From Hyalangium minutum (GTDB taxonomy: Bacteria > Myxococcota > Myxococcia > Myxococcales > Myxococcaceae): a stretch of 62,712 nucleotides of DNA. The position numbers were made by a program, and so were the translations under genes. The notes beneath the pieces are model-generated. The model had not been told where the DNA came from and did no database searches. It saw only the letters and a program-made list of their open reading frames with translations. The stretch lies in contig NZ_JMCB01000033.1 in the NCBI RefSeq assembly GCF_000737315.1, forward strand, positions 1 to 62,712. Direction: 5' to 3'. Positions 1 to 62,712 of the stretch are shown here, piece by piece (within the stretch, counting starts at the first letter, position 1; the number at the start of each line of letters is the position of its first letter).

Positions 1-262
1 CATCGGGCAAGTAACCAAAGGCGCGCGGCTTCACGATGTTGGGATGGTCCAGCATCAGAAGCACCAGCACCTCGCGCAGCGTGCGGGCGTGTGTCCGCCC
101 ATGGTCGCCGCTCTCCTGCCGGTGTAGCGCGAGCTTGAGCGCGAACGGCTGGCCGTCCTTCTCCACCTGGTGGACAGCGCCGAAGCCGCCCTGACTCATG
201 GCCCCTACCACCTGCCAGCCGTCCACGACGGTGCCGGGCGGTAGCTCGCTTGTTCCGATCAC
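1..262 (-). CDS. Ser/Thr protein kinase, N-terminal part (runs off the window edge)
   Basis: Manual minus-strand translation from GTG at 262 gives VIGTSELPPGTVVDGWQVVGAMSQGGFGAVHQVEKDGQPFALKLALH...LREVLVLLMLDHPNIVK: Gly-rich loop, AxK lysine, alphaC Glu and HPNIV. Start overlaps the stop of the upstream gene (GTGA). Confidence 0.85.
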   Translation of the reverse strand, partial: MIGTSELPPGTVVDGWQVVGAMSQGGFGAVHQVEKDGQPFALKLALHRQESGDHGRTHARTLREVLVLLMLDHPNIVKPRAFGYLPD

Positions 263-1137
263 GGCTTGCCCTCCACCTTCGGCAGCACGCGCACGGCGGG
301 AATCGAAAAGCTCCGGCCATCTTTCCCTCTGAGTTCCAGCACGTATTTTCCCCCAGTACCCTTTGGCGGTGCCTCCGTTTCCACGAGAATTCGCCCATCT
401 TGCCCGGGTAAAATCTCCTCTGGGATTGCTGTCATCGTTCGCACCGTCACCTGCCTTCCCTCATCACTTGTCATCGTCGCCTCTTGCGGAAGCCAAGGGT
501 GACTGGACTCGTTGATGATTCTGACATCCAGCAGCAACCAGCCGGGGCCGAGATGGGAAACGCCGCGTGCCGACTCGAAGCCGCCCACCTCGTCCCGGTA
601 GAACTCAAAGGATGTGGTCTTGACGCCGGTCTCGTCCAAGTAGCCGGCCCGCGCGAATTCAAGAGGCCCCCTCGCATGGCACTGGGCTCTGAGCGCCAGC
701 AGGTCGGTCTGACAGGTGGCTTCTGGTGGCTCAAGCCGTACCACGTCAATCCGGGTGTCCACCTCGGAGGAAGCCGGCACGAGAACAAACACCGCGTGAG
801 CCGGAGCTTTCCCATCCGCGAATGGGACGCGCAGAGCCAGGCGCTCGGTGGATGCGAGCTTGAGCAGAGGTTCAAGGATGAGGGACCGATCGCCTGCGTC
901 CACCGTGATTCGAGTGCCGCGCCCATCCACCTCGACGGACTCTCGGTTAAGCGGGGACTGGAAGCGGAACACCGTGGTGACGCCCTGGGCGATGCGGATC
1001 TCGTGCGGCGGATCCATGGGGTTGCCGGTCACGGTGACGGACCGTCCTCGGCGCTCTTGAGGGGTGCTCGATTGAGCCCGCGCAGTCGTTCCGAGGAGGA
1101 GAACGATGGCGAGGGTCCATATGATAGGTTGGCACAC
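259..1137 (-). CDS. DUF2381-family myxobacterial exported protein
   Basis: Signal peptide (IIWTLAIVLLLGTTARAQ), 292 aa, beta-rich sequence, coupled to a Ser/Thr kinase. This is the typical myxobacterial DUF2381-kinase arrangement. Confidence 0.7.
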   Translation of the reverse strand: MCQPIIWTLAIVLLLGTTARAQSSTPQERRGRSVTVTGNPMDPPHEIRIAQGVTTVFRFQSPLNRESVEVDGRGTRITVDAGDRSLILEPLLKLASTERLALRVPFADGKAPAHAVFVLVPASSEVDTRIDVVRLEPPEATCQTDLLALRAQCHARGPLEFARAGYLDETGVKTTSFEFYRDEVGGFESARGVSHLGPGWLLLDVRIINESSHPWLPQEATMTSDEGRQVTVRTMTAIPEEILPGQDGRILVETEAPPKGTGGKYVLELRGKDGRSFSIPAVRVLPKVEGKP

Positions 1138-1246
1138 TGCGGGCTGACCTCCAAGGTTACATTACCAGACCCCGGAGGCTCGGCGATCATCCCAAGCCGG
1201 AGCGAGGGCTTGTCCGGGGCAAGGGGCCTGGAGTACGTGCGGAGCC

Positions 1247-2146
1247 ATGTCCTCCGCAGCCAGAGCCACCTTCCTGATTGCCTCTCCCGACGCTCCTGGC
1301 CTCGTTGCCAGGCTGGCCAGCTTCTTCTCCGAACTGGGTCTCAACATCATCGACGCCAGCAACCACACCGAGGTCTTCACCGAGAGCGGTGGCCCCCGCT
1401 TCTTCATGCGGTTGGTGGTGGACCTGTCCCGCCTCGAGAGCCCTCAGGCCGTTCAGGGGCTGGGCGGTTCGAGCTCGCGCAAGAGCCTCACCGATGCCTT
1501 CGCGAAGCTGGCGGGCTCGCTCCAGGCCGAGTGGTCCGTGGCCTTCAGCGACCGAGTCGCCCGAGTGGCCATCCTCGTCACCAAGGAGCCCGTCTGCCTC
1601 TACGACTTGCTCCTGCGCCAGCAGAGCGGCGAGCTGCCGTGCGAGATACCCCTCATCATCGGCAACCACACCGCCCTGGAGTCCGTGGCGGAGAACTTCC
1701 GCGTCCCTTTCTTCACGCTCCCCGTCACCCCCGACACCAAGCCCGCCCAAGAGGCCGCCGTCCTGGACCTGCTGCGCCGCCACCACATCGATCTCGTGGT
1801 GCTCGCCCGCTACATGCAGGTGCTCACCGATGACTTCCTCAAGCAGGCGCCCCCCGTCATCAACATCCACCACGGCTTCCTACCGGCTTTCCAGGGCGCC
1901 AAGCCCTACCACCAAGCCTATGCCCGAGGTGTGAAGATCATCGGCGCCACCGCCCACTACGCCACCAAGGACCTCGACCAGGGGCCCATCATCGAGCAGG
2001 ACGTGGCGCGCGTCTCCCACGCCATGGGTCCCGAGGAACTGGTGCGCGTGGGCCGGGATGTGGAGCGCGTGGTGCTCGCCCGGGCCGTGCGCGCCCATCT
2101 GGAGCGCCGCGTCGTCGTCGAAGGCCGCCGCACCATCATCCTGTGA
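1247..2146 (+). CDS. purU: formyltetrahydrofolate deformylase
   Basis: N-terminal ACT domain (PDAPGLVARLASF), LVVLARYMQVL, INIHHGFLPAFQGAKPYHQAYARGVKIIGATAHY, LDQGPIIEQDV. Confidence 0.95.
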   Translation: MSSAARATFLIASPDAPGLVARLASFFSELGLNIIDASNHTEVFTESGGPRFFMRLVVDLSRLESPQAVQGLGGSSSRKSLTDAFAKLAGSLQAEWSVAFSDRVARVAILVTKEPVCLYDLLLRQQSGELPCEIPLIIGNHTALESVAENFRVPFFTLPVTPDTKPAQEAAVLDLLRRHHIDLVVLARYMQVLTDDFLKQAPPVINIHHGFLPAFQGAKPYHQAYARGVKIIGATAHYATKDLDQGPIIEQDVARVSHAMGPEELVRVGRDVERVVLARAVRAHLERRVVVEGRRTIIL

Positions 2147-2251
2147 TGGCCAGGGTGCTCCAGACCCTCTCCTAAATACCGCCCCAACCGGGCTAGAGTG
2201 ATCAACGCACGGTGTCATCCCCATGGGGAGCCGTGGGCCGGAGGAGACTGG

Positions 2252-3724
2252 ATGAGAAGGGAGTCAGTACCCGGGTTGTTCGAGGGCTATGCCGTCGCGC
2301 CCGGGACGTTTGACGAGCTGTTCGATGCGGCGGGGACGCCGCGTGCCGCCTTCCTTCGCACCCTCGGAATGCTCGGGGCTCGAACCTGCGAGGACTTCGC
2401 CCGCTTCCAGAGCCTCGCGGAGCGCGCCCTGCTCAACCAGGGTGTGACTTTCTCCGTGTACTCGGACGCCCGAGGCACCGAGAAGATCTTCCCCTTCTGT
2501 CTCATCCCCCGCGTCATCTCCGCGCCCGACTGGGTCCACCTGGAGCGCGGGCTGGAGCAGCGCGTCCGGGCGCTCGCCCACTTCCTGGATGACGTCTATG
2601 GCGAGCAGCGCATGCTCGCTGAGCGTCCCGAGCTGCGCGAGATCGTCTATGGCACCAAGCTGTACCTGCCCCAGCTGCGCCACGTGCGCCCCGCAGGTGG
2701 CGTGCGCATCCACATCTCGGGCATCGATCTCATCCGCGACCAGCAGGGCACCTTCCGGGTGCTCGAGGACAACCTCCGTACGCCATCGGGCGTCTCCTAC
2801 GTGCTGGAGAGCCGCATCGTCTCCAAGCGCGTGATGCCGGAGATCTTCGAGCAGGCCCGCGTCCGCCAGGTGGACCACTACCCGGCGCGCCTCGCCGAGA
2901 CGCTGCGCGCCGTGTCCCCCGAGGCCCCCGAGCGCTCCACCGTCGTGGTGCTCACGCCCGGGCCTTACAACTCGGCCTACTTCGAGCACACCTTCCTGGC
3001 CCGTACCATGGGCGTGGAGGTGGTTCACCCGGCCGACCTCTTCGTGGACGACGACCGCGTCTTCGTGCGCACCACGCGCGGGCCTCGCCGCGTCCATGTC
3101 ATCTACCGCCGCATCGATGACGCCTTCCTGGATCCGGAGATGTTCCGTCCGGACAGCATGCTCGGCGTGCGCGGGCTGATGCGCGCCTACGCCGCAGGCA
3201 ACGTCGCCCTGGCCAACTCCCCGGGCAACGGCGTGGCGGACGACAAGGCCGTCTACGCCTTCGTGCCGGACATGATCCGCTTCTACCTCTCTGAGGAGCC
3301 CCTCTTGGAGCAGGTGCCCACCTACGTGTGCCTGCGCAAGGAGGACCGCGCATACGTGCTCGACCATCTGGAGGAACTGGTGGTGAAGACGGTGGACGAG
3401 GCGGGCGGCTACGGCATGCTCATGGGCCCTCAGTCCACGCGCGAGGCCCGCGAGGAGTTCCGCCAGCGCATCCTCGACGAGCCCCGTCGCTACGTGGCTC
3501 AGCCCCGCGTCGAGCTGTCCTCCTGCCCGACGTGGATCGCCGACAAGGAGAAGGTGGCGCCTCGCCGCGTGGATCTGCGGCCCTACATCCTCACCGGCCC
3601 ACAGGGGCCCTGGGTGCTCCCGGGTGGCCTGAGTCGCGTGGCCCTGCGGGAGGGCTCGTACGTGGTGAACTCCAGCCAGGGTGGTGGCTCGAAGGACACC
3701 TGGGTGCAGCGGGAGGCCGTATGA
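2252..3724 (+). CDS. circularly permuted type 2 ATP-grasp protein (peptide/amide ligase)
   Basis: GIDLIRD, VLEDNLRTPSGVSY, LTPGPYNSAYFEH, VIYRRIDDAFLDP, NSSQGGGSKDTWV. Start moved to ATG 2252, which has a GGAGG upstream. Confidence 0.92.
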   Translation: MRRESVPGLFEGYAVAPGTFDELFDAAGTPRAAFLRTLGMLGARTCEDFARFQSLAERALLNQGVTFSVYSDARGTEKIFPFCLIPRVISAPDWVHLERGLEQRVRALAHFLDDVYGEQRMLAERPELREIVYGTKLYLPQLRHVRPAGGVRIHISGIDLIRDQQGTFRVLEDNLRTPSGVSYVLESRIVSKRVMPEIFEQARVRQVDHYPARLAETLRAVSPEAPERSTVVVLTPGPYNSAYFEHTFLARTMGVEVVHPADLFVDDDRVFVRTTRGPRRVHVIYRRIDDAFLDPEMFRPDSMLGVRGLMRAYAAGNVALANSPGNGVADDKAVYAFVPDMIRFYLSEEPLLEQVPTYVCLRKEDRAYVLDHLEELVVKTVDEAGGYGMLMGPQSTREAREEFRQRILDEPRRYVAQPRVELSSCPTWIADKEKVAPRRVDLRPYILTGPQGPWVLPGGLSRVALREGSYVVNSSQGGGSKDTWVQREAV

Positions 3725-4704
3725 TCGCGCGAGTGGCGGAGCACTGCTTCTGGCTCGGGCGCTACCTGGAGCGCGCCGAGAGCACGGCCCGGGTGCTCCA
3801 GGTGACGGGCACGCTGGCGCTGGACGCGGGGCTGTCTCCGGAGCAGGTCTGGAGCCCCGTGGTGGTCGTCTTCGGCGAGCGCGAGCGCTTCGATGCGCTC
3901 CACGGCACCGTGGCCGAGAGCGACGGCGAGCAGGTGCAGCAGTACATGGTGTGGGAGCAGAAGAACCCCTCCAGCCTGATCGAGGTGCTGAGCTGGGCTC
4001 GCGAGAACGCGCGCGCCATCCGCGAGGTGGTGAGCCTCGAGTGCTGGGAGGTCCTCAACGAGCTGTACCTGTGGCTGCACAGCGAGGAGGCCCGGAGGGA
4101 GTTCAAGGAGCACCGCTACGGCTTCTACCGCCACGTGCGCCGCATGGCGCAGCTGTGCCTGGGTCTGTTCCGCAACACCATGCTCCACGACGCGCCGCTG
4201 GACTTCATCACGCTGGGCGTGCTCCTGGAGCGCGTGGGGCAGACGGCCCGCGTGCTGGACGTGCACCACCATGCCTTCAAGCAACTGCCGGATGGCCACC
4301 AGGTGGTGGAGACGAGCCTCTGGCTGTCGTTGCTGCGCGCCTGCTCGGGCTTCGAGGCCTTCATGAAGCGCAACCAGGGCAAGGTGACGGGCGACGCTGT
4401 GGCCTCCTTCCTCCTCTTCGAGCAGGAGTTCCCGCGCTCCATCCGCTACTGCCTGAAGTCCGCGACGCGCTACCTGGAGGAGTTCCACCCGCCCGGAACG
4501 AGGGGCCTGCCCGGAGCGGAGACGGTGGCGCTGAGCAAGCAGTTGCTCGCGAGGCTGAGACCGGATGCTCTCGCGGATCCGAACATCACCATCCACAGCT
4601 TGCTCACCCACGTGGTGGATTCCACCGCCGCGCTCTGCCAGTCCCTGGCCGCCGAGTTCTTCGGCACGCCCAAGACCCTGGGTTCCCAGGTTCAGGCCCA
4701 GTAA
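3721..4704 (+). CDS. alpha-E domain protein
   Basis: MIARVAEHCFWLGRYLERAESTAR, second ER motif (LGVLLERVGQTAR), FPRSIRYCL. ATGA overlap with the ATP-grasp gene. Confidence 0.92.
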   Translation: MIARVAEHCFWLGRYLERAESTARVLQVTGTLALDAGLSPEQVWSPVVVVFGERERFDALHGTVAESDGEQVQQYMVWEQKNPSSLIEVLSWARENARAIREVVSLECWEVLNELYLWLHSEEARREFKEHRYGFYRHVRRMAQLCLGLFRNTMLHDAPLDFITLGVLLERVGQTARVLDVHHHAFKQLPDGHQVVETSLWLSLLRACSGFEAFMKRNQGKVTGDAVASFLLFEQEFPRSIRYCLKSATRYLEEFHPPGTRGLPGAETVALSKQLLARLRPDALADPNITIHSLLTHVVDSTAALCQSLAAEFFGTPKTLGSQVQAQ

Positions 4705-4718
4705 AGTTCCGCGTCCCC

Positions 4719-6485
4719 ATGCCCAACCTGCTTGCCACTTCTTTCGAGGGGACGCTCGCCCCCAGCCTGGACCTTCGCTGTCTCGCTCCCGGGAACAAGC
4801 TCCCGGACGGGTGGGGCTTGGGCTATTACCCGGGCAGTGAGCCCTCGGCGCAGGTGCTCAAGGAGCACGCCCCACCGCCGGGCGGCAGCATCCACAGCGA
4901 GCTCGTCAAGGCCTGGGGACACCTGGAGTCTCCGCTCTTTCTCCTGCACATCCGCAACGCCAAGTGGGGCGCCATCAGCGACGCCAACACCCAGCCCTTC
5001 TGCCGCAGCTACGGCGGCCGGGACTGGATGTTCGGCCACAGCGGCAGCCTCCGCCGTGCCCTGCCGCCTCCGCCCGAAATCCACCTCGCGCCCGTGGGCT
5101 CCACCGACTCGGAGCTCGTCTTCTGCCGGCTGCTCAGCTGGGTCCAGGCGGCGGGCTGGCAGCGGCTCGGGGAGGTGGATCTGGAGCGGCTGCGCGATTG
5201 GCTGGAGGAGATCAACTCCTTCGGTCCGCTCACCCTGTTCTTCACGGACGGGCAGGACCTGTGCGTCTACGCGGACGCGCAGAGCGCCACGGGCGCGTGG
5301 CTGTGGCGCGTGAAGCCGCCGTACGACCGGCTCGCGCTGGGCGATGATGACGTGGAGATGGACCTGACCAAGCGCGGCGCCAAGGGCCACAAGGGCGTCA
5401 TCATCTGCACGGACCCCATCGAGTCGCGCACGGGCATGAAGGCCGACTGGACGCCCGTGCCTCCCGGGGCCCTGGTGGTGGTGCGGCAGGGTGCCGTGCG
5501 CGCCGAGGTGCTGCCTCCGAACGTGCCGCGCGGGGCCGGCCAGGACGCTGTGGCCGCCGAGCTGGAGGCCCGCGCCCGTCTGCGCCGCCCCAACGTGGCC
5601 AAGTCCCGGGTGATGGATGTGCATCACCGCACCGTCTACCGCTACAACCGGGCCGTGGAGCGCAGCACCCATATCCTCCGGATGACGCCCGCGCAGGATC
5701 GGCTCCAGTCCGTGCTCTCGCACGAGCTGACCATGTCCGCGGGCACCCTCCGCGAGGAGTACGAGGACGTGTTTGGCAACCGGGTGCGGCGTGCGCACGT
5801 GGAGACGCCCTACACGGAGCTCGTCATCGAAGCACGCTCCCGCGTGGAGCTGAAGGACACGGATCCGCTGGGCTCTCACACGCCGCACATCCGCACCACG
5901 TTCCCGTTGCTGTGGATGCCGTGGCAGCAGGTGATGTTGCAGCCGTTCCTTCAGCCCCCGGCGCTGCCGGACACGGAGCTCGAGGAGCTGCTCGAGTACG
6001 CGATGAGCTTCGCGCGGCGCAACGACTTCGACCTGCTCGACACGCTGCTGGACCTCAACTTCACCCTCTTCAAGGAGTACCGCTACGCGCAGGGGGTGAC
6101 GACGGTGCACACCACGCCGTTCCAGGTGTACGCGGCGCGGCACGGGGTGTGCCAGGACTTCACCAACCTCTTCGTCTGCCTGGCGCGTCTGCTCGGAGTG
6201 CCCGCGCGCTACACCTGCGGTTACATCTACACGGGCCCCAAGCACGCGAACACGCAGCAGGCCGAGGCTTCGCACGCTTGGGTCCAGGCGTACCTCCCAG
6301 AGCGCGGGTGGAAGGGGTTCGATCCCACCAACGGCGTGATCACTCAGACGGATCACGTGCGGCTGGCGGTGGGGCGCTCGTACTCGGACGCGGCGCCCAC
6401 CTCGGGCACCATCTACGTGGGAGGAGGGATGGAGCGGCTCGAGGCCCTCGTGCGCTGCGAGCCTGTGGAGGAGCCGAGCCGCTGA
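4719..6485 (+). CDS. fusion: class II glutamine amidotransferase-like (YafJ/EgtC-type, N-terminal Cys absent) plus transglutaminase-like domain
   Basis: N-part has DGWGLGYY, LLHIRNA, NTQPF, WMFGHSG, GSTDSELVF. C-part has VHHRTVYRY and a Cys-His-Asp triad (GVCQDF, SHAWV, GFDPTN). Begins MPNLL rather than MC. Confidence 0.85.
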   Translation: MPNLLATSFEGTLAPSLDLRCLAPGNKLPDGWGLGYYPGSEPSAQVLKEHAPPPGGSIHSELVKAWGHLESPLFLLHIRNAKWGAISDANTQPFCRSYGGRDWMFGHSGSLRRALPPPPEIHLAPVGSTDSELVFCRLLSWVQAAGWQRLGEVDLERLRDWLEEINSFGPLTLFFTDGQDLCVYADAQSATGAWLWRVKPPYDRLALGDDDVEMDLTKRGAKGHKGVIICTDPIESRTGMKADWTPVPPGALVVVRQGAVRAEVLPPNVPRGAGQDAVAAELEARARLRRPNVAKSRVMDVHHRTVYRYNRAVERSTHILRMTPAQDRLQSVLSHELTMSAGTLREEYEDVFGNRVRRAHVETPYTELVIEARSRVELKDTDPLGSHTPHIRTTFPLLWMPWQQVMLQPFLQPPALPDTELEELLEYAMSFARRNDFDLLDTLLDLNFTLFKEYRYAQGVTTVHTTPFQVYAARHGVCQDFTNLFVCLARLLGVPARYTCGYIYTGPKHANTQQAEASHAWVQAYLPERGWKGFDPTNGVITQTDHVRLAVGRSYSDAAPTSGTIYVGGGMERLEALVRCEPVEEPSR

Positions 6486-6653
6486 GCACGGCCCAGCGCG
6501 GCCCCAGGGCGCGCTCCGCCAGCGGTAGCCTGCGGGGAGACGAGGCGCGCATGGACTTCCTGCGCAAGGGGAGCCACGGCCACACTGGAACTGCCCTGGC
6601 GTAGCGGATCTTCCATGGTCCTCGGCGCGGGTGGCGCTAGAACAGGGGGGACC

Positions 6654-7415
6654 ATGCTCGACTTCCTGCTGCGGCTCTCCGAGATGAACCCGGCGGTTCG
6701 GATGGAGCGCATCCGCCGGGAGGAGCTCACCGAGGCCACGCTGCGGGAACTGCACGCGTTGGCCACCCGGCTGATGGCCGAGGACCTGGAGCACTTCCGC
6801 GTGCACGCTCAGGCAAACGAGGTGGTCCACGTCTTCCGCCGCGTGGACACCGGGGGCATCGTCGGCTTCCAGTTCTGGAGGACGGCGCCCATGGCGTTGC
6901 CTCGGAGCCGCATCATCCTGGGAGGCAAGCTGCGGATCCTTCCCGAGTTCCGCCGCCGGGGCCTGCACCTGCTCGCGGGGCTGTCGTTCTTCCTGGAGAA
7001 CCAGCTTCGCCACCCGAGGACGCGCTTCTACCGGCTGTCCATTCCGAGCATCTTCGGCTTCGTGTCCATCACCGAGGCGCTCGCGGAGTATCAGATGGTC
7101 GACCCGAAAGCGTCCGGGAGGGAGGAGGCGGCGGTGCGCGACGCCTTCCGGGTCCTGGCCGAAGAGAGTCACTTCCGGGTGGATCCCGAGACGGGCTTGT
7201 TCTTCGTGAACATCTACATGACGCCCGAGACGCTGGGCCGCTATCCCCCCGCCTTCTTCGAGAAGCCTGCGGCCCGGCGTTATGCCTCGGTCAACCCGGA
7301 GTTCCGTACGAACGGCTCATACGTGGGGATGTGGTTCCGCTTCACCCCGGCGAACCTGCTCTCGCTGACGCGGGCAATTACCCGCAGGCTCTTGGGGACT
7401 GAGGCCACCGGCTGA
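6654..7415 (+). CDS. hypothetical protein with probable GNAT-like acyltransferase fold
   Basis: GIVGF strand and ILPEFRRRGL resemble GNAT motif A. Start chosen at the ATG after a GGGGGG RBS. Confidence 0.55.
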   Translation: MLDFLLRLSEMNPAVRMERIRREELTEATLRELHALATRLMAEDLEHFRVHAQANEVVHVFRRVDTGGIVGFQFWRTAPMALPRSRIILGGKLRILPEFRRRGLHLLAGLSFFLENQLRHPRTRFYRLSIPSIFGFVSITEALAEYQMVDPKASGREEAAVRDAFRVLAEESHFRVDPETGLFFVNIYMTPETLGRYPPAFFEKPAARRYASVNPEFRTNGSYVGMWFRFTPANLLSLTRAITRRLLGTEATG

Positions 7416-7871
7416 TCAGACTTCTTCTTCCGTCGTGGGCGGAGGAGGGGCAAGGCGCGCGAGGGCCTCGCGCAGGCGCTCGGGAATGGCCATGGCCTTG
7501 CGCGACGCTCGGTCCACGAAGACGTGCACGAAGTGCCCGTGGGCGGCGGCTTGCTCCTCGCCCTCCTTGAAGATGGCGATCCCGTATGTCACCGAGCGGT
7601 TGCCCAGCTTGTCCACGCGCAGACCTGCTCGGAGGCGATCCGGATACGCGAGCGGGGCGTGGTAGGAGCACCGGGACTCCACCACCAGGCCGATGACGGG
7701 GCTGCTGTGGATGTCGAGGCCCCCTTCGTGGATGAGGTAGTGGTTCGCCACCGTGTCGAAGTAGCTGTAATAGGTGACGTTGTTGATGTGGCCGTAGACG
7801 TCGTTGTCCATCCAGCGAGTGGTGATGGGCAGGAAGTAGCGGTAGCGGTCAGCAGTCTCGGCTTCGGACAC
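7416..7871 (-). CDS. acyl-CoA thioesterase (4HBT/hotdog fold)
   Basis: [38 protein letters not shown]. Confidence 0.9.
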
Positions 7872-7891
7872 GGCGGAGGCCTCGGAAGGGG

Positions 7892-9199
7892 TTACCAGTA
7901 GCGCAGCGCCTGGCGGAACAGCTCGGTGAGCACGGGGCGGCTCATCTCCCGGGGCGCGTTCTGCAGGAGCCGCTGCTGCGGGTAGGCGCCCTCGGTGAGG
8001 GGAATGAGGTCCGCCTCGGTGTAGCCGACGCCACCCAGGCCGTTGGGCATGCCTACCGTGCGCATGATCTGGATCAGCTTCCTCGCGAGTACCTCACCGG
8101 CATCCGCGGGCGCCGCACCTCGCACGTCCGCGCCGAGCCACTCTGCGGCCTCCAGGTGCCGCTCGGGGCTCACCTCGGCGGTGTAGCGGAACACGGCCGG
8201 GGCGTTCACGATGACGGACATGCCGTGCGGCACCAGGGGCTCGCCTTGTGGGTAGCCCGAGGGGTGGAAGTCTCGAACCAGCCCGGCCACCGCGTAGGCC
8301 ATGCCGTGCGGCGCGTGCACTCCGGCGTTCCCGAACGCGATGCCCGCCAGCGTGGCGGCCCACATCAGCTGCTCTCGGGCCTCGTGGTCCTGTGCGTCCG
8401 CCACTCCGCGCTCCAGGTACAGGCCCATCAGGCGCAGCGCCTCGCGGCAGCCCAGGTCGCTCCACGGGTTGGCGCCCTGGCTCATGGGGCGCAGGCTCGG
8501 GCGAGCAGGGGCAGGGCGGCGCACATACGGGCGGGCCGTATAGGACTCCAGCGCGTGGGACAGCACGTCGAGCCCACTGGCGGCGACCACCTCGCTCGGG
8601 AGGGTGGCTGTGCAGTCCGGGTCGATGAGGGCCTCGGTGGGACGCAGCGCCAGAGCGGCGATGCCCGTCTTCGCCTTCAGGGAGAGCAGGTCGAAGATGG
8701 TGATGCCTGTCACCTCGCTGCCCGTGCCCGAGGTGGTGGGGCAGGCGATGTGCGGCTTGAGCGGGCCGGGCACCGCACGCCCCTGGCCTACGGGCACGTT
8801 CACGTAGGCGAGGAAGTCCGCCGGGTATGTGGCGTAGAGGTTGGCGCCCTTGCACGTGTCGATGACTGAACCGCCACCCAGCGAGATGTAGCCGTCTGGC
8901 CGGGCCTCCGAGGCAAACCGCGCCGCCTCCAGGAAGGACTGATCCGTAGGCTCCACGTGCACGTCCGTGTAGACGGCCACGTCCAGCCCGGCGGCGCTCA
9001 GGGACTGACGCACCTTTTGGAAGTGCTCGAGCCGCGCCATGCGCTCGTCAGAGAACAGGGCCACGCGCTTCATCCCGAGCGCCTTGGCGCGATCACCCAC
9101 CTCGGCCAGGCAGCCTCGACCAAAGGTGATGCGCGAGGTATCAACCGTGAAGGCGCTGTCGCAGCCTTCGCCTACGAGGTGGTAGTGGCGGCAGAGCAC
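7892..9199 (-). CDS. hydroxyacid-oxoacid transhydrogenase-like iron-containing alcohol dehydrogenase
   Basis: [58 protein letters not shown] start at 9199 after GGAGGG. Confidence 0.85.
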
Positions 9200-9254
9200 C
9201 GAATCCCTCCGGAGGGGTTCGGGTGCACTGTAGCGTCCAGGGACGGAAGAGGGT

Positions 9255-9479
9255 TCAGCTCTTCTTGGTGGGGTCGGTGTACTCGGCGTCCGTGGTGCCG
9301 CGCCGCGCGCCCGGGGGCAGGGGCTTCGCGTCCACGAAGTCCTCACCCTTGGAGGCCTTCTTGAACGAGTAGACGAACTTGCCCACGGCGTTGCCCAGCT
9401 GGCCCATCCGCGAGGCGGAGAAGACCACCACCAGGATGAAGCCGATGACAATCATTTCGCCGAGGCCCAGCCCACACAT
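9255..9479 (-). CDS. tatA: TatA/TatE-family twin-arginine translocase subunit
   Basis: [42 protein letters not shown]: TM helix followed by an amphipathic helix. Confidence 0.75.
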
Positions 9480-9589
9480 GGGCGCCACAGTGCAGCAAAC
9501 CCCTCGGCGAGGCAAGCCACCTGTCTCCTGAGAAGGCCGGGCCGTACTTCTCCCGCCTTCTTGGGCCTGCTCTGGCGCAGACTGTCCCC

Positions 9590-10327
9590 ATGCTCCTGCT
9601 CGCCCACCGAGGGGCCAGTGCTGACGCCCCCGAAAACACCCTGGAGGCCTTCTCCGAGGCCGTGCGCCAGGGCGCTGACGGCGTGGAGCTGGATGCGCAG
9701 GTGTGCGGCTCGGGCGAGGTGGTGGTCTGTCACGATGAGCGGCTGGACCGGCTCGCCGGCCTGCCCTGGCAGGTGGGCACCACCGCTTGGTGGAAGCTCC
9801 AGCGGGCAGACGTGGGCACGTCCTTGGGCTTCCGCCCCGCACGCATTCCCCTGCTGGAGGAGGTGCTGGACGCGCTGCCCTCGCACTTCCTCGTGAACAT
9901 CGAGCTGAAGTGCGCCCAGGTCCGGGATGGGGGGCTGTCGCGCCGCGTGGCGGAGCTCGTCACCCAGAAGGGGCTGAGCGAGCGGGTGGTGATCTCCAGC
10001 TTCAACTCGATGTGCTTGTTCCGGGTCGCCGCCGTCGCACCCTCTCTGCGGCGCGGGCTGCTCATCCACCCGGACAGGCCCTGGGCGCCCCAGGCTCACC
10101 TGCTGAGCCCGCTGGTGTCCTCGCACTCGGTGCACCCGCACCACAGTGCGTGCACGCCGGAGCGCATGGAGGAGTGGCTCAACGCAGGCCTACGCGTAGC
10201 CGCATGGACCGTGGACGCGCCCGAGCGGGCGCGGGAGCTGGAGGCGCTGGGCGTCTCCTACCTCATCACCAACCGCCCCGGAGCCTTGCGAGAGGCCCTG
10301 CGGAGCGGCCGACAGGACCCTGATTAG
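9590..10327 (+). CDS. glycerophosphodiester phosphodiesterase
   Basis: AHRGASADAPENTLEAF, GVELD, VVCHDERLDR, NIELK, LITNRP. Confidence 0.92.
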   Translation: MLLLAHRGASADAPENTLEAFSEAVRQGADGVELDAQVCGSGEVVVCHDERLDRLAGLPWQVGTTAWWKLQRADVGTSLGFRPARIPLLEEVLDALPSHFLVNIELKCAQVRDGGLSRRVAELVTQKGLSERVVISSFNSMCLFRVAAVAPSLRRGLLIHPDRPWAPQAHLLSPLVSSHSVHPHHSACTPERMEEWLNAGLRVAAWTVDAPERARELEALGVSYLITNRPGALREALRSGRQDPD

Positions 10328-11259
10328 AAGTCGAGGCCCAACGAGGTGTTGAAGGTGACCACCGTGGGCAGGCCACGTGTCTGCTCCGAGCCGTCCGTTA
10401 CGGGCACGTTGCCCAGGCGGGTGAAGGAGATCTCCGCGCCCAGCTGCAGCACGCCGCCGACGAAGCGCGCGCCGCCGTAGATGCGCTGGGTCATGTTCTC
10501 GTGGAAGTGCAGGCGCCCGTAGGAGCCCGTGTTCTGGAGCGCAGCCACCGGATCCAGCGTGGTGCTGGGGGCGCGGTCCGGCTGGAAGTCGAGGGTGGCC
10601 GACTGGGCGCTGACGACGGAGAAGTCCAGGCCTCCATAAGGCGTCAACGTCACCATGCCGCCCAGCGGGAGCCGCTTGCCGATGCCCACATCGAAGCCCA
10701 TGGCGGTGAGGCTCAGATCCTGGGCGCCCATCAGCTTGGTGATGTGGCCGCGCACGCCCAGGTCCGGTAGGTATTTGAGGAAGCCCTCGATGATTCCTCC
10801 TTCGTGAAGGGCGACCTTCACTTCGCCGGTCGCGGCGATCATGCGGCTCCGCTCGATCCAGGCCACGCGCCCGCCCAGCTCCGTGGAGAAGGGCAGGCCT
10901 TTGCGGACGTGCAGGGCGGGCACCAGCATCGTGCCGGGCTGTGCCTCCTCCATCGGGATGGTGACACCGCTGTCCTCGCCCTCAGCCCGCGCCTTCGGCA
11001 GGTTCACCACGGACAGCTCCGCGTTGACGTTGAAGCCCGCGTGGCCCAGCGACTCCGGCGGCATCAGGTTCGCGGACATCAGGCTCGCAGCCATAGATCG
11101 CGCGAAGGCCTGGAAGTCCGAGTTCGCCGTGGCGCTGGCGTTGGCGCCCCCTGCGTTCGGGTTGCCCAGGCTCACAAGCCGCAGGTCATTCTTGTCCGCG
11201 TGCGCGGCGGCCCCCGACAGGAGCGTCACTAGGGCCATCCACCGACTGAACGCGTGCAT
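10324..11259 (-). CDS. exported protein, probable outer-membrane beta-barrel
   Basis: Signal peptide ending AHA-D, alternating amphipathic strands, C-terminal SLGLDF. Confidence 0.6.
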   Translation of the reverse strand: MHAFSRWMALVTLLSGAAAHADKNDLRLVSLGNPNAGGANASATANSDFQAFARSMAASLMSANLMPPESLGHAGFNVNAELSVVNLPKARAEGEDSGVTIPMEEAQPGTMLVPALHVRKGLPFSTELGGRVAWIERSRMIAATGEVKVALHEGGIIEGFLKYLPDLGVRGHITKLMGAQDLSLTAMGFDVGIGKRLPLGGMVTLTPYGGLDFSVVSAQSATLDFQPDRAPSTTLDPVAALQNTGSYGRLHFHENMTQRIYGGARFVGGVLQLGAEISFTRLGNVPVTDGSEQTRGLPTVVTFNTSLGLDF

Positions 11260-11339
11260 CCTCAAACCGCCTCCCAGGGCTCCCGCCGGCAACGGGGGCC
11301 ACTCTCGGCGGACGCTAACGTGCCGCCGCCAAGAGCGTC

Positions 11340-11389
11340 AATAAAACGGGCGGCCCCGCCAGAGGCCGAAGCCTCCGGGGAGCCGCCCG
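11340..11389 (-). terminator. intrinsic terminator downstream of the S41 peptidase
   Basis: Minus strand CGGGCGGCTCCCCGGAGGC-TTCG-GCCTCTGGCGGGGCCGCCCG-TTTTATT: GC stem, C(UUCG)G tetraloop, U-tract. Confidence 0.75.
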
Positions 11390-11415
11390 GGAAATGCACC
11401 GTGTGTGCTCGCGGC

Positions 11416-14400
11416 CTACGGCGTCTTCTGCTGCGGGCCCGTGCTGGAGCCCACCAGCTTCTGCGCCACCTCGGCCGGCCGGCGGCGGATCACCAGCGTC
11501 TTGCGGCTGGCGAAGTCCGCATCCTCGCGCGCCACCACGAGGACATTGTTGTTGCCCTCCTTGAGCGCGAACTCCGTGGAGAACTTCAGCTTGCGCGGCT
11601 CTTCACCCTTGGGATCCACCGCCTTGAAGTAGACCTTCTGGTCGTTCACCAGCACGTACACGTCCAGGATGCCGTCCGGATCCGTCACCGTGCCGGACAG
11701 CGAGTACCGGTCGCCAGTGGCCATCACGCCGCCGTGGCTGGTGTCCACATCCAGGTGGATGCCCGGAGGAGCCATGCGCGTCAGCCACTCCACCTTCTTG
11801 GGCAGCACCGCCTTGGCGGCCTTCTGCTCCTTGGCGTCCGAGCTGCGCACGAAGGCGAAGCGATCCTCACCCACGGTCACCTTGTAGAAGCCCTTGCCCA
11901 CAGCCACCACGGGCAGCACCGAGGCGCTCGACACCCGACCCACCGGCTTGGCGTCCGGCAGCGGCGAGCTGAGCAGCTCCGTCTTCTCGCTCAGCTTCAC
12001 CATGGACTTGGTGGGCTCCAGCGTCAGGGCCGCCGTGTCGCGCACGGGAAGCTCCAGCTTCTCGGTGACGAACTCCTCCAGCGGCTCGTCGATGATGGCC
12101 AGCTTCAGCGGGAAGGTGTCGCCCTTGTAGCCCTTCTTCACCTCCAGCAGGAACCGCGCCGTCTTCGTCTCGCCCGGGGCCAGCTCCTCGAGGCTGAAGC
12201 GGCCCTTCTTGATGAAGACGTTCGGGTCGCCCGCGTTCTTGATGGTGGCGAACGAGTTCATGGCCACGCCGTTGCCCACGTTCGTCACGTCCAGCGCCAC
12301 GGTGATGTCCTCGCCGAACTGGGCCACGCCGTCGCCGTTGCACGTGGCGCAGTCATCCAGCACCTGCCAGTTGAAGGCGAAGGACGGCCGCGGCAGCTCC
12401 AGGAAACCCAGCTCACTCACCAGCGTCTTGGGCAGCAGGCCGTTGTCGTCCATGAACTTCACCGTCACGTCATCCCGGCGCGAAGTCATGTCCTTGGGCA
12501 GCTTCACCTGCACCTTCCACGTCTTCTTCTCGCCCGGGGCGAGGGAGCCGAACACGAACTCGCGGCGGTCCAGGAAGGCGTTGTCGCTCTCCGTCCAGGC
12601 GCGCACGCGCTTGAGCGGCTCGGTGCCCTTGTTCTCGGCCGTCACCACCATGTCCAGCGCCTCACCGGCCTTCACCGGCTGATCCGACGGCGGAGAGAAG
12701 GTGGCCTCCAGCTGCACGTTCTTCGGGGTGGGGCCCGGGCTCCAGTCCACGCCCAGCGCGGCGATGGCGGAGTTGATGCGCTGCTCCTCCTCCGCACGCT
12801 TCTGGTCGATGAAGGCCTTGCCCTGCTTCAGCTGCTCCATGCGGTTGCTGGAGGTGGCCTTGAGCACGTAGTCCCGGGCGAAGGAGACCTCGAAGTCCTC
12901 CTTGATTTCGTCCTGGCTCTCCGCGTCCAGCTGGTCGTCGAGGTCCTCGCTCTGGCCGCCCACCTCCGTGTCCAGCAGCGGGTCCTTGCCACCGGCCTTG
13001 CCCTTGGCGTCCTTGGCATCCTTCTGCGCCGTCTTCGGAGCCTTCTCGGCCTCCTCCTTCTCCTTCTTGGCGGTGGCCTGGGCCTGCACCTTCTCGTCCA
13101 CCTTCAGGTACTTGAGGCTGTCGATGGGCTTCTCGCGATCCAGCACGTCCTCGCGCTTCTTGGCCACCTTGTCCGAGTCCGGGTTGCCGAAGTGCTGGTC
13201 CAGATCCGCCTCGCCAATGGAGCGGCGGGGCGCGAACACGATCACGCTCTCATCCGTGACCTTCGTGGGCACCAGCTGGATGTCCGGGATGATGCCCACC
13301 TCCTGGATGGAGACGTCGCCCGGCGTCAGGTACTTAGCGATGGTCAGCTTCAGCGCGCTGTCGTCCGGGAAGTCATAGAGCACCTGCACGCTGCCCTTGC
13401 CGAACGTCTGCCGGCCGATGATGACCGCCCGGTTGAGGTTCTTCATCGCGCCAGCGACGATCTCCGAGGCCGAGGCGCTGCCCGAGTTCACCAGCACGGC
13501 GATGGGGTAGGCGTCTTCGCCCTCCTGCGGACGGGCGCGCTTCTCCTCGCGCAGCTTGTCGGACAGGCCCACCGTGGCCACCAACACGCCGCTGGAGATG
13601 AAGGTGTCGGACACCTGGATGGCCTGCTCCAGCAGACCGCCCGGGTTGCCGCGCAAATCCAAGACCAGGCCCTTCATGGTGCCGCCCTTGGCCTCGGCGT
13701 TCTTGCGGATGTCCGCCAGCGCGGCCTCCAAGTCACGCGTGGTGTTGCCCTGGAAGTTCTTGAGGCGGACGTAGCCCACGTTGCCGGCCAGCAGCTTGTG
13801 CTGGACGCTCTCGATCGAGATCATCGCGCGGGCCAGCGTCATCACGCGGGGCTTGTCCCAGCCCTTGCGCTCCACGGTGATGGTGATCTTGCTGTCCACC
13901 GGGCCGCGCAGCTTGGACACGGCCTCGTTCAGGTCCATGTTGACCGTGGACTCCTCGCCAATCTTCTTGATCTGGTCGTCCTTCTGGATGCCCGCGCGGT
14001 GCGCCGGCGTCTTCGGCAGCACGCGGACCACCGTGAGGTTGCCCTCGCGCATCTGGATGACGAAGCCCAGGCCGCCGAACTCACCCTTGGTGGACAGCTT
14101 CATCTCCCGGTACAGCTCTGGGCGCAGCAGCACCGAGTGCGGATCCAGCGTGGAGAGCATGCCGTTGATGGCGGCGTACTCGATGTCGCGGGTGTCCTCG
14201 ATGGGACGCATGTTCTTCGAGATGAAGTCGAAGACGTCCTTGAGGGTGAAGGACATCTTCCACGGCGAGTCCACGTGGCTGATGTCGAAGTCCTTCGTCT
14301 TGCCGTTGACGTTGAGGCTGAGCTTGCCCGTCTCGGCGTTGCCCTCGACGAGCACGTCCGGGACGCTCTTCTCCACGTACTCCAGCGCGGCGATCATCAT

Positions 14401-14661
14401 CTCCTTGGGCTTCACGCGCTTGGGGTCGACGTAGTTGTCCTTCACGTAGAGGATGACCTTCGTGAAGACGCGCAGGGAGGACAGGTCGTGCTGGGCCTTC
14501 TCGCCCTTGGGCTGAGAGAGCGAGCCATCCCACCCCTGGCTGGCCTGCGCGGCCCCCATGGTGAGCGGAATGGGGGCCCGGTCACTGCCCACGAGGGCCC
14601 AGGCCCCGAGCAAGACAGCGACAGCGATGATCCGGCGAAGCATTCGCGGCATGTGGTTCAT
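11416..14661 (-). CDS. large S41 (C-terminal processing) serine peptidase with PDZ domain and beta-sandwich C-terminal extension (MXAN_5808-like)
   Basis: TLDPHS, GEFGGLG PDZ domain, GLVLDLRGNPGGLL, GSASASEIVAGA (Ser), TFGKGSVQ (Lys), KLTIAKYLTP. Exact start uncertain (14643-14682). Confidence 0.88.
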   Translation of the reverse strand: MNHMPRMLRRIIAVAVLLGAWALVGSDRAPIPLTMGAAQASQGWDGSLSQPKGEKAQHDLSSLRVFTKVILYVKDNYVDPKRVKPKEMMIAALEYVEKSVPDVLVEGNAETGKLSLNVNGKTKDFDISHVDSPWKMSFTLKDVFDFISKNMRPIEDTRDIEYAAINGMLSTLDPHSVLLRPELYREMKLSTKGEFGGLGFVIQMREGNLTVVRVLPKTPAHRAGIQKDDQIKKIGEESTVNMDLNEAVSKLRGPVDSKITITVERKGWDKPRVMTLARAMISIESVQHKLLAGNVGYVRLKNFQGNTTRDLEAALADIRKNAEAKGGTMKGLVLDLRGNPGGLLEQAIQVSDTFISSGVLVATVGLSDKLREEKRARPQEGEDAYPIAVLVNSGSASASEIVAGAMKNLNRAVIIGRQTFGKGSVQVLYDFPDDSALKLTIAKYLTPGDVSIQEVGIIPDIQLVPTKVTDESVIVFAPRRSIGEADLDQHFGNPDSDKVAKKREDVLDREKPIDSLKYLKVDEKVQAQATAKKEKEEAEKAPKTAQKDAKDAKGKAGGKDPLLDTEVGGQSEDLDDQLDAESQDEIKEDFEVSFARDYVLKATSSNRMEQLKQGKAFIDQKRAEEEQRINSAIAALGVDWSPGPTPKNVQLEATFSPPSDQPVKAGEALDMVVTAENKGTEPLKRVRAWTESDNAFLDRREFVFGSLAPGEKKTWKVQVKLPKDMTSRRDDVTVKFMDDNGLLPKTLVSELGFLELPRPSFAFNWQVLDDCATCNGDGVAQFGEDITVALDVTNVGNGVAMNSFATIKNAGDPNVFIKKGRFSLEELAPGETKTARFLLEVKKGYKGDTFPLKLAIIDEPLEEFVTEKLELPVRDTAALTLEPTKSMVKLSEKTELLSSPLPDAKPVGRVSSASVLPVVAVGKGFYKVTVGEDRFAFVRSSDAKEQKAAKAVLPKKVEWLTRMAPPGIHLDVDTSHGGVMATGDRYSLSGTVTDPDGILDVYVLVNDQKVYFKAVDPKGEEPRKLKFSTEFALKEGNNNVLVVAREDADFASRKTLVIRRRPAEVAQKLVGSSTGPQQKTP

Positions 14662-14902
14662 CCAAGCTGGGGCGTCTGCCACCCCGGGGTGATGCGTGAA
14701 GAAAAGGCCAATGAATTCCAGCTGTTGTCGAGGGCGATAAGCACAGAAGGCAGCCGGGCAAGCCTAATCATGGACTCTGGGTGCTTCAAGGCGTCCGCTC
14801 CTCGGTATCGAACAGGAACGTTCCTGGGAGGCACTGCGTTCCCGGGCGCTCCTGGGCGAAGGGTCCTCTTCCGAGCGGAGACACCCGGGCCGCTCCTTTA
14901 TT

Positions 14903-15715
14903 TCACGGCGCAGTGCGTGGAGCGGCAGGAGGTGGGGGGAGCTGCCCGGACGCCCGGAGCCCTCGATAGAGGAGGGTGCCCGCGACGACGGCGACCGGGA
15001 GGAAAAAGGTGTTGAGGATCGGAATCCACAGGAGCAGGTAGACGCCCGCTCCGAGCCCCAAGGTGAGGGCCCGGCGCTCGCGCAGCATCCGCCGCACCTC
15101 GGAGAAGGGGTAGAGGTGGCGCGTCATGGGGGCGGCCAGGTGTTCGCCCGCCATCCAGATCATGCTCCACAGACTGCCCAGCACCGTCCAGAGGATGCTG
15201 CCCACCCCAGGGATGAAGTTGAGGGGAAAGAGCACCGCCAGCCCCAGGAGCAGGGTGACGAGGCGGGCCAGGGTGTGGGCAATTCCCGTCATCAGCCCTT
15301 TGAGGAAGGCGCCCACGCTGAAGGGTGAGGAGGGCGGGGCGCCGCACAGCTCCTCGGTGGCCTCGGAGAGCGGGTCCTGCAGAGGAGCGAGCAGGAGAGG
15401 GGGCACCGTGTTGGCGCCCACCACCCAGAGCACCAGGGAGATGAGCAGCCGCACGAGCTGCCAGAGCGCCTCGCCGTACCAGCTCTCCGGGCGGGCGAAG
15501 AACCTGTTGATCAGCCCGGGGGTGTAGCGCCAGAGGAAGATGGCCAGGACTACCAGTACGGCCAGTGTCACTGCGGCACACAAGGCGGAGAGCAGGAAGA
15601 GCTTGGGCGAGCGGAAGATGAGGCCGAAGGCGCGAGGCAGCAGCCCGAGTCCCTGAAAGAAGTCAGAGAAGCGTGCCTTGGGGGCGAGGGTCGGCACCGG
15701 GGAGGTTGGATTCAT
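14903..15715 (-). CDS. EI24/CysZ-like membrane protein
   Basis: Multiple TM helices, APLQDPLSEATE, NFIPGVG, WIPILN. Confidence 0.8.
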   Translation of the reverse strand: MNPTSPVPTLAPKARFSDFFQGLGLLPRAFGLIFRSPKLFLLSALCAAVTLAVLVVLAIFLWRYTPGLINRFFARPESWYGEALWQLVRLLISLVLWVVGANTVPPLLLAPLQDPLSEATEELCGAPPSSPFSVGAFLKGLMTGIAHTLARLVTLLLGLAVLFPLNFIPGVGSILWTVLGSLWSMIWMAGEHLAAPMTRHLYPFSEVRRMLRERRALTLGLGAGVYLLLWIPILNTFFLPVAVVAGTLLYRGLRASGQLPPPPAAPRTAP

Positions 15716-15773
15716 CCAGGGAGGGTGCGTAATTGGGAGCAGCGGGTTCATTGAACGTTATATAGGCGCGGCC

Positions 15774-17117
15774 ATGTCCCTGGATCTCAAACGAGCAGTC
15801 TCCCAACCGATTACCTCCATTGACACGCTGGTGGACGTCTTCCGGGCGGCGGAGAAGCCCCGGACCGAGCACCGGCTGGGGCTCGAGCATGAGAAGTTCG
15901 TTTTCCCGCAAGGCGCAGCGCGGCATGTGCCCTACGAGGGGCCTGCCGGCATCGGCGCGTTGCTGGAGAAGATGGGAGCGAAGAGCGGCGGCTACACGCC
16001 GTTCCGGGAGACGCCCGAGTCTCCGGTGATCGCGCTGCAGCGGGGCATCGAGACGGTGTCGCTGGAGCCGGGTGGGCAGCTGGAGCTGTCCGGCAGCCCG
16101 TTCTTCACGGCGCGCGAGGCCCACGCGGAAAACCTGCGGCACTTGGCCGAGGCGAAGGCGGCGGCGGGAGAGCTGGGGCTGCAGCTGGTGGCGATGGGAT
16201 ACCGGCCCTTTGGGACTCCGGCGGACGTCCCCTGGATGCCGAAGACGCGCTACAAGGTGATGCGGCGCACGCTGCCGGAGCGCGGGCGGCTGGCGCTGAA
16301 CATGATGTTGATGACGTCGACGGGGCAGGCCTCGTTCGACTGGGCGGACGAGGAGGACTGTGTCCGCAAGACGGTGCTGGTGGCGCGGCTGGCGCCGCTG
16401 ATGGTGGCGCTGTACGCCAACAGCCCGCTGGTGGAGGGCAAGCCCTCGGAGTGGATGAGCTTCCGCAACCGAGTTTGGGATGAAGTGGATCCCACGCGCT
16501 GTGGCTACCTGCCGGCGTTCTTCGATGGCTCGTTCTCGTACCAGGCCTATGTGGAGTGGGCGCTGGACGCGCCGCTGCTCTTCCTGCGCCGGCGGGGTGA
16601 GTACCTGCACCCGAAGATGAACTTCCGCCAGCTGCTGAAGGAGGGCTTCGAGGGCCAGCCGGCGGACATGGGGGACTGGACGGACCACCTGTCCACGCTG
16701 TTCCCCGAGGTGCGGCTCAAGAAGGTGATCGAGGTGCGCGGGGCGGATTGCGGCTCGGCGGAGATGACGGGGGCGCTGGGGGCGCTGTGGCGCGGGCTGC
16801 TGTACGACAGGACGGCGCTGGAGGAGGGGGAGCGGCTGCTGCCGAAGTTGTCCCTCGCCGAGCACCTGGCCTTCCACGACACGGCCCGGCGGCAGGGGCT
16901 GGCGGGGAAGCTGGGGCAGCACGACCTGCACCGGCTGGCGGGGGAGATGGTGGCCATTGCCCGCCGCGGGCTGGAGCGCCTGGATCCGCAGGACGCGCCG
17001 CTGCTGGAGCCGCTCACGCGGGTGGCCGCGTCGGGGCGTTCCCCGGGGCAGGCCATTCTTGACGCGTGGCACAAAGATCCGCGGATGGAGACGCTGCTGC
17101 CACGCTTCACGCTCTAA
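15774..17117 (+). CDS. gshA: glutamate--cysteine ligase (GCS2 family)
   Basis: GLEHEKF, VSLEPGGQLELSG, WMPKTRY, MMLMTSTGQASFD, ALYANSP, HLSTLFPEVRLKKVIEVRGAD. Confidence 0.9.
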   Translation: MSLDLKRAVSQPITSIDTLVDVFRAAEKPRTEHRLGLEHEKFVFPQGAARHVPYEGPAGIGALLEKMGAKSGGYTPFRETPESPVIALQRGIETVSLEPGGQLELSGSPFFTAREAHAENLRHLAEAKAAAGELGLQLVAMGYRPFGTPADVPWMPKTRYKVMRRTLPERGRLALNMMLMTSTGQASFDWADEEDCVRKTVLVARLAPLMVALYANSPLVEGKPSEWMSFRNRVWDEVDPTRCGYLPAFFDGSFSYQAYVEWALDAPLLFLRRRGEYLHPKMNFRQLLKEGFEGQPADMGDWTDHLSTLFPEVRLKKVIEVRGADCGSAEMTGALGALWRGLLYDRTALEEGERLLPKLSLAEHLAFHDTARRQGLAGKLGQHDLHRLAGEMVAIARRGLERLDPQDAPLLEPLTRVAASGRSPGQAILDAWHKDPRMETLLPRFTL

Positions 17118-17325
17118 CGATGAGAGGATGACGCACTGCACCTCAGAGGAGCGCTACCTGAGGGGGTGAAACACATATTGATACAAAGACTCGCTTTTCG
17201 CGGGTCGCCCGTTTTCCTGTGGTTGTTTTTCTCGGGCTCTGAATCTTCAGTTCTCAATTATTGCGACTACAATCGTTCTTGCGACAGGTTCCGCAGTATT
17301 CCCCCACCTGTGCAGGAGCGACGAC

Positions 17326-18114
17326 GTGCGCACCCTCGGCAAGCTGTCCGTTGTGTCGGTGTTGGGTCTCTGGCTCGTGGGTTGTGGACCCGATGATCTG
17401 GGCAGTCACGACCTCGGAGGCGAACAGGTCTCCAGCCAGATCGAGCGGGACTTCGGTGGCCCGAGCGCATTGATGGACTTCTTCGAGAGCCACTCCGAGG
17501 CCGAGATCCAGCGAGCGTTGGCGCCCTACGGCGTCGGGTTCGTGCAGCACGGTAACGTCACCGCGGAGCTCATCACCGACTGCCCGCAGTTCTTCCCGTC
17601 GAGCGACCGCAACATCTGGCACAGCCTGAACGGCGAGTACTACTACATCGATGGCTCGGGCCGGCCGAACCGCGCGTACTCGTATCTGCCGCCGATCGCC
17701 GCCGAGGCGCGCAACGACACCTGTCAGGGGAACGTGGGGCAGTGGGGTGACGCGGCCAATCCCAGCAATGACTACGACGGGGGACACCTCATCGGCTCGC
17801 AGCTCGGGGGCTGGGGCAAGCGTGCGAACCTGGTGCCTCAGGATGCCAACTTCAACCGCGGCAACTGGGTGGCGCTCGAGAACAAGATGGCCAGGTGCGC
17901 GGCCCTGCCGAACGGCCGGATGCGCTACACCATCGGCGCGAACTACCCGAACCTCACCACGCTCATCCCCAGCATCATGACGATGGAGCTCCGGAACCAG
18001 TCCACGGGCGCCAGCGTGCTCCTGTCCTTCGAGAACGTCGACTACGGCGGCTCGAACGGCACGAACGAGAAGAACCGTGGGGTGACCTTCCTCACGAACC
18101 AGGGCTGCAACTGA
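17326..18114 (+). CDS. lipoprotein DNA/RNA non-specific (His-Me finger) endonuclease
   Basis: Lipobox LVG-C, YYIDGSGRP, YDGGHLIGSQLGG, NLVPQDANFNRGNW. Confidence 0.85.
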   Translation: MRTLGKLSVVSVLGLWLVGCGPDDLGSHDLGGEQVSSQIERDFGGPSALMDFFESHSEAEIQRALAPYGVGFVQHGNVTAELITDCPQFFPSSDRNIWHSLNGEYYYIDGSGRPNRAYSYLPPIAAEARNDTCQGNVGQWGDAANPSNDYDGGHLIGSQLGGWGKRANLVPQDANFNRGNWVALENKMARCAALPNGRMRYTIGANYPNLTTLIPSIMTMELRNQSTGASVLLSFENVDYGGSNGTNEKNRGVTFLTNQGCN

Positions 18115-18234
18115 GCAGGGCCGACTGGAGGGCCACAGGAGCGGGGGCCCCCTTTACGGGCGCGGCGCGCCGCTCTTGAATAGCGCTCTGGGCAGAGCAC
18201 CTCGTGGCCGGGCCCAGCGGCGAGAGGTCTGCCT

Positions 18235-19086
18235 ATGCAGCGGGATGCTGGCGAGAGGTCCGGGGTGTTCGCCTCTGTCCTCGATGCCCATGCATACCAG
18301 GCCGAGCTTCGCGCTCGGCTTCTGCGCGTGGTGCCGCTCGTCCTCGCCCTCCACGTCCTGGCCGTCGGGCTCTTCTCTCGGGACCGGCGGGAGCCGGAGC
18401 GCGCTCCCGTTCGGCCGGAGGCGCATGACATGCCTGTGCTTCGGCTCATGGCGGCTCGGCCTGTGTCCGTGTTGGCCGCGGCGGCCGTCCCCGCGCAGGC
18501 CGTCACACAGCGGAGGATGGCTCGCAAGGTCCGTTCCCTCCTGAATCCCGCGCCGCTGGCCGCACCTGTGCCCAAGGCCGAAGAGCCGCCCCCTGCTCCC
18601 GCGGAGACTCCCGAGGGAGATGACACTCCCTCTGCCCCAAGCGGTGGCTCCGAGGCCGAAGGCGGAGTCGCTCTCACGGGCGTTGCGCTGAGCACAGGGG
18701 AGGGGATGGGGGCGGGTGAGGGTACGGGGGGCGTCCCAGGAGGAATGCTCCCCAGCGGCCCACCGGCGCCGCCACCCCTCACGCCCGAGGAGCGGGAGGC
18801 GTGGGTGGAGCGCTACATGGAGGCGCTCATTCGGGATCGGTTCGAGCGCGTGCGCTATCCCCACCTGGCGGCCGCAGCGGGCATCACGGGAGAGGTGCTG
18901 CTCCGCGTGTCCATCAACTCCCAGGGGCGGCTGCTGAAGCTGGAGCTGCTCGGCCGCTGCCCACATCCGGTGCTGTGCGACTCCGCAGAGGAGACGGTGC
19001 GCAGCGCCGAGCCGTTTCCTCCACCGCCTCCGGAGTTGGGCAGTCCCTGTTTCCTGGAGTTGCCGTTCCGTTACCGGCTCCACTGA
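18235..19086 (+). CDS. TonB-family energy transducer
   Basis: TM anchor with conserved His (LALHVLAVG), Pro/Gly-rich linker, TonB-C domain (RYPHLAAAAGITGEVLLRVSINSQG ... AEPFPPPP). Confidence 0.8.
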   Translation: MQRDAGERSGVFASVLDAHAYQAELRARLLRVVPLVLALHVLAVGLFSRDRREPERAPVRPEAHDMPVLRLMAARPVSVLAAAAVPAQAVTQRRMARKVRSLLNPAPLAAPVPKAEEPPPAPAETPEGDDTPSAPSGGSEAEGGVALTGVALSTGEGMGAGEGTGGVPGGMLPSGPPAPPPLTPEEREAWVERYMEALIRDRFERVRYPHLAAAAGITGEVLLRVSINSQGRLLKLELLGRCPHPVLCDSAEETVRSAEPFPPPPPELGSPCFLELPFRYRLH

Positions 19087-19105
19087 GGCCTCGTGGCCGT
19101 GCCGC

Positions 19106-19186
19106 TGACATGTCAATGCGGGGCGCTGACATGTCAGTCCGTGCCGCTGACATGTCAGCGGGAAATATTCGTTATCTGACATGTCA
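19106..19186. repeat. array of four TGACATGTCA palindromes
   Basis: Copies at 19106-19115, 19127-19136, 19148-19157 and 19177-19186 (periods 21, 21, 29). The third sits in a perfect 18-bp palindrome, CCGCTGACATGTCAGCGG (19144-19161). Confidence 0.95.
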
Positions 19187-19222
19187 AGTGGGCTTGAGGT
19201 CCCGCTCTGGAGGTGAGGCTGA

Positions 19223-21508
<2,286 letters not shown>

Positions 21509-21568
21509 TTCCTCAGCAATGACTGTCAGCAGCACCCTTTCTTCAGCCCGTAGTGGAGAGATGCGTCA

Positions 21569-22975
21569 ATGGCGAATCCTGTGAAGCCGAGTGAGGAGTC
21601 CGAGAAGCAGCAGCTGAGCCTTGGGACGGAGGCGGCGCGCCAGCTGGCGACGACGACCAAGTCCGTTCCGCAGATGCAAGGCATCTCCTCGCGGTGGCTG
21701 CTGAAGCTGCTGCCTTGGGTGCAGGTGTCCGGCGGCACCTACCGCGTCAACCGCCGTCTGACCTATGCCGTCGGCGACGGCCGGGTGACGTTCACCAGCA
21801 CGGGCGCGAAGGTACAGGTCATCCCGCAGGAGCTGTGCGAGCTGCCGCTGCTGCGCGGCTTCGAGGACACCGCGGTGCTGCAGGCCCTGGCCGAACGCTT
21901 CGTCCAGAAGGAGTACAAGGCCGGCGAGGTCATCACCGAGAAGGGCAAGGAGGCGGACCTGATCTGCCTGATCGCCCACGGCAAGGTGAACAAGATCGGC
22001 GCGGGCAAGTACGGCGACGAGACGGTGATGGATGTGCTCGCGGACGGCGACCACTACAGCTACGAGGCGCTGCTCGAGTCGCAGGACTACTGGCAGTTCA
22101 CGGTCAAGGCGCTCACTCCGGCCACGGTGCTCGTCCTGAAGCAGGATGCCTTCGAGGCGGTGGTGGCTCAGGCCCCGTCGCTGCAGAAGCACATCACTGA
22201 CTTCAAGGCCCGGCTGAAGAAGAAGCAGGACACGTCGGGCCAGGCCGCCATCGAGCTGGCCGCGGGCCACAAGGGCGAGCCCGTGCTGCCCGGCACCTAC
22301 GTGGACTACGAGACGTCCCCGCGCGAGTACGAGCTGAGCGTCGCGCAGACGGTGCTGCAGATCCACTCGCGCGTGGCGGACCTGTTCAATGACCCCATGA
22401 ACCAGACCGAGCAGCAGCTCCGTCTGACCGTGGAGGCGCTGAAGGAGCGCAAGGAGCACGAGCTCGTCAACAACCGCGAGTTCGGCCTGCTGCACAACGC
22501 GGACCTCAAGCAGCGCATCCACACCCGCGGCGGCCCGCCGACGCCGGACGACATGGACGAGCTGCTGGCCACCGTGTGGAAGGATCCGTCCTTCTTCCTG
22601 GCGCACCCGCGCACCATCGCGGCGTTCGGCCAGGAGTGCAGCCGCCGCGGCATCTACCCCACCAGCGTGGATGTGAGCGGCAACATGGTTCCCGCGTGGC
22701 GCGGCATCCCCATCTTCCCGTGCAACAAGATCCCCATCAGCGAGAGCCGCACCAGCTCCATCATGCTGATGCGCACGGGCGAGAAGAACCAGGGCGTCGT
22801 CGGCCTGCACCAGGCCGGCATCCCCGACGAGATCGAGCCCAGCATGAATGTCCGCTTCATGGGCATCAACGAGAAGGCCGTCATCTCCTACCTGGTGACG
22901 TCCTACTTCTCGTCGGCGGTGCTCGTGCCGGATGCGCTCGGCATCCTGGAGAGCGTCGAGATCGGCCGCAGCTAG
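21569..22975 (+). CDS. family 2B encapsulin shell protein with cNMP-binding domain, copy 1
   Basis: [29 protein letters not shown], inserted cNMP-like domain, [34 protein letters not shown]-terminal [12 protein letters not shown]. Confidence 0.9.
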
Positions 22976-23015
22976 CCTGCCGTCCACGGCTCGGACCACA
23001 CGTTAGGAACACCTC

Positions 23016-24425
23016 ATGGCGAACTCAGTGAACACGGGCAGTGCCCCAAATGCCGATGAACAGCTGCTGAGTCTCAGCACCGCTGGCGCCCGGCAGCTGA
23101 CCACGACGACGAAGACGCAGCCACAGATGCAGGGGATCTCCCCTCGGTGGCTGCTGCGGATGCTGCCCTGGGTCCAGGTGTCCGGTGGCACGTACCGCGT
23201 CAACCGGCGCCTGTCCTATACCGTGGGGGACGACCGGCTGAACTTCAGCAACATCGGCGCCAAGGTGGAGATCATCCCCCAGGAGCTGCTCAAGCTGCCG
23301 CTGCTGCGCGGCCTGGACTCCGAGGCGTTGACGCTGGACGCCCTGGCACGCCAGTTCGTGCAGCGCGAGTTCAAGACCGGAGATCTGATCGTCGAGGCGG
23401 GCAAGCCCGCCGAGCACGTGTTCCTGCTGGCGCACGGCAAGGCCAACAAGCTGGGCACGGGCAAGTACGGCGATCCGATCATCCTCGAAGTACTCGGTGA
23501 CGGCGACCACTTCGGCGATCAGGCCGTGGTGGAGTCGAACGACGTCTGGCCGTTCACCGTGAAGGCGCTCACGCCGTGCACGGTGATGCTGCTGCCGCAG
23601 CAGGCGTTCGAGACCCTCATCCGCCAGTCCCCGGCGCTCAACGCACACGTCGAGGTCTACAAGCGGCGGCTGAAGATGCCCCAGGACAAGATGGGGCAGG
23701 CTGCCATTGAGCTGGCTGCGGGCCACAAGGGTGAGCCGGAGCTGCCGGGCACCTTCGTGGACTACGAGCTCCGGCCTCGCGAGTACGAGCTGAGCGTGGC
23801 GCAGACGATCCTCAACGTGCACACCCGCGTTGCGGACATCTACAACGATCCGATGAACCAGACGCAGGAGCAGCTGCGGCTGACCATCGAGGCTCTGCGC
23901 GAGCGCCAGGAGTACGAGCTCATCAACAACCGGGAGTTCGGGTTCCTGCACAATGCAGATCTCAAGCAGCGCCTCCATCCGCGCAGCGGGCCGCCGACGC
24001 CGGATGATCTGGATGAGCTGCTGAGCCGGCGCCGCAAGTCCCGGTTCTTCCTGGCGCACCCGCGCACCATCGCGGCGTTCGGCCAGGAGTGCAACCGCCG
24101 GGGCATCTATCCCACCCCAGTCGAGGTGAACGGCAGCCGGTTCATGGCCTGGCGCGGCGTCCCCCTGCTGCCCTGCGACAAGATCCCCATCACCCCGGAG
24201 CGGACCACGTCCATCATCGTGATGCGCACCGGCGAGGGGGACCAGGGTGTCATCGGCCTCCACAACGCGGGAGTCCCGGACGAGGTGCAGCCCAGCCTCT
24301 CGGTGCGCCGCATGGACATCAGCGAGAAGGCCATCACCTCCTACCTGGTGAGCGTCTACTTCTCGGCGGCAGTCCTGGTTCCGGACGCCCTGGGCGTGCT
24401 GGAGAACATCGAGCTCGGGCGCTGA
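23016..24425 (+). CDS. family 2B encapsulin shell protein with cNMP-binding domain, copy 2
   Basis: Same motif series as copy 1 ([48 protein letters not shown]). Clear paralogue. Confidence 0.9.
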
Positions 24426-24539
24426 CGGGCGGGCCTCCGGCGGCCGGGGAGGTGGGTTCAGAAGGTTTTTCGGAGCGACCGATGATTTTTGTCGGCCGGT
24501 CCAGTCCAAGCCTTTGAACCCACCTTTTCGGAGGCATTC

Positions 24540-25016
24540 ATGGCCGCCAGCTCCGTTGCTTCGCCGTCCCCCCTCGCCCTCAATGATTCGCGTCAGAACC
24601 CGAAGGCTTCTGCGGCTGTGGTGCCCCGGGTTTCAAGGGCGGCTTTGTGGACGGGGCGCATTCTCAGCGGTTTCGCGGTCGTCTTCCTGCTGGGCGACGG
24701 GGTGTTCAAGTTCCTGCAGACCCCCGAGGCGGTAAAGGGGACGGTCGAGCTGGGCTATCCGGTGAGCGTCCTCGTGGGGCTGGGCATCACCGAGCTGATC
24801 TGCCTCGCCGTGTACCTGCTCCCGCGCACCTCGGTACTGGGGGCCATTCTCTGGACGGGCTACCTCGGGGGCGCCATCGCGACGCATGTCCGCGTCGGCA
24901 ACCCCCTCTTCAGCCACGTGCTGTTCCCGGTCTACCTGGCTGCCTTCCTGTGGCTCGGGCTGTGGCTCCGGGAGCCGCGCCTCCGCGCCCTGGTGCCGCT
25001 GCGGAACAAGCCGTAG
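24540..25016 (+). CDS. DoxX-family membrane protein
   Basis: Four hydrophobic segments, DGVFKF, ELGYP, PRTSVLGAILWTGYLGGAIATHVRVG. Confidence 0.85.
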   Translation: MAASSVASPSPLALNDSRQNPKASAAVVPRVSRAALWTGRILSGFAVVFLLGDGVFKFLQTPEAVKGTVELGYPVSVLVGLGITELICLAVYLLPRTSVLGAILWTGYLGGAIATHVRVGNPLFSHVLFPVYLAAFLWLGLWLREPRLRALVPLRNKP

Positions 25017-25037
25017 CGGGAGAGGCGCGGAGCAGGG

Positions 25038-25667
25038 CTAGAAGCGCCCGCCCAGCGTGATGTTGGCGTTGAAGAGATTGCCGCTGTTGTCGAGGCCGGG
25101 GCGCACGTCTTCCGCGAAGCTCTCGCCGAACATCAGGCGGTAGCTGGCCCTCGCCCCCGCGAAGATGGTGCCGAAGTTGTAGTCCACGCCCGCCGCCAGC
25201 GGCAGCTCCTCGACGATATCGTTTTTATAGAGGAAGTCCGCGCCGTCCGTGGGGTTGATGTAGCTCAGGCCCAGGCCCGCGCCGACGAAGGGCCGCCACT
25301 TGTCGTTGATCAGCGGTCCCGCCTTGGCCATCAGCCCGAGGTTGTGGCGGTAGAGGCCCTCGCCCGAAGAGCCGATGAGCGACTCATCAATGGGGATGCG
25401 CTGCCCCTCGTAGCCCACCTCGACTCCGAGCGCGGGCCAGACCTGAGCATCGGCCGCGATGCCGAGGAGCGGGCCCGTGCCCGTATACTCACCCGCAGCG
25501 CCCGTCAGTCCTCCCAGACCGACGCGGACATCCAGCCCCACCTGCGCCTCTGCCGGATTGTAGTGGAGCTTCGTTCCCACCTCCTGGGCTTCAACCTGCG
25601 CGAGGGCGGGAACGGCGAACAGCAGGGCGGCGGCTGCCAGGCTTCCCACGACCGAACGGTTCTTCAT
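25038..25667 (-). CDS. outer-membrane beta-barrel (OmpA-like TM domain) protein
   Basis: Signal peptide (ALA-Q), LGVEVGYEG, WRPFVGAGLG, terminal LGGRF. Confidence 0.75.
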   Translation of the reverse strand: MKNRSVVGSLAAAALLFAVPALAQVEAQEVGTKLHYNPAEAQVGLDVRVGLGGLTGAAGEYTGTGPLLGIAADAQVWPALGVEVGYEGQRIPIDESLIGSSGEGLYRHNLGLMAKAGPLINDKWRPFVGAGLGLSYINPTDGADFLYKNDIVEELPLAAGVDYNFGTIFAGARASYRLMFGESFAEDVRPGLDNSGNLFNANITLGGRF

Positions 25668-25809
25668 TGTGACCTCCCAGAAAGTGAGTCAGGAAGAATC
25701 TGGGCACGTGTCCACAGTTGGAAGAAGCGGTGCCAGAGCGGGCATTCCGGCGCATGGAGAGCGTGCCCGGAGCCCGAGCCACACCTCAGGGGCCCGGCTG
25801 TCCGGGTGC

Positions 25810-28476
25810 CTACTTCTTCCCGAAGAGCTTCCGCAGACCGGAGAAGAGACCCGCAGGGCTCTCCTTGGTCTCGGTGGCAAAGGGCGAGCGCGCGATGAGG
25901 GCCTCGCGGGCCGTGTCGTCCAAGTCCTCCGTGGCCAGCGTCACCGGCTGGCGCTTCGCACCGGGCAGGGTGGCCGACAGCGAGAGGATGCCGTCCTGCG
26001 AAAGGGAGAAGTGGAGCTCCGCTTCTCCCGTGCGCTCGAATTGGAAGTGGAGCGCTCCGAGGTACTCGCTCTCCGAGGCGAGGGAGGAAGCCCCTTGGAA
26101 GATGGCCAGCGAGAGCGGTCCCGGGGTGACGGGCAGGACGAGCGTTTTGTCTGCAGGAAGGCGGGTGTTGCGCTCGAAGACGCGACGGAGCGTGCCCCCG
26201 CGCTCGGCCACACCGAGTGGTACGGAGAGCACATCCGAGACGGTGGCACCTGGCTTGCCGGAGTCGATCTCCAGCAGCGAGCGGCCCAGCAGCGCCGCCC
26301 CGAATGCTCCCGCGGTGAGCGGATCCACGTCGGAGCGTACGGGCACCCCGAGGCTCTCTTCGAGCCGCCGGCGGACGAGCGGGGCCCGGCTCTGGCCACC
26401 CACGAGCACCACGGCATCCAGGCCCTGGGGGGTGAGGGAGCTGGACTCCAACACTTCGCGGGTGGCTTCCGTCACGCGCTGGGCGAGATCCGCGGTGAGT
26501 GCCTCCACGCGCTCGCGGTTGAGGGTGAGGCTGGGTCCCTCGCGGAGGCGGACGGGTGTCTCATCCTGCTCGCTGAGGCGTACCTTGGCTGACTCGGCGG
26601 CGGCGCGCAGCGGTCCCCAGTCGAGCGAAGGCTCCTGCGAAGAGGTGCCCGAGTTCCGCAGGTCGCTCATCAGGGCCTCGGTGATGCGAGCATCGAAGTC
26701 CATGCCGCCGAGCGTCGGATCGGAGCCCGTGGTGACGATCTCGAGGTCATCGCCGGTGACCTGCACGACGGAGACCTCGAGCCCGCCTCCGCCGAGGTCC
26801 ACCACGAGGACGCGCTTGCGAGCCAGGCCCCGGCCATGTCCGTACGCGAGCGTGGCCGCGGCGGGGGCATTGAGCACGCGCAGGGTCTGAAGGCCCGCGC
26901 GCTCACCGGCCTCGCGCAGGGCGGCTCGCTGGCGGGCATCGAAGTAGGCAGGGACGCACAGCACGGCGCGGGTGGCCTCGCGGCCGAGGAACGCGCCGGC
27001 GCTGGCCTTGAGCTCACGCAGGAGCTGAGCGGCGAAGTCGGTCAGGGAGATGACGCGCCCACCCAGCTCGACCCCCGCATCCCCGCGCGGGTCGGCAGCG
27101 ACGGAGAAGGGGAGCCCCACGAAGCTGCGAAGCCGGGGGGAGCGCGCGCGCAGGCCGAGCAGGCGTTTGAGGCCCGTGGCGGCGTGGCGGGAGTTTCGCT
27201 CGGCCTCGGCCAGGGCCGCCGCTCCGACGAGGAGCTGCCCCGAGGCATCGACCGCGAGCATGGAGGGAAGGCCCTGAGCCTCCACGCCTCCCGAGGAGAT
27301 GAGGCGGACCGAGCCCTCGTGGAACACAGCGACACGGGCTTGGGTCGTGCCCAGGTCGATGCCCAGGACGACCTCGGGCGCGGAGGGAGCCACGGGGGCG
27401 CTGACCGGCATGTCGAGCACGGTCCTCCGGCGGCCTCGGCCCTCCGAGACACGGCGAGAGTCCTCGGACGGGGCGGCGGGAACCTCGGTGCGAGAGGGCT
27501 CCGGAGGCAGAGGTGCGAGCGGCGGAACCTCCTCGGTGCGCGGCTCGGGCGGGAGCGATGGAGCGGCAGGCGCACGCGCCACGGGTGGCGCCGCAGGGGG
27601 CGCTGCGGGAATCGCGGGAATGGAAACCGAAGGGCGAGGGGGAGGGCGAGCAGGAGGCTCGGCGGAGGCAGGGCCCGCCGTGCGCTGGACCAACCCAGGC
27701 GGAGGCGTGGGGAGCGGATCGACCGGAGGACGGGGGATGGCTTTCGCCGTGGGGGAAACGGGTTCTGCCGGAGGAGGCGTCCCGGTGGGAGGCGGAGTGA
27801 AGGGGACGGACCACATCCGAACCGTGGGAGCTTTGGGCTCCCGAAGTGGCTCTGTGCGCTGGGGAGAAACCGGAGGTGCTGCGGAAGGAGCCGGAGGTGG
27901 GGGCACTGCGGGAGTAGGTGAAGCCGTCGCCGGAGGAGCCGCAGGCGGTGGACGCGCCGCCGCTGCCGGAGGAGGTGGGGCCACCGAAGGCACAGCAGCC
28001 GAGAGGGACGGAGACGTCCGGCGGACCATGCCCGGAGGCGGAGCCAGGGGCTGTGGCGCAGGCGCTCTTGGGGCCTCCACAGGTACCGGTGTGGGGGGCT
28101 TTACCGGGGCGGTTGCAGGAGCCGGGACCTGTGTTTCCACCGAGGCGGGCGGGAGCGGCTGCCCACTGCGCAGCGCCACCACGCGATCGATGAGCGCCTT
28201 GCTCTGCGCATCCAGCTTCACGAAGCGGACGCTCATCCCCGAGCGCCCACCTTCCTCGGCCTGCGCTTTGACGACGACGCCCTCGCCGCGCAGCAGCCGA
28301 GCGCCGTTGGCGAGGACGAACTCGAAGGCGATTGCGGTGCCCTCTTCCTTCAGGGCCTTGGTGGCGATGAACACACCGGCGCGCGCGACGTTCGAGCCGT
28401 ACTTCTCGATGAACTCCTCCTCCGTGGTGTACGGGAGGCGGATGCGCAGCGGGAGGAGCTTGGGCGCGACCGTCAC
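25810..28476 (-). CDS. TIGR02266/PilZ-like domain, Pro-rich linker, Hsp70-like domain
   Basis: N-terminal LRIRLPYTTEEEFIEKYGSNVARAGVFIAT ... GMSVRF; about 260-aa Pro/Ala linker; GIDLGTT, CVPAYFDARQR, DLGGG, GGMDFD, LVGGQSRAPLV. Confidence 0.85.
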   Translation of the reverse strand: MTVAPKLLPLRIRLPYTTEEEFIEKYGSNVARAGVFIATKALKEEGTAIAFEFVLANGARLLRGEGVVVKAQAEEGGRSGMSVRFVKLDAQSKALIDRVVALRSGQPLPPASVETQVPAPATAPVKPPTPVPVEAPRAPAPQPLAPPPGMVRRTSPSLSAAVPSVAPPPPAAAARPPPAAPPATASPTPAVPPPPAPSAAPPVSPQRTEPLREPKAPTVRMWSVPFTPPPTGTPPPAEPVSPTAKAIPRPPVDPLPTPPPGLVQRTAGPASAEPPARPPPRPSVSIPAIPAAPPAAPPVARAPAAPSLPPEPRTEEVPPLAPLPPEPSRTEVPAAPSEDSRRVSEGRGRRRTVLDMPVSAPVAPSAPEVVLGIDLGTTQARVAVFHEGSVRLISSGGVEAQGLPSMLAVDASGQLLVGAAALAEAERNSRHAATGLKRLLGLRARSPRLRSFVGLPFSVAADPRGDAGVELGGRVISLTDFAAQLLRELKASAGAFLGREATRAVLCVPAYFDARQRAALREAGERAGLQTLRVLNAPAAATLAYGHGRGLARKRVLVVDLGGGGLEVSVVQVTGDDLEIVTTGSDPTLGGMDFDARITEALMSDLRNSGTSSQEPSLDWGPLRAAAESAKVRLSEQDETPVRLREGPSLTLNRERVEALTADLAQRVTEATREVLESSSLTPQGLDAVVLVGGQSRAPLVRRRLEESLGVPVRSDVDPLTAGAFGAALLGRSLLEIDSGKPGATVSDVLSVPLGVAERGGTLRRVFERNTRLPADKTLVLPVTPGPLSLAIFQGASSLASESEYLGALHFQFERTGEAELHFSLSQDGILSLSATLPGAKRQPVTLATEDLDDTAREALIARSPFATETKESPAGLFSGLRKLFGKK

Positions 28477-28498
28477 CGTTCACCGCCTCAGGGGGAGC

Positions 28499-29137
28499 TC
28501 ATCGCAAGGCGAGGCGGACATCTCCGCTGGTCGCTGGCAGCACGAGCGTCAGGCCCGCATCAAGGGTGGACGGAGGAACCTCGAAGAAGAGCACCACATC
28601 GGAGCGCTCCTCCGGGGCCCAGGTGTGGCGCAGCTCGCGTGTCCCAGCGGCGATCTGGACGTCCCGGGCCAGCGGGTACTCCTTGCCGGCCGCATCCATC
28701 AGCTTCGCTCCATCGAGCGAGAGTGCCGCCGGGGCCTGCCCCACGTTCTGCATGACGAGCTGCACGCGGAGGAACTGATCCTCGGTGGTGAGGCTCAGCT
28801 TGCCGCCCTTCACCGAGTGCGAGGCCTCCAGGCCGGTGAGCTTCACGGCCACGGTGTCCACGTGCTTCGTCTCGTTGGAGTCCGGCAACCGCAGCTTGCG
28901 GTCCGAGGCGCCCTCATCGGCCGTGGCCAGTCCCGCGAGGCCCATGTCGGGGTCCTCGTCGGCCTGCTGGGCGCGGGCCGGAGGGCCCGAGGCAGCACCG
29001 CCCTTGCCCACACGGTCCGCCTCGGCGCGCAGCTTGGCGAGCGTGCGGTCCTCCTGGGGCGGAGCCTCCTCCTTCGTGCAGCCCCACGCGAGGGCCGCCG
29101 CCAGGAGAATCGGGGTCAGGGCGGTGCGGGGGCTCAT
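28499..29137 (-). CDS. lipoprotein with DUF4352-like Ig-fold C-terminal domain
   Basis: Lipobox AWG-C and a beta-rich C-terminus (LRVQLVMQNVG ... LMDAAGKEY). ATGA overlap with the alaS stop. Confidence 0.6.
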   Translation of the reverse strand: MSPRTALTPILLAAALAWGCTKEEAPPQEDRTLAKLRAEADRVGKGGAASGPPARAQQADEDPDMGLAGLATADEGASDRKLRLPDSNETKHVDTVAVKLTGLEASHSVKGGKLSLTTEDQFLRVQLVMQNVGQAPAALSLDGAKLMDAAGKEYPLARDVQIAAGTRELRHTWAPEERSDVVLFFEVPPSTLDAGLTLVLPATSGDVRLALR

Positions 29138-31821
29138 GCGCGGTCCTTCATCAGCTCGTAGAGCTTGTCGAGCGCCGCGGGGAGCTTGGACGGATCCGGG
29201 CCGCCGGCCTGGGCCATGTCGGCCTTGCCGCCGCCCTTGCCGCCCACTTCCTTGGCCATCTCGCGCACGAGGTCGCCCGCGCTGATGCCCTTGGCGACCA
29301 CGTCCTTGGTCGCGGCCACGAGGATGAGCGCCTTGCCATCCTTCTCGCCGCCGATGGCGATGACGCCCGAGCGGATGCGGTCGCGCAGCTGGTCCGCCAG
29401 CCCGCGGTAGACCTTGTCGTCGGCCGGGTCCACGCGGGTGGCCAGCACCTTCATGCCGTTCACCTCGCGGGCCTGGTCGAGCAGGTCCTTGCTGGAGGCC
29501 GTCTGCGCCTTCACGGCGACCTCCTCGATCTTCTTCTCCAGCTCCTTCACGCGCTTCTGGGTGGCCTCCACGCGCTTGGAGAGCTCCTTGGGCGTGGTCT
29601 TCAGCAGCTCGGCCGCCTTGCGCAGCTCGCGCTCCGTCTCGCGCAGGTACTGGAGGGCGCCCACGCCGGTGACGGCGGTGATGCGCCGCACGCCCGAGGC
29701 AATGCCGCTCTCGCTGACGATCTTGAACAGACCGATGTCGCCGCTGCGCTTCACGTGCGTGCCGCCACACAGCTCGGTGGACTGCGGGTGCACGGTGACG
29801 ACGCGCACCGTCTCGCCGTACTTCTCACCGAACATGGCCACCGCGCCGGACTTCTTCGCGTCGTCCAGCTTCATGATGCGCGTCTGGGACTCGGCGTTCT
29901 CACGGATCCAGCCGTTGACCAGGTCTTCCACCTGATCCATCTGCTCGGGCGTGGGCACGGCGAAGTGCGAGTAGTCGAAGCGCAGGAAGTCCGGCGCCAC
30001 CACGGAGCCGGCCTGCTTCACGTGGTCGCCGAGCACCATCTTGAGCGCGCGGTGCATCAGGTGCGTGGCCGAGTGGTTCGCGCGGATGGACTTGCGCCGC
30101 TCACCATCCACCGCTGCCTGGACCATGTCGCCGGCCTTGAACGTGCCCTCCTTCACCTCCACGGTGTGGACGATGAGGCCCGAGACCGGGCGCTGTGCGT
30201 CCAGCACGTTCGCCACGGCCTTGCCGCCATGGCCGGTGATGCGGCCGGTGTCACCGATCTGGCCGCCGGACTCGCCGTAGAAGGGCGTCCGGTCCAGCAC
30301 CAGCTCCACCTTGTCGCCCGCGGAGGCCTGGGCCACCTCCTGGCCGTCCTTGATGATGGCGCGCACGGAGCCCTCGCCCTCGTGGCCCTCGCCGTCGTAG
30401 CCGAGGAACTCCGTGGTCCCCAGCCGATCCGCCAGCTTGAGGTACACGTCCCCGACGGCCTTGTCCTTGTTGAGCTTGCCCGAGTCCGCGCCGCGCGGCG
30501 TGTTCATGATCTCCCAGAACTTGGTCAGATCGACGTCGTAGCCGCGCTCGCGGGCGATGATCTGCGTCAAGTCCCACGGGAAGCCGTGCGTGTCATGGAG
30601 GAAGAAGGTCGCCTCGCCGGAGATGGCCTTGCCGCCGCTGTCCTTCAGGCGGGTGATCTCCTCGTCGATCATCTTCAGGCCGCGGTTGAGCGTGCGGCGG
30701 AAGGACTCCTCCTCGTGGCGGGTGTTCTCGAGCACGAAGGTGCGGCTCTCGCGCAGCTCGGGGTAGGCGTCGCCCATCAGCTCGATGACGCGGTCCACGA
30801 CCTTGAAGAAGAACACCTCGTCCAGGCCCAGCAGCGAGCCGTGGCGGATGGCGCGGCGCATGATGCGGCGGAGCACGTAGCCGCGGCCTTCGTTGGAGGG
30901 CTGCACGCCGTCGGAGAGGAGGAACGCGGCCGCGCGGCTGTGGTCCGCGATGACGCGCATGGAGGCGCCGTCCTCCTGGGTGTACGGCTTGCCGGCCAGC
31001 TCGCTCACCTTGGACAGGATGCTCTGGAACAGGTCCGTGTCGTAGTTGGAGCGCTTGCCCTGAACGACGGAGGCGATGCGCTCCAGCCCCGCGCCCGTGT
31101 CGATGGACGGCTTGGGCAGCGGGATGAGCGGCGCGTCCTTCTCCTTGCGCTCGAACTGCATGAACACCAGGTTCCAGATCTCCAGCCACCGGTCGCAGTC
31201 GCACGCCACGCCCTGGCACGGACGGCCAGCGGAGACCTCGGCGCAGGGGATGTCATCGCCCTGGTGGTAGTGAATCTCGGAGCACGGGCCGCACGGGCCG
31301 GTGTCGCCCATGGCCCAGAAGTTGTCCTTCAGGCCCAGCTTGTAGATGCGGTCGCGCGCAACGCCCTGCTTGGCCCACAGCTCGAAGGCCTCCTCGTCCC
31401 AAGGGATGCCACCCTCGCCGTTGAACACGGTGACGGCCAAGCGGGCCTTGTCCAGGCCCAGCGTCTTCGTGACGAACTCCCAGCCGTAGGCGATGGCGTC
31501 GGCCTTGAAGTAGTCGCCGAAGGAGAAGTTGCCGAGCATCTCGAAGAACGTGTGGTGCCGGGCGGTGTAGCCCACGTTGTCGAGATCGTTGTGCTTGCCA
31601 CCGGCGCGCACGCACTTCTGCGAGGTGGTGGCGCGGCTGTAGTCGCGCTTCTCGCGGCCGGTGAACACGTCCTTGAACTGGACCATGCCCGCGTTGGTGA
31701 ACAGCAGCGTCGGGTCGTTCTGGGGAACGAGCGGGGACGAGGCCACGCGGCGATGGCTGCGGTCCTCGAAGAACTTGAGGAACGCCTCGCGAATCTGGGA
31801 GGCGGTAAGGGCGGAAGGCAT
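29134..31821 (-). CDS. alaS: alanine--tRNA ligase
   Basis: DPTLLFTNAGMVQFK, ARHHTFFEMLGNFSFGDYFK, TPFYGESGGQIGD, NHSATHL, ELCGGTHV, GGKGGG. Confidence 0.98.
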   Translation of the reverse strand: MPSALTASQIREAFLKFFEDRSHRRVASSPLVPQNDPTLLFTNAGMVQFKDVFTGREKRDYSRATTSQKCVRAGGKHNDLDNVGYTARHHTFFEMLGNFSFGDYFKADAIAYGWEFVTKTLGLDKARLAVTVFNGEGGIPWDEEAFELWAKQGVARDRIYKLGLKDNFWAMGDTGPCGPCSEIHYHQGDDIPCAEVSAGRPCQGVACDCDRWLEIWNLVFMQFERKEKDAPLIPLPKPSIDTGAGLERIASVVQGKRSNYDTDLFQSILSKVSELAGKPYTQEDGASMRVIADHSRAAAFLLSDGVQPSNEGRGYVLRRIMRRAIRHGSLLGLDEVFFFKVVDRVIELMGDAYPELRESRTFVLENTRHEEESFRRTLNRGLKMIDEEITRLKDSGGKAISGEATFFLHDTHGFPWDLTQIIARERGYDVDLTKFWEIMNTPRGADSGKLNKDKAVGDVYLKLADRLGTTEFLGYDGEGHEGEGSVRAIIKDGQEVAQASAGDKVELVLDRTPFYGESGGQIGDTGRITGHGGKAVANVLDAQRPVSGLIVHTVEVKEGTFKAGDMVQAAVDGERRKSIRANHSATHLMHRALKMVLGDHVKQAGSVVAPDFLRFDYSHFAVPTPEQMDQVEDLVNGWIRENAESQTRIMKLDDAKKSGAVAMFGEKYGETVRVVTVHPQSTELCGGTHVKRSGDIGLFKIVSESGIASGVRRITAVTGVGALQYLRETERELRKAAELLKTTPKELSKRVEATQKRVKELEKKIEEVAVKAQTASSKDLLDQAREVNGMKVLATRVDPADDKVYRGLADQLRDRIRSGVIAIGGEKDGKALILVAATKDVVAKGISAGDLVREMAKEVGGKGGGKADMAQAGGPDPSKLPAALDKLYELMKDRA

Positions 31822-32004
31822 GGTGTGGGTATATGCCACAAGAGGCCGCCTCGCAGGAGTTCTTGCTGACCGTCCCCCGCCTGCCTGGCGTCCGGGCGCC
31901 TCCTAGGGGCTCAGGGAGTCCCTCCCACCCGCAGGAAGAGGTAGGGAAGTCACCGAGATCATTCCAGAGGGTGCTCAGGGTGCGCTAAAGTGCTTGGCCA
32001 CCCC

Positions 32005-32733
32005 ATGCGGCTTTTGCCCGTTGCGCTCCTGTTGTTTGCCCTGCCTGCCCTGGCTCAGGTGGATGCCCGCGTGGCGTTCCTCACCAAGCAGCTAGAGAAG
32101 GGCAAGGATCCTCGTGCCCGCTCCCAGGCGGCGCTGGTGCTGGGGGCCACCGAGGAGCCCGAGGCCGTCCGCCCGCTGTGCACGGGGCTGGAGGATGAGA
32201 GTGAGGTGGTCCGCGCGGCCGCCGCCAAGGGGCTGGCGACGCTGAAGGAGGCCTCGGGCCTGGATTGCTTGAAGAAGCACCAGGAGAAGGACGCCGCCAC
32301 GCTGGTGGCCGTGCGCGAGGCCATCAAGGCCCTGGAGGACTTCAAGAACCGCAAGCCGCGCCTGTACGTGGCGCTAGGGCTGAAGGACAAGACGGGCTCA
32401 CTGTCTCCGGAGTTGGTGAAGATCTCCGAGGAGCGCCTGAAGCGGCGGCTCATCCACGCGGGGGCGATGCTGGCGCCTCCCAAAGAGACAAAAAAGGCCG
32501 CGCAGGGCGTGCTGAAAAAGAACAGCATCCGTGGCTACCAGCTCAACATCGAGATTTCGAATACGGAGGGCGGCGGGCTGCGCCTGGCCGTCCTGTGTTT
32601 GCGGTACCCGGACATGGCCCTGCTCGGGCAGGTGGACGTGCAGGCCTCCGGGGCCGAGCCCGCGGATCTCCTCAAGGCGCTGATTCCCAAGGCCATCGAG
32701 GACGCCGCGGAAACCTTCGAGTGGAGTACCTGA
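32005..32733 (+). CDS. exported HEAT-repeat protein
   Basis: Signal peptide (ALA-Q) and HEAT/PBS-like repeats (RARSQAALVLG, VVRAAAAKGL). Confidence 0.7.
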   Translation: MRLLPVALLLFALPALAQVDARVAFLTKQLEKGKDPRARSQAALVLGATEEPEAVRPLCTGLEDESEVVRAAAAKGLATLKEASGLDCLKKHQEKDAATLVAVREAIKALEDFKNRKPRLYVALGLKDKTGSLSPELVKISEERLKRRLIHAGAMLAPPKETKKAAQGVLKKNSIRGYQLNIEISNTEGGGLRLAVLCLRYPDMALLGQVDVQASGAEPADLLKALIPKAIEDAAETFEWST

Positions 32734-32740
32734 AACCCCT

Positions 32741-33472
32741 ATGTCCTCAGAACCGCAGAAGGATGGCAGCAAGCGGCGCCAGTGGCGCAACTTCCTCCTC
32801 GAGCCGAAGTTCCAGCTGAAGTTCACGGTGTACCTGATTGCCGTGGCGCTGGTGGTGGCGGCGGGGCTGGGGGTGTTCCTGTACCGGAACACGCGGGCGC
32901 TGCTGGACGAGGCGAACAACTCACTGGAAGCCCGCTCGCGCGCCGCCGAGGCCAGCCGCGAGCTGTCCAACGCCACGCTCTCCAACGAGCTCATCAAGCG
33001 GATGGGGGATCCGGTCTTCGTGGCGCAGCTGGAGGCGACCTCCAAGGCCATTGACGAGCGCTACGAGGCGGAGCGGGCGGCCATCGTCGCGCAGAAGGCG
33101 GAGCTGGAGCGGCGCCAGCGCACCATGTGGACGGTGTTCATGGGCGCATTCGCGGCGTTCCTGGTGTTGATTGCGCTGACGAGCATCGTGCTGACGCACC
33201 GGGTGGCCGGCCCGCTGCTGCGCATCCGCCGCATGGTGAAGGACGTGGCGGGTGGCACCATCCGTCCGCCGCCCTACGGGCTGCGCGACAAGGATGAGCT
33301 GAAGGACCTCTTCGATGCGACGCGGGGCATGATGCACGTGCTGCGCAAGCAGGTGGAGGATGACGCGCTGGTGCTCAGTCATGCGCTGGAGCGCGCCCAG
33401 CAGGAGGGCGTGAAGAGCGAGTGGATGGATGACCTGCGCACGCTGGAGTCGCGTATCAAAGGTCGGCTGTGA
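32741..33472 (+). CDS. two-TM membrane protein with HAMP domain and no output domain
   Basis: RRQWRNFLLEPKFQLKF, two TM helices, THRVAGPLLRIRRMVKDVAGG ... DKDELKDL. Confidence 0.7.
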   Translation: MSSEPQKDGSKRRQWRNFLLEPKFQLKFTVYLIAVALVVAAGLGVFLYRNTRALLDEANNSLEARSRAAEASRELSNATLSNELIKRMGDPVFVAQLEATSKAIDERYEAERAAIVAQKAELERRQRTMWTVFMGAFAAFLVLIALTSIVLTHRVAGPLLRIRRMVKDVAGGTIRPPPYGLRDKDELKDLFDATRGMMHVLRKQVEDDALVLSHALERAQQEGVKSEWMDDLRTLESRIKGRL

Positions 33473-34751
33473 CACGGGTGTCCCGGCTCCACGCGGGCAG
33501 GGACTCTTCTGAGAGCAGCTGAGGCAGGACCAGGTCGCGGAGCGCCATGAGCGTGCGGTTCTGCTGGATGTTGGCGTTCAGCATGTCCAGGAGGGGCCGC
33601 GTGTGCCGGTTGAGCGCCTCGGCGCACTGCGTATCAGGGAGGGCAATCGGGTAGTGGGCCATGCGCTCCCAACTCGTCCGAGGCATTCGCGTGCCGCCGG
33701 AGCCCAAGTCGGTGTAGCTGACGAACTCCGCACTGGAGAGGTGGCCGAGCACAAGACTCGCGTACACCGGGTCCGTGGGCTCCACCACGACGATGTCGGT
33801 GGAGCAGACGCCGTCAACAGGAGCGATGCCCACCTTGTGGAAGTAGGGGCGCAGCTTGCCGAACAGGAAGTGGCCCGCGCGGAACCGGCACTTCTGGCTC
33901 TGTACCTCCGAGGCCTCTCCCCAGCGCGGCAGCGTGATGGACCGCGGGGGCATGTGCTCCAGCCCGATGTAGGGGGTCGAGCCCTCGATCTGTCCGGGAT
34001 AGACGATCTCCCGGATCTGGCGGGCGACGTCCCCCAGGGTGCCCCAGCGCCAGCCCGTGGGCAGGGCCCCTTCCTCTGTCAGGTCGAACGTGCTCGGGAA
34101 CAGCGCCGCAGTCTCGGCACTCATACCCAGCGGTGCGTGTCCTTCGGCCTTCGCGGCCACCGGCTGGAAGGTGACGAACCAGGCTTCGAACAGCGTCCGG
34201 ATCAGTTCCTCGATCGTCCGGTTCAGCTGGCGGGTGAGCTCAAGCCTCTCATCGAGCGTCCCCAGCACCTCAGCAATGCGCCGCTGGACCTGGACCGGCG
34301 GCACCTCGACCTCGTGCCGCTCCAGGGCGGAGGACTTGAGGTACGGCAGCGCTGAGCCCTCGATCAGCTCCTCGAAGTCGAGTGTGCACAGCAGGTAGTA
34401 GAGAAAGCGCGCGTCCACGCTCTCGCGAGGGACGGCCGCCATCAGGTTGTTGTCGAGCAGGGTGGGCCGTGTCGTCAGCCGCTTCCGGTTCTGGCGGATC
34501 GCCTCGCCGATCTTCGCGAAGATGACTGAGCCTGCGGGAATGGGCCGGGCCCGTAGCTTCGCGGCGGTCTCGGCGTCCACCGCGTTCTCCGCGCCCACGA
34601 TGAAGAGCTCGTTGCCGGGGCGGTTCAAGTCGCTGACCTTGAGGAACGGAAACTCGCCGTGGTTGTGCCCCTGAAACTGGGGCGGAAAGGCCACCCCCGC
34701 CCGGAGCTCACACAGCTCCCCCAGCGTCACAGTCCTGCGTTCACTCGCCAT
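33456..34751 (-). CDS. hsdS: type I restriction-modification specificity subunit
   Basis: Two TRDs separated by conserved regions (PPVQVQRRIAEVLGTLDERL, LPTGWRWGTLGDV, RDLVLPQLLS). Confidence 0.9.
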   Translation of the reverse strand: MASERRTVTLGELCELRAGVAFPPQFQGHNHGEFPFLKVSDLNRPGNELFIVGAENAVDAETAAKLRARPIPAGSVIFAKIGEAIRQNRKRLTTRPTLLDNNLMAAVPRESVDARFLYYLLCTLDFEELIEGSALPYLKSSALERHEVEVPPVQVQRRIAEVLGTLDERLELTRQLNRTIEELIRTLFEAWFVTFQPVAAKAEGHAPLGMSAETAALFPSTFDLTEEGALPTGWRWGTLGDVARQIREIVYPGQIEGSTPYIGLEHMPPRSITLPRWGEASEVQSQKCRFRAGHFLFGKLRPYFHKVGIAPVDGVCSTDIVVVEPTDPVYASLVLGHLSSAEFVSYTDLGSGGTRMPRTSWERMAHYPIALPDTQCAEALNRHTRPLLDMLNANIQQNRTLMALRDLVLPQLLSEESLPAWSRDTRVTADL

Positions 34752-36273
34752 GGCGCAGTTCCTTCACGAGCACCCGTAGCCGCGCATCCAGCGCCGCCGC
34801 CTTGTCGAGTTCCTGCTCTAGCTGCGCGGTCAGCCGGGGCAGACGCTCCTCGAATTCCTCGGCGTCCTCCAGGTTCGCGGCGCCCACGTAGCGCCCGGGC
34901 GTGAGCGCGTAGCCCTGGTCTCGTACCTCCTGGAGGCTCGCCACGCGGGCGAAGCCGGGCACCTCTTGGGGGCGGCCCTTGCGGCGGAACTCCTGATAGG
35001 TGGCGGCGATGCGGGTGATCTCCTCGGGGCTCAGCTGCTTCTGCTTCCGCGAGCCTGGGATGAGCGCGCCCATCCCGCGCCCATCGATAAAGAGGATCTC
35101 CCCGGTGCGCTTGCGGCTCTCCCGCCCGCCCGTGCGCGCCTTGGAGAGGAACCAGAGCGTGCAGGGGATCTGCGTGTTGGCGAAGAGCTGCGCGGAGAGC
35201 TGGACCACGCAGTCCACGAAGTCGGCCTCCACCAGGGTCCGGCGCACCTCCAGCCGGCCGGTCTGGTTGTTGGACAGCTCTCCTGCGGCCATGACGAAGC
35301 CCGCGGTGCCTCCCTCCTTGAGGTGATACAGGAAGTGCATCATCCACATGGGGTTGGCGTTGCGCGGAGACAGCGGCATCTTCTGCCCGGCAATCACCAG
35401 CCTGGGGTCATCCTCGGAGAGCTGGTCGGCGCCCCAGCCCTCGCGCCCCTTGGAGCCATCGTTGAAGGGCGGGTTGGACAGGATGTAGTCCGCCTTCAGC
35501 TGGGGATGCCGGTCTTCCGAGTAGGTGTTGCCCAGGCGGATGTCGCCCCCGAGGCCATGGATGAACAGGTTCACCCGGCACAGGCGGTAGGTGAACTCCT
35601 TGCTCTCCTGGCCGAAGAACATGAGCCGGCCCCGGTGCTTCGCGAACACGTCCGACTGCACGAACATGCCGCCCGAGCCGCAGCACGGGTCGTAGACGAT
35701 GCCGCGCGTGGGCTCCAGCATGGCCACGAGGAGTTCCACGATGGTGGTGGGAGTGAAGTACTCGCCGCCACGCTTGCCTTCGGAGGAGGCGAACTCGCCG
35801 ATGAAGTACTGGTAGATGCGGCCGAGAAGATCCTCCCCGTCTCCGTTGTCGAAGGCGTCGCACGAGAACAAGTGGAACAGCCGCGTCACGATGTGCCGGT
35901 CCACGTTGGACGTGGCGTAGATCCTCGGCAGCATTCCGCGCAGTGGATCCGGGTACGCCTTCTCCAGCGCCTCCAGGGCATCGTCGAGGCGGAGCTTGAT
36001 GTCGGCGTCTTCGGCGTGCGCGAGCAGCTCGCTCCAGCGGGCCTTCTTGGGAACGGGGACGGCGCCTGGCCGGTGCTTCTCCTGACGGATCGAGAGGATG
36101 CGCAGGAAGATGAAGGGGAGCACGAAGCGCTTGTACTCGGCGGGCTCGATGGAGCCTCGGAGGGCCACGGCGGCCTGCCAGAGCTCCTTGACCAGCCCCA
36201 TGATTCGGGGGGCCTGGGACGCATGCTGAGGGTGTCGCTGTCTCTGAACACCGGTTGTGGATTTCCTGGCCAA
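34741..36273 (-). CDS. hsdM: type I restriction-modification N6-adenine methyltransferase
   Basis: LWQAAVALRG, GEYFTP, YDPCCGSGGMF, ILSNPPF, LTPGRYVG. TTG start after a G-rich RBS; overlaps hsdS. Confidence 0.92.
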   Translation of the reverse strand: MARKSTTGVQRQRHPQHASQAPRIMGLVKELWQAAVALRGSIEPAEYKRFVLPFIFLRILSIRQEKHRPGAVPVPKKARWSELLAHAEDADIKLRLDDALEALEKAYPDPLRGMLPRIYATSNVDRHIVTRLFHLFSCDAFDNGDGEDLLGRIYQYFIGEFASSEGKRGGEYFTPTTIVELLVAMLEPTRGIVYDPCCGSGGMFVQSDVFAKHRGRLMFFGQESKEFTYRLCRVNLFIHGLGGDIRLGNTYSEDRHPQLKADYILSNPPFNDGSKGREGWGADQLSEDDPRLVIAGQKMPLSPRNANPMWMMHFLYHLKEGGTAGFVMAAGELSNNQTGRLEVRRTLVEADFVDCVVQLSAQLFANTQIPCTLWFLSKARTGGRESRKRTGEILFIDGRGMGALIPGSRKQKQLSPEEITRIAATYQEFRRKGRPQEVPGFARVASLQEVRDQGYALTPGRYVGAANLEDAEEFEERLPRLTAQLEQELDKAAALDARLRVLVKELRHGE

Positions 36274-36462
36274 CGTCCCCCCTTGGCAGCGCGCTGCGAG
36301 CGTCGCACTGCCTCAGTTCGGTCCAGGCTACATCGACCGGCCTCACCATGGGAGCACGGCCGTGAAACAAATACACTGGGTAGTGTTGACAGACACCGAT
36401 ACAGTGGGTTGGAAAATCCCCATGGGCCCGAGCCAGGGGCTCGATTCGAAAGGCGCTGAAAC

Positions 36463-37767
36463 ATGCATGAATCACCGGTGTATGACGCCATTGTTATCGG
36501 GGCGGGGCTCGCCGGGCTGGCCGCGGGACTGCGCCTCCAGCAGAGCGGCCTCCAGGTGCTGATCCTGGAGCGGCGCGAGGTGCCGGGGGGGCTCTGTGGA
36601 ACGCGGATGCTGGACGGCTACGAGTTCGTCATCGCCTGCAACGACTTCGGGACGGGCCTGGAGCGGGAGCTGAGCGAGCTGGGCGTCCAGGTCCGCTTCA
36701 AGCGCGTGCGGACGCGGTTCACGCTGGAGCGCGAGGTCTACGAGCTCCCGCCGACGGGCCGGATGATGCTCTCGCTCGCGCGGCACCCGGGAGATGTCTG
36801 GAGGTTGCTCCGCACGCTGAAGAACCCGGCCCTCCTGGGGCAGTACGAGACCCTCGCGCAGCTCGTGCACGGGCGTATTCGGAGCCCGGACTTCGCCGAC
36901 TTCTTGAACTCGTTCGCCTATCCGTCTTCGAGGACGCCAGAGGACCTCCGGATCGACGAGCTGCTGGCGGGCTTCTCCAAGGAGTACGCCTACGGGTACG
37001 ACCAGTCGATCATCCCCGAGGGAGGGCCGGGTGTGCTCGTCCAGCGGATGGTCGAGCGGTTCGAGGCGCTCGGGGGCAAGCTCCTGCTGCGCACGGAGTG
37101 CACGGGCATCTCCATCCGGGGAGATCTCAAGGCGGTCGCCACGGCTGGCGGCGAGTACATCGCGCGGCAGGTCGTCACGAGCGAGCCGCGGTGGGGCAGC
37201 TTCCCGGCGGATGCGAAGCCGGGGCTGGCGCTGGGGATGATCCACCTCGCGGTGAAGAAGAGCCTGCCGTTCCCGCAGGGGTTCCACACGATCACGTGGT
37301 TTCCGCGCAACGTGGTGGGCTGGATGCGCAGTCTGGACGAGGGGCAGATGCCGGAGGCGTTCGGGTTCCACCTGTTCGCGAGCGACTTGCCGCCCAAGCC
37401 GGACTACTACTCGATCAACCTCTATCTGCCGTTCCCGCGTGGGGTGGAGGAGTTCTCTCCGGAGGAGCGCCAGCGCGTCGAGCGCTATGCTCTCGAGAAA
37501 GCAGAGCGCCTGCTGCCGGGGCTCCAGGCTGCACTCCTTTATCAGCGCTTCGTGTCCGTGAAGGAGTACAGCCAGCTGCACGGCCTGTCGTGTTACCCGG
37601 TGCCCGCGTTCTCCAAGACGAGCGTCCACAAAGCGCCGGGCTATGACCCGGCGCGGGACGTGTTCCATGTGGGCAACTCCGTGCACCCACCAGGAGAGCA
37701 CGCGGGAGCGGCCGTGCTCTCGGCCCGCCTTGCCGCGAAGGCGGTGTTGCGCAGAGTGCGCACCTGA
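36463..37767 (+). CDS. FAD-dependent oxidoreductase, phytoene desaturase/amine oxidase-like
   Basis: IVIGAGLAGLAAG, ILERREVPGG, C-terminal FHVGNSVHPPGEHAGAAVLSA. Confidence 0.8.
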   Translation: MHESPVYDAIVIGAGLAGLAAGLRLQQSGLQVLILERREVPGGLCGTRMLDGYEFVIACNDFGTGLERELSELGVQVRFKRVRTRFTLEREVYELPPTGRMMLSLARHPGDVWRLLRTLKNPALLGQYETLAQLVHGRIRSPDFADFLNSFAYPSSRTPEDLRIDELLAGFSKEYAYGYDQSIIPEGGPGVLVQRMVERFEALGGKLLLRTECTGISIRGDLKAVATAGGEYIARQVVTSEPRWGSFPADAKPGLALGMIHLAVKKSLPFPQGFHTITWFPRNVVGWMRSLDEGQMPEAFGFHLFASDLPPKPDYYSINLYLPFPRGVEEFSPEERQRVERYALEKAERLLPGLQAALLYQRFVSVKEYSQLHGLSCYPVPAFSKTSVHKAPGYDPARDVFHVGNSVHPPGEHAGAAVLSARLAAKAVLRRVRT

Positions 37768-37797
37768 CCTTCGCGGGTCGAGGTGCCCAGGTGCAGC

Positions 37798-40749
37798 TCA
37801 GGGGCGGTTCGGGTCGACGGTGAGGCCCATCTCGCGCAGCGCCGCGTGGATGCGCAGGCGGGCCTCGGCCCAAGGCAGGGCCTCCACCCGGTAGCCCGAC
37901 AGCGCGTCGAGCAACTGGGAGCGGTAGCTCGGATTGCCCGGGTCGGCGATCACCACCACGCCCCGGTCATTGTGCGAGCGGATCAACCGCCCCACCCCCT
38001 GGCGCATCAGCAGCAACGCTCGAGGCAGCCGGTACTGGATGAACCCGAGGTACTCACTGCCACCACGGGTCAGCGCCTCCTCGCGCGAGGCCACCAGCGG
38101 CCGGCTCGGAGGCTCCAGCGGCAGCTTGTCGATGAAGACGCACCCCACGCCGCGCCCGGGGATGTCCACGCCTTGCCAGAAGCTCTTGGTACCCAGCAGC
38201 ACCGTGCCCGCGTCCCGCTCCTGTCGTGCCACCAGCGAGCGCCCGTGCCCACGCGTCTGCCGCATGACCTCGATGCCCATCGGCTCCAGCCGGGACTGCA
38301 CCGCGAGTCCCACCCGCTCCATCCGCCGCGTGGAGGCGAACAGGCCCAGCAGTCGTCCGCCCATGGCCTGGGCCAGTCCGGAGATGCGCATCGACGCCCA
38401 CTCCACGAACGGCTCCTCGTGGGCCCGCGGCGCGTCCGTCACCAGCACCACCAGCGCCTGCTCCCGCAGCTTGAAGGGGGAGGGGGCTCGCAGCAGCCGG
38501 GGCGCGGGTGTCTCTCCACGCCCCGACAGTCCCAGGCGCCGTAGGACGAATGGGTTTTCCTGCCCTGTGCTCAGTGTGGCCGAGGTCAGCACCAGCGACC
38601 GCTTCGTCGCCGCGAAGTCGCGCGACACATACGACGAGACGTCGATCGGCTGCGCTCCCACGCTCCACCGGGAGCGCTTGGGCTCCGCCGTGGCCGCGTA
38701 GCACCGGCTCTCTGCAGGCTCTCCCGCCAGTTCTTCCGCCAGCCTCGTCAGATCCGCCAACTCCGAGGCAGCACCCGCCAGCTCGCGCTCGAGCGCTGGC
38801 TGCCGCACCGCCATGTCTGGCATGGCCTCGGGCACGAGCAGTGTCAGCACCTTGTGCACCCGCTGCAGCACCTCGCGCATGTCCTGGAGGGATTCACGGA
38901 GGGGCGCCCACGCGGGCAAGGCCCGCACCGCCGGGGTGATCCGCAGCTCGGGGGCATAGGCCGCCTCGTCCGAGTCCTCGTTGGGCGACGCCGCGGGCTC
39001 GCACAGCGCTGTCACCTGCTCGCCCAGAACCATGGCCATGTTGAACAAGGTGCTCAGAGCGCCATGCAGCTCGTTCATCACCGCGAGACCGATGTCCCGC
39101 CGCGTGCTCACCAGGGCGCGCCGCAGCTCGGCGATGAGGCCTTTCCGGCCATCCCGCCCATTCAGCCGCTCGCTGAGCCGGAGGAAGGTCAGGTCCGACA
39201 GCTCCAGGGTGAGCGCCGTGGTGGCCACATCCTCCACCTCGTGCGCCTCGTCGAGCACCAGGTGATCCAGCTTGGGGTAGCGAGGCGGCCACGCGAAGGC
39301 CAGCGACTGGTTGATGACGAGCACATCCGCCGCCCGCGCCTGCGCCACCGCCGAATGGTAGTAGCACCGGTGGTAGTGCGGGCACCGCTCGCCCAGCGTC
39401 GTCGCCGCCTCGGAGCGCACCGCGGGCACCAGCGTGTTCATCTGCGGGAAGCGCTCGCGGAACCAGTGGCTCAGCCGATCCAGGTCCCCATCCGTGCTGC
39501 GCCGCATGAACGCGCGGAGGTAGGCCCGGGGCGCGCGGGCTTCGTGCCGCATCCCCGGTTCCACCAGTGTCGCGTCCAGCGCGCGGCGGCGGCACAGGTA
39601 GTTCGTCTGGCCCTTGAGCAGCGCGTAGCCGAAGGCGCCCCCGGTGGCACGGTGAAGCCGGGGCAGGTCCTTCTCGATGAGCTGGTCCTGCAGCGTCTTG
39701 GTGTGGGGCGCCACCGCCACCTTGCGCCCGTTGCGCGCCGCGAACAGCGCCGACGGTGCCAGGTACGCCAGGGACTTGCCTGTGCCCGTGCTCGCCTCCA
39801 CCGCGAGCTGACCGCCCTCGGAGAGCGTACGCGCCACCGCCCGCGACATCTCGAGCTGCGCGGGTCGGCTCTTGAAGCCCTCTTCCTGCTTCTCCAGTGC
39901 CCCTCCGGGCCCCAGCAGCGCCGTCACCTCGTCAGCGCGAACCGGCTGCACGGGAGTTCCCGGCTCGGGCTCGGGTGGGGCCTTGGCACCTCCGGCACGC
40001 AGGCGCTCGGGGCGGCCCTGGAGGAACCCTCCGGTGGTCTCCAGCTTGAGAGGCATCGGCTTCGCCCGGCATGCCTCCCATAGGCGGTAGAGCAGCGACA
40101 GCAGCGGTTGCTCCTCCGAGGCGCTGTCCTCGTCCACGGCCGCCTCGCCGGCCTCCGCCTGCGCGAGCCTCAGCGCCGCCTTCGAGCGAGGATCCAGCGT
40201 GGCCAACAGGTCCGCGATGTCATCCGCGCGGCCGTCGCGGATACACCCGTCCATGGCGTGCACCAGCACCGCGTGGGTGGCCAGGCAGTCCGTCACCACG
40301 CGGTGCGCCGTGCGCGGCTTCTGCCCCGCCCACCGCAGCATCGACTCCAGCGAGTGGCTCGACAGCTCCGGGTGCAGGTAGTGCAGCAGCTCGCACGAGT
40401 CGAGCACCGGAGCGCGGATGGGCCCCAGCAAGTCCGGGAGGAAGCCTTTTTCAAAAGGCGCGTTGTGCGCCACCACCGTCCAGCCCCTGAGGGCCTCGCG
40501 CAGCTCGGCGATGTCGCTGCCGAACCGGGGCCGGCCCTCGAGCAGGGCGTCATCGATGCCCGTCAGCCGGCGGATGGTGATGGGCAGGGGCCTCGAGGGC
40601 GAGTACAGCCGGGCGATGCGGCGCACCTCCTGGCCGTTCTCGAAGAAGAGGGCACCCAGCTCGATGACCTCGTCCGTACGGGGATCCAGCCCCGTCGTCT
40701 CGAGATCGAGGAACACATGCCGTGTCAAAAGCTCCGCCGCACTGCCCAT
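37798..40749 (-). CDS. dinG: DnaQ-like 3'-5' exonuclease fused to a DinG-family helicase
   Basis: FLDLETTG, VAHNAPFE, then EASTGTGKS, VLDEAHEV, LTSATL, FWQGVDIPG, QGVGRLIRS. Confidence 0.9.
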   Translation of the reverse strand: MGSAAELLTRHVFLDLETTGLDPRTDEVIELGALFFENGQEVRRIARLYSPSRPLPITIRRLTGIDDALLEGRPRFGSDIAELREALRGWTVVAHNAPFEKGFLPDLLGPIRAPVLDSCELLHYLHPELSSHSLESMLRWAGQKPRTAHRVVTDCLATHAVLVHAMDGCIRDGRADDIADLLATLDPRSKAALRLAQAEAGEAAVDEDSASEEQPLLSLLYRLWEACRAKPMPLKLETTGGFLQGRPERLRAGGAKAPPEPEPGTPVQPVRADEVTALLGPGGALEKQEEGFKSRPAQLEMSRAVARTLSEGGQLAVEASTGTGKSLAYLAPSALFAARNGRKVAVAPHTKTLQDQLIEKDLPRLHRATGGAFGYALLKGQTNYLCRRRALDATLVEPGMRHEARAPRAYLRAFMRRSTDGDLDRLSHWFRERFPQMNTLVPAVRSEAATTLGERCPHYHRCYYHSAVAQARAADVLVINQSLAFAWPPRYPKLDHLVLDEAHEVEDVATTALTLELSDLTFLRLSERLNGRDGRKGLIAELRRALVSTRRDIGLAVMNELHGALSTLFNMAMVLGEQVTALCEPAASPNEDSDEAAYAPELRITPAVRALPAWAPLRESLQDMREVLQRVHKVLTLLVPEAMPDMAVRQPALERELAGAASELADLTRLAEELAGEPAESRCYAATAEPKRSRWSVGAQPIDVSSYVSRDFAATKRSLVLTSATLSTGQENPFVLRRLGLSGRGETPAPRLLRAPSPFKLREQALVVLVTDAPRAHEEPFVEWASMRISGLAQAMGGRLLGLFASTRRMERVGLAVQSRLEPMGIEVMRQTRGHGRSLVARQERDAGTVLLGTKSFWQGVDIPGRGVGCVFIDKLPLEPPSRPLVASREEALTRGGSEYLGFIQYRLPRALLLMRQGVGRLIRSHNDRGVVVIADPGNPSYRSQLLDALSGYRVEALPWAEARLRIHAALREMGLTVDPNRP

Positions 40750-40792
40750 GGGTAGGGCCCAGCCTAGCCGCCTTCCGGCGTCGGGCCGAGCC

Positions 40793-41212
40793 TCACTCCA
40801 CCATGAACGCGCCGCTGATCATCTGACCCATCGCGCAGCCGTAGGTAAGGGTCCCCGTCTTGTTCGGGGTGAACGCGATTTCCACGGGGGTGTTGAGGGG
40901 CAGCGGCGTGTTGATGCCGTAGTCCTTCATCACGATCTCCGTGGCGCACGTCTCCTCGGTCTTCCGGGTGACGACCAGCTTCACCGGCTCGTCCTTCTTC
41001 AGCGAGATGGGCGAGGGCTCATAGCCCTTCTCCGTCACGGTGAGCGTAATGACGCGCGGGCCATCGCCCGGCTTGCGAGTCTCGGAGGCCGCTGCGGCGG
41101 GAGGCGTCTCCGCCTTCTGCTCCTTGGAGCACCCCTGCTGCGAGGCGAGGACGGCCCCGGTAGCCGCCAGGGCCAGCAGCGGCTTGATGATCTTCGAGAA
41201 GAAACGTCGCAT
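40793..41212 (-). CDS. cupredoxin-domain exported protein or lipoprotein
   Basis: TVTEKGYEPSPI, TCATEIV, YGCAMGQMISG. Confidence 0.8.
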   Translation of the reverse strand: MRRFFSKIIKPLLALAATGAVLASQQGCSKEQKAETPPAAAASETRKPGDGPRVITLTVTEKGYEPSPISLKKDEPVKLVVTRKTEETCATEIVMKDYGINTPLPLNTPVEIAFTPNKTGTLTYGCAMGQMISGAFMVE

Positions 41213-41223
41213 GGGGTCCTCTT

Positions 41224-42420
41224 CTACTCGGCGGGAGCCGGCTCCGCAGCAGGAGCGGGGGCCGCCTCGAAGCGCAGGATGGCGTGCAGGGGGATGAAGA
41301 CCTCGCTCCCTGGCTCGCCCAGCAGCAGATCGAACCGTCCGGCCTTCTGCAGAGTCATCTTCAAGGTGACGCCGTTGCGGAGCACCAGGCGGACGGGCTG
41401 TCCCACCTGCGGCAGGAAAGGGCGCGGGTCAGAGAACGGGCGCTTGTCCGGCTGACGGGCCACGCTGGCGGGCTTCTGCGTGAGCTTCGGGTCCCGCTCC
41501 AGCGTGGGCAGCAGCTTCTCCCAGTCCGTGCGGCGCGCCAGCAGTACCACCTGGAGCTTCTCCAGGCGTCCGGTGCGCTCGAAGATGAACGCGATGGGCT
41601 CTTCGGTGGTGAGCGTGTCCAGCACGGTGCGCTCACCCAGCACCACCGCCAGCTCTTGCTTCGCGGCCACCAGCCCGGAGAGGAAGTCGGCCACCGCCGC
41701 GTTCTCCACCTCGCCGCGCGCCTGCTTGATGGCGGCCTTGCGCTGGGTGCGCTCTTTGCGCGCCATGAACTCGGCGACCGTCATTCCGCTCTGAACGACG
41801 CCAAACGCGTCTCCGAGCGACAGCCCCGGGTTCTTGCCAATCAGGTCGTACACCTGGTCGAAGCGCTTGGCCTCCTCGGCGTGCAGCTTGCGCCAGATGC
41901 GGCACTTCATCTTCCCTTCGAGCTCACCCTTGGCGATGCGGGCGGGCACGCGCTCGCGCACCGCCAGCGCCTGGACCTGCTCGGGCGTGGGGGGCGGCCG
42001 TGGCGGCCCGCGGGGAGCAAAGCGTCCAGGGCCTCCGGCACGCGGTCCAGCGCCGGGCGCTCCCGGAGGGCCTCGGGGAGGACCTCCAGGCCGGGGCGAC
42101 GGCCGAGGAGAGGGCGAGGCCGCACCGGGAACGGTGGGCCGGGGCGGGGCCGAGGGCACCGGTGCGCCAGAGGCGGCGGGCCGAGGCGTGGGAGCCGGCA
42201 GTGGAGCGCTCGGGGTGGCCGGCCGGGGAGCCGGCGCAGGCACGGGAGCACTGGCTGTGGTGGGCCGGGGCATGGGCGTCGCCGCCGGCCGCGGAGTGGG
42301 AGAAGGGCTAGGGGTGGGGCTCGAGGCCGGGGTAGGCGCCACAGTGCCCGGCGTCGCCGAGGCAGGGCGCCGGATGACCTCGACTGCGGGCACTACCCGC
42401 CGTGGTTTCCGATCGTTCAC
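41224..42420 (-). CDS. hypothetical protein: Pro-rich N-terminus plus probable tandem Sm/Hfq-like domains
   Basis: C-terminal PVRLVLRNGVTLKMTLQKAGRFDLLLGEPGSEVFIPLHAI aligns almost without gaps to the Hfq core ([39 protein letters not shown], recalled from memory). Confidence 0.55.
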   Translation of the reverse strand: MNDRKPRRVVPAVEVIRRPASATPGTVAPTPASSPTPSPSPTPRPAATPMPRPTTASAPVPAPAPRPATPSAPLPAPTPRPAASGAPVPSAPPRPTVPGAASPSPRPSPRPGGPPRGPPGAPGAGPRAGGPGRFAPRGPPRPPPTPEQVQALAVRERVPARIAKGELEGKMKCRIWRKLHAEEAKRFDQVYDLIGKNPGLSLGDAFGVVQSGMTVAEFMARKERTQRKAAIKQARGEVENAAVADFLSGLVAAKQELAVVLGERTVLDTLTTEEPIAFIFERTGRLEKLQVVLLARRTDWEKLLPTLERDPKLTQKPASVARQPDKRPFSDPRPFLPQVGQPVRLVLRNGVTLKMTLQKAGRFDLLLGEPGSEVFIPLHAILRFEAAPAPAAEPAPAE

Positions 42421-42465
42421 GTTCTCACGCTACCTGATAGCCATGAAGGGAGGGAGCACAAGGGC

Positions 42466-42876
42466 TCATGGCTTGAGTGAATCCGATAAATCTACCTTCC
42501 ACCCCGAAGCTTCTCGGACCAGGCGGACCTCGCGAGCCTGTCCCGAGGAGAGCACGCGCACGGTCGCTACGTCCCCCTCCTCACGCACCAACGTAATGTC
42601 CGTAACATCCGCTGGGGGGGCAGAATTCATGAAGAGCAACTCATAAGGCTCCAGGTCCGCCTTGCCGCCCGAAGTGTCCTTCAGCGCCTGGGCCCGGGCC
42701 GTCAGCGCCGTCTGCGTGCCTTGGGACAGTGCGGCATACGCCTCCTTGTACTCCCCGCGCTTCACGTGCTCATGGAAGGAGGTGTAGGCATTTTGCGGCG
42801 TGGTGAACTGGGTCTTCCCACAGCCGCCGAGGGCGAGCAGGGCCAGCACGAGCAGCGGCATCGCGGACAGACGCAT
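42466..42876 (-). CDS. lipoprotein, NTF2-like/DUF4878-like
   Basis: Lipobox LGG-C, TPQNAY...YKEAYAALS, LVREASGWKVD. Confidence 0.65.
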   Translation of the reverse strand: MRLSAMPLLVLALLALGGCGKTQFTTPQNAYTSFHEHVKRGEYKEAYAALSQGTQTALTARAQALKDTSGGKADLEPYELLFMNSAPPADVTDITLVREEGDVATVRVLSSGQAREVRLVREASGWKVDLSDSLKP

Positions 42877-42922
42877 GGGGCAGATCTAGGCCAAAGCCCG
42901 CCCGGCGCAAAGCGTTACGGCA

Positions 42923-43969
42923 CTACTCTTCATGCTGTCGAACGCGGTTGCGGCCTGCTCCCTTGGCCGCATAGAGGCACTCGTCCGCCGAGCGCATGAG
43001 CTCCTCGGGGGTCTGGATGCTGGGAGAGGGGATGGAGGCCAGCCCCAGCGAGGCCGTGCAGCGCACCTCCTTCTTCGTCCCATCAGGAGCTTGATACTCC
43101 AACTGGAGGCCCTCGATGGCCTCGCGCACCCGCTCGCAGGCGCGCAGCGCGTCCGCGGGGCTCGTCTCCGGCAGCAGGGCAATGAGCTCTTCGCCGCCGT
43201 AGCGCGCCAGCATGTCCACCTCGCGCAGCCGCGCCCGCGTCACCTGGGCCACCGCGCGCAGCACCTCGTCCCCGAAGGGGTGCCCGTAGGTGTCGTTGAC
43301 GCGCTTGAAGTAGTCGATGTCCAGCATCACCAGCGACAGCGGCGCGCGGTAGCGCCGGGCGCGGGCGAACTCCTCCTGAATGCGCTCCTCGAAGTAGCGC
43401 CGGTTGCTCAGGCCGGTGAGCGCATCCGTGCGGCTGAGCGCCAACAGCTCCTCGCGCTTGCGGGCCAGCTCCTTGTTGGCCCGGTCCAGCTCGCGGTTCT
43501 TCTCCACCAGTGTGTCCTGCAGGGCCTTGAGCCGCAGCATGGACTTCACCCGCGCGCCCAGCTCCAGCATGTCGAAGGGCTTCACCAGGTAGTCGTCCGC
43601 TCCCAGCTCCAGCCCCTCCACCTTGCCGGCCGCCTGCCGCGCCGTCATCAGGATGACAGGGATGAAGCCGAAGCCCCCGTCGCCCGAGTTGGCCTTGATG
43701 ATGCGGCACACCTCCACCCCGCCCAGGCCCGGCATCTCCACGTCCATGAGGATGAGGTCCGGCCGGTGCTCGCGGATGGCCGACAGCGCCTGCGCGCCGT
43801 CTCTTGCCTCGCGAAAGCGGTAGCCGTGCGGCGCCAGCCCCTGGCGCACGTGCTGCACGTGGGCCGGATCGTCGTCGACGATCAGGACCGTGCGGTCTGA
43901 GTATTCGCCCGGGGCGGCCGCTCGACGGCTGCCCTCGGGGGCCTTCTTGATGGCGCTGCTCTCCGGCAT
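42923..43969 (-). CDS. REC-GGDEF diguanylate cyclase
   Basis: REC domain (LIVDDD, DLILMD, DYLVKP), coiled coil, TDALTGLSNRR, I-site REVD, RYGGEEL. Confidence 0.92.
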   Translation of the reverse strand: MPESSAIKKAPEGSRRAAAPGEYSDRTVLIVDDDPAHVQHVRQGLAPHGYRFREARDGAQALSAIREHRPDLILMDVEMPGLGGVEVCRIIKANSGDGGFGFIPVILMTARQAAGKVEGLELGADDYLVKPFDMLELGARVKSMLRLKALQDTLVEKNRELDRANKELARKREELLALSRTDALTGLSNRRYFEERIQEEFARARRYRAPLSLVMLDIDYFKRVNDTYGHPFGDEVLRAVAQVTRARLREVDMLARYGGEELIALLPETSPADALRACERVREAIEGLQLEYQAPDGTKKEVRCTASLGLASIPSPSIQTPEELMRSADECLYAAKGAGRNRVRQHEE

Positions 43970-44065
43970 CGTCTCCCCCATCCCGAAGAACCCTCCCGCC
44001 GCGCAGGCGTTCCCGGATTCTCTCCAGACAGATGGGGGCTGCCAAGTCACCCCCTTGGTGATTTT

Positions 44066-44686
44066 TCAACCAGGCTTGACGAGTCGGGCCCGGTAGACGG
44101 GCTCCCCACTCTGGAGGTAGCGCCGCTCACGGGTGGAGGGGACTTCCTCGGGATCGTACGGATGGAAGGCGCCCTGCCCGAGGGGATTGTGGAAGCCCGC
44201 CTCCTCGAGGATGGCCAGCATTCCGCGCGCCCTATCCTCCACGTCGGTCCGCAGGTCGAACTTGCCGCCAGGCGCCAGCTTGTTCAAAAGCAGACGGGCG
44301 AAGTCCGGCTGGATGATGGCGCGCTTGAAGTGGGCGCGCTTCCACCATGGATCCGGGAACTGGAGGTGGATGGCGGACAGGGAGCCGTCGGCGAAGATGC
44401 GGGGCACCACGGCGCGTGCGTCGGCTTCAATCACGCGCAGGTTCTTCAGGCCCATCTTGTCGCCACGGTCGAGCGTGTCGCGGGCGTACTTCTTGCGCCA
44501 CTCGAAGGCCACGAAGCGCACGTGGGGGTTGCGGCGACAGTACTCCAGCGCGTGGCCTCCGGCGCCGGAACCCATCTCCAGCTCCAGGGGGCCAGAGAAA
44601 CCGTACTCCGCGTCCCAATCGGGCGGGGCCTCCAGGGTGGTGAACTTCAGGCCGACCGGGTCGGGCAGCAGGCGGGGACGAGCCAT
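44066..44686 (-). CDS. trmB: tRNA (guanine-N7)-methyltransferase
   Basis: LEMGSGAG, FPDPWWKRAHFKR, LRTD, STRERRY. Confidence 0.9.
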   Translation of the reverse strand: MARPRLLPDPVGLKFTTLEAPPDWDAEYGFSGPLELEMGSGAGGHALEYCRRNPHVRFVAFEWRKKYARDTLDRGDKMGLKNLRVIEADARAVVPRIFADGSLSAIHLQFPDPWWKRAHFKRAIIQPDFARLLLNKLAPGGKFDLRTDVEDRARGMLAILEEAGFHNPLGQGAFHPYDPEEVPSTRERRYLQSGEPVYRARLVKPG

Positions 44687-44755
44687 GGCGTAGGGCGCGC
44701 TCTATGCCCGACAGGGACGGGCTTGAACAGGGCAAAAGCAAGGTATACCGGGGGC

Positions 44756-45679
44756 ATGAAGGTCTTCCACTCGGTGGCGGAGGCGCGAGAGCTGGCCGGA
44801 TCAGCCGTTGCGCTGGGCAACTTCGACGGAGTGCACATCGGCCATCAGGCCCTGTTTGCCGAAGCGCGCCGGCATGCGCGTGCGGTGGCGCTCACCTTCC
44901 AGCCGCACCCGGGCAAGGTGCTGCAGCCAGACCTGGCTCCCAAGCTCATCACCCTGCTGCCGCGCAAGCTGGAGCTCTTCGAGGCGTACGGCCTGGACGC
45001 CGCCGTGGTGCAGCCCTTCAACCGTGAATATGCACGCACCCCGGCGGCCGCCTTCGAGGAGTCGCTGCTGGACGTGCTGGGCGCAAAGCACCTGGTGGTG
45101 GGCACTGACTTCACCTACGGCGCGGCCCGGGCGGGCACCGTGGCCACCCTGCGCGAGGCGGCCTCGCAGCGTGGGGCCCAGGTGCACGTGGTGCTTCCCG
45201 TGACGGTGGACGGGGTGGTGTCCTCCTCCAGCAAGGTGCGCGAGTACATCCTCGAGGGCCGCGTCGCCGCGGCCCACCGGCTGCTGGGGCGGCCCTTTGA
45301 CTTGGACGGCACGGTGGTGCCCGGAGCGGGGCGGGGCAGGGGCATCGGCTTCCCCACGGCCAACGTGGACACCCAGAACGAGCTGCGCCCGGCCCCCGGC
45401 GTCTACGCCATCCGCGTGCGCCTGAAGGACGAGCCCCAGGGCCCCTGGCGTCCGGGAGCGGCCAACATCGGTGTAAAGCCCACCTTTGGAGGGACGGTGG
45501 TCACCATCGAAGCCCACCTGCTGGACTTCCAGGGTGATCTCTACGGCCGGGAACTGCGAGTGCAGTTCCTGGAGCGCCTCCGCCCGGAGCAGCGTTTTGC
45601 GTCCGTGGCCGAACTCGTGGGCCAGATCAAGCGGGACGTCGAGGCTGCTCGCACGGTGATTGCCCGAGCAGACGGTTGA
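44756..45679 (+). CDS. ribF: bifunctional riboflavin kinase/FAD synthetase
   Basis: LGNFDGVHIGHQ, TFQPHP, SSSKVR, GRGIGFPTAN, NIGVKPT, IEAHLLDF, LRPEQRF. Confidence 0.96.
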   Translation: MKVFHSVAEARELAGSAVALGNFDGVHIGHQALFAEARRHARAVALTFQPHPGKVLQPDLAPKLITLLPRKLELFEAYGLDAAVVQPFNREYARTPAAAFEESLLDVLGAKHLVVGTDFTYGAARAGTVATLREAASQRGAQVHVVLPVTVDGVVSSSSKVREYILEGRVAAAHRLLGRPFDLDGTVVPGAGRGRGIGFPTANVDTQNELRPAPGVYAIRVRLKDEPQGPWRPGAANIGVKPTFGGTVVTIEAHLLDFQGDLYGRELRVQFLERLRPEQRFASVAELVGQIKRDVEAARTVIARADG

Positions 45680-45736
45680 GGCGCTTTTACCGGTTTCCTG
45701 TGTCGGTTCAATGGTTTGGCGCTTTTGGAAGCTTTG

Positions 45737-45776
45737 GGCACTTACCTTGACATGGTAGGTGCCGCTTCTCTCTAAT
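45737..45776 (+). promoter_or_regulatory. sigma70-type pilB promoter with an inverted repeat centred on the -35 box
   Basis: TTGACA (45747-45752), N18, TCTAAT (45771-45776). Arms GGCACTTACC (45737-45746) and GGTAGGTGCC (45754-45763) are complementary at 9 of 10 positions. Confidence 0.65.
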
Positions 45777-45878
45777 CCCCCTTTGCATGAGGGCCTCTGG
45801 GCCCGCTCAACCTGCTCCTGTCCGGCACCTGCTGCACCGGGGCAACTGCTCGTCTTTCCTTCCGTTCGAGGCTGCTGA

Positions 45879-47582
45879 ATGTCCGGTCGACTTGGTGAAC
45901 TGCTGGTCCGTGAGAACCTCATCACCGTTCAGGCCCTGCGCAAAGCGCAGGAAGAAAGCCAGAAGAGTGGGGCTCGCATTGGCACCGCTCTCATCAAGAC
46001 GGGTGCCATCGAGGAGTCCAAGCTCACGGACTTCCTCTCCAAGCAGTACGGCGTCCCGGCGATCAACCTGAAGGACTTCGACATCGATCCGGAGATCATC
46101 AAGCTGGTCCCGAAGGATGTCGCCGAGAAGCACCTGGTCATCCCCGTCAACCGCGCGGGCCCGTCGCTGATCGTCGCGATGTGCGATCCGTCCAACATCT
46201 ATGCGGTGGACGACCTGAAGTTCCTCACCGGCTACAACATCGAGTCGGTGGTGGCGTCGGAGATCTCCATCCGCGAGGCCATCGAGCGCTACTACGCGGA
46301 GAAGGGCCCCTCGCTGGACGCCATCGTCGGCGAGATGGCCGACGAGGACATCGAAGTCTCCCAGGCCGAGGACGAGAACATCGAGGAGATGGCCAAGGCC
46401 GCCGACGACGCGCCGGTGGTCAAGCTGGTGAACCTCATCCTCATGGACGCCATCAAGAAGGGCGCGTCCGATATCCACGTGGAGCCCTACGAGAAGGACT
46501 TCCGCGTCCGCTTCCGCATCGACGGCTCGCTCTACGAAGTCATGCGCCCGCCGATGAAGCTGCGCAACGCCATCACCAGCCGTCTGAAGATCATGGCCTC
46601 GCTGGACATCTCCGAGCGCCGTCTGCCGCAGGACGGCCGCATCAAGATCAAGATGGGTGGCGGCAAGGAGATGGACTTCCGCGTCAGCGTGTGCCCCACG
46701 CTGTTCGGCGAAAAAGTGGTTATGCGTCTGTTGGACAAGTCGAACCTCCAGCTCGACATGACGAAGCTGGGCTTCGACCCGCAGCCGCTGGCGTGGTTCA
46801 AGGAGGCCATCGAGCGTCCCTACGGCATGGTGCTCGTGACGGGTCCGACGGGTTCCGGAAAGACGACGACGCTGTACTCGGCGCTCTCTTCGCTCAACCA
46901 GATCGACACCAACATCTCCACCGCGGAAGACCCGGTCGAGTTCAACTTCGCCGGCATCAACCAGGTGCAGATGCATGAAGACATCGGCCTGAACTTCGCC
47001 GCGGCCCTGCGCTCCTTCCTGCGTCAGGACCCCGACATCATCATGATCGGTGAGATCCGTGACTTCGAGACGGGCGAAATCGCGGTGAAGGCGGCGCTCA
47101 CGGGCCACATGGTGCTCTCCACGCTGCACACCAACGACGCCCCTGGCACGGTGAGCCGTCTGCTCAACATGGGCATCGAGCCGTTCCTCGTGGTGGCCTC
47201 GCTCAACCTGATTCTGGCCCAGCGTCTGTGCCGCCGCCTGTGCAAGGACTGCAAGCGCCCGGCGCAGGACGTGGACGAGAAGGCACTCATCGACGCGGGC
47301 GTGCCTCCGGAGAAGATCGGTGCCTTCACCATGTATGAGAAGGTTGGGTGCCGCGAGTGCAACGACCGTGGCTACCGCGGCCGCGTGGCCGTGTATGAAG
47401 TCATGCCCTTCTGGGACGGCCTCAAGGAGCTGGTCATCAACGGCGCCTCCACCAACGAGCTCAAGCAGGAGGCCATCCGCCTGGGCATGAGCTCACTGCG
47501 CATGTCCGCGCTGGCGAAGATGATGGACGGCGTCACCACGCTCGAAGAGGTGGTTGGCAACACCGCTCCGGATCGCTTCTAA
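45879..47582 (+). CDS. pilB: type IV pilus assembly ATPase
   Basis: MSGRLGELLV, ASDIHVEP, GPTGSGKTTT, AEDPVE, LRQDPDIIMIGEIRD, STLHTN. Confidence 0.96.
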   Translation: MSGRLGELLVRENLITVQALRKAQEESQKSGARIGTALIKTGAIEESKLTDFLSKQYGVPAINLKDFDIDPEIIKLVPKDVAEKHLVIPVNRAGPSLIVAMCDPSNIYAVDDLKFLTGYNIESVVASEISIREAIERYYAEKGPSLDAIVGEMADEDIEVSQAEDENIEEMAKAADDAPVVKLVNLILMDAIKKGASDIHVEPYEKDFRVRFRIDGSLYEVMRPPMKLRNAITSRLKIMASLDISERRLPQDGRIKIKMGGGKEMDFRVSVCPTLFGEKVVMRLLDKSNLQLDMTKLGFDPQPLAWFKEAIERPYGMVLVTGPTGSGKTTTLYSALSSLNQIDTNISTAEDPVEFNFAGINQVQMHEDIGLNFAAALRSFLRQDPDIIMIGEIRDFETGEIAVKAALTGHMVLSTLHTNDAPGTVSRLLNMGIEPFLVVASLNLILAQRLCRRLCKDCKRPAQDVDEKALIDAGVPPEKIGAFTMYEKVGCRECNDRGYRGRVAVYEVMPFWDGLKELVINGASTNELKQEAIRLGMSSLRMSALAKMMDGVTTLEEVVGNTAPDRF

Positions 47583-47634
47583 CCGTTTCTTTTTCGTTGC
47601 TCGTCTTACCCTCCGCATCTGAAGGATTTCTTCC

Positions 47635-48741
47635 GTGGCAAACCTGCACCAGCTCCTCAAGGCAATGGTCGAGAAGGGCGCTTCCGACCTGCACATCACC
47701 ACTGGCTCGCCGCCGCAGCTCCGCGTGGACGGTGAGCTGGTGCCGCTGAAGACGGCGCCCCTCACGCCGGTGGAGACCAAGCAGCTCTGCTACTCGATCC
47801 TCACGGACGCCCAGAAGCACAAGTTCGAAGAGGACAACGAGCTGGACTTGTCCTTCGGCGTGAAGGGCCTGTCCCGCTTCCGCGCCAACGTCTACATGCA
47901 GCGTGGCGCGGTGGCCGGCGCGTTCCGGACCATTCCGTTCAAGATCCTCACCTTCGCGGAGCTGGGTCTGCCGCCGGTGGTGGCCGAGCTGGTCAAGCGC
48001 CCCCGCGGCCTCATCCTCGTGACAGGCCCGACAGGCTCGGGCAAGTCCACGACGCTGGCGTCGATGATCGACAAGATCAACACCGACCGTCATGAGCACA
48101 TCATGACGATCGAGGACCCGATCGAGTACCTGCACCCGCACAAGAACTGCCTCGTCAATCAGCGCGAGGTGGGTGCGGACACGCGCAACTTCAAGACGGC
48201 GCTCAAGTACATCCTCCGCCAGGACCCGGACATCGTGCTGGTGGGCGAACTGCGAGACCTGGAGACCATCGAGGCGGCGCTCACCATCGCGGAGACGGGC
48301 CACACCTGCTACGCCACTCTGCACACCAACAGCGCGGTGCAGACCATCAACCGCGTGCTGGACGTGTTCCCGCCGTACCAGCAGCCCCAGGTGCGCGCGC
48401 AGATGTCGTTCGTGCTCGAGGGCGTGATGAGCCAGTCTCTGGTCGCCAAGGCGGGCGGCCCTGGCCGCGTGCTGGCGCTGGAGGTCATGATTCCCACGCC
48501 CGCTATCCGAAACCTCATCCGCGAGGACAAGGTCCACCAGGTCTACTCCTCGATGCAGGTCGGCCAGGCCAAGTACGGCATGCAGACCTTCAACCAGGCC
48601 CTGGCGGCGCTCCTGGCGCGGCGCCTGATCAGCCAGGAGGAGGCCTTCGGCCGGTCCAGTGATCCCGAGGAGTTGCGCAACATTCTGGCCGGTGCTGTAC
48701 CTGGGATGCAGCGGCCAGGCGGCGGAGCCCCCGGCCGTTAG
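47635..48741 (+). CDS. pilT: type IV pilus retraction ATPase
   Basis: ASDLH, GPTGSGKSTT, TIEDPIE, LRQDPD, AIRNLIRE, GMQT. Confidence 0.96.
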   Translation: MANLHQLLKAMVEKGASDLHITTGSPPQLRVDGELVPLKTAPLTPVETKQLCYSILTDAQKHKFEEDNELDLSFGVKGLSRFRANVYMQRGAVAGAFRTIPFKILTFAELGLPPVVAELVKRPRGLILVTGPTGSGKSTTLASMIDKINTDRHEHIMTIEDPIEYLHPHKNCLVNQREVGADTRNFKTALKYILRQDPDIVLVGELRDLETIEAALTIAETGHTCYATLHTNSAVQTINRVLDVFPPYQQPQVRAQMSFVLEGVMSQSLVAKAGGPGRVLALEVMIPTPAIRNLIREDKVHQVYSSMQVGQAKYGMQTFNQALAALLARRLISQEEAFGRSSDPEELRNILAGAVPGMQRPGGGAPGR

Positions 48742-48796
48742 TTATGGGTTTTAGAGACGCGCGGTAGACTGGTTGTCCCCGCGGAGGTCCAGAGTC

Positions 48797-50044
48797 ATGG
48801 CGGCACCTGCAATGCAGAAGACGGCATCATCGGCGAAGAAGGTCACACTGTGGCTCTGGGAGGCCAAGAGTAAGTCCGGCGAGGTCAAAAAGGGCGAGAT
48901 GGAGGCCGGAGACGCCGAGGCGGTCAACGCGCGCCTCAAGTCCTTGGGCCTCAACCCGGTCAAGGTCAAGAAGAAGCCCCTGGAGATCAACATCCCGGGG
49001 CTCGCTGGCGGTGTCACGGGCAAGGACATCCTCATCTTCACCCGTCAGTTCGCGACGATGATCGACGCCGGTCTGCCCCTGGTGCAGTGCTTGGACATTC
49101 TGGGCAGCCAGATGGACAACCCGGCCTTCCGCAAGGTCATCTTCCAGATCAAGGGCAAGGTCGAGCAGGGCTCCACCTTCGCCGACGCGCTCAAGGAGCA
49201 CCCGAAGGTCTTCGACGAGCTCTTCGTGCAGCTGTGCGCCGCGGGCGAGGTGGGCGGTATCCTCGACACCATTCTCAACCGTCTGGCGACCTACCGTGAA
49301 AAGGCCGAGAAGCTGAAGCGCAAGGTGAAGGGCGCGCTGACCTACCCGGTCATCGTTCTCGTGGTGGCCGTGGGCGTGACGGCGCTGCTGCTGCTCAAGG
49401 TGACGCCCGTGTTCGCGAAGATGTTCGGCGACTTCGGCCAGGCGCTGCCAGGACCCACTCAGTTCGTGGTGGACTTGTCCGAGTGGTTGCAGAAGTGGGT
49501 CATCCACCTGGTCGTCAGCATCGCCGCCTTCATTTTCGCCGCTGTCTCGTTCTACAGGAACCCCAAGGGCCGGAAGATCGCCGACAAGGTGATGCTGAAG
49601 ACGCCGCTGGTCGGTGACGTGCTCCGCAAGGTGGCGGTGGCGCGCTTCACCCGGACGCTGGGCACGATGATCTCCTCGGGCGTGCCCATCCTGGACGCGC
49701 TGGACGTGACAGCGAAGACGGCCGGTAACCGCACGGTGGAAGAGGCCATCTACTTCGTCCGCGGGAAGATCGCGGAAGGTAAGAACATCGCCGGCCCACT
49801 GGCGGACACCAACGTGTTCCCCTCCATGGTGGTGCAGATGATTGGCGTGGGCGAGGCCACGGGCGCCATGGACGCGATGCTTACCAAGATCGCCGATTTC
49901 TATGACGACGAGGTGGACGCGGCGGTGGGCAGCCTCACGGCCGCCATCGAGCCTCTGATGATGGTGTTCCTCGGCGTCGTGGTCGGTGGCTTCCTCATCT
50001 CGATGTATCTGCCGATCTTCTCGATCGCCGGTGCCGTCAAGTAG
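48797..50044 (+). CDS. pilC: type IV pilus platform protein
   Basis: FTRQFATMIDAGLPL, AGEVGGILD, ALTYP, MIGVGEATG, MYLPIF. Confidence 0.96.
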   Translation: MAAPAMQKTASSAKKVTLWLWEAKSKSGEVKKGEMEAGDAEAVNARLKSLGLNPVKVKKKPLEINIPGLAGGVTGKDILIFTRQFATMIDAGLPLVQCLDILGSQMDNPAFRKVIFQIKGKVEQGSTFADALKEHPKVFDELFVQLCAAGEVGGILDTILNRLATYREKAEKLKRKVKGALTYPVIVLVVAVGVTALLLLKVTPVFAKMFGDFGQALPGPTQFVVDLSEWLQKWVIHLVVSIAAFIFAAVSFYRNPKGRKIADKVMLKTPLVGDVLRKVAVARFTRTLGTMISSGVPILDALDVTAKTAGNRTVEEAIYFVRGKIAEGKNIAGPLADTNVFPSMVVQMIGVGEATGAMDAMLTKIADFYDDEVDAAVGSLTAAIEPLMMVFLGVVVGGFLISMYLPIFSIAGAVK

Positions 50045-50051
50045 CTCTCAG

Positions 50052-51683
50052 GTGCTCGCTCTTCACCCGGGCGAGGCCGAACTGCGGGTCCGGTTGACGT
50101 GGCTGTCGATCTTCCGGACCATCGCGACCAGCCTGTTGCTGGCGGTGTTCGCGCTGCGGCTGCTCGCGTCCTCCGGGACGCGAGACTTGTCGCGCGAGGA
50201 CTCGCTGGTCTTCCTGGGGATCGGCCTCGTCTACGTCCTCACGCTCATCTACGGCCTGTGGCTCCGCAAGGGGCGCGTGGGCCGCACCGCCGCCGTGGTG
50301 CAGGTGGCGGGAGACATCCTCATCGCCTCGGGCCTCGTGTCCGTGACGGGTGGGGGAGACTCTCCCGTCTCCTTCACCTACTCGCTGGCGGTCATCGCGG
50401 CGTCCATCCTCCTGTCGCAGCGCGGCGCCTTCGTGACGGCGGCGGCCTGCTCGGGGGCGTATGGGGCCATTGTCGGCCAGCACCTGCTGGAGCTGGGCAA
50501 CCACGCTCCCACGGCGATGGTGGTGCGCCTGGGCTTCACGTTCGCCAGCAATGTGCTGGCGTACTTCCTCATCGCCGCGCTGGCGGGCTACCTCAGCCGG
50601 CAGCTGCTGGCGACGGGCGGGCGGCTCTCGGCCAGCCAGGCGGACCTGAAGCGGCTGGCCACGCTCCACGAGCAGATTTTGGACAGCACGCCCTCCGGGC
50701 TCCTCACGTGCGAGGCGGATGGGAGCATCACCTTCATCAACCGCGCGGCGCTCAGCATCCTGGGCATGGAGGGTACGGCCGTGCAGTCCCGGCTGGTGCA
50801 GGAGTTGCTGCCCGGGCTGCCGGAGATGGAGCGGGTGCCTCGTTCCGAGCTGAAGGTGGACACGCCTCGGGGGCATCGCATCTTAGGGCTCACGCTGGCG
50901 CCGCTGGAGGGCACCGGCCGCGCCGCGCGCCTCATCGTCTTCCAGGACCTGACGGCGCTGCGGCGCGCCGAGGATGAGCTGCGGCGGGCGGACCGGCTCG
51001 CGGCGCTGGGGACCCTGGCGGCGCAGTTGGCGCACGAGATTCGCAACCCCCTGGCGGCCATGCGGGGCTCGGCGCAGATGCTGGCGCAGGATGGGGCGGG
51101 AGATCCGGGCTCGCAGCGGCTGACGAACATCCTGCTGCGCGAGTCGGATCGGCTGTCCCGGCTGGTGGAGGAGTTCCTGCGTTTTGCTCGCCCGCCCAAG
51201 CCGCAGCTGCGGCCGGTGGGGCTGGAGCTGCTGGTGCGGCAGCTGATGGAGATGTTGCAGGTGGATCCCCTGAGCCGCGGGGTGGAGCTGGATCTGGACC
51301 TGCAGCCGGTGGCGGCGGCGGTGGACCCGGATCAGGTCCGCCAGGTGCTGCTCAACCTGCTGCGCAACGCCTTCGAGGCGGTGGACTCGAAGGGGAAGGT
51401 GCGGCTGTCCCTGTCGGCCGAGGGGAACATGGCGCGGCTGAGCGTGTGGGACTCGGCCGGCTCCATCCCGGAGTCGAACCTGGGGCGAATCTTCGAGCCT
51501 TTTTTCACCACGCGAAGTGGAGGCACGGGGCTGGGGCTGGCTACGGCATACTCTATCGTGCGGGCGCACGAGGGACGGATGCAGGTGACCTCCTCGCCCG
51601 AGGCGGGGACGGAGTTCGTGGTGGAGCTGCCGCTGGCGGTAGCCTCCGAGGAGGTGCAGGGTGCACGTGCTAGTGGTGGATGA
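50052..51683 (+). CDS. pilS: two-component sensor histidine kinase
   Basis: TM sensor, PAS-like segment, LAHEIRNPL, LNLLRNA, FFTTRSGGTGLGL. Lies between pilC and pilR. Confidence 0.9.
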   Translation: MLALHPGEAELRVRLTWLSIFRTIATSLLLAVFALRLLASSGTRDLSREDSLVFLGIGLVYVLTLIYGLWLRKGRVGRTAAVVQVAGDILIASGLVSVTGGGDSPVSFTYSLAVIAASILLSQRGAFVTAAACSGAYGAIVGQHLLELGNHAPTAMVVRLGFTFASNVLAYFLIAALAGYLSRQLLATGGRLSASQADLKRLATLHEQILDSTPSGLLTCEADGSITFINRAALSILGMEGTAVQSRLVQELLPGLPEMERVPRSELKVDTPRGHRILGLTLAPLEGTGRAARLIVFQDLTALRRAEDELRRADRLAALGTLAAQLAHEIRNPLAAMRGSAQMLAQDGAGDPGSQRLTNILLRESDRLSRLVEEFLRFARPPKPQLRPVGLELLVRQLMEMLQVDPLSRGVELDLDLQPVAAAVDPDQVRQVLLNLLRNAFEAVDSKGKVRLSLSAEGNMARLSVWDSAGSIPESNLGRIFEPFFTTRSGGTGLGLATAYSIVRAHEGRMQVTSSPEAGTEFVVELPLAVASEEVQGARASGG

Positions 51684-53055
51684 CGAGCTGTCGATGCGCG
51701 AGTACCTCGAGATGCTGCTGTCTCGAGGGGGCTACCGCGTGAGTGTCGCTGGGAGCGAGAAGGCCGCTGTCGATGCGTTGAGCGCGGGCGGGGTGGACGT
51801 CGTCATCTCGGACATGAAGCTGGGCGGGGGCAGCGGGTTGAACGTGCTGAAGGCGGCGCGCTCCCAGTCGGCGCCGCCCGAGGTCATCCTCATCACCGCG
51901 TTTGGGACGCCAGCCGCGGCCGTGGAAGCGATGCGGGCGGGGGCGTACGATTACATCTGCAAGCCCTTCGACAACGAAGAGCTGAAGCTGCTGGTGCAGA
52001 AGGCGCTGGAGAAGCGCGGGCTGCGCGAGGAGAACCGGCACCTGCGCCGTTCGCTGAGCGGCATGCGCGGGCTGTGGGTGGGCGAGAGCCCGGCGATGCA
52101 GGAGGTCTGGGGGCTGGTGGAGAAGGTGGCGCCCAGCCGCACCACGGTGCTCATTACCGGCGAGAGCGGCACGGGCAAGGAACTGGTGGCCCGCGCGCTC
52201 CACCTGCGGAGCACCCGGGCGGGGGCGCCGTTCCTGCCGGTGAACTGCGCGGCGATCAACGAGGGCGTGCTGGAGAGCGAGCTGTTTGGCCACATAAAGG
52301 GTGCGTTCACGGGAGCGCAGACGGATCGCTCGGGCATCCTGGTGTCTGCGGGAGAGGGGACGGTATTCCTGGACGAAATCGGCGAGGTGCCGATGTCCAC
52401 GCAGGTGAAGCTGCTGCGCGTGCTCCAGGAGCGGCGGGTGAAGCCGGTGGGCAGCTCCACGGAGGTGCCGTTCAACGCGCGCGTGGTGGCGGCCACCAAC
52501 AAGCGGCTGGAGGTGGAGGTGAAGGCGGGCCGCTTCCGCGAGGACTTGCTCTACCGGCTCAACGTCATCACGGTGGATCTGCCGCCGCTGCGCGACCGCA
52601 CGGGGGACATTCCGCTGCTGGCGCGCCACTTCCTGATGCAGATGCGCGAGGAACTGGGCAAGCCGAACCTGGACTTCTCCCGGGAGGCGATCGAGGTGCT
52701 CGAGCGCTACTCGTTCCCGGGCAACGTGCGGCAGCTGCAGAACATCGTGGAGCGCGCGGCGACGCTGGCGGATGTGGACGTGCTGGGGCCGGACACGCTG
52801 CCCTCCGCGCTGCGCGGTGAGCGGGAGTCGGAGCAGCAGGCAGCGGGTACGGTGGAACTGCCGACAGGTTTCTCGCTGGAGCGGTACCTCGACGATGCCG
52901 AGCGGCGGTATCTGCTGGCGGCGCTGCAGCGAGCCGGAGGCGTGAAGACGCGCGCGGCGGATCTGCTGGGGCTGAGCTTCCGCTCCTTCCGGTACCGGGC
53001 GGCCAAGCACGGCCTGGGGGACCGCGAGGACGGCGGCGACACCGGGCAGGCGTAG
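51661..53055 (+). CDS. pilR: sigma54-dependent response regulator
   Basis: REC domain, GESGTGKE, ESELFGHIKGAFTGA, FLDEIGE, FREDLLYRLNV, FPGNVRQL, C-terminal HTH. Confidence 0.93.
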   Translation: MHVLVVDDELSMREYLEMLLSRGGYRVSVAGSEKAAVDALSAGGVDVVISDMKLGGGSGLNVLKAARSQSAPPEVILITAFGTPAAAVEAMRAGAYDYICKPFDNEELKLLVQKALEKRGLREENRHLRRSLSGMRGLWVGESPAMQEVWGLVEKVAPSRTTVLITGESGTGKELVARALHLRSTRAGAPFLPVNCAAINEGVLESELFGHIKGAFTGAQTDRSGILVSAGEGTVFLDEIGEVPMSTQVKLLRVLQERRVKPVGSSTEVPFNARVVAATNKRLEVEVKAGRFREDLLYRLNVITVDLPPLRDRTGDIPLLARHFLMQMREELGKPNLDFSREAIEVLERYSFPGNVRQLQNIVERAATLADVDVLGPDTLPSALRGERESEQQAAGTVELPTGFSLERYLDDAERRYLLAALQRAGGVKTRAADLLGLSFRSFRYRAAKHGLGDREDGGDTGQA

Positions 53056-53067
53056 GGACGGTATCGC

Positions 53068-54816
53068 CTACGGGGCGAGCACCTTGCGCAGCCAGGCCTC
53101 CAGGGTGATGAGGAGCCAGATCTTCACCCCATGGCGCGGGCGCAGGCCGCCCAGCTTGCCGGAGAGCAGCCGCTCCAGCCACGCGCGGTCGAACAGCTCC
53201 CACCGTGGGAGCCCGTCCAGCAGCCGTTGGCGTGCCTGCGGCAGCAGCGGGCCCTGGAACCAGCCCTCGACGGGCACGAGCATGCCGCTCTTGGGCCGCT
53301 CGATGATGTCGCGCGGCAGGAGGTCCTCCACGGCGCGCTTGAGCAGGTACTTCTCCACCGAACCCTTGAGCTTGATCTGCGGTGGCGCGCGAAAGGCCAC
53401 CTCCGCCACGCGCTCGTCGAACAACGGTGCCCGAGGGAGCATGCCGAACGGGGCGCTGACCTCGTCCACCTTGTGCAGAATGTGGTGGGCGCCCTTGAGG
53501 ATCAGGTTGAGCGCCATCAGCTTGCCTACGAAGGTCTTCCAGCGGGGATCGGTGAAGAGGGGGACCAGCGAGGCCTCGATGGGCTGGGCCGCGAGCGCCT
53601 CCTTCATCTTCCGCGAGAGCGCCAGGTCGAAGTCATCGAAGCACTTGAGGTGGGCTCGCAGGTAGCTCCGCTCTCGCGCGAGCGACGCGTCTTCGGCTCC
53701 CGCGACGTCTCCGTACAACTCCGCCAGCAGCATCGGCAGGTTCTTCGGCCCTCCGAAGCAGGGATCGCCGCCCTCGCCGTTGAGCACCACGCCCACCTCC
53801 GCGCTCGCCTCGCGGAAGAGCAGTGCGTTGGGCACGGTCAACGGGTCTCCAATGGGATCCGAGTGCAGCGCGATCGTCTCGTCCAGGTGGTGGACGATGA
53901 CCTGAGGAGACAGCTCCACGATGCGGTGGGTGGTGCGGCAATGGTCGGCAACGAGGGTGCTGAATGGCAGCTCGTTTCGGTACTCGGGGCCGAACGAGAC
54001 CGACCAGGTGATGACCTCCTGGTCATGCAGCCGCTTCGCCAGCGCGACCACGAGACTGGAGTCCAGCCCTCCCGAGAGGAATGCGCCCACCTTCTCGCCC
54101 GAGGGCAGCCTGCGATGGACGGCTCCCTCCAACTCCACCCGCAGCTGCTGGCGCAGGGCCTCCTCGCTTTCCGGAGGAAGGGGAGCGCTCGCGTCCACCT
54201 CTTCCGGCACGGACCAGAATGACTCGCGGCGGGGAGCGCCTCCTCCAAGCGGCAGGTGCACTACCTCGCCCGGCAAGACCTCCAGGACGCCTTCCACGAG
54301 GGTCTCTTCGCCGGGGAGATACGCATAGCTGAGGTACGTCGCGACGCCGCGCAGATGGAGCCGACGTGGGACGAGGCCACTGGCCAGCAGCGCATGGATC
54401 GTCGAGGCGAAGATCCATCCCTGGGGCACCTTCGAGTAGTAGAGCGTCCGCTCGCCGATGGCGTCCCGCGAGAGCCGGAGCTCGCCGTCGGACACCCACG
54501 CGAGCGCAAACGCCCCGTTCACCTCGGACAGGCGGCCTGCCGCCACGAGAGCCCTCCACTGAGAGAGTTCCTCGAGGCGCTTGCCGTCCAGCCAGCACGC
54601 GTCCCAGTCCGCGACGAGCGCTGAGCCCTGCGCCGGGGAGAGCACCTGGGCTCCAGGCCCCAGGGAGCGCACCATGGCCTCCGAGGCGCTTCGGGCTTGC
54701 TCGGGAGACACGGCGGTGGAGACGAGGCCACCCACGCGCCCGGTAGGGCGGCGGCGGGTCACTCCCGTTCCGAACGGTGGTCCCGGCTTGGGCTTGAGCA
54801 ACAGCGGTTCTGGCAT
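53068..54816 (-). CDS. asparagine-synthetase-like ATP-dependent amide ligase, copy 2 (glutaminase domain degenerate)
   Basis: RDAIGERTLYY, FASTIHAL, AFLSGGLDSS, LNGEGGD, RAPLFD, KYLLK, RPKSGM. No N-terminal Cys and no NGEIYN. Confidence 0.85.
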   Translation of the reverse strand: MPEPLLLKPKPGPPFGTGVTRRRPTGRVGGLVSTAVSPEQARSASEAMVRSLGPGAQVLSPAQGSALVADWDACWLDGKRLEELSQWRALVAAGRLSEVNGAFALAWVSDGELRLSRDAIGERTLYYSKVPQGWIFASTIHALLASGLVPRRLHLRGVATYLSYAYLPGEETLVEGVLEVLPGEVVHLPLGGGAPRRESFWSVPEEVDASAPLPPESEEALRQQLRVELEGAVHRRLPSGEKVGAFLSGGLDSSLVVALAKRLHDQEVITWSVSFGPEYRNELPFSTLVADHCRTTHRIVELSPQVIVHHLDETIALHSDPIGDPLTVPNALLFREASAEVGVVLNGEGGDPCFGGPKNLPMLLAELYGDVAGAEDASLARERSYLRAHLKCFDDFDLALSRKMKEALAAQPIEASLVPLFTDPRWKTFVGKLMALNLILKGAHHILHKVDEVSAPFGMLPRAPLFDERVAEVAFRAPPQIKLKGSVEKYLLKRAVEDLLPRDIIERPKSGMLVPVEGWFQGPLLPQARQRLLDGLPRWELFDRAWLERLLSGKLGGLRPRHGVKIWLLITLEAWLRKVLAP

Positions 54817-54818
54817 GA

Positions 54819-56075
54819 CTACCCGAAGCTATCCGCGCCACCGTCCGAGACGTCGGCATCCGAGGAGAAGGAGTCGGTATCCACCTCCCAGGTGGAATCT
54901 CCGCCTCCGCCTCCGCCATCCCCGCCACCGCTGCTGCTCTGGTCAGCGGCCTGCTTCTTCTGCCGTGCCAACTCCTGGCCGTCTTGTCGGCCCGCCATGG
55001 CGGCTGCGGGCAATAGCACGGCGGCTCCCGCGGCGACTCCCGCGGCGCTCCCGGCAACACGGCCCGTCGCGCCGCGGCCTCCAAGCAAGGGCGTGGCAGC
55101 CCGGGCAGCCTGCTGGCTCTGGCTCATGGCGCGGAACAGCCGCTTCACGATCTGCTCGGGACGGATGACCGCCAGCTCCAGCCTGTGCTGGGACAGCCAC
55201 TTGGCTTCATCGGGAGAGATGCCACCGCCCGAAGGGACCTCCTGTGCACTCTTCTCGAACAGCTTGTGGAACGGCGAGGCGTGAACAGGCCTCAGCCCCA
55301 CGTCGACGATCCGGATCCCCAGGCCCTTGAACCACGCGGGATCGTTCGCGAGCCGGTGGGCCATTCGGCACCCCTCGGGGGTGATGTCATGGAGCGTGTA
55401 CACCTCGAGCCGCGGGTTGCGCCGGAGCATTCGCCGCACGGTCTCGAAGGCCTGCTGCGGGTAGCCACCCATCGACAGCACCGCGCAGTTGTTCTCGAAG
55501 TGGAAGTTGTTGGCCAACAGCAGGTCCACCGTGCGCGCGCGATCACAGATGACGGCCCGATCGAACGAATAGTCACCGATGTCCGGATCCGGCGCCCGGG
55601 CGGGCTTGTCGTCCTGGGGCTTGCGCGCAATCACGCCCTTGGGCTTGCCGTGGACCGAACCCCAGAGATCCCACATCCGCTCGAAGTCGCCCCGGGGGAG
55701 CACCTTCGTCCCCATATTCGCGGCAATCATGTACAGCAGCAGGAGGAGGGCTGGGATGTAGACGATGAGGACGGCGGGCGCCGCCCGGCCCACCACGAAG
55801 CCCATGAAGAAGCCGATGAACAAGAGCATCACGAGGAGCGCCACCTTGGCGTTCGCGATCCTCGGCTTGCGGCAGAGCTCGTAATAGAGGTGCTCCACCC
55901 CCCACTTCACCTGGCCCCCCGCCGACACCTTGTCGATGGCCTTCTGGAAGGCCATGTCAGTGAAGGGATCATTCTCGCGAGGCTCGAAGGCGAACCGGCC
56001 TCCGCAGTTGGGACACGTATGGGTGTCCTTGCGCTCGGGGTACTTCGAGTCGTGCTGGCAGCGGATGCAGATCAC
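54819..56075 (-). CDS. hypothetical membrane protein: CxxC...CxxC Zn ribbon, two TM helices, TOPRIM-like domain, acidic Gly/Ser/Asp tail
   Basis: CIRC...CPNC, two hydrophobic helices, AVICD...GGYP...LHDITPEG, tail SSSGGGDGGGGGGDSTWEVDTDSFSSDADVSDGGADSFG. GTG start after GGAGGT. Confidence 0.7.
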   Translation of the reverse strand: MICIRCQHDSKYPERKDTHTCPNCGGRFAFEPRENDPFTDMAFQKAIDKVSAGGQVKWGVEHLYYELCRKPRIANAKVALLVMLLFIGFFMGFVVGRAAPAVLIVYIPALLLLLYMIAANMGTKVLPRGDFERMWDLWGSVHGKPKGVIARKPQDDKPARAPDPDIGDYSFDRAVICDRARTVDLLLANNFHFENNCAVLSMGGYPQQAFETVRRMLRRNPRLEVYTLHDITPEGCRMAHRLANDPAWFKGLGIRIVDVGLRPVHASPFHKLFEKSAQEVPSGGGISPDEAKWLSQHRLELAVIRPEQIVKRLFRAMSQSQQAARAATPLLGGRGATGRVAGSAAGVAAGAAVLLPAAAMAGRQDGQELARQKKQAADQSSSGGGDGGGGGGDSTWEVDTDSFSSDADVSDGGADSFG

Positions 56076-57826
56076 GCCGCACCTCCCGGCCGGCGGCCCC
56101 GGCCATCCACGAACACCCTCATCCACGCCTCCAGCATCGCGAGCGCCCACAGCTTCTCGCCGATGCGCCGACGCCGCGTCTCATCCGCTTGGTCCTGTCC
56201 CTTGCGCAGCCGCGCGATGTAGTCCTCGCGGAACATGCCGCGCTTGCGCACCGCCGTGGCTCCGAGCAGCTCCTCCATGAGTGGCGCGAGCGGCCCGAGC
56301 ACCCAGTCCGTGGCGGGCACGCTCATGCCGAACTTCCGCCGCCAGACGATGTCGTCCGGGAGCTTGTCCTGCAGCGCCAGCTTGAGGACGTACTTCTCGC
56401 AGGCCCCGTGGAGCTTGAGCCGAGGGGGCAGGGCGAACGAGGCCATGGCCAGCTCGCGGTCGAACAGCGGCACCCGCATGTCGAGCGCCCAGGCGTTGGC
56501 GATCCGCTCGGCGCGCGGGAGGATGTTCTGCGAGCCCTTGAGCGCGATGTCCGCCAGGCGCACTCGGTTCAGGAAGTGGGGAATCTCCGGGCTGCCCAGG
56601 TAGGGCCGCAGCAGTGCGCGCCGCTGGCCGGGCCCGCCGATCTGGGCACGGAACTCGGGGGTGTAGAGCGCGTCCTCCAGCCCGTAGAAGCGGTGGTACG
56701 AACGCAGGTAGATCTCCTCGGGCTCCTCGGGTGAGTCCTCGTACAGGCCACCGTAGACCTCGGCGGCCACCATGGGCTTCGAGGTCCACCCGCCGAAGAG
56801 CTGGTCGCCGCCCTCGCCATTGAAGACAGCCGAGAAGCCGGCCTGCCGCGCCGCCCGGCCCAGCAAGAACTGCGGCCCCGTCACTGCATCGCCGAACGGC
56901 AGGTCCAGCTTCCAGACGAGATCCATCAGCGCCGCGCCTACGTCCTCGCCCGAGGACTTCACCCAGGTGAGCGGCAGCTCCAGCATCTTGGCAACCTGCT
57001 CTGCTTGCTCGCGCTCCACGCTGCGCTCGCCGAAGTCGAGGCTGAAGGCCTGGACCTTGACGCCTGCCTCCTTGAGCCAGACCGCCACGCCCGAGGAGTC
57101 GATGCCGCCCGAGAGATAGAGGGCCACCTCGGGCTCACCGTTGAGCCGCTTCTGCACGGCCTTCTTGCAGAGCGCCCGCACCCGCCGTACCGCGGTGGCC
57201 TGATCCTCGAGCGCGGGATCGATCTGCTCGCGCAGGGTGAAGTAGGGCGTGACGGAGAGCTGGCCACCCTCGAAGACGCCGACGTGGCCGGGCAGCAGGC
57301 GCTTCACGCCGCGCAAGGGCACATCCGCGCCGGGAACGAAGGAGAAGGTGAGGTACTTGTGGAGCGCGGAGGGCTCCAGCACGGCCTCGAAGCCCGGGAT
57401 GGCGAGGAGCTGCTTCAGCTCGCTCGCGAAGTAGAGCACGCCGCCTTGCACTGCGTAGTAGAGCGAGCGGACGCCAAAAGGGTCGCGTGCCAGCGTCAGC
57501 CGCCGACGCTCTCCGTCCCACCACGCGCAGGCGAAGGCTCCATCCAGGTCATCGAGCGCGGAGCCGCCGCCGGAGAGCCGCTTCAGGAGGGTCTCGGCGG
57601 GCGAATCCGAGGGTGGGGTCAGCGTCCCAGCGCAAGCGACGAGGTGGGCCCCCTGTCGGAGGATCGAGGCGGACTTCCCTGGGCGGCCGCCCCACCACCG
57701 GTAGCCGAGTCCCACGCCGGGCGCGTGCGCGGTATCGGTCCGGTCGCCGCGGTAGTCGATCGCCCCGAGCATCGCCGTGAGGAGCTCGGGGGAGGCATCG
57801 CCGACATAGCCACAGATTCCGCTCAT
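56072..57826 (-). CDS. asparagine-synthetase-like ATP-dependent amide ligase, copy 1 (Cys1 replaced by Ser)
   Basis: MSGICG, RDPFGVRSLYY, FASELKQL, LYLSGGIDSS, FNGEGGDQLFGG, RVPLFD, KYVLK, RRKFGM. Confidence 0.85.
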   Translation of the reverse strand: MSGICGYVGDASPELLTAMLGAIDYRGDRTDTAHAPGVGLGYRWWGGRPGKSASILRQGAHLVACAGTLTPPSDSPAETLLKRLSGGGSALDDLDGAFACAWWDGERRRLTLARDPFGVRSLYYAVQGGVLYFASELKQLLAIPGFEAVLEPSALHKYLTFSFVPGADVPLRGVKRLLPGHVGVFEGGQLSVTPYFTLREQIDPALEDQATAVRRVRALCKKAVQKRLNGEPEVALYLSGGIDSSGVAVWLKEAGVKVQAFSLDFGERSVEREQAEQVAKMLELPLTWVKSSGEDVGAALMDLVWKLDLPFGDAVTGPQFLLGRAARQAGFSAVFNGEGGDQLFGGWTSKPMVAAEVYGGLYEDSPEEPEEIYLRSYHRFYGLEDALYTPEFRAQIGGPGQRRALLRPYLGSPEIPHFLNRVRLADIALKGSQNILPRAERIANAWALDMRVPLFDRELAMASFALPPRLKLHGACEKYVLKLALQDKLPDDIVWRRKFGMSVPATDWVLGPLAPLMEELLGATAVRKRGMFREDYIARLRKGQDQADETRRRRIGEKLWALAMLEAWMRVFVDGRGRRPGGAA

Positions 57827-57867
57827 GCGTCCCCCTCGGTAGGGCCTGTTGCGGGGGACGGACAGTA

Positions 57868-59124
57868 TCACCCAGGGCGCTTCTTGTGCGTCCGGGCATG
57901 CCGTCCAGGTGCCTTCCCCGGCTCGTGCTGCGGCACTCCGTGGTCCTTCTGCTGCGGGCCAGGGTCGCGCTGAGAGGACATCAGCCGCTCCCACTCGGCT
58001 TGGAAGACGGGGTCCTCCCGAGGCACGGGGACCCGAGGGATCTTCGCGCGCATGATGTGCTCGATGCGCGCGAGCACCGGGTCATCCTTGTGGGTGGCGA
58101 ACGTGGAGGCGATGCCACTCGCCGAGGCCCGGGCCGTACGTCCGATGCGGTGCACGTAGTCCTCGGGAGCGTGGGGCAGGTCGTAGTTGATGACGTGCCC
58201 TACGTCCTCCACGTCCAGTCCCCGGGCGGCAATGTCGGTGGCCACGAGGCAGCGGTAGGTCCCCTTCCGGAACCCTTCCATCGCCTGCTTGCGCTGGTTC
58301 TGGGTGCGGTCCGCATGCAGCACCGCGCTCCGGTACCCCGCCCGCTGCAGGTGCGTGAGCACCTTGTCCGCGCGCTCCTTGGTCCGGGTGAAGACGAGCG
58401 CCGTGGCCTCGTCGCGCGCGAGCAGCGCGAGCAGCAGGGGCGTCTTCTCCTCGGGCTTGACGCGGTACAGGCGCTGCTCGGCGCGCTCGGCGGGGGTGCC
58501 GCTGCGAGTCACCTCCACGCGGACGGGCGAGCGCAGTTGCTCCCGGGCGAAGCGCGTCACATCCGGGCCCAGCGTGGCGGAGAACAGGAGCGTCTGCCGG
58601 CGCGAGGGGAGTGCAGCGAGGATGCGCTCGATTTGCGGCAGGAAGCCCATGTCGAGCATCCGGTCCGCTTCATCGAGCACCAGGCCCTCCAGCTTCGGGA
58701 ACGCGGCGACTCCAGCCTCGAGGAGGTCCACCAGCCGCCCCGGCGTGGCCAGGACGAACGAGGGCCGCTGTTTCAGCGCCTCCACCTGGGCGGCCATGTC
58801 CTCGCCGCCAATCACCACGGCGTGCGTGAGGCCCCGAGGCTCGGCGAAGAAGCGCACGGGCTCGGCAATCTGCAGCACCAGCTCGCGAGTAGGGGCCAGC
58901 ACCAACCCCAAGATGCCCTTGCGCCCGGCGAAGCGCTCCACGAGGGGCAGCACATAGGCAGCCGTCTTCCCGGTGCCGGTCGCGGCGCAGCCGATGACGT
59001 CCTTGCCGGCCAGGGCGGGCGGAATGGCCCGGCTCTGGATGGGCGTGGGCTGCGCGAAGCGCGCTCGGCGCAAGGCGTCCAAGGCCTCTGGTGAGAGGCC
59101 CAACTGGACAAAGGCGTCACTCAC
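57868..59124 (-). CDS. DEAD-box RNA helicase (RhlE-like)
   Basis: PTPIQ, ATGTGKT, PTRELV, TPGRL, DEADRMLDMGF, SAT, ATDIAARGLD, HRIGRTAR. Confidence 0.95.
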   Translation of the reverse strand: MSDAFVQLGLSPEALDALRRARFAQPTPIQSRAIPPALAGKDVIGCAATGTGKTAAYVLPLVERFAGRKGILGLVLAPTRELVLQIAEPVRFFAEPRGLTHAVVIGGEDMAAQVEALKQRPSFVLATPGRLVDLLEAGVAAFPKLEGLVLDEADRMLDMGFLPQIERILAALPSRRQTLLFSATLGPDVTRFAREQLRSPVRVEVTRSGTPAERAEQRLYRVKPEEKTPLLLALLARDEATALVFTRTKERADKVLTHLQRAGYRSAVLHADRTQNQRKQAMEGFRKGTYRCLVATDIAARGLDVEDVGHVINYDLPHAPEDYVHRIGRTARASASGIASTFATHKDDPVLARIEHIMRAKIPRVPVPREDPVFQAEWERLMSSQRDPGPQQKDHGVPQHEPGKAPGRHARTHKKRPG

Positions 59125-59145
59125 AAGGCCGCCAATCCCGTCCGC

Positions 59146-59916
59146 CTACTTGAAGTCACGGCGCGAGAAGATGAAGGCCGCCAGGGTGATCAGCACCGCC
59201 GAGTACCCTACGGCGTAGAGCATGGACGGCAGCAGCTCCGATACCGGGGTGGGAATCTCGTAGGTGGCCTGCACGCGGTAGTTGAGCCGCGAGAGGTTGG
59301 GCAGCACGTAGTACACCGCCTTGCCCAGCCACCGCAGGAAGGGCTCCTCCGCCTTCTTCGACATCTCGTAGATGTCCCCGCTCAGGTGTCCGGCGAAGTA
59401 CGCGCCAATCGTCACCGTGGCCGACACCATCTGGCTGGAGAAGCTCGACATCACGAAGCCGATGCTGCTGAGGATGAGCAGCTCGAAGAAGAGCATGACG
59501 ATGGCCACGAACTGGGCCTCGGTGAAGAGCGTGCCGTAGAGGGCGATCTGGATGAAGAACAGCACCGCCATGGCCGCCAGCATCACCCCCAGCGTCAGCA
59601 TGTTCCCCGCGAAGCGCGCGATGAGGAACTGCGCCCGCGAGATGGGCTTGGAGACGATGAGGAACAGCGTACGCCGCTCGATCTCCCGGCTCAGCATGCC
59701 GCTGGACAGGAACACGGCCAGCAGCACCAGCACGATGCTCATGATGCCGATGCCCACGTCCGTGAGCACGCGATCGAAGGTGGAGATGCTCAGGTTGGTC
59801 AGCAGCGACGAGGCCACCAGCAGGCCGAACGCGAACGCGCCGACCACGACTGTGACGCGGTTGCGCCGCGCCTCTCGGAAGCCATTGAACGTGAGCGCGA
59901 GGAACGGCCGAATCAT
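59146..59916 (-). CDS. pilI: ABC transporter permease, PilI-like
   Basis: FREARRNR, SREIERRTLFLIVSKPISRAQFLIARF, YYVLPNL, FSRRDFK. Coupled to the ATPase gene. Confidence 0.8.
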   Translation of the reverse strand: MIRPFLALTFNGFREARRNRVTVVVGAFAFGLLVASSLLTNLSISTFDRVLTDVGIGIMSIVLVLLAVFLSSGMLSREIERRTLFLIVSKPISRAQFLIARFAGNMLTLGVMLAAMAVLFFIQIALYGTLFTEAQFVAIVMLFFELLILSSIGFVMSSFSSQMVSATVTIGAYFAGHLSGDIYEMSKKAEEPFLRWLGKAVYYVLPNLSRLNYRVQATYEIPTPVSELLPSMLYAVGYSAVLITLAAFIFSRRDFK

Positions 59917-60884
59917 GATGCGATCTCTCCTCCGACGGTCCCGTGACGGGCTTCGCTCATGGCCTGGAGGAACAGATCCTCTAGCGAGAAGCGGGTCGGC
60001 TGAATCTTGGTGACGCGGCCACCCGCCGCCAGCACGCTCTGGAGGAGCGGCTGCACGTGGGCGTCCTTGGCGCGAAGCAGCAGGCGGTTGTGCAGGTCCT
60101 GCATCTGCTCGATGGGATGGCCGAGGCCGCGCACCGCGTCCGCCGCCATGCCCTCCACGGTGAGCTCCACCTCGGGCACCTGCGTGGTGAGCAGCTCCTG
60201 CACGCTGCCCTCGCGGGCCAGCCGGCCGTTGACGAGCACCGCGACCCGGGTGCACAGCGCCTCGACGTCCGGAATGATGTGCGTGCAGAAGAGCACCGTG
60301 GTGCCGCGCTCGCGCTCCTGGAGGATGAGGTCGCGGATCTCCCGCCGGCCCACCGGGTCCAGGCCGCTCGTCGGCTCGTCCAGGATGAGCAGCTTGGGCC
60401 GCCCGACAATCGCCTGCGCCAGGCCGATGCGCTGCACCATGCCCTTGGAGTAGCGCCGGATCTGCAGGCCGGCCGTGCGCGACATGCCCACCGAGCCCAG
60501 GACCTCCTTCACCCGCGCGTCCAGCTCCTTGCCGCTCAGCCCGACGAGCTGCCCGGCCAGCCGGACGAACTCCTCGCCCGTGAGGTACTCATACGGAGCG
60601 GGGTTCTCCGGCAGGAAGCCCACGTTGCGGCGGGCCTCCTTGGAGTTCGGTGGGTGCCCGAAGAGGGTTGCCGTGCCGCTCGTCGCCTGGACGAGGTTCA
60701 TCAGAATCTTGATGGTGGTGGACTTCCCAGCCCCGTTGGGGCCGAGCAGCCCGTAGACCTGTCCAGGTTCAATGGAGAGGTTGAGGTTCTGGAGAGCCAG
60801 CACCCGCTTGTTCATCCAGAACCCCAGTCGATACGTCTTCGACAGGTCCCGTGTCTCGATGGCCAGCGTCGTGGGAGCGCTCAT
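59913..60884 (-). CDS. pilH: ABC transporter ATPase, PilH-like
   Basis: GPNGAGKST, YSKGMVQR, LDEPTSGLDP. Lies between pilG-like and pilI-like genes. Confidence 0.85.
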   Translation of the reverse strand: MSAPTTLAIETRDLSKTYRLGFWMNKRVLALQNLNLSIEPGQVYGLLGPNGAGKSTTIKILMNLVQATSGTATLFGHPPNSKEARRNVGFLPENPAPYEYLTGEEFVRLAGQLVGLSGKELDARVKEVLGSVGMSRTAGLQIRRYSKGMVQRIGLAQAIVGRPKLLILDEPTSGLDPVGRREIRDLILQERERGTTVLFCTHIIPDVEALCTRVAVLVNGRLAREGSVQELLTTQVPEVELTVEGMAADAVRGLGHPIEQMQDLHNRLLLRAKDAHVQPLLQSVLAAGGRVTKIQPTRFSLEDLFLQAMSEARHGTVGGEIAS

Positions 60885-61813
60885 GGGGAGTTCGGTGCGT
60901 TGGAGTGGCCCTGCTGTTCCTTCTGCTTTTCCGACTGCTCCATCTTCTTGCGGTAGTCGATGGGCTCCAGGCGCAGGGTGCTGGAATTGGAGGCGCTGCG
61001 CCCGTCCTCGCCGATGTAGATGACGCCGCCCATGGGGTCGGTCGGGATGGCGCTCAGGTAGCCCTTCGTCACCAGCTCGGAGAGCGGCGAGGGCAGCCGC
61101 CCCTCCTTCTGCTTGAAGGCGACGATGGCGTCGTCGATCTGCACGAGCACTTGCTCGCGCTGGATCTCCTTCACGCGCTCCTCGAAGAGCTGGCGCAGCT
61201 CTGGATCTGTCTCGTTGTCCCGGAAGGACTCGGCCAGGGCCAGCGCGGCATCGAAGCGGCGGTTGAACGCCAGCATGCGCGAGGCGATCTCGGGCACGAA
61301 CTTGTCCACGGTGGGCAGCGTGGCGGCGATGCGCAGGTGCTCCGCGGCGGCCGCGTGCTCACCGAAGAAGTAGCTCAGGTTGTAGGCCAGGTAGAGGCGC
61401 AGCGAGGAATCCTGGGGGAAGTTCTTCACGCCCTTCTCGAGGATCTTCCGCGCCTCCTTCGTGTTCACCCAGTTCTCACGGCCGAGGTTCGTGGGGATGG
61501 TGTTGCCCGCGAACAGGTAGACCTTGTGGAACTTGGGATCCAGGTCCGTCACCAGGTCCGCGTAATAGAACAGGTCCAGGTAGCGGGTGGCCTCCAGGCT
61601 GCTCCCGCCGCGCCCAGCGGCTTGGATGGCCTGGAGCCAGTAGTAGTCCGCGACGAGCGATTGCTGGCCAGCGCCAATGACGCGCAGCAGCTCGATTCGA
61701 GGAAGCAGCGGGGCTTGATAGGGGCCGCGAGGCGGGTCGCGCGGCGGTTCCGAGAGGGCTGCCACCGTCCCGAGACCCGCCAGCAGAATCGCCACTGTGA
61801 CGAGGGGCTTCAT
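60881..61813 (-). CDS. pilG: PilG-like accessory protein (TPR-like helices)
   Basis: VADYYWLQAIQ, VTDLDPKF, DPMGG. Position between pilin and pilH matches the myxobacterial pilA-G-H-I order. Confidence 0.7.
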   Translation of the reverse strand: MKPLVTVAILLAGLGTVAALSEPPRDPPRGPYQAPLLPRIELLRVIGAGQQSLVADYYWLQAIQAAGRGGSSLEATRYLDLFYYADLVTDLDPKFHKVYLFAGNTIPTNLGRENWVNTKEARKILEKGVKNFPQDSSLRLYLAYNLSYFFGEHAAAAEHLRIAATLPTVDKFVPEIASRMLAFNRRFDAALALAESFRDNETDPELRQLFEERVKEIQREQVLVQIDDAIVAFKQKEGRLPSPLSELVTKGYLSAIPTDPMGGVIYIGEDGRSASNSSTLRLEPIDYRKKMEQSEKQKEQQGHSNAPNSP

Positions 61814-61842
61814 TGCTTGGAGGTCCGTACCCTACTGGCAGC

Positions 61843-61858
61843 GCCCATGGCGTGCCAA
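61843..61858 (-). promoter_or_regulatory. candidate sigma54 promoter for pilGHI
   Basis: Minus strand TTGGCACG-CCAT-GGGC: exact -24 element and a correctly spaced GC, but the -12 element lacks TT. Confidence 0.35.
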
Positions 61859-61897
61859 TGAACATCCAACACGGCAAGGCAGCAGGGCCTTCCCTGC

Positions 61898-62542
61898 CTA
61901 GTCGCAGTTCACGTCGTTGTAGACGTTGAACGGCTCACCTGCGGCGATGTGAACCGCAGCGCCGCCTGTGCTGGGGCAGACAGGCTCGACCGCTCCATCG
62001 GAAGAGGCGATGAGCCAGGAGTCCGCTTTGTCCGTCCCCATCGTGTTGTCCACATCCCCAGCGGCGTAGGCGATGAAGTGCCAGACCTGATTATTGCCGG
62101 TGGAGTAGACGCCGGGCGTCACCGTCATTCCCGCGGCGTTGGCATCGGGGCCCCAGTCCGCTGTCGCGGCGAGCGTCGGGGTGAAGAGCGGCACCAGCGA
62201 TGGGTATCGGAACGTGTCCGCCTCGACGCAGTCATCCTGCGGATTGCGCACGGAGTTCTGGGCCGAGCGGGACTCGGCGCTCGCGCAGGAGGCGGCCATG
62301 TGGTAGCTGTAGCGGTTGCCCCGCTCGGGAGCAAAGCCTGGCACGCGGATCTGCATGGGCATCTGCGTCAGCGTCTTCATCCCATTGTACAGGGACTTGA
62401 GGTTCGCAGAGACCTCGGCCTGCCGTGCACGCGCCTGGAAACGAACGAAGTTGGGAATGGCGATGGCTGCCAGGATGCCGATGATCGCCACCACGATCAT
62501 CAATTCAATCAGGGTGAAACCACGCCTTTTCTGACTGGGCAT
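61898..62542 (-). CDS. pilA: type IVa major-pilin-like protein (PilA paralogue)
   Basis: RG|FTLIELMIVVAIIGILAAIAIPNF, GFAPERGNRY, four Cys, C-terminal AGEPFNVYNDVNCD. Confidence 0.9.
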   Translation of the reverse strand: MPSQKRRGFTLIELMIVVAIIGILAAIAIPNFVRFQARARQAEVSANLKSLYNGMKTLTQMPMQIRVPGFAPERGNRYSYHMAASCASAESRSAQNSVRNPQDDCVEADTFRYPSLVPLFTPTLAATADWGPDANAAGMTVTPGVYSTGNNQVWHFIAYAAGDVDNTMGTDKADSWLIASSDGAVEPVCPSTGGAAVHIAAGEPFNVYNDVNCD

Positions 62543-62662
62543 GCGAGGGCCTCCCCACAAACAAAACAGACCGGGATGTACAAGGTCCCGGCCTGTCTTA
62601 CATCAGATATGTCGAACTGAAAATCAGTCGCAGTTCACGTCGTTGTAGACGTTGAACGGCTC
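61900..62662. repeat. 37-bp identical direct repeat at the 3' ends of the two pilins
   Basis: AGTCGCAGTTCACGTCGTTGTAGACGTTGAACGGCTC at 61900-61936 and 62626-62662. Confidence 0.9.
62559..62596 (-). terminator. intrinsic terminator between tandem pilin genes
   Basis: Minus strand ACAGGCCGGGA-ccttgtaca-TCCCGGTCTGT-TTTGTTT: 11-bp stem with one G-U pair that forms only on the minus strand, followed by a U-tract. Confidence 0.75.
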
Positions 62663-62712
62663 GCCAGCGGCGACGTTGATGTTGGTAGCGGCCGGGCACT
62701 CGGAGGCGAGCA
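62624..62712 (-). CDS. 3' end of a second PilA-like pilin (partial)
   Basis: Manual translation LASECPAATNINVAAGEPFNVYNDVNCD*. The last 15 residues are identical to the downstream pilin. Confidence 0.85.
   Translation of the reverse strand, partial: LASECPAATNINVAAGEPFNVYNDVNCD

Follow-up and report, generated by a model that had tools for sequence, protein, structure and literature searches.

The gene and its neighbourhood

The window analysed here, a stretch of 62,712 nucleotides from Hyalangium minutum, contains on its minus strand an open reading frame which, according to the ORF list, encodes 398 amino acids, starts with GTG and ends with a TAG stop codon at 41224-41226. An in-frame stop is located four codons 5' of the GTG. 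The boundaries given for this frame in the earlier note turned out to be exact, and both homologues (n=501) and the GC content by codon position back a real gene. Within the folded part the latter amounts to 0.73/0.44/0.90, which is a coding signature, and an alignment of 78 sequences contains 47 invariant columns. Clearly, the minus-strand frame is a genuine, conserved and constrained gene. A plus-strand ORF at 41284-42480 was discarded as the true gene on account of codon-position GC and the conserved minus-strand product. Scanning the surroundings of the gene for consensus promoters and terminators yielded nothing useful. The modules of the encoded protein are compiled in Table 1.

Table 1. 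Coding sequence and modules of the encoded protein (positions in the window; residues of the 398-aa protein)
Feature	Residues	Position	Strand	Basis or remarks
Whole CDS		41224..42420	-	gene order makes it a highly probable orthologue of M. xanthus MXAN_5793
Conserved N-terminal peptide MNDRKPRRVVPAVEVIRRP	1-19	42364..42420	-	motif NDRKxRR..P.VEVIRRP
Pro/Ala/Thr/Ser-rich low-complexity spacer	20-110	42091..42363	-	composition; length and sequence differ among species
Arg/Gly/Pro-rich segment PGGPPRGPPGAPGAGPRAGGPGRFAPRGPPRPP	111-143	41992..42090	-	family pattern G.RPGG(F).R...PRPPPT
Basic all-helical domain	144-238	41707..41991	-	AF2 helices, pLDDT about 85-96
Middle domain	239-306	41503..41706	-	predicted helix and five short strands (Sm-like topology), then helix
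Basic Pro-rich linker LERDPKLTQKPASVARQPDKRPFSDPRP	307-334	41419..41502	-	highly conserved
Hfq-type Sm domain	335-386	41263..41418	-	short helix and five strands (predicted); LRNG (Sm1), PLHAI (Sm2)
Ala/Pro/Glu-rich C-terminal tail	387-398	41227..41262	-	alignment columns 501-521; low pLDDT

The gene closes the order pilB-ribF-trmB-GGDEF-lipoprotein-this gene, which is identical in Myxococcus, where the loci, including that of M. xanthus AM003, show 78-79% identity across the folded part. Downstream, cupredoxin and dinG-like genes follow, the next gene beginning 11 nt past the stop codon. The window encodes pilB, pilT, pilC, pilS and pilR, and in every related locus with enough flanking sequence, even at 58-62% identity, pilB is found 2.4-4 kb from the gene. 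Since pilB is MXAN_5788 and the 348-aa GGDEF regulator is MXAN_5791, the counterpart of the Hfq-domain gene, being the second gene after that of the GGDEF protein, should be MXAN_5793. We consider this orthology, which is based on gene order and locus-tag numbering rather than on a tagged sequence record, highly probable. The typical context of hfq in proteobacteria is miaA-hfq-hflX, in which the myxobacterial gene is not embedded.

Relatives of the protein are present in 153 species genomes. The best 80 of these 153 derive from Myxococcus, Corallococcus, Pyxidicoccus, Hyalangium, Archangium, Cystobacter, Vitiosangium and related MAGs and are of the Myxococcaceae/Archangiaceae type, while among 1.84 billion representative proteins searched with a profile just 49 reached E <= 1e-3. 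The matches listed assign the protein family to the Myxococcaceae/Archangiaceae branch within the myxobacteria. The genera among these matches make up what we take to be the same group as the Cystobacterineae. In their abstract, Chen et al. 2019 reportedly call MXAN_5793 a 'novel gene' and are said to describe it as restricted to the Cystobacterineae; the best 80 of the 153 genomes as well as the 49 representatives are consistent with such a restriction. In the NCBI records the homologues are labelled hypothetical proteins. The Hfq likeness described below is not wholly hidden, since several homologues already carry the name 'sRNA-binding regulator protein Hfq' in the automatic annotation of JGI.

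The C-terminal Hfq-type Sm domain

From the sequence alone the last domain of the protein had been proposed to match the core of Hfq strand by strand with one extra residue. The motifs are found as described, and profile searches and structural comparison agree with the assignment. The core comprises V343-x-x-x-L347-R-N349-G350, F363-D-L-L-L367 and P377-L378-H379-A-I; the Asn-Gly turn of Sm1 is present in L347-R348-N349-G350, where R348, N349 and G350 are invariant in 78/78 aligned sequences, with L347 close to invariant. The distance from this Asn to the His of Sm2, 30 residues, equals that in B. subtilis Hfq and exceeds that in E. coli Hfq by one residue, in agreement with the extra residue proposed. 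A domain profile built from the last ~70 residues retrieved 37 matches from the PDB, all 37 of which are Hfq and none of which is another barrel, with M. jannaschii 5dy9 (best E, 1.7e-4) and B. subtilis 3ahu (6e-4) accompanied by Hfq of Listeria and Aquifex. Alignment to a small Hfq alignment by hhalign resulted in a probability of 97.4% (E 1.2e-11, 65 columns). In view of these two results the match to the Hfq core is far above chance.

The profile search of the representative proteins also reached P0164, P0165 and P0168 with E values of 8e-5 to 3.5e-4, all three of which score above the Pfam Hfq cut-off. P0161, P0166 and P0167, returned by the same search, were set aside as apparent repeat or low-complexity false positives. 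Taken alone, three of 34 family members match Pfam Hfq (PF17209), the best with an E value of 2.3e-4. The protein of the window and its isolated domains gave no match to the Hfq models of Pfam and NCBIfam even at E <= 10, and when the whole protein and three of its fragments were run as single sequences against Pfam, NCBIfam and PDB sequences, the outcome was low-complexity noise only.

The AF2 model (pLDDT 92.2, pTM 0.78) displays two units each consisting of a helix followed by five strands, the C-terminal one being made up of H190-195 (numbering of the model) and its five strands. The pTM of this model indicates that the arrangement of the domains is fixed and is uninformative on a ring. 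The comparison of an AlphaFold model with Hfq by means of Foldseek, suggested earlier as a check, returned Hfq chains of crystal structures at all ranks from 2 to 50 (probability 1.00, TM about 0.7, rmsd about 2.1 Å, 60 residues). Hence, the C-terminal domain is predicted to fold like Hfq, and we are confident that the C-terminal 50-65 residues are homologous, in divergent form, to this protein.

The residues by which Hfq contacts RNA are a different matter. In the hhalign register E. coli Y55, K56 and H57 are equivalent to P377, L378 and H379, in accordance with the change of YKH to PLH that had been read from the sequence. The Sm2 motif [YF]-K-H-A-I-[ST] is accordingly not matched by P377-L378-H379-A380-I381-L382, in which the family shows no variation at P377 and H379 and hardly any at L378 and A380. 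The proximal uridine pocket is mostly altered (Q8 = D331, Q41 = R362, K56 = L378), while F42 (F363) and H57 (H379) are kept; across the family position 363 is occupied by F or Y and position 362 by R or P. Likewise, the distal A-rich site is changed, with Y25 replaced by V346 and K31 by T352, both of them variable, and T61 by R383, and the arginine rim is absent (R16 = V339, R17 = G340, R19 in a gap). R348, D364 and P377 are invariant throughout the family within the Sm domain. As the RNA-contact residues of Hfq are mostly unconserved, any binding of RNA by the protein must follow another mode than in E. coli Hfq.

With bacterial Hfq (PF17209; E. coli, B. subtilis YmaH, M. jannaschii Hfq-like) the domain shares the helix and the five bent strands, the N-G turn of Sm1, the aromatic residue at F42, the H-A-I of Sm2 and loop lengths equal to those of B. 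subtilis. Yet bacterial Hfq measures 70-110 aa, whereas the myxobacterial protein extends over 398 aa with five further modules and, unlike Hfq, carries its Sm domain at the C-terminus. In addition, it has PLH for YKH, D for Q8, V for Y25 and no arginine rim patch, and the N-terminal helix of Hfq contrasts with a short helix which follows a Pro-rich linker.

A parallel in terms of layout is provided by the tandem Hfq proteins P0164 and P0165, which contain two Sm/Hfq units per chain, as the model predicts for the myxobacterial protein. In both tandem proteins, by contrast, the repeat can be read from the sequence itself, the Pfam Hfq model matching two stretches in each. They comprise about 150 aa and contain neither a helical domain nor a disordered N-terminus. 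Between the second unit of P0165 and the C-terminal domain the identity amounts to 37%, the stretch VGRFDLLL being common to both. P0165 is a singleton derived from one metagenome contig.

The modules preceding the Hfq-type domain

Residues 1-143 consist of 34% Pro, 17% Ala, 12% Arg and 9% Gly and bear a net charge of +16, which agrees with the Pro/Arg/Gly-rich N-terminus described in the earlier note; this region is of low complexity, variable in length and translated. Translation follows from the conserved N-terminal peptide, whose motif precedes the folded part in the same reading frame in 54/59 untruncated related loci. It directly follows the first possible start codon. The long N-terminus being an open-frame artefact of GC-rich DNA was thereby ruled out. 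Depending on the locus, 43 to 183 aa separate the motif from the folded part, and the spacer columns of the homologue alignment are rich in gaps. The pattern of the Arg/Gly/Pro-rich segment is kept in homologues at 58-80% identity, and the last 45 residues preceding the fold contain 12-20% R and 10-33% G in homologues. At the opposite end of the chain, the C-terminal tail is acidic and variable among the homologues.

The basic helical domain, which had been expected to follow the N-terminus and is indeed modelled there as helices, represents the best conserved part of the protein, with a mean column identity of 79% and 27 invariant residues, and has a net charge of +7. Neither PDB sequences nor Pfam offered a credible match to it, and the full model, compared with viral structures by Foldseek, yielded high-rmsd matches only.

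The earlier note had furthermore proposed a second, degenerate Hfq copy upstream of the C-terminal domain. The segment concerned, FLSGL...VVLLARR, is present at residues 246-297 (about 41530-41685), and in the AF2 full model residues 241-296 adopt a helix and five strands at pLDDT 95-98 (H98-109, E113-118, E122-130, E134-137, E141-144 and E148-153 in the numbering of the model), with strand and loop lengths close to those of Hfq. When folded alone, however, the middle domain reaches a pLDDT of no more than 70, a weak prediction, and its top Foldseek matches, although they are Hfq, are not significant (E >= 1.2, probability <= 0.63). By hhalign no similarity of the middle domain to the C-terminal domain, the Hfq alignment or P0165 was detected, and its profile retrieved nothing from the PDB. 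The sole hhalign match between middle and C-terminal domain was dismissed, since its six residues belong to both fragments, which overlap at their ends. Of the proposed copy, a Sm-like unit is thus predicted in the full model; descent from Hfq is not reflected in its sequence, in which no similarity to Hfq is detectable. In the model, then, a second Sm-like unit precedes the Hfq domain.

The linker between both units is modelled at pLDDT above 90 and contains the invariant residues K316, P317, R322, P324, R327, S330, D331, P332 and R333. Its stretch P324-P334 aligns by hhalign with positions 1-11 of E. coli Hfq, which places D331 at Q8.

The combination of a Sm barrel with low-complexity extensions has precedents. 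Eukaryotic SmD1, SmD3, LSm4 and LSm14/Scd6 join a Sm barrel to Arg/Gly-rich tails or extra domains, bind RNA and contribute to the formation of granules. The myxobacterial protein likewise couples a Sm barrel to an Arg/Gly-rich low-complexity region and further domains; it has nothing in common with the eukaryotic proteins in sequence beyond the Sm fold, and its Arg/Gly/Pro segment is N-terminal and mostly of the RPGG type as opposed to their classical RGG repeats. Among bacteria, the Hfq proteins of Acinetobacter and Moraxella with their glycine-rich C-termini as well as Burkholderia Hfq2 consist of a Hfq core and a long extension. They resemble the myxobacterial protein in possessing a Hfq core next to a low-complexity extension, but their core is canonical and N-terminal and neither a second barrel nor a helical domain is present.

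The Pxr pathway and competing explanations

Entry of M. xanthus into multicellular development is governed by the small RNA Pxr, which is reported to originate within the Cystobacterineae, the group to which we assign the listed members of the protein family, and an RNA interactome maps site-specific pairing of sRNAs with mRNAs in this organism (bioRxiv 10.1101/2025.09.11.675593). The earlier note had supposed that myxobacteria lack an annotated hfq, and this is what the literature holds: the gene is stated to be absent from M. xanthus and myxobacteria (PMC5684412) and from M. xanthus (bioRxiv 10.1101/2025.09.11.675593), papers up to 2025 still call M. xanthus hfq-less, and the field asks which protein, if any, replaces Hfq there (PMC5684412; bioRxiv 10.1101/2025.09.11.675593). 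Scanning the window in six frames for a canonical Hfq with [YF]KHAI returned spurious frames only, and P0165, the tandem Hfq, when used as query for a recognisable myxobacterial hfq, retrieved itself alone.

According to a passage of a 2026 preprint, which cites Chen et al. 2019, MXAN_5793 has an influence on the function of Pxr-S, insertions in the gene being reported to alter this function; the other gene named from the Pxr screen encodes the ribonuclease RNase D. The reported effect fits a role in a sRNA pathway, and a genetic link to sRNAs would thus, via MXAN_5793, be common to this protein and bacterial Hfq. Polar effects of the transposon insertions on the cupredoxin and dinG-like genes downstream are conceivable. 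The most likely reading, to which we assign a probability of about 0.6, is that the gene encodes a lineage-specific multi-domain RNA-binding protein of the Hfq family which belongs to the Pxr sRNA pathway. For direct RNA binding together with a role as sRNA matchmaker we regard the chances as even.

Three other explanations have to be weighed against this reading. The Sm barrel might be a protein-binding module acting with the type IV pilus machinery, its effect on development or Pxr being indirect. The pil genes of the window, the closeness of pilB in all related loci with enough flank, the GGDEF response regulator gene two genes upstream and the alteration of most RNA-contact residues of Hfq would all suit such a role, and it has a precedent in cyanobacteria: Synechocystis Hfq (Ssr3341), which is divergent from the enterobacterial model, binds the pilus ATPase PilB1 and requires localisation at the pilus base for its function (PMC7690835). 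The proximity of the myxobacterial gene to pilB recalls this pair at the level of gene position. However, the intervening ribF and trmB are housekeeping genes on both strands, so that the proximity may reflect inherited gene order instead of function, and the GGDEF gene is absent from many of the more distant loci. Moreover, cyanobacterial Hfq is a small, single-domain protein which binds a PilB1 domain described as cyanobacteria-specific (PMC7690835), and the sole phenotype reported in the preprint passage concerns Pxr-S function, not motility. We therefore judge the pilus explanation unlikely. Rather improbable, too, appears a general nucleic-acid-binding or scaffold protein of nucleoid, ribosome or RNA degradation which binds by means of its basic helical domain and Arg/Gly/Pro-rich region and uses its barrels only for self-assembly, without any matchmaking of sRNAs. 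It would account for a basic helical domain being conserved most, for the strongly positive disordered N-terminus and for the degenerate state of the classical Hfq pockets, and the RNase D gene named from the Pxr screen fits RNA processing or turnover. Against it, F363 and H379 are kept at uridine-pocket positions and, together with the invariant R348, D364 and P377, suggest a conserved functional surface on the barrel; in addition, the wording of the preprint passage refers to the function of Pxr-S, not to its amount.

Finally, the likeness to Hfq might be convergent or due to chance between small beta-barrels, the protein being unrelated to Hfq. The empty single-sequence searches, an identity to Hfq of only 20-30% and Foldseek E values of about 1e-2, obtained with a multi-domain query, could be taken this way. 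A chance resemblance would nonetheless hardly lead to Hfq in every one of the 37 PDB profile matches and to the hhalign probability given above, nor to a shared register over NG, F42 and HAI with the loop lengths of B. subtilis Hfq; besides, intermediates such as P0165 connect the family to Pfam-positive Hfq proteins. We hold this explanation to be highly improbable.

If the protein is indeed a Hfq-family member of the Pxr pathway, it would be a cytoplasmic RNA-binding partner of Pxr and perhaps of further sRNAs, needed for the action of sRNAs on their targets, a role which elsewhere among bacteria is played by Hfq. Both Sm-like units of one chain would lie side by side through the usual contacts between strand 4 and strand 5, such that a few chains could close a ring. 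As most classical Hfq pockets are changed, affinity for RNA would probably arise more from basic surfaces specific to the family, candidates being the linker with its invariant RQPxKRPxSDPR, residues R344/R348, the helical domain and the segment rich in Arg/Gly. A fuller picture, against which the odds stand somewhat and which we propose as tentative, is that of a rebuilt Hfq constituting the missing sRNA chaperone of fruiting myxobacteria: a trimeric, pseudo-hexameric ring with two barrels per chain, new basic RNA surfaces and a tail for tethering or clustering, which is needed for Pxr-S. If this holds true, the pairing of Pxr-S, and perhaps of further sRNAs, with targets and the resulting gating of multicellular development would require proteins of the MXAN_5793 type, and the proline-rich tail with the conserved peptide at its tip would anchor the ring on a partner or bring about its clustering.

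That the gene reported to affect Pxr-S, MXAN_5793, encodes a true Hfq domain brings together two facts which we did not find joined in the papers searched. This domain is set in a new architecture, and its RNA-binding faces are altered. The analysis offers a concrete candidate for the role of Hfq, along with specific residues that can be tested, and the protein would exemplify how the Hfq fold has been rebuilt within one bacterial lineage.

Fold and residues of the C-terminal domain

Searches with the single sequence of the Hfq-domain protein retrieve nothing from Pfam, NCBIfam or the PDB sequences. A profile calculated from the last 73 residues of 34 family members picks up 37 different PDB sequences (E ≤ 10), each of which is Hfq or Hfq-like (best matches: M. 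jannaschii Hfq-like protein, 1.7e-4; B. subtilis Hfq, 6e-4; Listeria Hfq, 4e-3; Aquifex Hfq, 5e-3). Comparison of the family with a small Hfq alignment by hhalign yields a probability of 97.4% (E 1.2e-11, 65 columns), a value which is somewhat biased since this alignment comprised, besides the Hfq proteins of E. coli and B. subtilis, three proteins above the Pfam Hfq cut-off that came from the profile search itself. Library-wide, the profile leads to the canonical tandem Hfq P0164 (Pfam Hfq E 2e-49), to P0168, a 76-aa Hfq, and to the tandem protein P0165, the second unit of which shows 37% identity to the Sm domain and likewise contains VGRFDLLL; three of the 34 family members match Pfam Hfq by themselves (best E 2.3e-4). 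When the AlphaFold2 model of the folded part (residues 144–398; 78 aligned sequences, pLDDT 92.2, pTM 0.78) is compared with the PDB by Foldseek, ranks 2 to 50 are Hfq chains (probability 1.00, target TM about 0.7) which superimpose over about 60 residues with an rmsd of about 2.1 Å at 22–30% identity. The predicted fold is Sm-like, as the earlier note had supposed, and its strand-by-strand reading of the Hfq core holds, down to the one additional residue compared to E. coli Hfq; the spacing of N349 to H379 is that of B. subtilis Hfq. Judged by profile and predicted fold, the domain belongs to the Hfq branch of the Sm superfamily, and we put the probability of its homology to Hfq at roughly 0.9.

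Residues of E. coli Hfq and their counterparts in the register of the hhalign alignment
E. coli Hfq	Hfq-domain protein	Remark
Q8	D331	Asp invariant in family
R16, R17	V339, G340	R19 aligned to gap
Y25	V346	family-variable
K31	T352	family-variable
Q41	R362	R or P in family
F42	F363	F or Y; conserved
Y55	P377	
K56	L378	
H57	H379	invariant
T61	R383	

Since F363 and H379 are retained in this register, the uridine pocket keeps its aromatic residue and its histidine but has lost lysine and glutamine; lost as well are the distal tyrosine and the rim arginines of E. coli Hfq; the replacement of the YKH motif by PLH, suspected beforehand, is confirmed. Invariant features specific to the family are R348, D364 and P377 as well as the linker K316-P317...R322-x-P324-x-x-R327-x-x-S330-D331-P332-R333, which is better conserved than the Sm barrel. 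This linker stands where most of the Hfq N-terminal helix would be located, and the helix modelled there comprises six residues only. In contrast to Hfq proper, which is small and single-domain, the protein is multi-domain and does not match the Pfam Hfq model. As several defining features of Hfq, the proximal lysine among them, thus fail, it is an Hfq-domain protein of new architecture and not a canonical Hfq.

The earlier note had also proposed a second, degenerate Sm copy upstream, which the predicted structure makes likely but for which no likeness in sequence was detected. In the full AlphaFold2 model, residues 241–296 form a helix and five strands (pLDDT 95–98; H98–109, E113–118, E122–130, E134–137, E141–144 and E148–153, counted within the folded part) with strand and loop lengths of 6-3-9-2-6-3-5-1-7, almost equal to the 6-2-9-2-6-3-5-2-7 of E. 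coli Hfq. By hhalign, however, this middle domain reaches probabilities below 5% against the C-terminal domain, Hfq and P0165, and its profile has no match in the PDB. Folded alone, it attains a pLDDT of only 70 and three strands, the best Foldseek matches of this lone model being mostly Hfq but with E ≥ 1.2 and probabilities ≤ 0.63. According to the full model, residues 241–296 are likely a second Sm-like barrel. Its being confident only within the whole-protein model suggests packing against the C-terminal barrel.

Gene, full-length product and family

The coordinates reported for the open reading frame proved exact, and it is a real gene. An in-frame stop lies four codons 5' of the GTG, so that no start further upstream is possible. 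Codon-position GC of residues 144–398 (0.73/0.44/0.90) is the coding-frame signature expected for a 70% GC genome, a signature which is absent from the plus-strand mirror frame. The gene is part of a co-directional row extending from trmB to the DinG-like gene; beyond trmB follow ribF and the pil genes, the latter being the block found beside the gene in every related genome. The 136-aa lipoprotein gene adjoins it upstream in 56 related loci, nearly all of those with sufficient upstream flank, keeping this position even at identities of 34–39%; unlike it, the GGDEF regulator gene is absent from many distant loci. Directly past pilR, the point at which M. xanthus carries pilA, lies the set of genes tabulated below. 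Both encapsulin genes of the window strongly match Rfam RF02735 ("Saccharopolyspora sRNA 350") in antisense, which probably merely mirrors conserved encapsulin coding sequence.

Positions of genes in the window and of segments within the N-terminus of the Hfq-domain protein
Feature	Position	Strand	Remark
SrpI-like encapsulin shell genes, tandem	21569–22975 and 23016–24425	+	with cyclic-nucleotide-binding domain
DinG-like exonuclease-helicase	37798–40749	co-directional with Hfq-domain gene	
Cupredoxin-like lipoprotein	40793–41212	co-directional with Hfq-domain gene	start 11 nt past Hfq-domain gene stop
Hfq-domain gene	41224–42420	−	398 codons; GTG at 42420, TAG at 41224–41226
Predicted lipoprotein, 136 aa	42466–42876	−	no Pfam match
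Response regulator with GGDEF domain	42923–44050	co-directional with Hfq-domain gene	
trmB	44066–44686	co-directional with Hfq-domain gene	
Type IV pilus block	45879–53055	+	pilB (T2SSE + MshEN), pilT, pilC (T2SSF), pilS (6TM_PilS histidine kinase), pilR (sigma-54 activator)
Genes directly past pilR	53068–59124	−	two asparagine-synthase-like genes, 443-aa ORF (no Pfam match), DEAD-box RNA helicase
Tip peptide	residues 1–19		conserved
Proline-rich spacer	residues 20–110		variable
Arg/Gly/Pro-rich segment	residues 111–143		family pattern G.RPGG(F).R...PRPPPT

The Pro/Arg/Gly-rich N-terminus and the basic helical domain behind it, both anticipated in the earlier note, are borne out. Residues 1–143 consist of 34% Pro, 17% Ala, 12% Arg and 9% Gly and carry a net charge of +16. 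Residues 144–238, modelled as all-helical by AlphaFold2, have a net charge of +7 and are the most conserved part of the protein (79% mean column identity, 27 invariant positions); they match nothing among PDB sequences or Pfam. We extended the frame upstream in 81 related loci, 22 of which are cut by a contig end. In 54 of the remaining 59 the peptide (V/M)NDRKxRR..P.VEVIRRP, visible in the alignment too, is kept in frame right after the first possible start, 43–183 residues ahead of the folded part, so that the long form with its predicted disordered N-terminus is the real product. Annotated homologues range from 226 to 431 aa with disagreeing public start calls; many M. xanthus entries are annotated at 247 aa, and many public gene models omit the conserved peptide together with the entire disordered region. 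The contig breaks at the proline-rich region in 22 of the 81 loci, mostly of draft genomes (ending inside or just before it, among others in L010–L013, L017–L020, L027–L029, L031, L034 and L037–L040). Short-read assemblies seem to fail at the spacer, which is very rich in GC and repetitive, and this may have caused many of the "partial" database entries.

Residues 144–398 have 501 homologous proteins at E ≤ 1e-3, the named ones all belonging to Myxococcus, Corallococcus, Pyxidicoccus, Stigmatella, Archangium, Cystobacter, Vitiosangium and related MAGs. When a single genome was scanned for each species, relatives turned up in 153 genomes, the best 80 of which are all from this myxobacterial group (closest: Hyalangium, 88–92% identity); a Hyalangium-like myxobacterium is thus the very probable source of the window. 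Only 49 of 1.84 billion representative proteins match the C-terminal domain profile at E ≤ 1e-3, which makes this a narrow family. A gene with 77% identity and the full pil-region order is labelled Comamonas sp. KCTC 72670 / JC664 (L021, BNCN01000001.1; P0019), which points to a mistaken organism label or to a myxobacterial assembly. A distant 248-aa relative (P0169; locus L082, Logan SRR21903018 contig; E 6.8e-4), which shares the general layout of a helical region followed by an Sm-like end, is located between an AhpC-like and an RdgC gene. Because of this different context the family may extend past the pil-linked locus. The 153-aa tandem Hfq P0165 (L083, Logan SRR28232403 contig), which has no relatives in a 5.8-billion-protein collection, lies beside a gene with a TubC_N docking domain, a domain typical of myxobacterial non-ribosomal peptide synthetases.

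Probable relation to MXAN_5793 and the Pxr pathway

Myxococcus stipitatus and further Myxococcus genomes show an identical gene order, with pilB, ribF, trmB, GGDEF regulator, small lipoprotein, Hfq-domain gene, cupredoxin and dinG-like gene in succession. In M. xanthus, pilB is MXAN_5788 (PMC9765702) and the 348-aa GGDEF regulator MXAN_5791 (PMC4686200); with numbering of one per gene the Hfq-domain gene would thus correspond to MXAN_5793. We regard this orthology as very probable, the last two numbering steps being inferred.

Chen et al., in the abstract of their 2019 study, reportedly describe Mxan_5793 as a "novel gene" that was recruited to the Pxr pathway inside the Cystobacterineae, a suborder which we take to be the same group of genera as the listed members of the Hfq-domain family. 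The origin of Pxr, a small RNA of M. xanthus, has likewise been placed within the Cystobacterineae (PMC8538405). Strains with insertions in MXAN_5793 are reported to sporulate more upon starvation but less upon glycerol induction (bioRxiv 10.64898/2026.08.28.747804), and according to the same preprint, which cites Chen et al. 2019, MXAN_5793 is genetically tied to Pxr-S function. The 2019 screen sought transposon insertions by which a strain arrested by constitutive Pxr regains its development (PMC10217877). That a homologue of hfq is missing is stated for M. xanthus and for myxobacteria, together with speculation about another chaperone-like protein (PMC5684412), and a 2025 preprint likewise describes M. 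xanthus as being without Hfq (bioRxiv 10.1101/2025.09.11.675593).

This conserved multi-domain protein, which ends in an Hfq-homologous barrel, would probably bind Pxr-S, targets of Pxr-S or both, and the action of the sRNA would depend on such binding. The barrels would drive assembly via their usual edge-strand contacts, possibly into a ring of tandem units, with RNA being held by the retained F363/H379 pocket and by new basic surfaces, namely the linker, R344/R348, the helical domain and the Arg/Gly-rich segment. One possibility for the tip peptide and the proline-rich spacer is a tether to a partner.

By analogy with Synechocystis, where Hfq docks on PilB1 (PMC7690835), the protein might instead bind other proteins through its Sm module and be linked to the type IV pilus. 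Its position near pilB, kept across related loci, and the degenerate RNA pockets would fit this, but the intervening genes are housekeeping genes, the docking domain of PilB1 is confined to cyanobacteria and the known phenotype relates to Pxr, so that we find it unlikely. Equally doubtful appears a general nucleic-acid-binding or scaffold protein whose barrels serve the assembly of a complex only. Far less probable still is a resemblance to Hfq by chance or convergence, which we consider excluded because of the specificity of the matches (37 of 37 in the PDB, 97.4% by hhalign) and the intermediate sequences joining the family to Hfq.

The homology itself is not wholly new because automatic annotation already detects the similarity: homologues named "hypothetical protein" by NCBI include at least 11 which the JGI pipeline calls "sRNA-binding regulator protein Hfq". 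Full-text literature searches retrieved no paper connecting Hfq-likeness with MXAN_5793. Novelty appears to lie in linking an Hfq domain to a gene of the Pxr pathway and to the statement that Myxococcus has no Hfq.

Follow-up and report, generated by a model that had tools for sequence, protein, structure and literature searches.

Two AsnB-fold ligases flank a membrane protein with a conserved acidic C-terminal tip in an apparently undescribed bacterial gene module

The window analysed here, a stretch of 62,712 nucleotides from Hyalangium minutum (contig NZ_JMCB01000033.1), contains three genes on the minus strand in the order A-X-B (Table 1), flanked by pil genes and a gene for a DEAD-box helicase. 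Gene A starts with an ATG at 57826, preceded by GAGGGGGA, and its TGA stop codon is situated inside a GTGA overlap with gene X, which starts with a GTG at 56075 behind the sequence GGGAGG. The TAG stop codon of X is followed by the two nucleotides tc and then by the ATG of gene B at 54816. Since the overlap and the 2-nt gap can both be read in the sequence, the tight translational coupling of the three genes that was described in the initial annotation is confirmed. A longer reading frame for X beginning at 56150, as given in the ORF listing, was rejected: all of the 120 homologues (120/120) start with M[IK]C[IV].C, and consequently 56075 is the real start of X.

Table 1. Positions of the genes and features of the A-X-B locus in the window
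Feature	Coordinates	Strand	Evidence
Gene A, AsnB-fold ligase, 584 aa, N-terminus MSGICG	56072..57826	-	Pfam Asn_synthase, orthologue alignments
PP-loop SGGIDSS of A, residues 239-245	57092..57112	-	sequence reading; kept in 70-sequence alignment
Gene X, 418-aa membrane protein, GTG start	54819..56075	-	homologue searches, AF2 model
Zinc ribbon of X, residues 1-30; C3, C6, C21, C24	55986..56075	-	57-sequence alignment
Two TM helices of X, residues ~75-120	55716..55853	-	AF2 helices 75-98 and 100-120; hydrophobic
Topo VI-A/Spo11-type TOPRIM-like domain of X, residues ~165-325	55101..55583	-	Foldseek; sub-threshold PF21180
Disordered Gly/Ala/Asp/Ser-rich tail of X, residues 327-418	54822..55097	-	AF2 pLDDT, composition
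C-terminal tip D-S-F-G-COOH of X	54822..54833	-	241 homologues
Gene B, AsnB-fold ligase, 582 aa	53068..54816	-	Pfam Asn_synthase, AF2, Foldseek
PP-loop SGGLDSS of B, residues 248-254	54055..54075	-	37-sequence alignment
Deletion scar, ~35 bp vs ~1.27 kb in closest relative	57837..57871	-	blastn of window vs L006

A and B are paralogues with 33% identity and are more alike than either is to any solved asparagine synthetase. Both belong to the AsnB fold, having the SGGxDS PP-loop and the synthetase domain (Pfam Asn_synthase, PF00733; E 5e-62 for A and 1.4e-66 for B). The ATP-pyrophosphatase motifs ascribed to both ligases at the outset, the two PP-loops and an NGEGGD in each, are kept in the proteins of the window as well as in alignments of 70 A and 37 B sequences; in the latter S248, G249, G250, D252, S253, and S254 are invariant. 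Across phyla the orthologues of A show 55-92% identity. The AF2 model of B (mean pLDDT 89.4) displays the full AsnB fold with a folded N-terminal domain, and TsnB9, beta-lactam synthetase, asparagine synthetases (ASNS, AsnB), and CarA were the top Foldseek matches of this model. Among all NCBIfam models A did not reach a single cut-off.

Only the C-terminal half of the Pfam domain GATase_7 is matched in A and B (model positions 51-123 in the case of A). B has no N-terminal cysteine whatever, and the cysteine of A is found at position 5 (MSGICG) rather than position 2; moreover, Cys5 is not invariant, being Ala or Trp in several orthologues and gone in distant clades (GYWG). From a hand alignment to the E. 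coli AsnB sequence, the NGE oxyanion motif is presumably AGT in A. The loss of the glutaminase proposed in the initial annotation is thus upheld in that both ligases are degenerate, and has to be corrected in that A still possesses a cysteine close to its N-terminus. As judged from these residues, the working glutaminase machinery is gone from both A and B, and glutamine-derived ammonia would no longer be obtainable. A second alteration concerns a Glu-Tyr pair near the ATP site, which has been tied to carboxylate activation in AS-like enzymes (PMC13060819). The positions of this pair (E363/Y368 of PesC, mapped via alignment to E352/Y357 of E. coli AsnB) are occupied by Q and W in A (GEGGDQLFGGW) and by P and P in B (GEGGDPCFGGP), the mapping being inferred from the motif spacing. 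Because this pair is replaced, the chemistry of A and B may differ from that of the known members.

Homologue searches with X gave 1069 homologues; the representatives at 50% identity numbered 1369. Pfam and NCBIfam profile searches of X found no domain or family. The zinc ribbon, the two TM segments, and the Asp/Ser/Gly-rich tail read from the sequence at first are borne out by conserved cysteines, by the helices of the AF2 model (mean pLDDT 81.6), and by the composition of the tail. In the CxxC...CxxC zinc ribbon C21 and C24 are invariant, and at least 90% of the 57 aligned sequences have C3 and C6. The sequence of the TM region is variable among the homologues, and the TOPRIM-like domain contains many invariant polar residues. 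With two TM helices in X and no signal peptides in the ligases, X is probably an inner-membrane protein with both ends in the cytoplasm.

The TOPRIM-like domain is supported as a remote relationship: the top Foldseek matches were Topo VI-A structures (9o0g_A, 1d3y; probability 1.0, E 5e-3, TM about 0.25-0.3), and PF21180 was detected below threshold in 43 of the 57 homologues (best E 9.8e-5; 16 bits for the X of the window against a cut-off of 24.1). While the fold remotely resembles the TOPRIM domain of Topo VI-A/Spo11, X lacks the 5Y-CAP domain and the catalytic Tyr, its domain is membrane-anchored, and DNA-related neighbours occur only in this one lineage. When the Top6A motifs were matched by hand, the invariant Asp178 presumably took the place of the metal-binding Glu, and His229-Asp230-x-Thr/Ser that of the DxD (Glu to Asp and DxD to H-D-x-T). 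At these hand-matched positions the metal-binding Glu and DxD of TOPRIM are absent as such; the hand alignment suggests that GYP and D-x-x-P-x-G motifs are common to X and Top6A. As the domain is conserved beyond the needs of a passive carrier, X has an activity of its own that lies outside the model of tip ligation presented below.

The tail of X in the window ends with ...SDGGADSFG; the tail composition is 20% G, 15% A, 14% D, and 14% S. In the AF2 model pLDDT values below 50 are found at residues 332-364, 382-392, and 408-418, and the last 11 residues are undocked and of low confidence. The linker following the last helix varies from 28 to 236 aa among the homologues. An acidic tip on a flexible linker is likewise how a pure docking motif is built, e.g. 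the C-terminal tip of SSB.

The terminal DSFG, whose conservation had been named as a point to check, turned out to be essentially invariant. In 241 complete homologues the last position is G and the penultimate F in 100%, position -3 is S, A, or G in 93%, and position -4 is D in 93% and E in 3% (D/E together 96%). The extreme C-terminus is therewith the most conserved nonenzymatic feature, and in the cyanobacterial clade it is kept in both tandem paralogues. Since the same arrangement recurs across phyla, this ending is far beyond chance. The Asp residues further upstream in the tail are not conserved in distant clades; only the last four residues hold. The proposed chemistry, originally an amidation, cyclisation, or cross-linking of many Asp residues of the tail, would therefore need refocusing on these four residues. 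Lys is nearly missing from the tip (15 of the 241 sequences), which makes an internal lactam inside the tip improbable.

In a sister clade the tail is carried by a separate protein of about 200 aa, which still ends with DSFG. Three independent loci (L086, L087, and L091) encode an X' without a tail. The gene of the tail protein separates X' from ligase B in L086 and L087, and in L091, whose contig stops short of any B, it comes after X'. The tail protein is thus separate, yet kept together with the ligases, which makes the tail an independent module.

Representative genomes of 392 species contain relatives of X, and the best 80 loci cover at least 8 phyla. The ligase-X-ligase triplet, for which conservation in other phyla had been proposed as a test, is present in every main-clade locus with sufficient flank, namely in Myxococcota, Acidobacteriota, Planctomycetota, Beta- and Gammaproteobacteria, Armatimonadota, Rokubacteria, and others; X is more than 50% identical between phyla. 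In a rearranged form in cyanobacteria and Blastocatellia both paralogues are still associated, with B on the opposite strand. Two cyanobacterial loci (L083 and L085) contain the decarboxylase described below and X, with no AsnB paralogue within the available flanks. The operon was initially regarded as undescribed, and we found no description of it in the literature and profile libraries searched. A-X-B is a real three-gene module of many bacterial phyla and apparently undescribed.

Several accessory genes accompany the core, and in its usual form the operon includes a LysA-like decarboxylase or a cupin. In 37 of the 82 loci the decarboxylase gene directly precedes A. A cupin is a frequent accessory in other lineages and never occurs together with the decarboxylase, and a ligand-gated RCK K+ channel is found in 12 of the 82 loci. 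Many loci consist of A-X-B alone, including the window and most Betaproteobacteria. In blastn comparison with the closest relative (L006), window positions 62675-57872 correspond to 2187-6973 and positions 57836-53002 to 8240-13082 of L006; the stretch missing from the window, about 1.27 kb, comprises the decarboxylase ORF of L006 (7066-8253, about 1.19 kb). By this comparison the window has deleted the decarboxylase, which consequently is not essential to the core. The NCBIfam relatives of the decarboxylase include FslC, which decarboxylates ornithine after its ligation.

Among known systems, TsrC, ScdTA, PesC, and AsnO (the last from NAGGN synthesis) are AS-like enzymes for ribosomal peptides or dipeptides, whose alpha-carboxylate at the C-terminus they adenylate; PesC is a nitrile synthetase for which an adjacent Asp is important (PMC13060819). 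A and B share with these enzymes the AsnB fold and a PP-loop for the adenylation of a carboxylate, and their presumed target is likewise an encoded C-terminus beside acidic residues. However, the enzymes of this group act singly on short peptides, have a working glutaminase, use glutamine, and keep the Glu-Tyr pair, whereas A and B are two glutaminase-dead paralogues that would act on the tail of a large conserved membrane protein. The invariant x-F-G-COOH tip points to a possible adenylation of the alpha-carboxylate by A and B.

The glutaminase-less members of the family (lasso cyclases, beta-lactam synthetase, and the carbapenam synthetase CarA) use an amine of the substrate. Like A and B they have lost the N-terminal nucleophile and kept the adenylation site, and both CarA and beta-lactam synthetase rank high among the structural matches of B. 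In contrast to these enzymes, A and B are paired, an RRE or leader protease does not accompany them, and the tip offers neither an N-terminal amine nor a Lys. With 131.4 bits for A and 99.1 bits for B against a cut-off of 525 bits of the lasso cyclase model NF033535, and with no protease or RRE annotated in the related loci looked up or recurring among the conserved neighbour clusters, the view that this is not a standard lasso cluster proved right.

LysW is a soluble zinc-ribbon amino-group carrier of about 54 aa ending with EDWGE. An ATP-grasp ligase (LysX/ArgX) uses ATP to join the terminal carboxylate of LysW to the amino group of a metabolite, which is then processed while tethered. X resembles LysW in combining a zinc ribbon with an acidic C-terminal tail, and FslC provides a precedent for a LysA-like decarboxylase working on a ligated amino acid. 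The resemblance is functional only: X has 418 aa, is membrane-bound, ends with DSFG, carries its zinc ribbon about 400 residues away from the tail, and contains the TOPRIM-like domain, and A and B have the AsnB and not the ATP-grasp fold, which places the system outside the LysW type. In the XrtA/PEP-CTERM system an AsnB-family amidotransferase (TIGR03108) co-occurs with an exosortase-A-associated LysA-like PLP decarboxylase (TIGR03099), and here too AsnB-family enzymes co-occur with a LysA-like decarboxylase. Both models are among the best NCBIfam matches of A, B, and the decarboxylase, though far under the cut-offs (TIGR03108: 215.5 bits for A and 211.2 bits for B vs 816.9; TIGR03099: 127 bits vs 478), and no exosortase or PEP-CTERM genes were present in the loci examined.

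We considered several alternatives to a modification of the tip. That A and B are ordinary ammonia-dependent asparagine synthetases lying beside X incidentally is suggested by the automated annotation as asparagine synthase (glutamine-hydrolysing) and by TIGR01536, the best NCBIfam match of A. We give this hardly any credence, as both ligases score below the cut-off of that model (240.1 and 208.3 bits vs 267.1), have lost the Glu-Tyr pair, resemble one another more than either resembles a solved asparagine synthetase, and are in obligate synteny with X across phyla. The stress or defence module that the initial annotation offered as an alternative would have X as a TOPRIM nuclease effector controlled by the ligases. 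TOPRIM domains are frequent in defence nucleases, X is membrane-anchored, and the phyletic distribution is patchy; this reading is nevertheless very improbable, because PADLOC-DB 2.0 yielded only a generic QueC PP-loop match for A (29.6 bits) and nothing for X, B, the small TM protein, or the cupin. Furthermore, X and A are more than 50% and 55-70% identical between phyla, respectively, unlike fast-evolving defence genes, the DxD motif of X is not intact, and the neighbours are metabolic or ion-transport genes and not defence islands. The tail or tail protein could also be a RiPP-like precursor that is modified at its C-terminus by A and B, cleaved, and exported. AS-like enzymes are common in RiPP clusters, about 300 of them uncharacterised (PMC13060819), and the motif is C-terminal like a core peptide. 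Still, such a product is improbable: the precursor would be a highly conserved membrane protein of 350-450 aa with a core that does not change from phylum to phylum, in contrast to the hypervariable cores usual for RiPPs. The NCBIfam models for lasso cyclases and macrolactams remain far under their cut-offs, and the 82 loci have no protease, RRE, leader-recognition domain, or exporter in common.

A further explanation leaves the tail unmodified. The tip would recruit A and/or B to the membrane or fold back on X, the ligases would turn what the decarboxylase or cupin produces into a small-molecule amide (e.g. an osmolyte or a conjugate of a polyamine or amino acid), and the TOPRIM-like domain would be a sensor or regulator. 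A variable low-complexity linker with a short invariant acidic/aromatic tip suits this explanation, as do the very highly conserved globular part of X, the metabolic accessory genes (LysA-like decarboxylase, cupin), the RCK channel, and a weak family match of A and B to N-acetylglutaminylglutamine amidotransferase, which belongs to NAGGN osmolyte synthesis (TIGR03104; 198.7 and 206.5 bits vs 570); no Ngg-like neighbour was found in the related loci looked up or among the conserved neighbour clusters. On the other hand, mere docking has no obvious need for two paralogous ligases or an invariant terminal Gly, and the separate tail protein of the sister clade stays in the ligase cluster, beside B wherever B is on the contig. 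In addition, the core has no conserved transporter or second substrate-forming enzyme, and in many loci is all there is. We consider docking alone unlikely, though likelier than the other alternatives.

The reading we tentatively prefer, at a little under an even chance, is that A, X, and B form one module in which the ligases adenylate carboxylates of the tip and couple them to an amine, the tail being modification substrate or carrier arm. The tip is most likely the target of the ligases, and we infer the carboxylate used, the nucleophile, and the biological role as follows. At the inner membrane X would present a flexible acidic tail with the end (D/E)-x-F-G-COOH. Each ligase would adenylate one of the two invariant carboxylates of the tip, which belong to the last residue, Gly (alpha-carboxylate), and/or to the Asp/Glu side chain at -4. 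The adenylated carboxylate would then be joined to an amine that does not originate from glutamine, candidates being free ammonia, an amino acid, a diamine, or a protein amine. Where present, the LysA-like PLP decarboxylase may make this amine or decarboxylate an amino acid once it is attached. The tail could thereby undergo a post-translational modification through which X is regulated, or it may serve as a protein-tethered carrier arm.

The three genes of the operon encode two paralogous AsnB-fold ligases, A and B, and between them the membrane protein X. Their coordinates and tight coupling, as proposed in the initial annotation, were borne out (see table). The start of X was placed at 56075 instead of 56150, the position in a mechanical ORF list, because all 120 homologues begin with M[IK]C[IV].C. 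A scan of 52800-59400 returned no promoter-like site and one terminator-like site, which lies inside X on the wrong strand and is within chance expectation.

The operon is situated within a myxobacterial type IV pilus locus consisting of two convergent blocks. The stop codons of pilR and B are 12 bp apart, and no terminator-like site was found between them. We considered and rejected a link between the operon and its neighbours, the pil genes and the DEAD-box helicase: the same synteny from pilA to the helicase gene recurs only in the closest relative of the window, the locus L006 of a Hyalangium MAG (about 83% DNA identity), and is absent from other Archangiaceae and other phyla. This neighbourhood is lineage-specific and lies outside the module. 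L006 carries two copies of pilA and the window one.

Coordinates of the operon, its neighbourhood and related features in other loci (L numbers)
Feature	Sequence	Coordinates	Strand	Remarks
pilT, pilC, pilS, pilR	window	47635-53055	plus	last gene ends at 53055
Gene B	window	54816-53068	minus	582 aa; start two bases past the TAG of X
N-terminal segment of B	window	54730-54816	minus	first ~30 residues
Gene X	window	56075-54819	minus	418 aa; GTG start, TAG stop
Gene A	window	57826-56072	minus	584 aa; stop overlaps start of X in GTGA
Segment replacing decarboxylase region	window	57837-57871		~35 bp
Decarboxylase region replaced	L006	6974-8239		~1.27 kb
DEAD-box RNA helicase	window	59124-57868	minus	directly before gene A
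pilA, pilG-like gene, two ABC-transporter genes, DEAD-box gene	window	57868-62560	minus	ahead of A-X-B; with A-X-B, converges on plus-strand pil block
~150-aa membrane protein	L001	5784-6251		conserved ...WPTHCRQ.F... motif
K+ channel	L001	3390-4532		Ion_trans_2 + TrkA_N/RCK
K+ channel	L033	5028-6260		Ion_trans_2 + TrkA_N/RCK
Separate tail gene	L086	9458-10069		~200 aa
Separate tail gene	L087	ending at 2527		~200 aa
Separate tail gene	L091	5008-5640		~200 aa

When representative genomes of 185,579 species, one per species, were scanned by pattern, 392 of them proved to encode a relative of X. The best 80 loci belong to Myxococcota, Acidobacteriota, Planctomycetota, Beta- and Gammaproteobacteria, Cyanobacteria, Armatimonadota, Rokubacteria, Vulcanimicrobiota/Eremiobacterota and Leptospirae. 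The ligase-X-ligase triplet, whose conservation had been in question, was found in the order A-X-B in every main-clade locus with sufficient flank, across many phyla, the genes usually overlapping or abutting. The cyanobacterial/Blastocatellia clade is arranged differently, as small membrane protein, A, decarboxylase and X, often in two copies, with B distant on the opposite strand. The tandem duplication of X runs through the loci L069-L083 (Cyanobacteria and some Blastocatellia), and each copy ends in xSFG. Two cyanobacterial loci with decarboxylase and X, L083 and L085, contain no AsnB paralogue within the flanks examined; their ligases may be located elsewhere in the genome. Three lake-metagenome MAGs with the module (L012, L019, and L022) are titled 'Akkermansia muciniphila' or 'Bordetella parapertussis' and look like mislabelled bins. 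Cultured carriers include Hyalangium rubrum, an Archangium strain, Calothrix parasitica NIES-267 and Chamaesiphon polymorphus.

The initial annotation had also singled out the terminal DSFG of the acidic tail of X. In the AlphaFold model the segment past the last helix of X is disordered, and among 241 complete homologues this tail comprises 28-236 residues (median 50), mostly Gly, Ala, Asp, and Ser; only 15 of these homologues have a Lys within the final 25 residues. Its tip is fixed: all 241 sequences end in Phe-Gly, preceded at position -3 by Ser (68%), Ala (14%), or Gly (11%) and at position -4 by Asp (93%) or Glu (3%), so that an acidic residue occupies position -4 in 96%. The tip is kept even in the distant cyanobacterial/Blastocatellia clade, where the remaining part of X is only 28-37% identical, and there both tandem paralogues carry it (...AVDSFG and ...TAESFG). 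That clade has not conserved the DSFS and SDGG elements that lie further upstream in the tail of the window's protein; the universal part is (D/E)-x-F-G alone, at the very C-terminus. Since the AF2 model leaves the tip undocked on the protein's own domains, intramolecular autoinhibition has no computational support.

In a sister subfamily of X (P0235, P0246, and their relatives) the protein has a proline-rich end instead of the FG tail, following a conserved DPRGFFQT motif. The locus L086 of this subfamily has the gene order AsnB, tail-less X, a 203-aa gene, AsnB, and the 203-aa protein ends in ...SSSGGWDSGGDSFG. Extra ORFs in L087 and L091 end in ...GDFGDDSFG and ...SWGGSDSFG, respectively, and the separate tail protein carries a Gly/Leu-rich hydrophobic segment of its own. 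Therefore, the acidic arm and its DSFG-COOH tip form a separable module, which is kept in the ligase cluster even when it is off the TOPRIM protein. Among the comparative arguments that the ligases may need the tip, this split variant is the strongest. A metagenome scan for further loci of this type returned two, of which one was informative; the contigs of P0231 and P0213, two further homologues, are too short to show neighbours.

Both ligases contain a full-length Asn_synthase domain (Pfam; E 5e-62 for A and 1.4e-66 for B), and the glutaminase model is matched over its C-terminal half only. They share 33% identity across about 500 residues (E 7e-61), a closer match than any solved structure gives with either one; TsnB9 (7YLZ) comes nearest, with 97 and 62 bits. 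The confident AlphaFold model of B (mean pLDDT 89.4) shows a complete two-domain AsnB fold, with TsnB9, beta-lactam synthetase, human and E. coli asparagine synthetase, and carbapenam synthetase as best structural matches. Publicly, A and B are annotated as glutamine-hydrolysing asparagine synthases. Nevertheless, neither reaches the curated cut-off of any NCBIfam model, among them asparagine synthase TIGR01536 (240 bits for A and 208 for B; cut-off 267), lasso cyclase NF033535 (131 and 99; cut-off 525), NAGGN amidotransferase TIGR03104 (199 and 206; cut-off 570), and PEP-CTERM amidotransferase TIGR03108 (215 and 211; cut-off 817).

The view that both ligases are glutaminase-dead and keep their ATP-pyrophosphatase motifs agrees with the alignments. 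The PP-loops (SGGIDSS in A, SGGLDSS in B) and the GEGGD motif are invariant. A begins with MSGICG, placing the cysteine at position 5 and not at position 2; in several orthologues this residue is Ala or Trp, and it is missing in distant clades. B has no candidate cysteine. Judged by these features, neither enzyme has a working glutaminase. The Asn-Gly-Glu motif is presumably replaced by Ala-Gly-Thr in A, according to our hand alignment to E. coli AsnB. An active Ntn glutaminase in A after removal of an MSGI propeptide was rejected because the cysteine is replaced in several orthologues and, in the hand alignment, the oxyanion motif is gone. A Glu-Tyr pair of E. coli AsnB, PesC, TsrC, ScdTA, and AsnO has been linked to carboxylate activation (PMC13060819). 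From the motif spacing, this pair appears to be replaced by Gln/Trp in A and Pro/Pro in B. The N-terminal segment of B carries a conserved PGPPxG....RRRPxGR[IV]GG, which has no counterpart in asparagine synthetases. The long B homologues P0384 and P0386 were rejected as domain fusions, as they contain only low-complexity insertions and C-terminal extensions.

For X, neither Pfam nor NCBIfam gives a family at standard thresholds, and automatic annotation calls it 'hypothetical' or 'RNA polymerase subunit RPC12'. Word-index homologues of X number 1069, and at 50% identity there are 1369 representatives. When 57 sequences covering several phyla are aligned, mean column identity is 48%, which is unusually high. 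Running from the N-terminus, the alignment shows a CxxC...CxxC zinc ribbon, then a helical segment that is conserved, a pair of hydrophobic helices of variable sequence, and a near-invariant block, DYSFDRAVICDRARTVDLLLANNFHFENNCAVLS..GYP...LHD..P.GC. The AlphaFold model (mean pLDDT 81.6) contains two long helices at residues 75-120, and its alpha/beta domain spans roughly residues 165-325. Foldseek matched it best to the Topo VI-A subunit, then to RecR and a small TOPRIM protein, with probability 1.0 and an E of only 5e-3, and PF21180 (Topo VI-A/Spo11 TOPRIM) gave a sub-threshold match in 43 of the 57 members. Consequently, the label TOPRIM-like holds as a remote relationship only. X has no CAP domain. 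In what we take to be its metal site, matched by hand to Top6A motifs, Glu is changed to Asp and DxD to H-D-x-T/S. The long homologues P0124 and P0194 were rejected as ligase fusions; both are tandem X-X fusions, with two copies of X in one polypeptide (the two proteins have 687 and 845 aa).

Accessory genes were counted in 82 non-redundant loci, which are phylogenetically related and some of them truncated. A LysA-like PLP decarboxylase is present in 37, directly upstream of A in the main clade; loci of the cyanobacterial/Blastocatellia clade have it between A and X. It scores 259 bits on TIGR01048 (cut-off 298) and is 55-90% identical across clades. A cupin_2 protein of about 220 aa is found in 23 loci at variable positions. 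Decarboxylase and cupin never occur together in these related and partly truncated loci, where about 10 co-occurrences would be expected under independence, which suggests that they are alternative accessory enzymes. A single-pass membrane protein of about 150 aa, which has no Pfam, NCBIfam or PADLOC family, accompanies 27 loci, mostly upstream of A and in some cases on the opposite strand. Twelve loci, from several phyla, contain a K+ channel with an RCK/TrkA_N domain at variable positions; its place beside the module may point to a connection with ion or osmotic homeostasis.

By tblastn, none of these four genes was detected in the 62.7-kb window. In L006 the decarboxylase gene is placed between the helicase and A, and about 35 bp of the window replace this region. 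The window has cleanly lost the gene, and therefore the A-X-B core persists without it. The short upstream leader 'GATACTGTCC' was kept despite the loss.

AsnB-fold synthetase domains adenylate a carboxylate, which is then attacked by an amine; in glutaminase-less lasso cyclases, beta-lactam synthetase, and CarA this amine is other than glutamine-derived ammonia. As the conserved non-enzymatic partner, X offers only two invariant carboxylates, one at the alpha position of the terminal Gly and one in the side chain at position -4. As the motif is fixed exactly at the C-terminus, its position argues that a free alpha-carboxylate would matter, and several AS-like enzymes act on a peptide C-terminal alpha-carboxylate, the PesC preprint being a useful precedent (PMC13060819). 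We tentatively favour, at somewhat below an even chance, that A and B each perform one ATP-dependent amide-forming step at the tip; the match of two ligases to two invariant carboxylates is suggestive and not evidence. The nucleophile could be supplied by the LysA-like enzyme, or this enzyme might decarboxylate an amino acid after its attachment, like FslC in rhizoferrin synthesis. The modified tail would be a regulator of X or a carrier arm. On this reading the module falls in with AS-like enzymes whose targets are genetically encoded C-termini.

The main rival holds that the tip stays unmodified and, as in SSB, serves for docking at the end of a flexible linker; it would bring the ligases to the membrane, where they would make a small-molecule amide. 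We regard this as unlikely. That the tail is a RiPP is improbable: no protease, RRE or exporter is conserved across the 82 loci, and the 'core' is identical across phyla. A defence module is very improbable, having no PADLOC assignment and proteins that evolve slowly. Plain asparagine synthesis, the function publicly assigned to A and B, is hardly credible: the scores stay below threshold, the active-site pair is altered, and the synteny is obligate.

It is a doubtful, speculative proposal that the module constitutes a protein C-terminal activation or carrier system of a categorically new sort, with AsnB-fold enzymes in the role taken by E1-like enzymes for ubiquitin-like proteins, ATP-grasp enzymes for LysW, and glutamine-synthetase-like enzymes for Pup. 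Adenylation of the invariant x-F-Gly-COOH of a membrane-tethered or separately encoded acidic arm would allow an amino acid or amine to be attached there. The LysA-like decarboxylase or the cupin would process the attached group on its tether, and the second ligase would extend, close or transfer it. Such a membrane-anchored arm might serve in building or delivering a metabolite, or in conjugation to another molecule.

Neither X nor the triplet is described in the literature searched in full text or by any Pfam, NCBIfam or PADLOC model. The module is present in the representative genomes of at least 392 species and in some 1,400 protein clusters (50% identity), and has been masked by automated annotation. 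If the tip is a substrate, AsnB-type ligases would for the first time have a conserved cellular protein of full length as their target, as opposed to a small molecule or a RiPP precursor, and a fourth enzyme fold would join those that activate a protein C-terminus. A mass shift is then predicted on the peptide ending in ...ADSFG, and lineages with or without the decarboxylase, with the cupin instead, or with the tail on a separate gene provide natural controls. If the tip only docks, it would be a new and very widely conserved protein-recruitment motif, and a TOPRIM-fold membrane protein would be tied to amide-forming metabolism and possibly to K+ or amine homeostasis.
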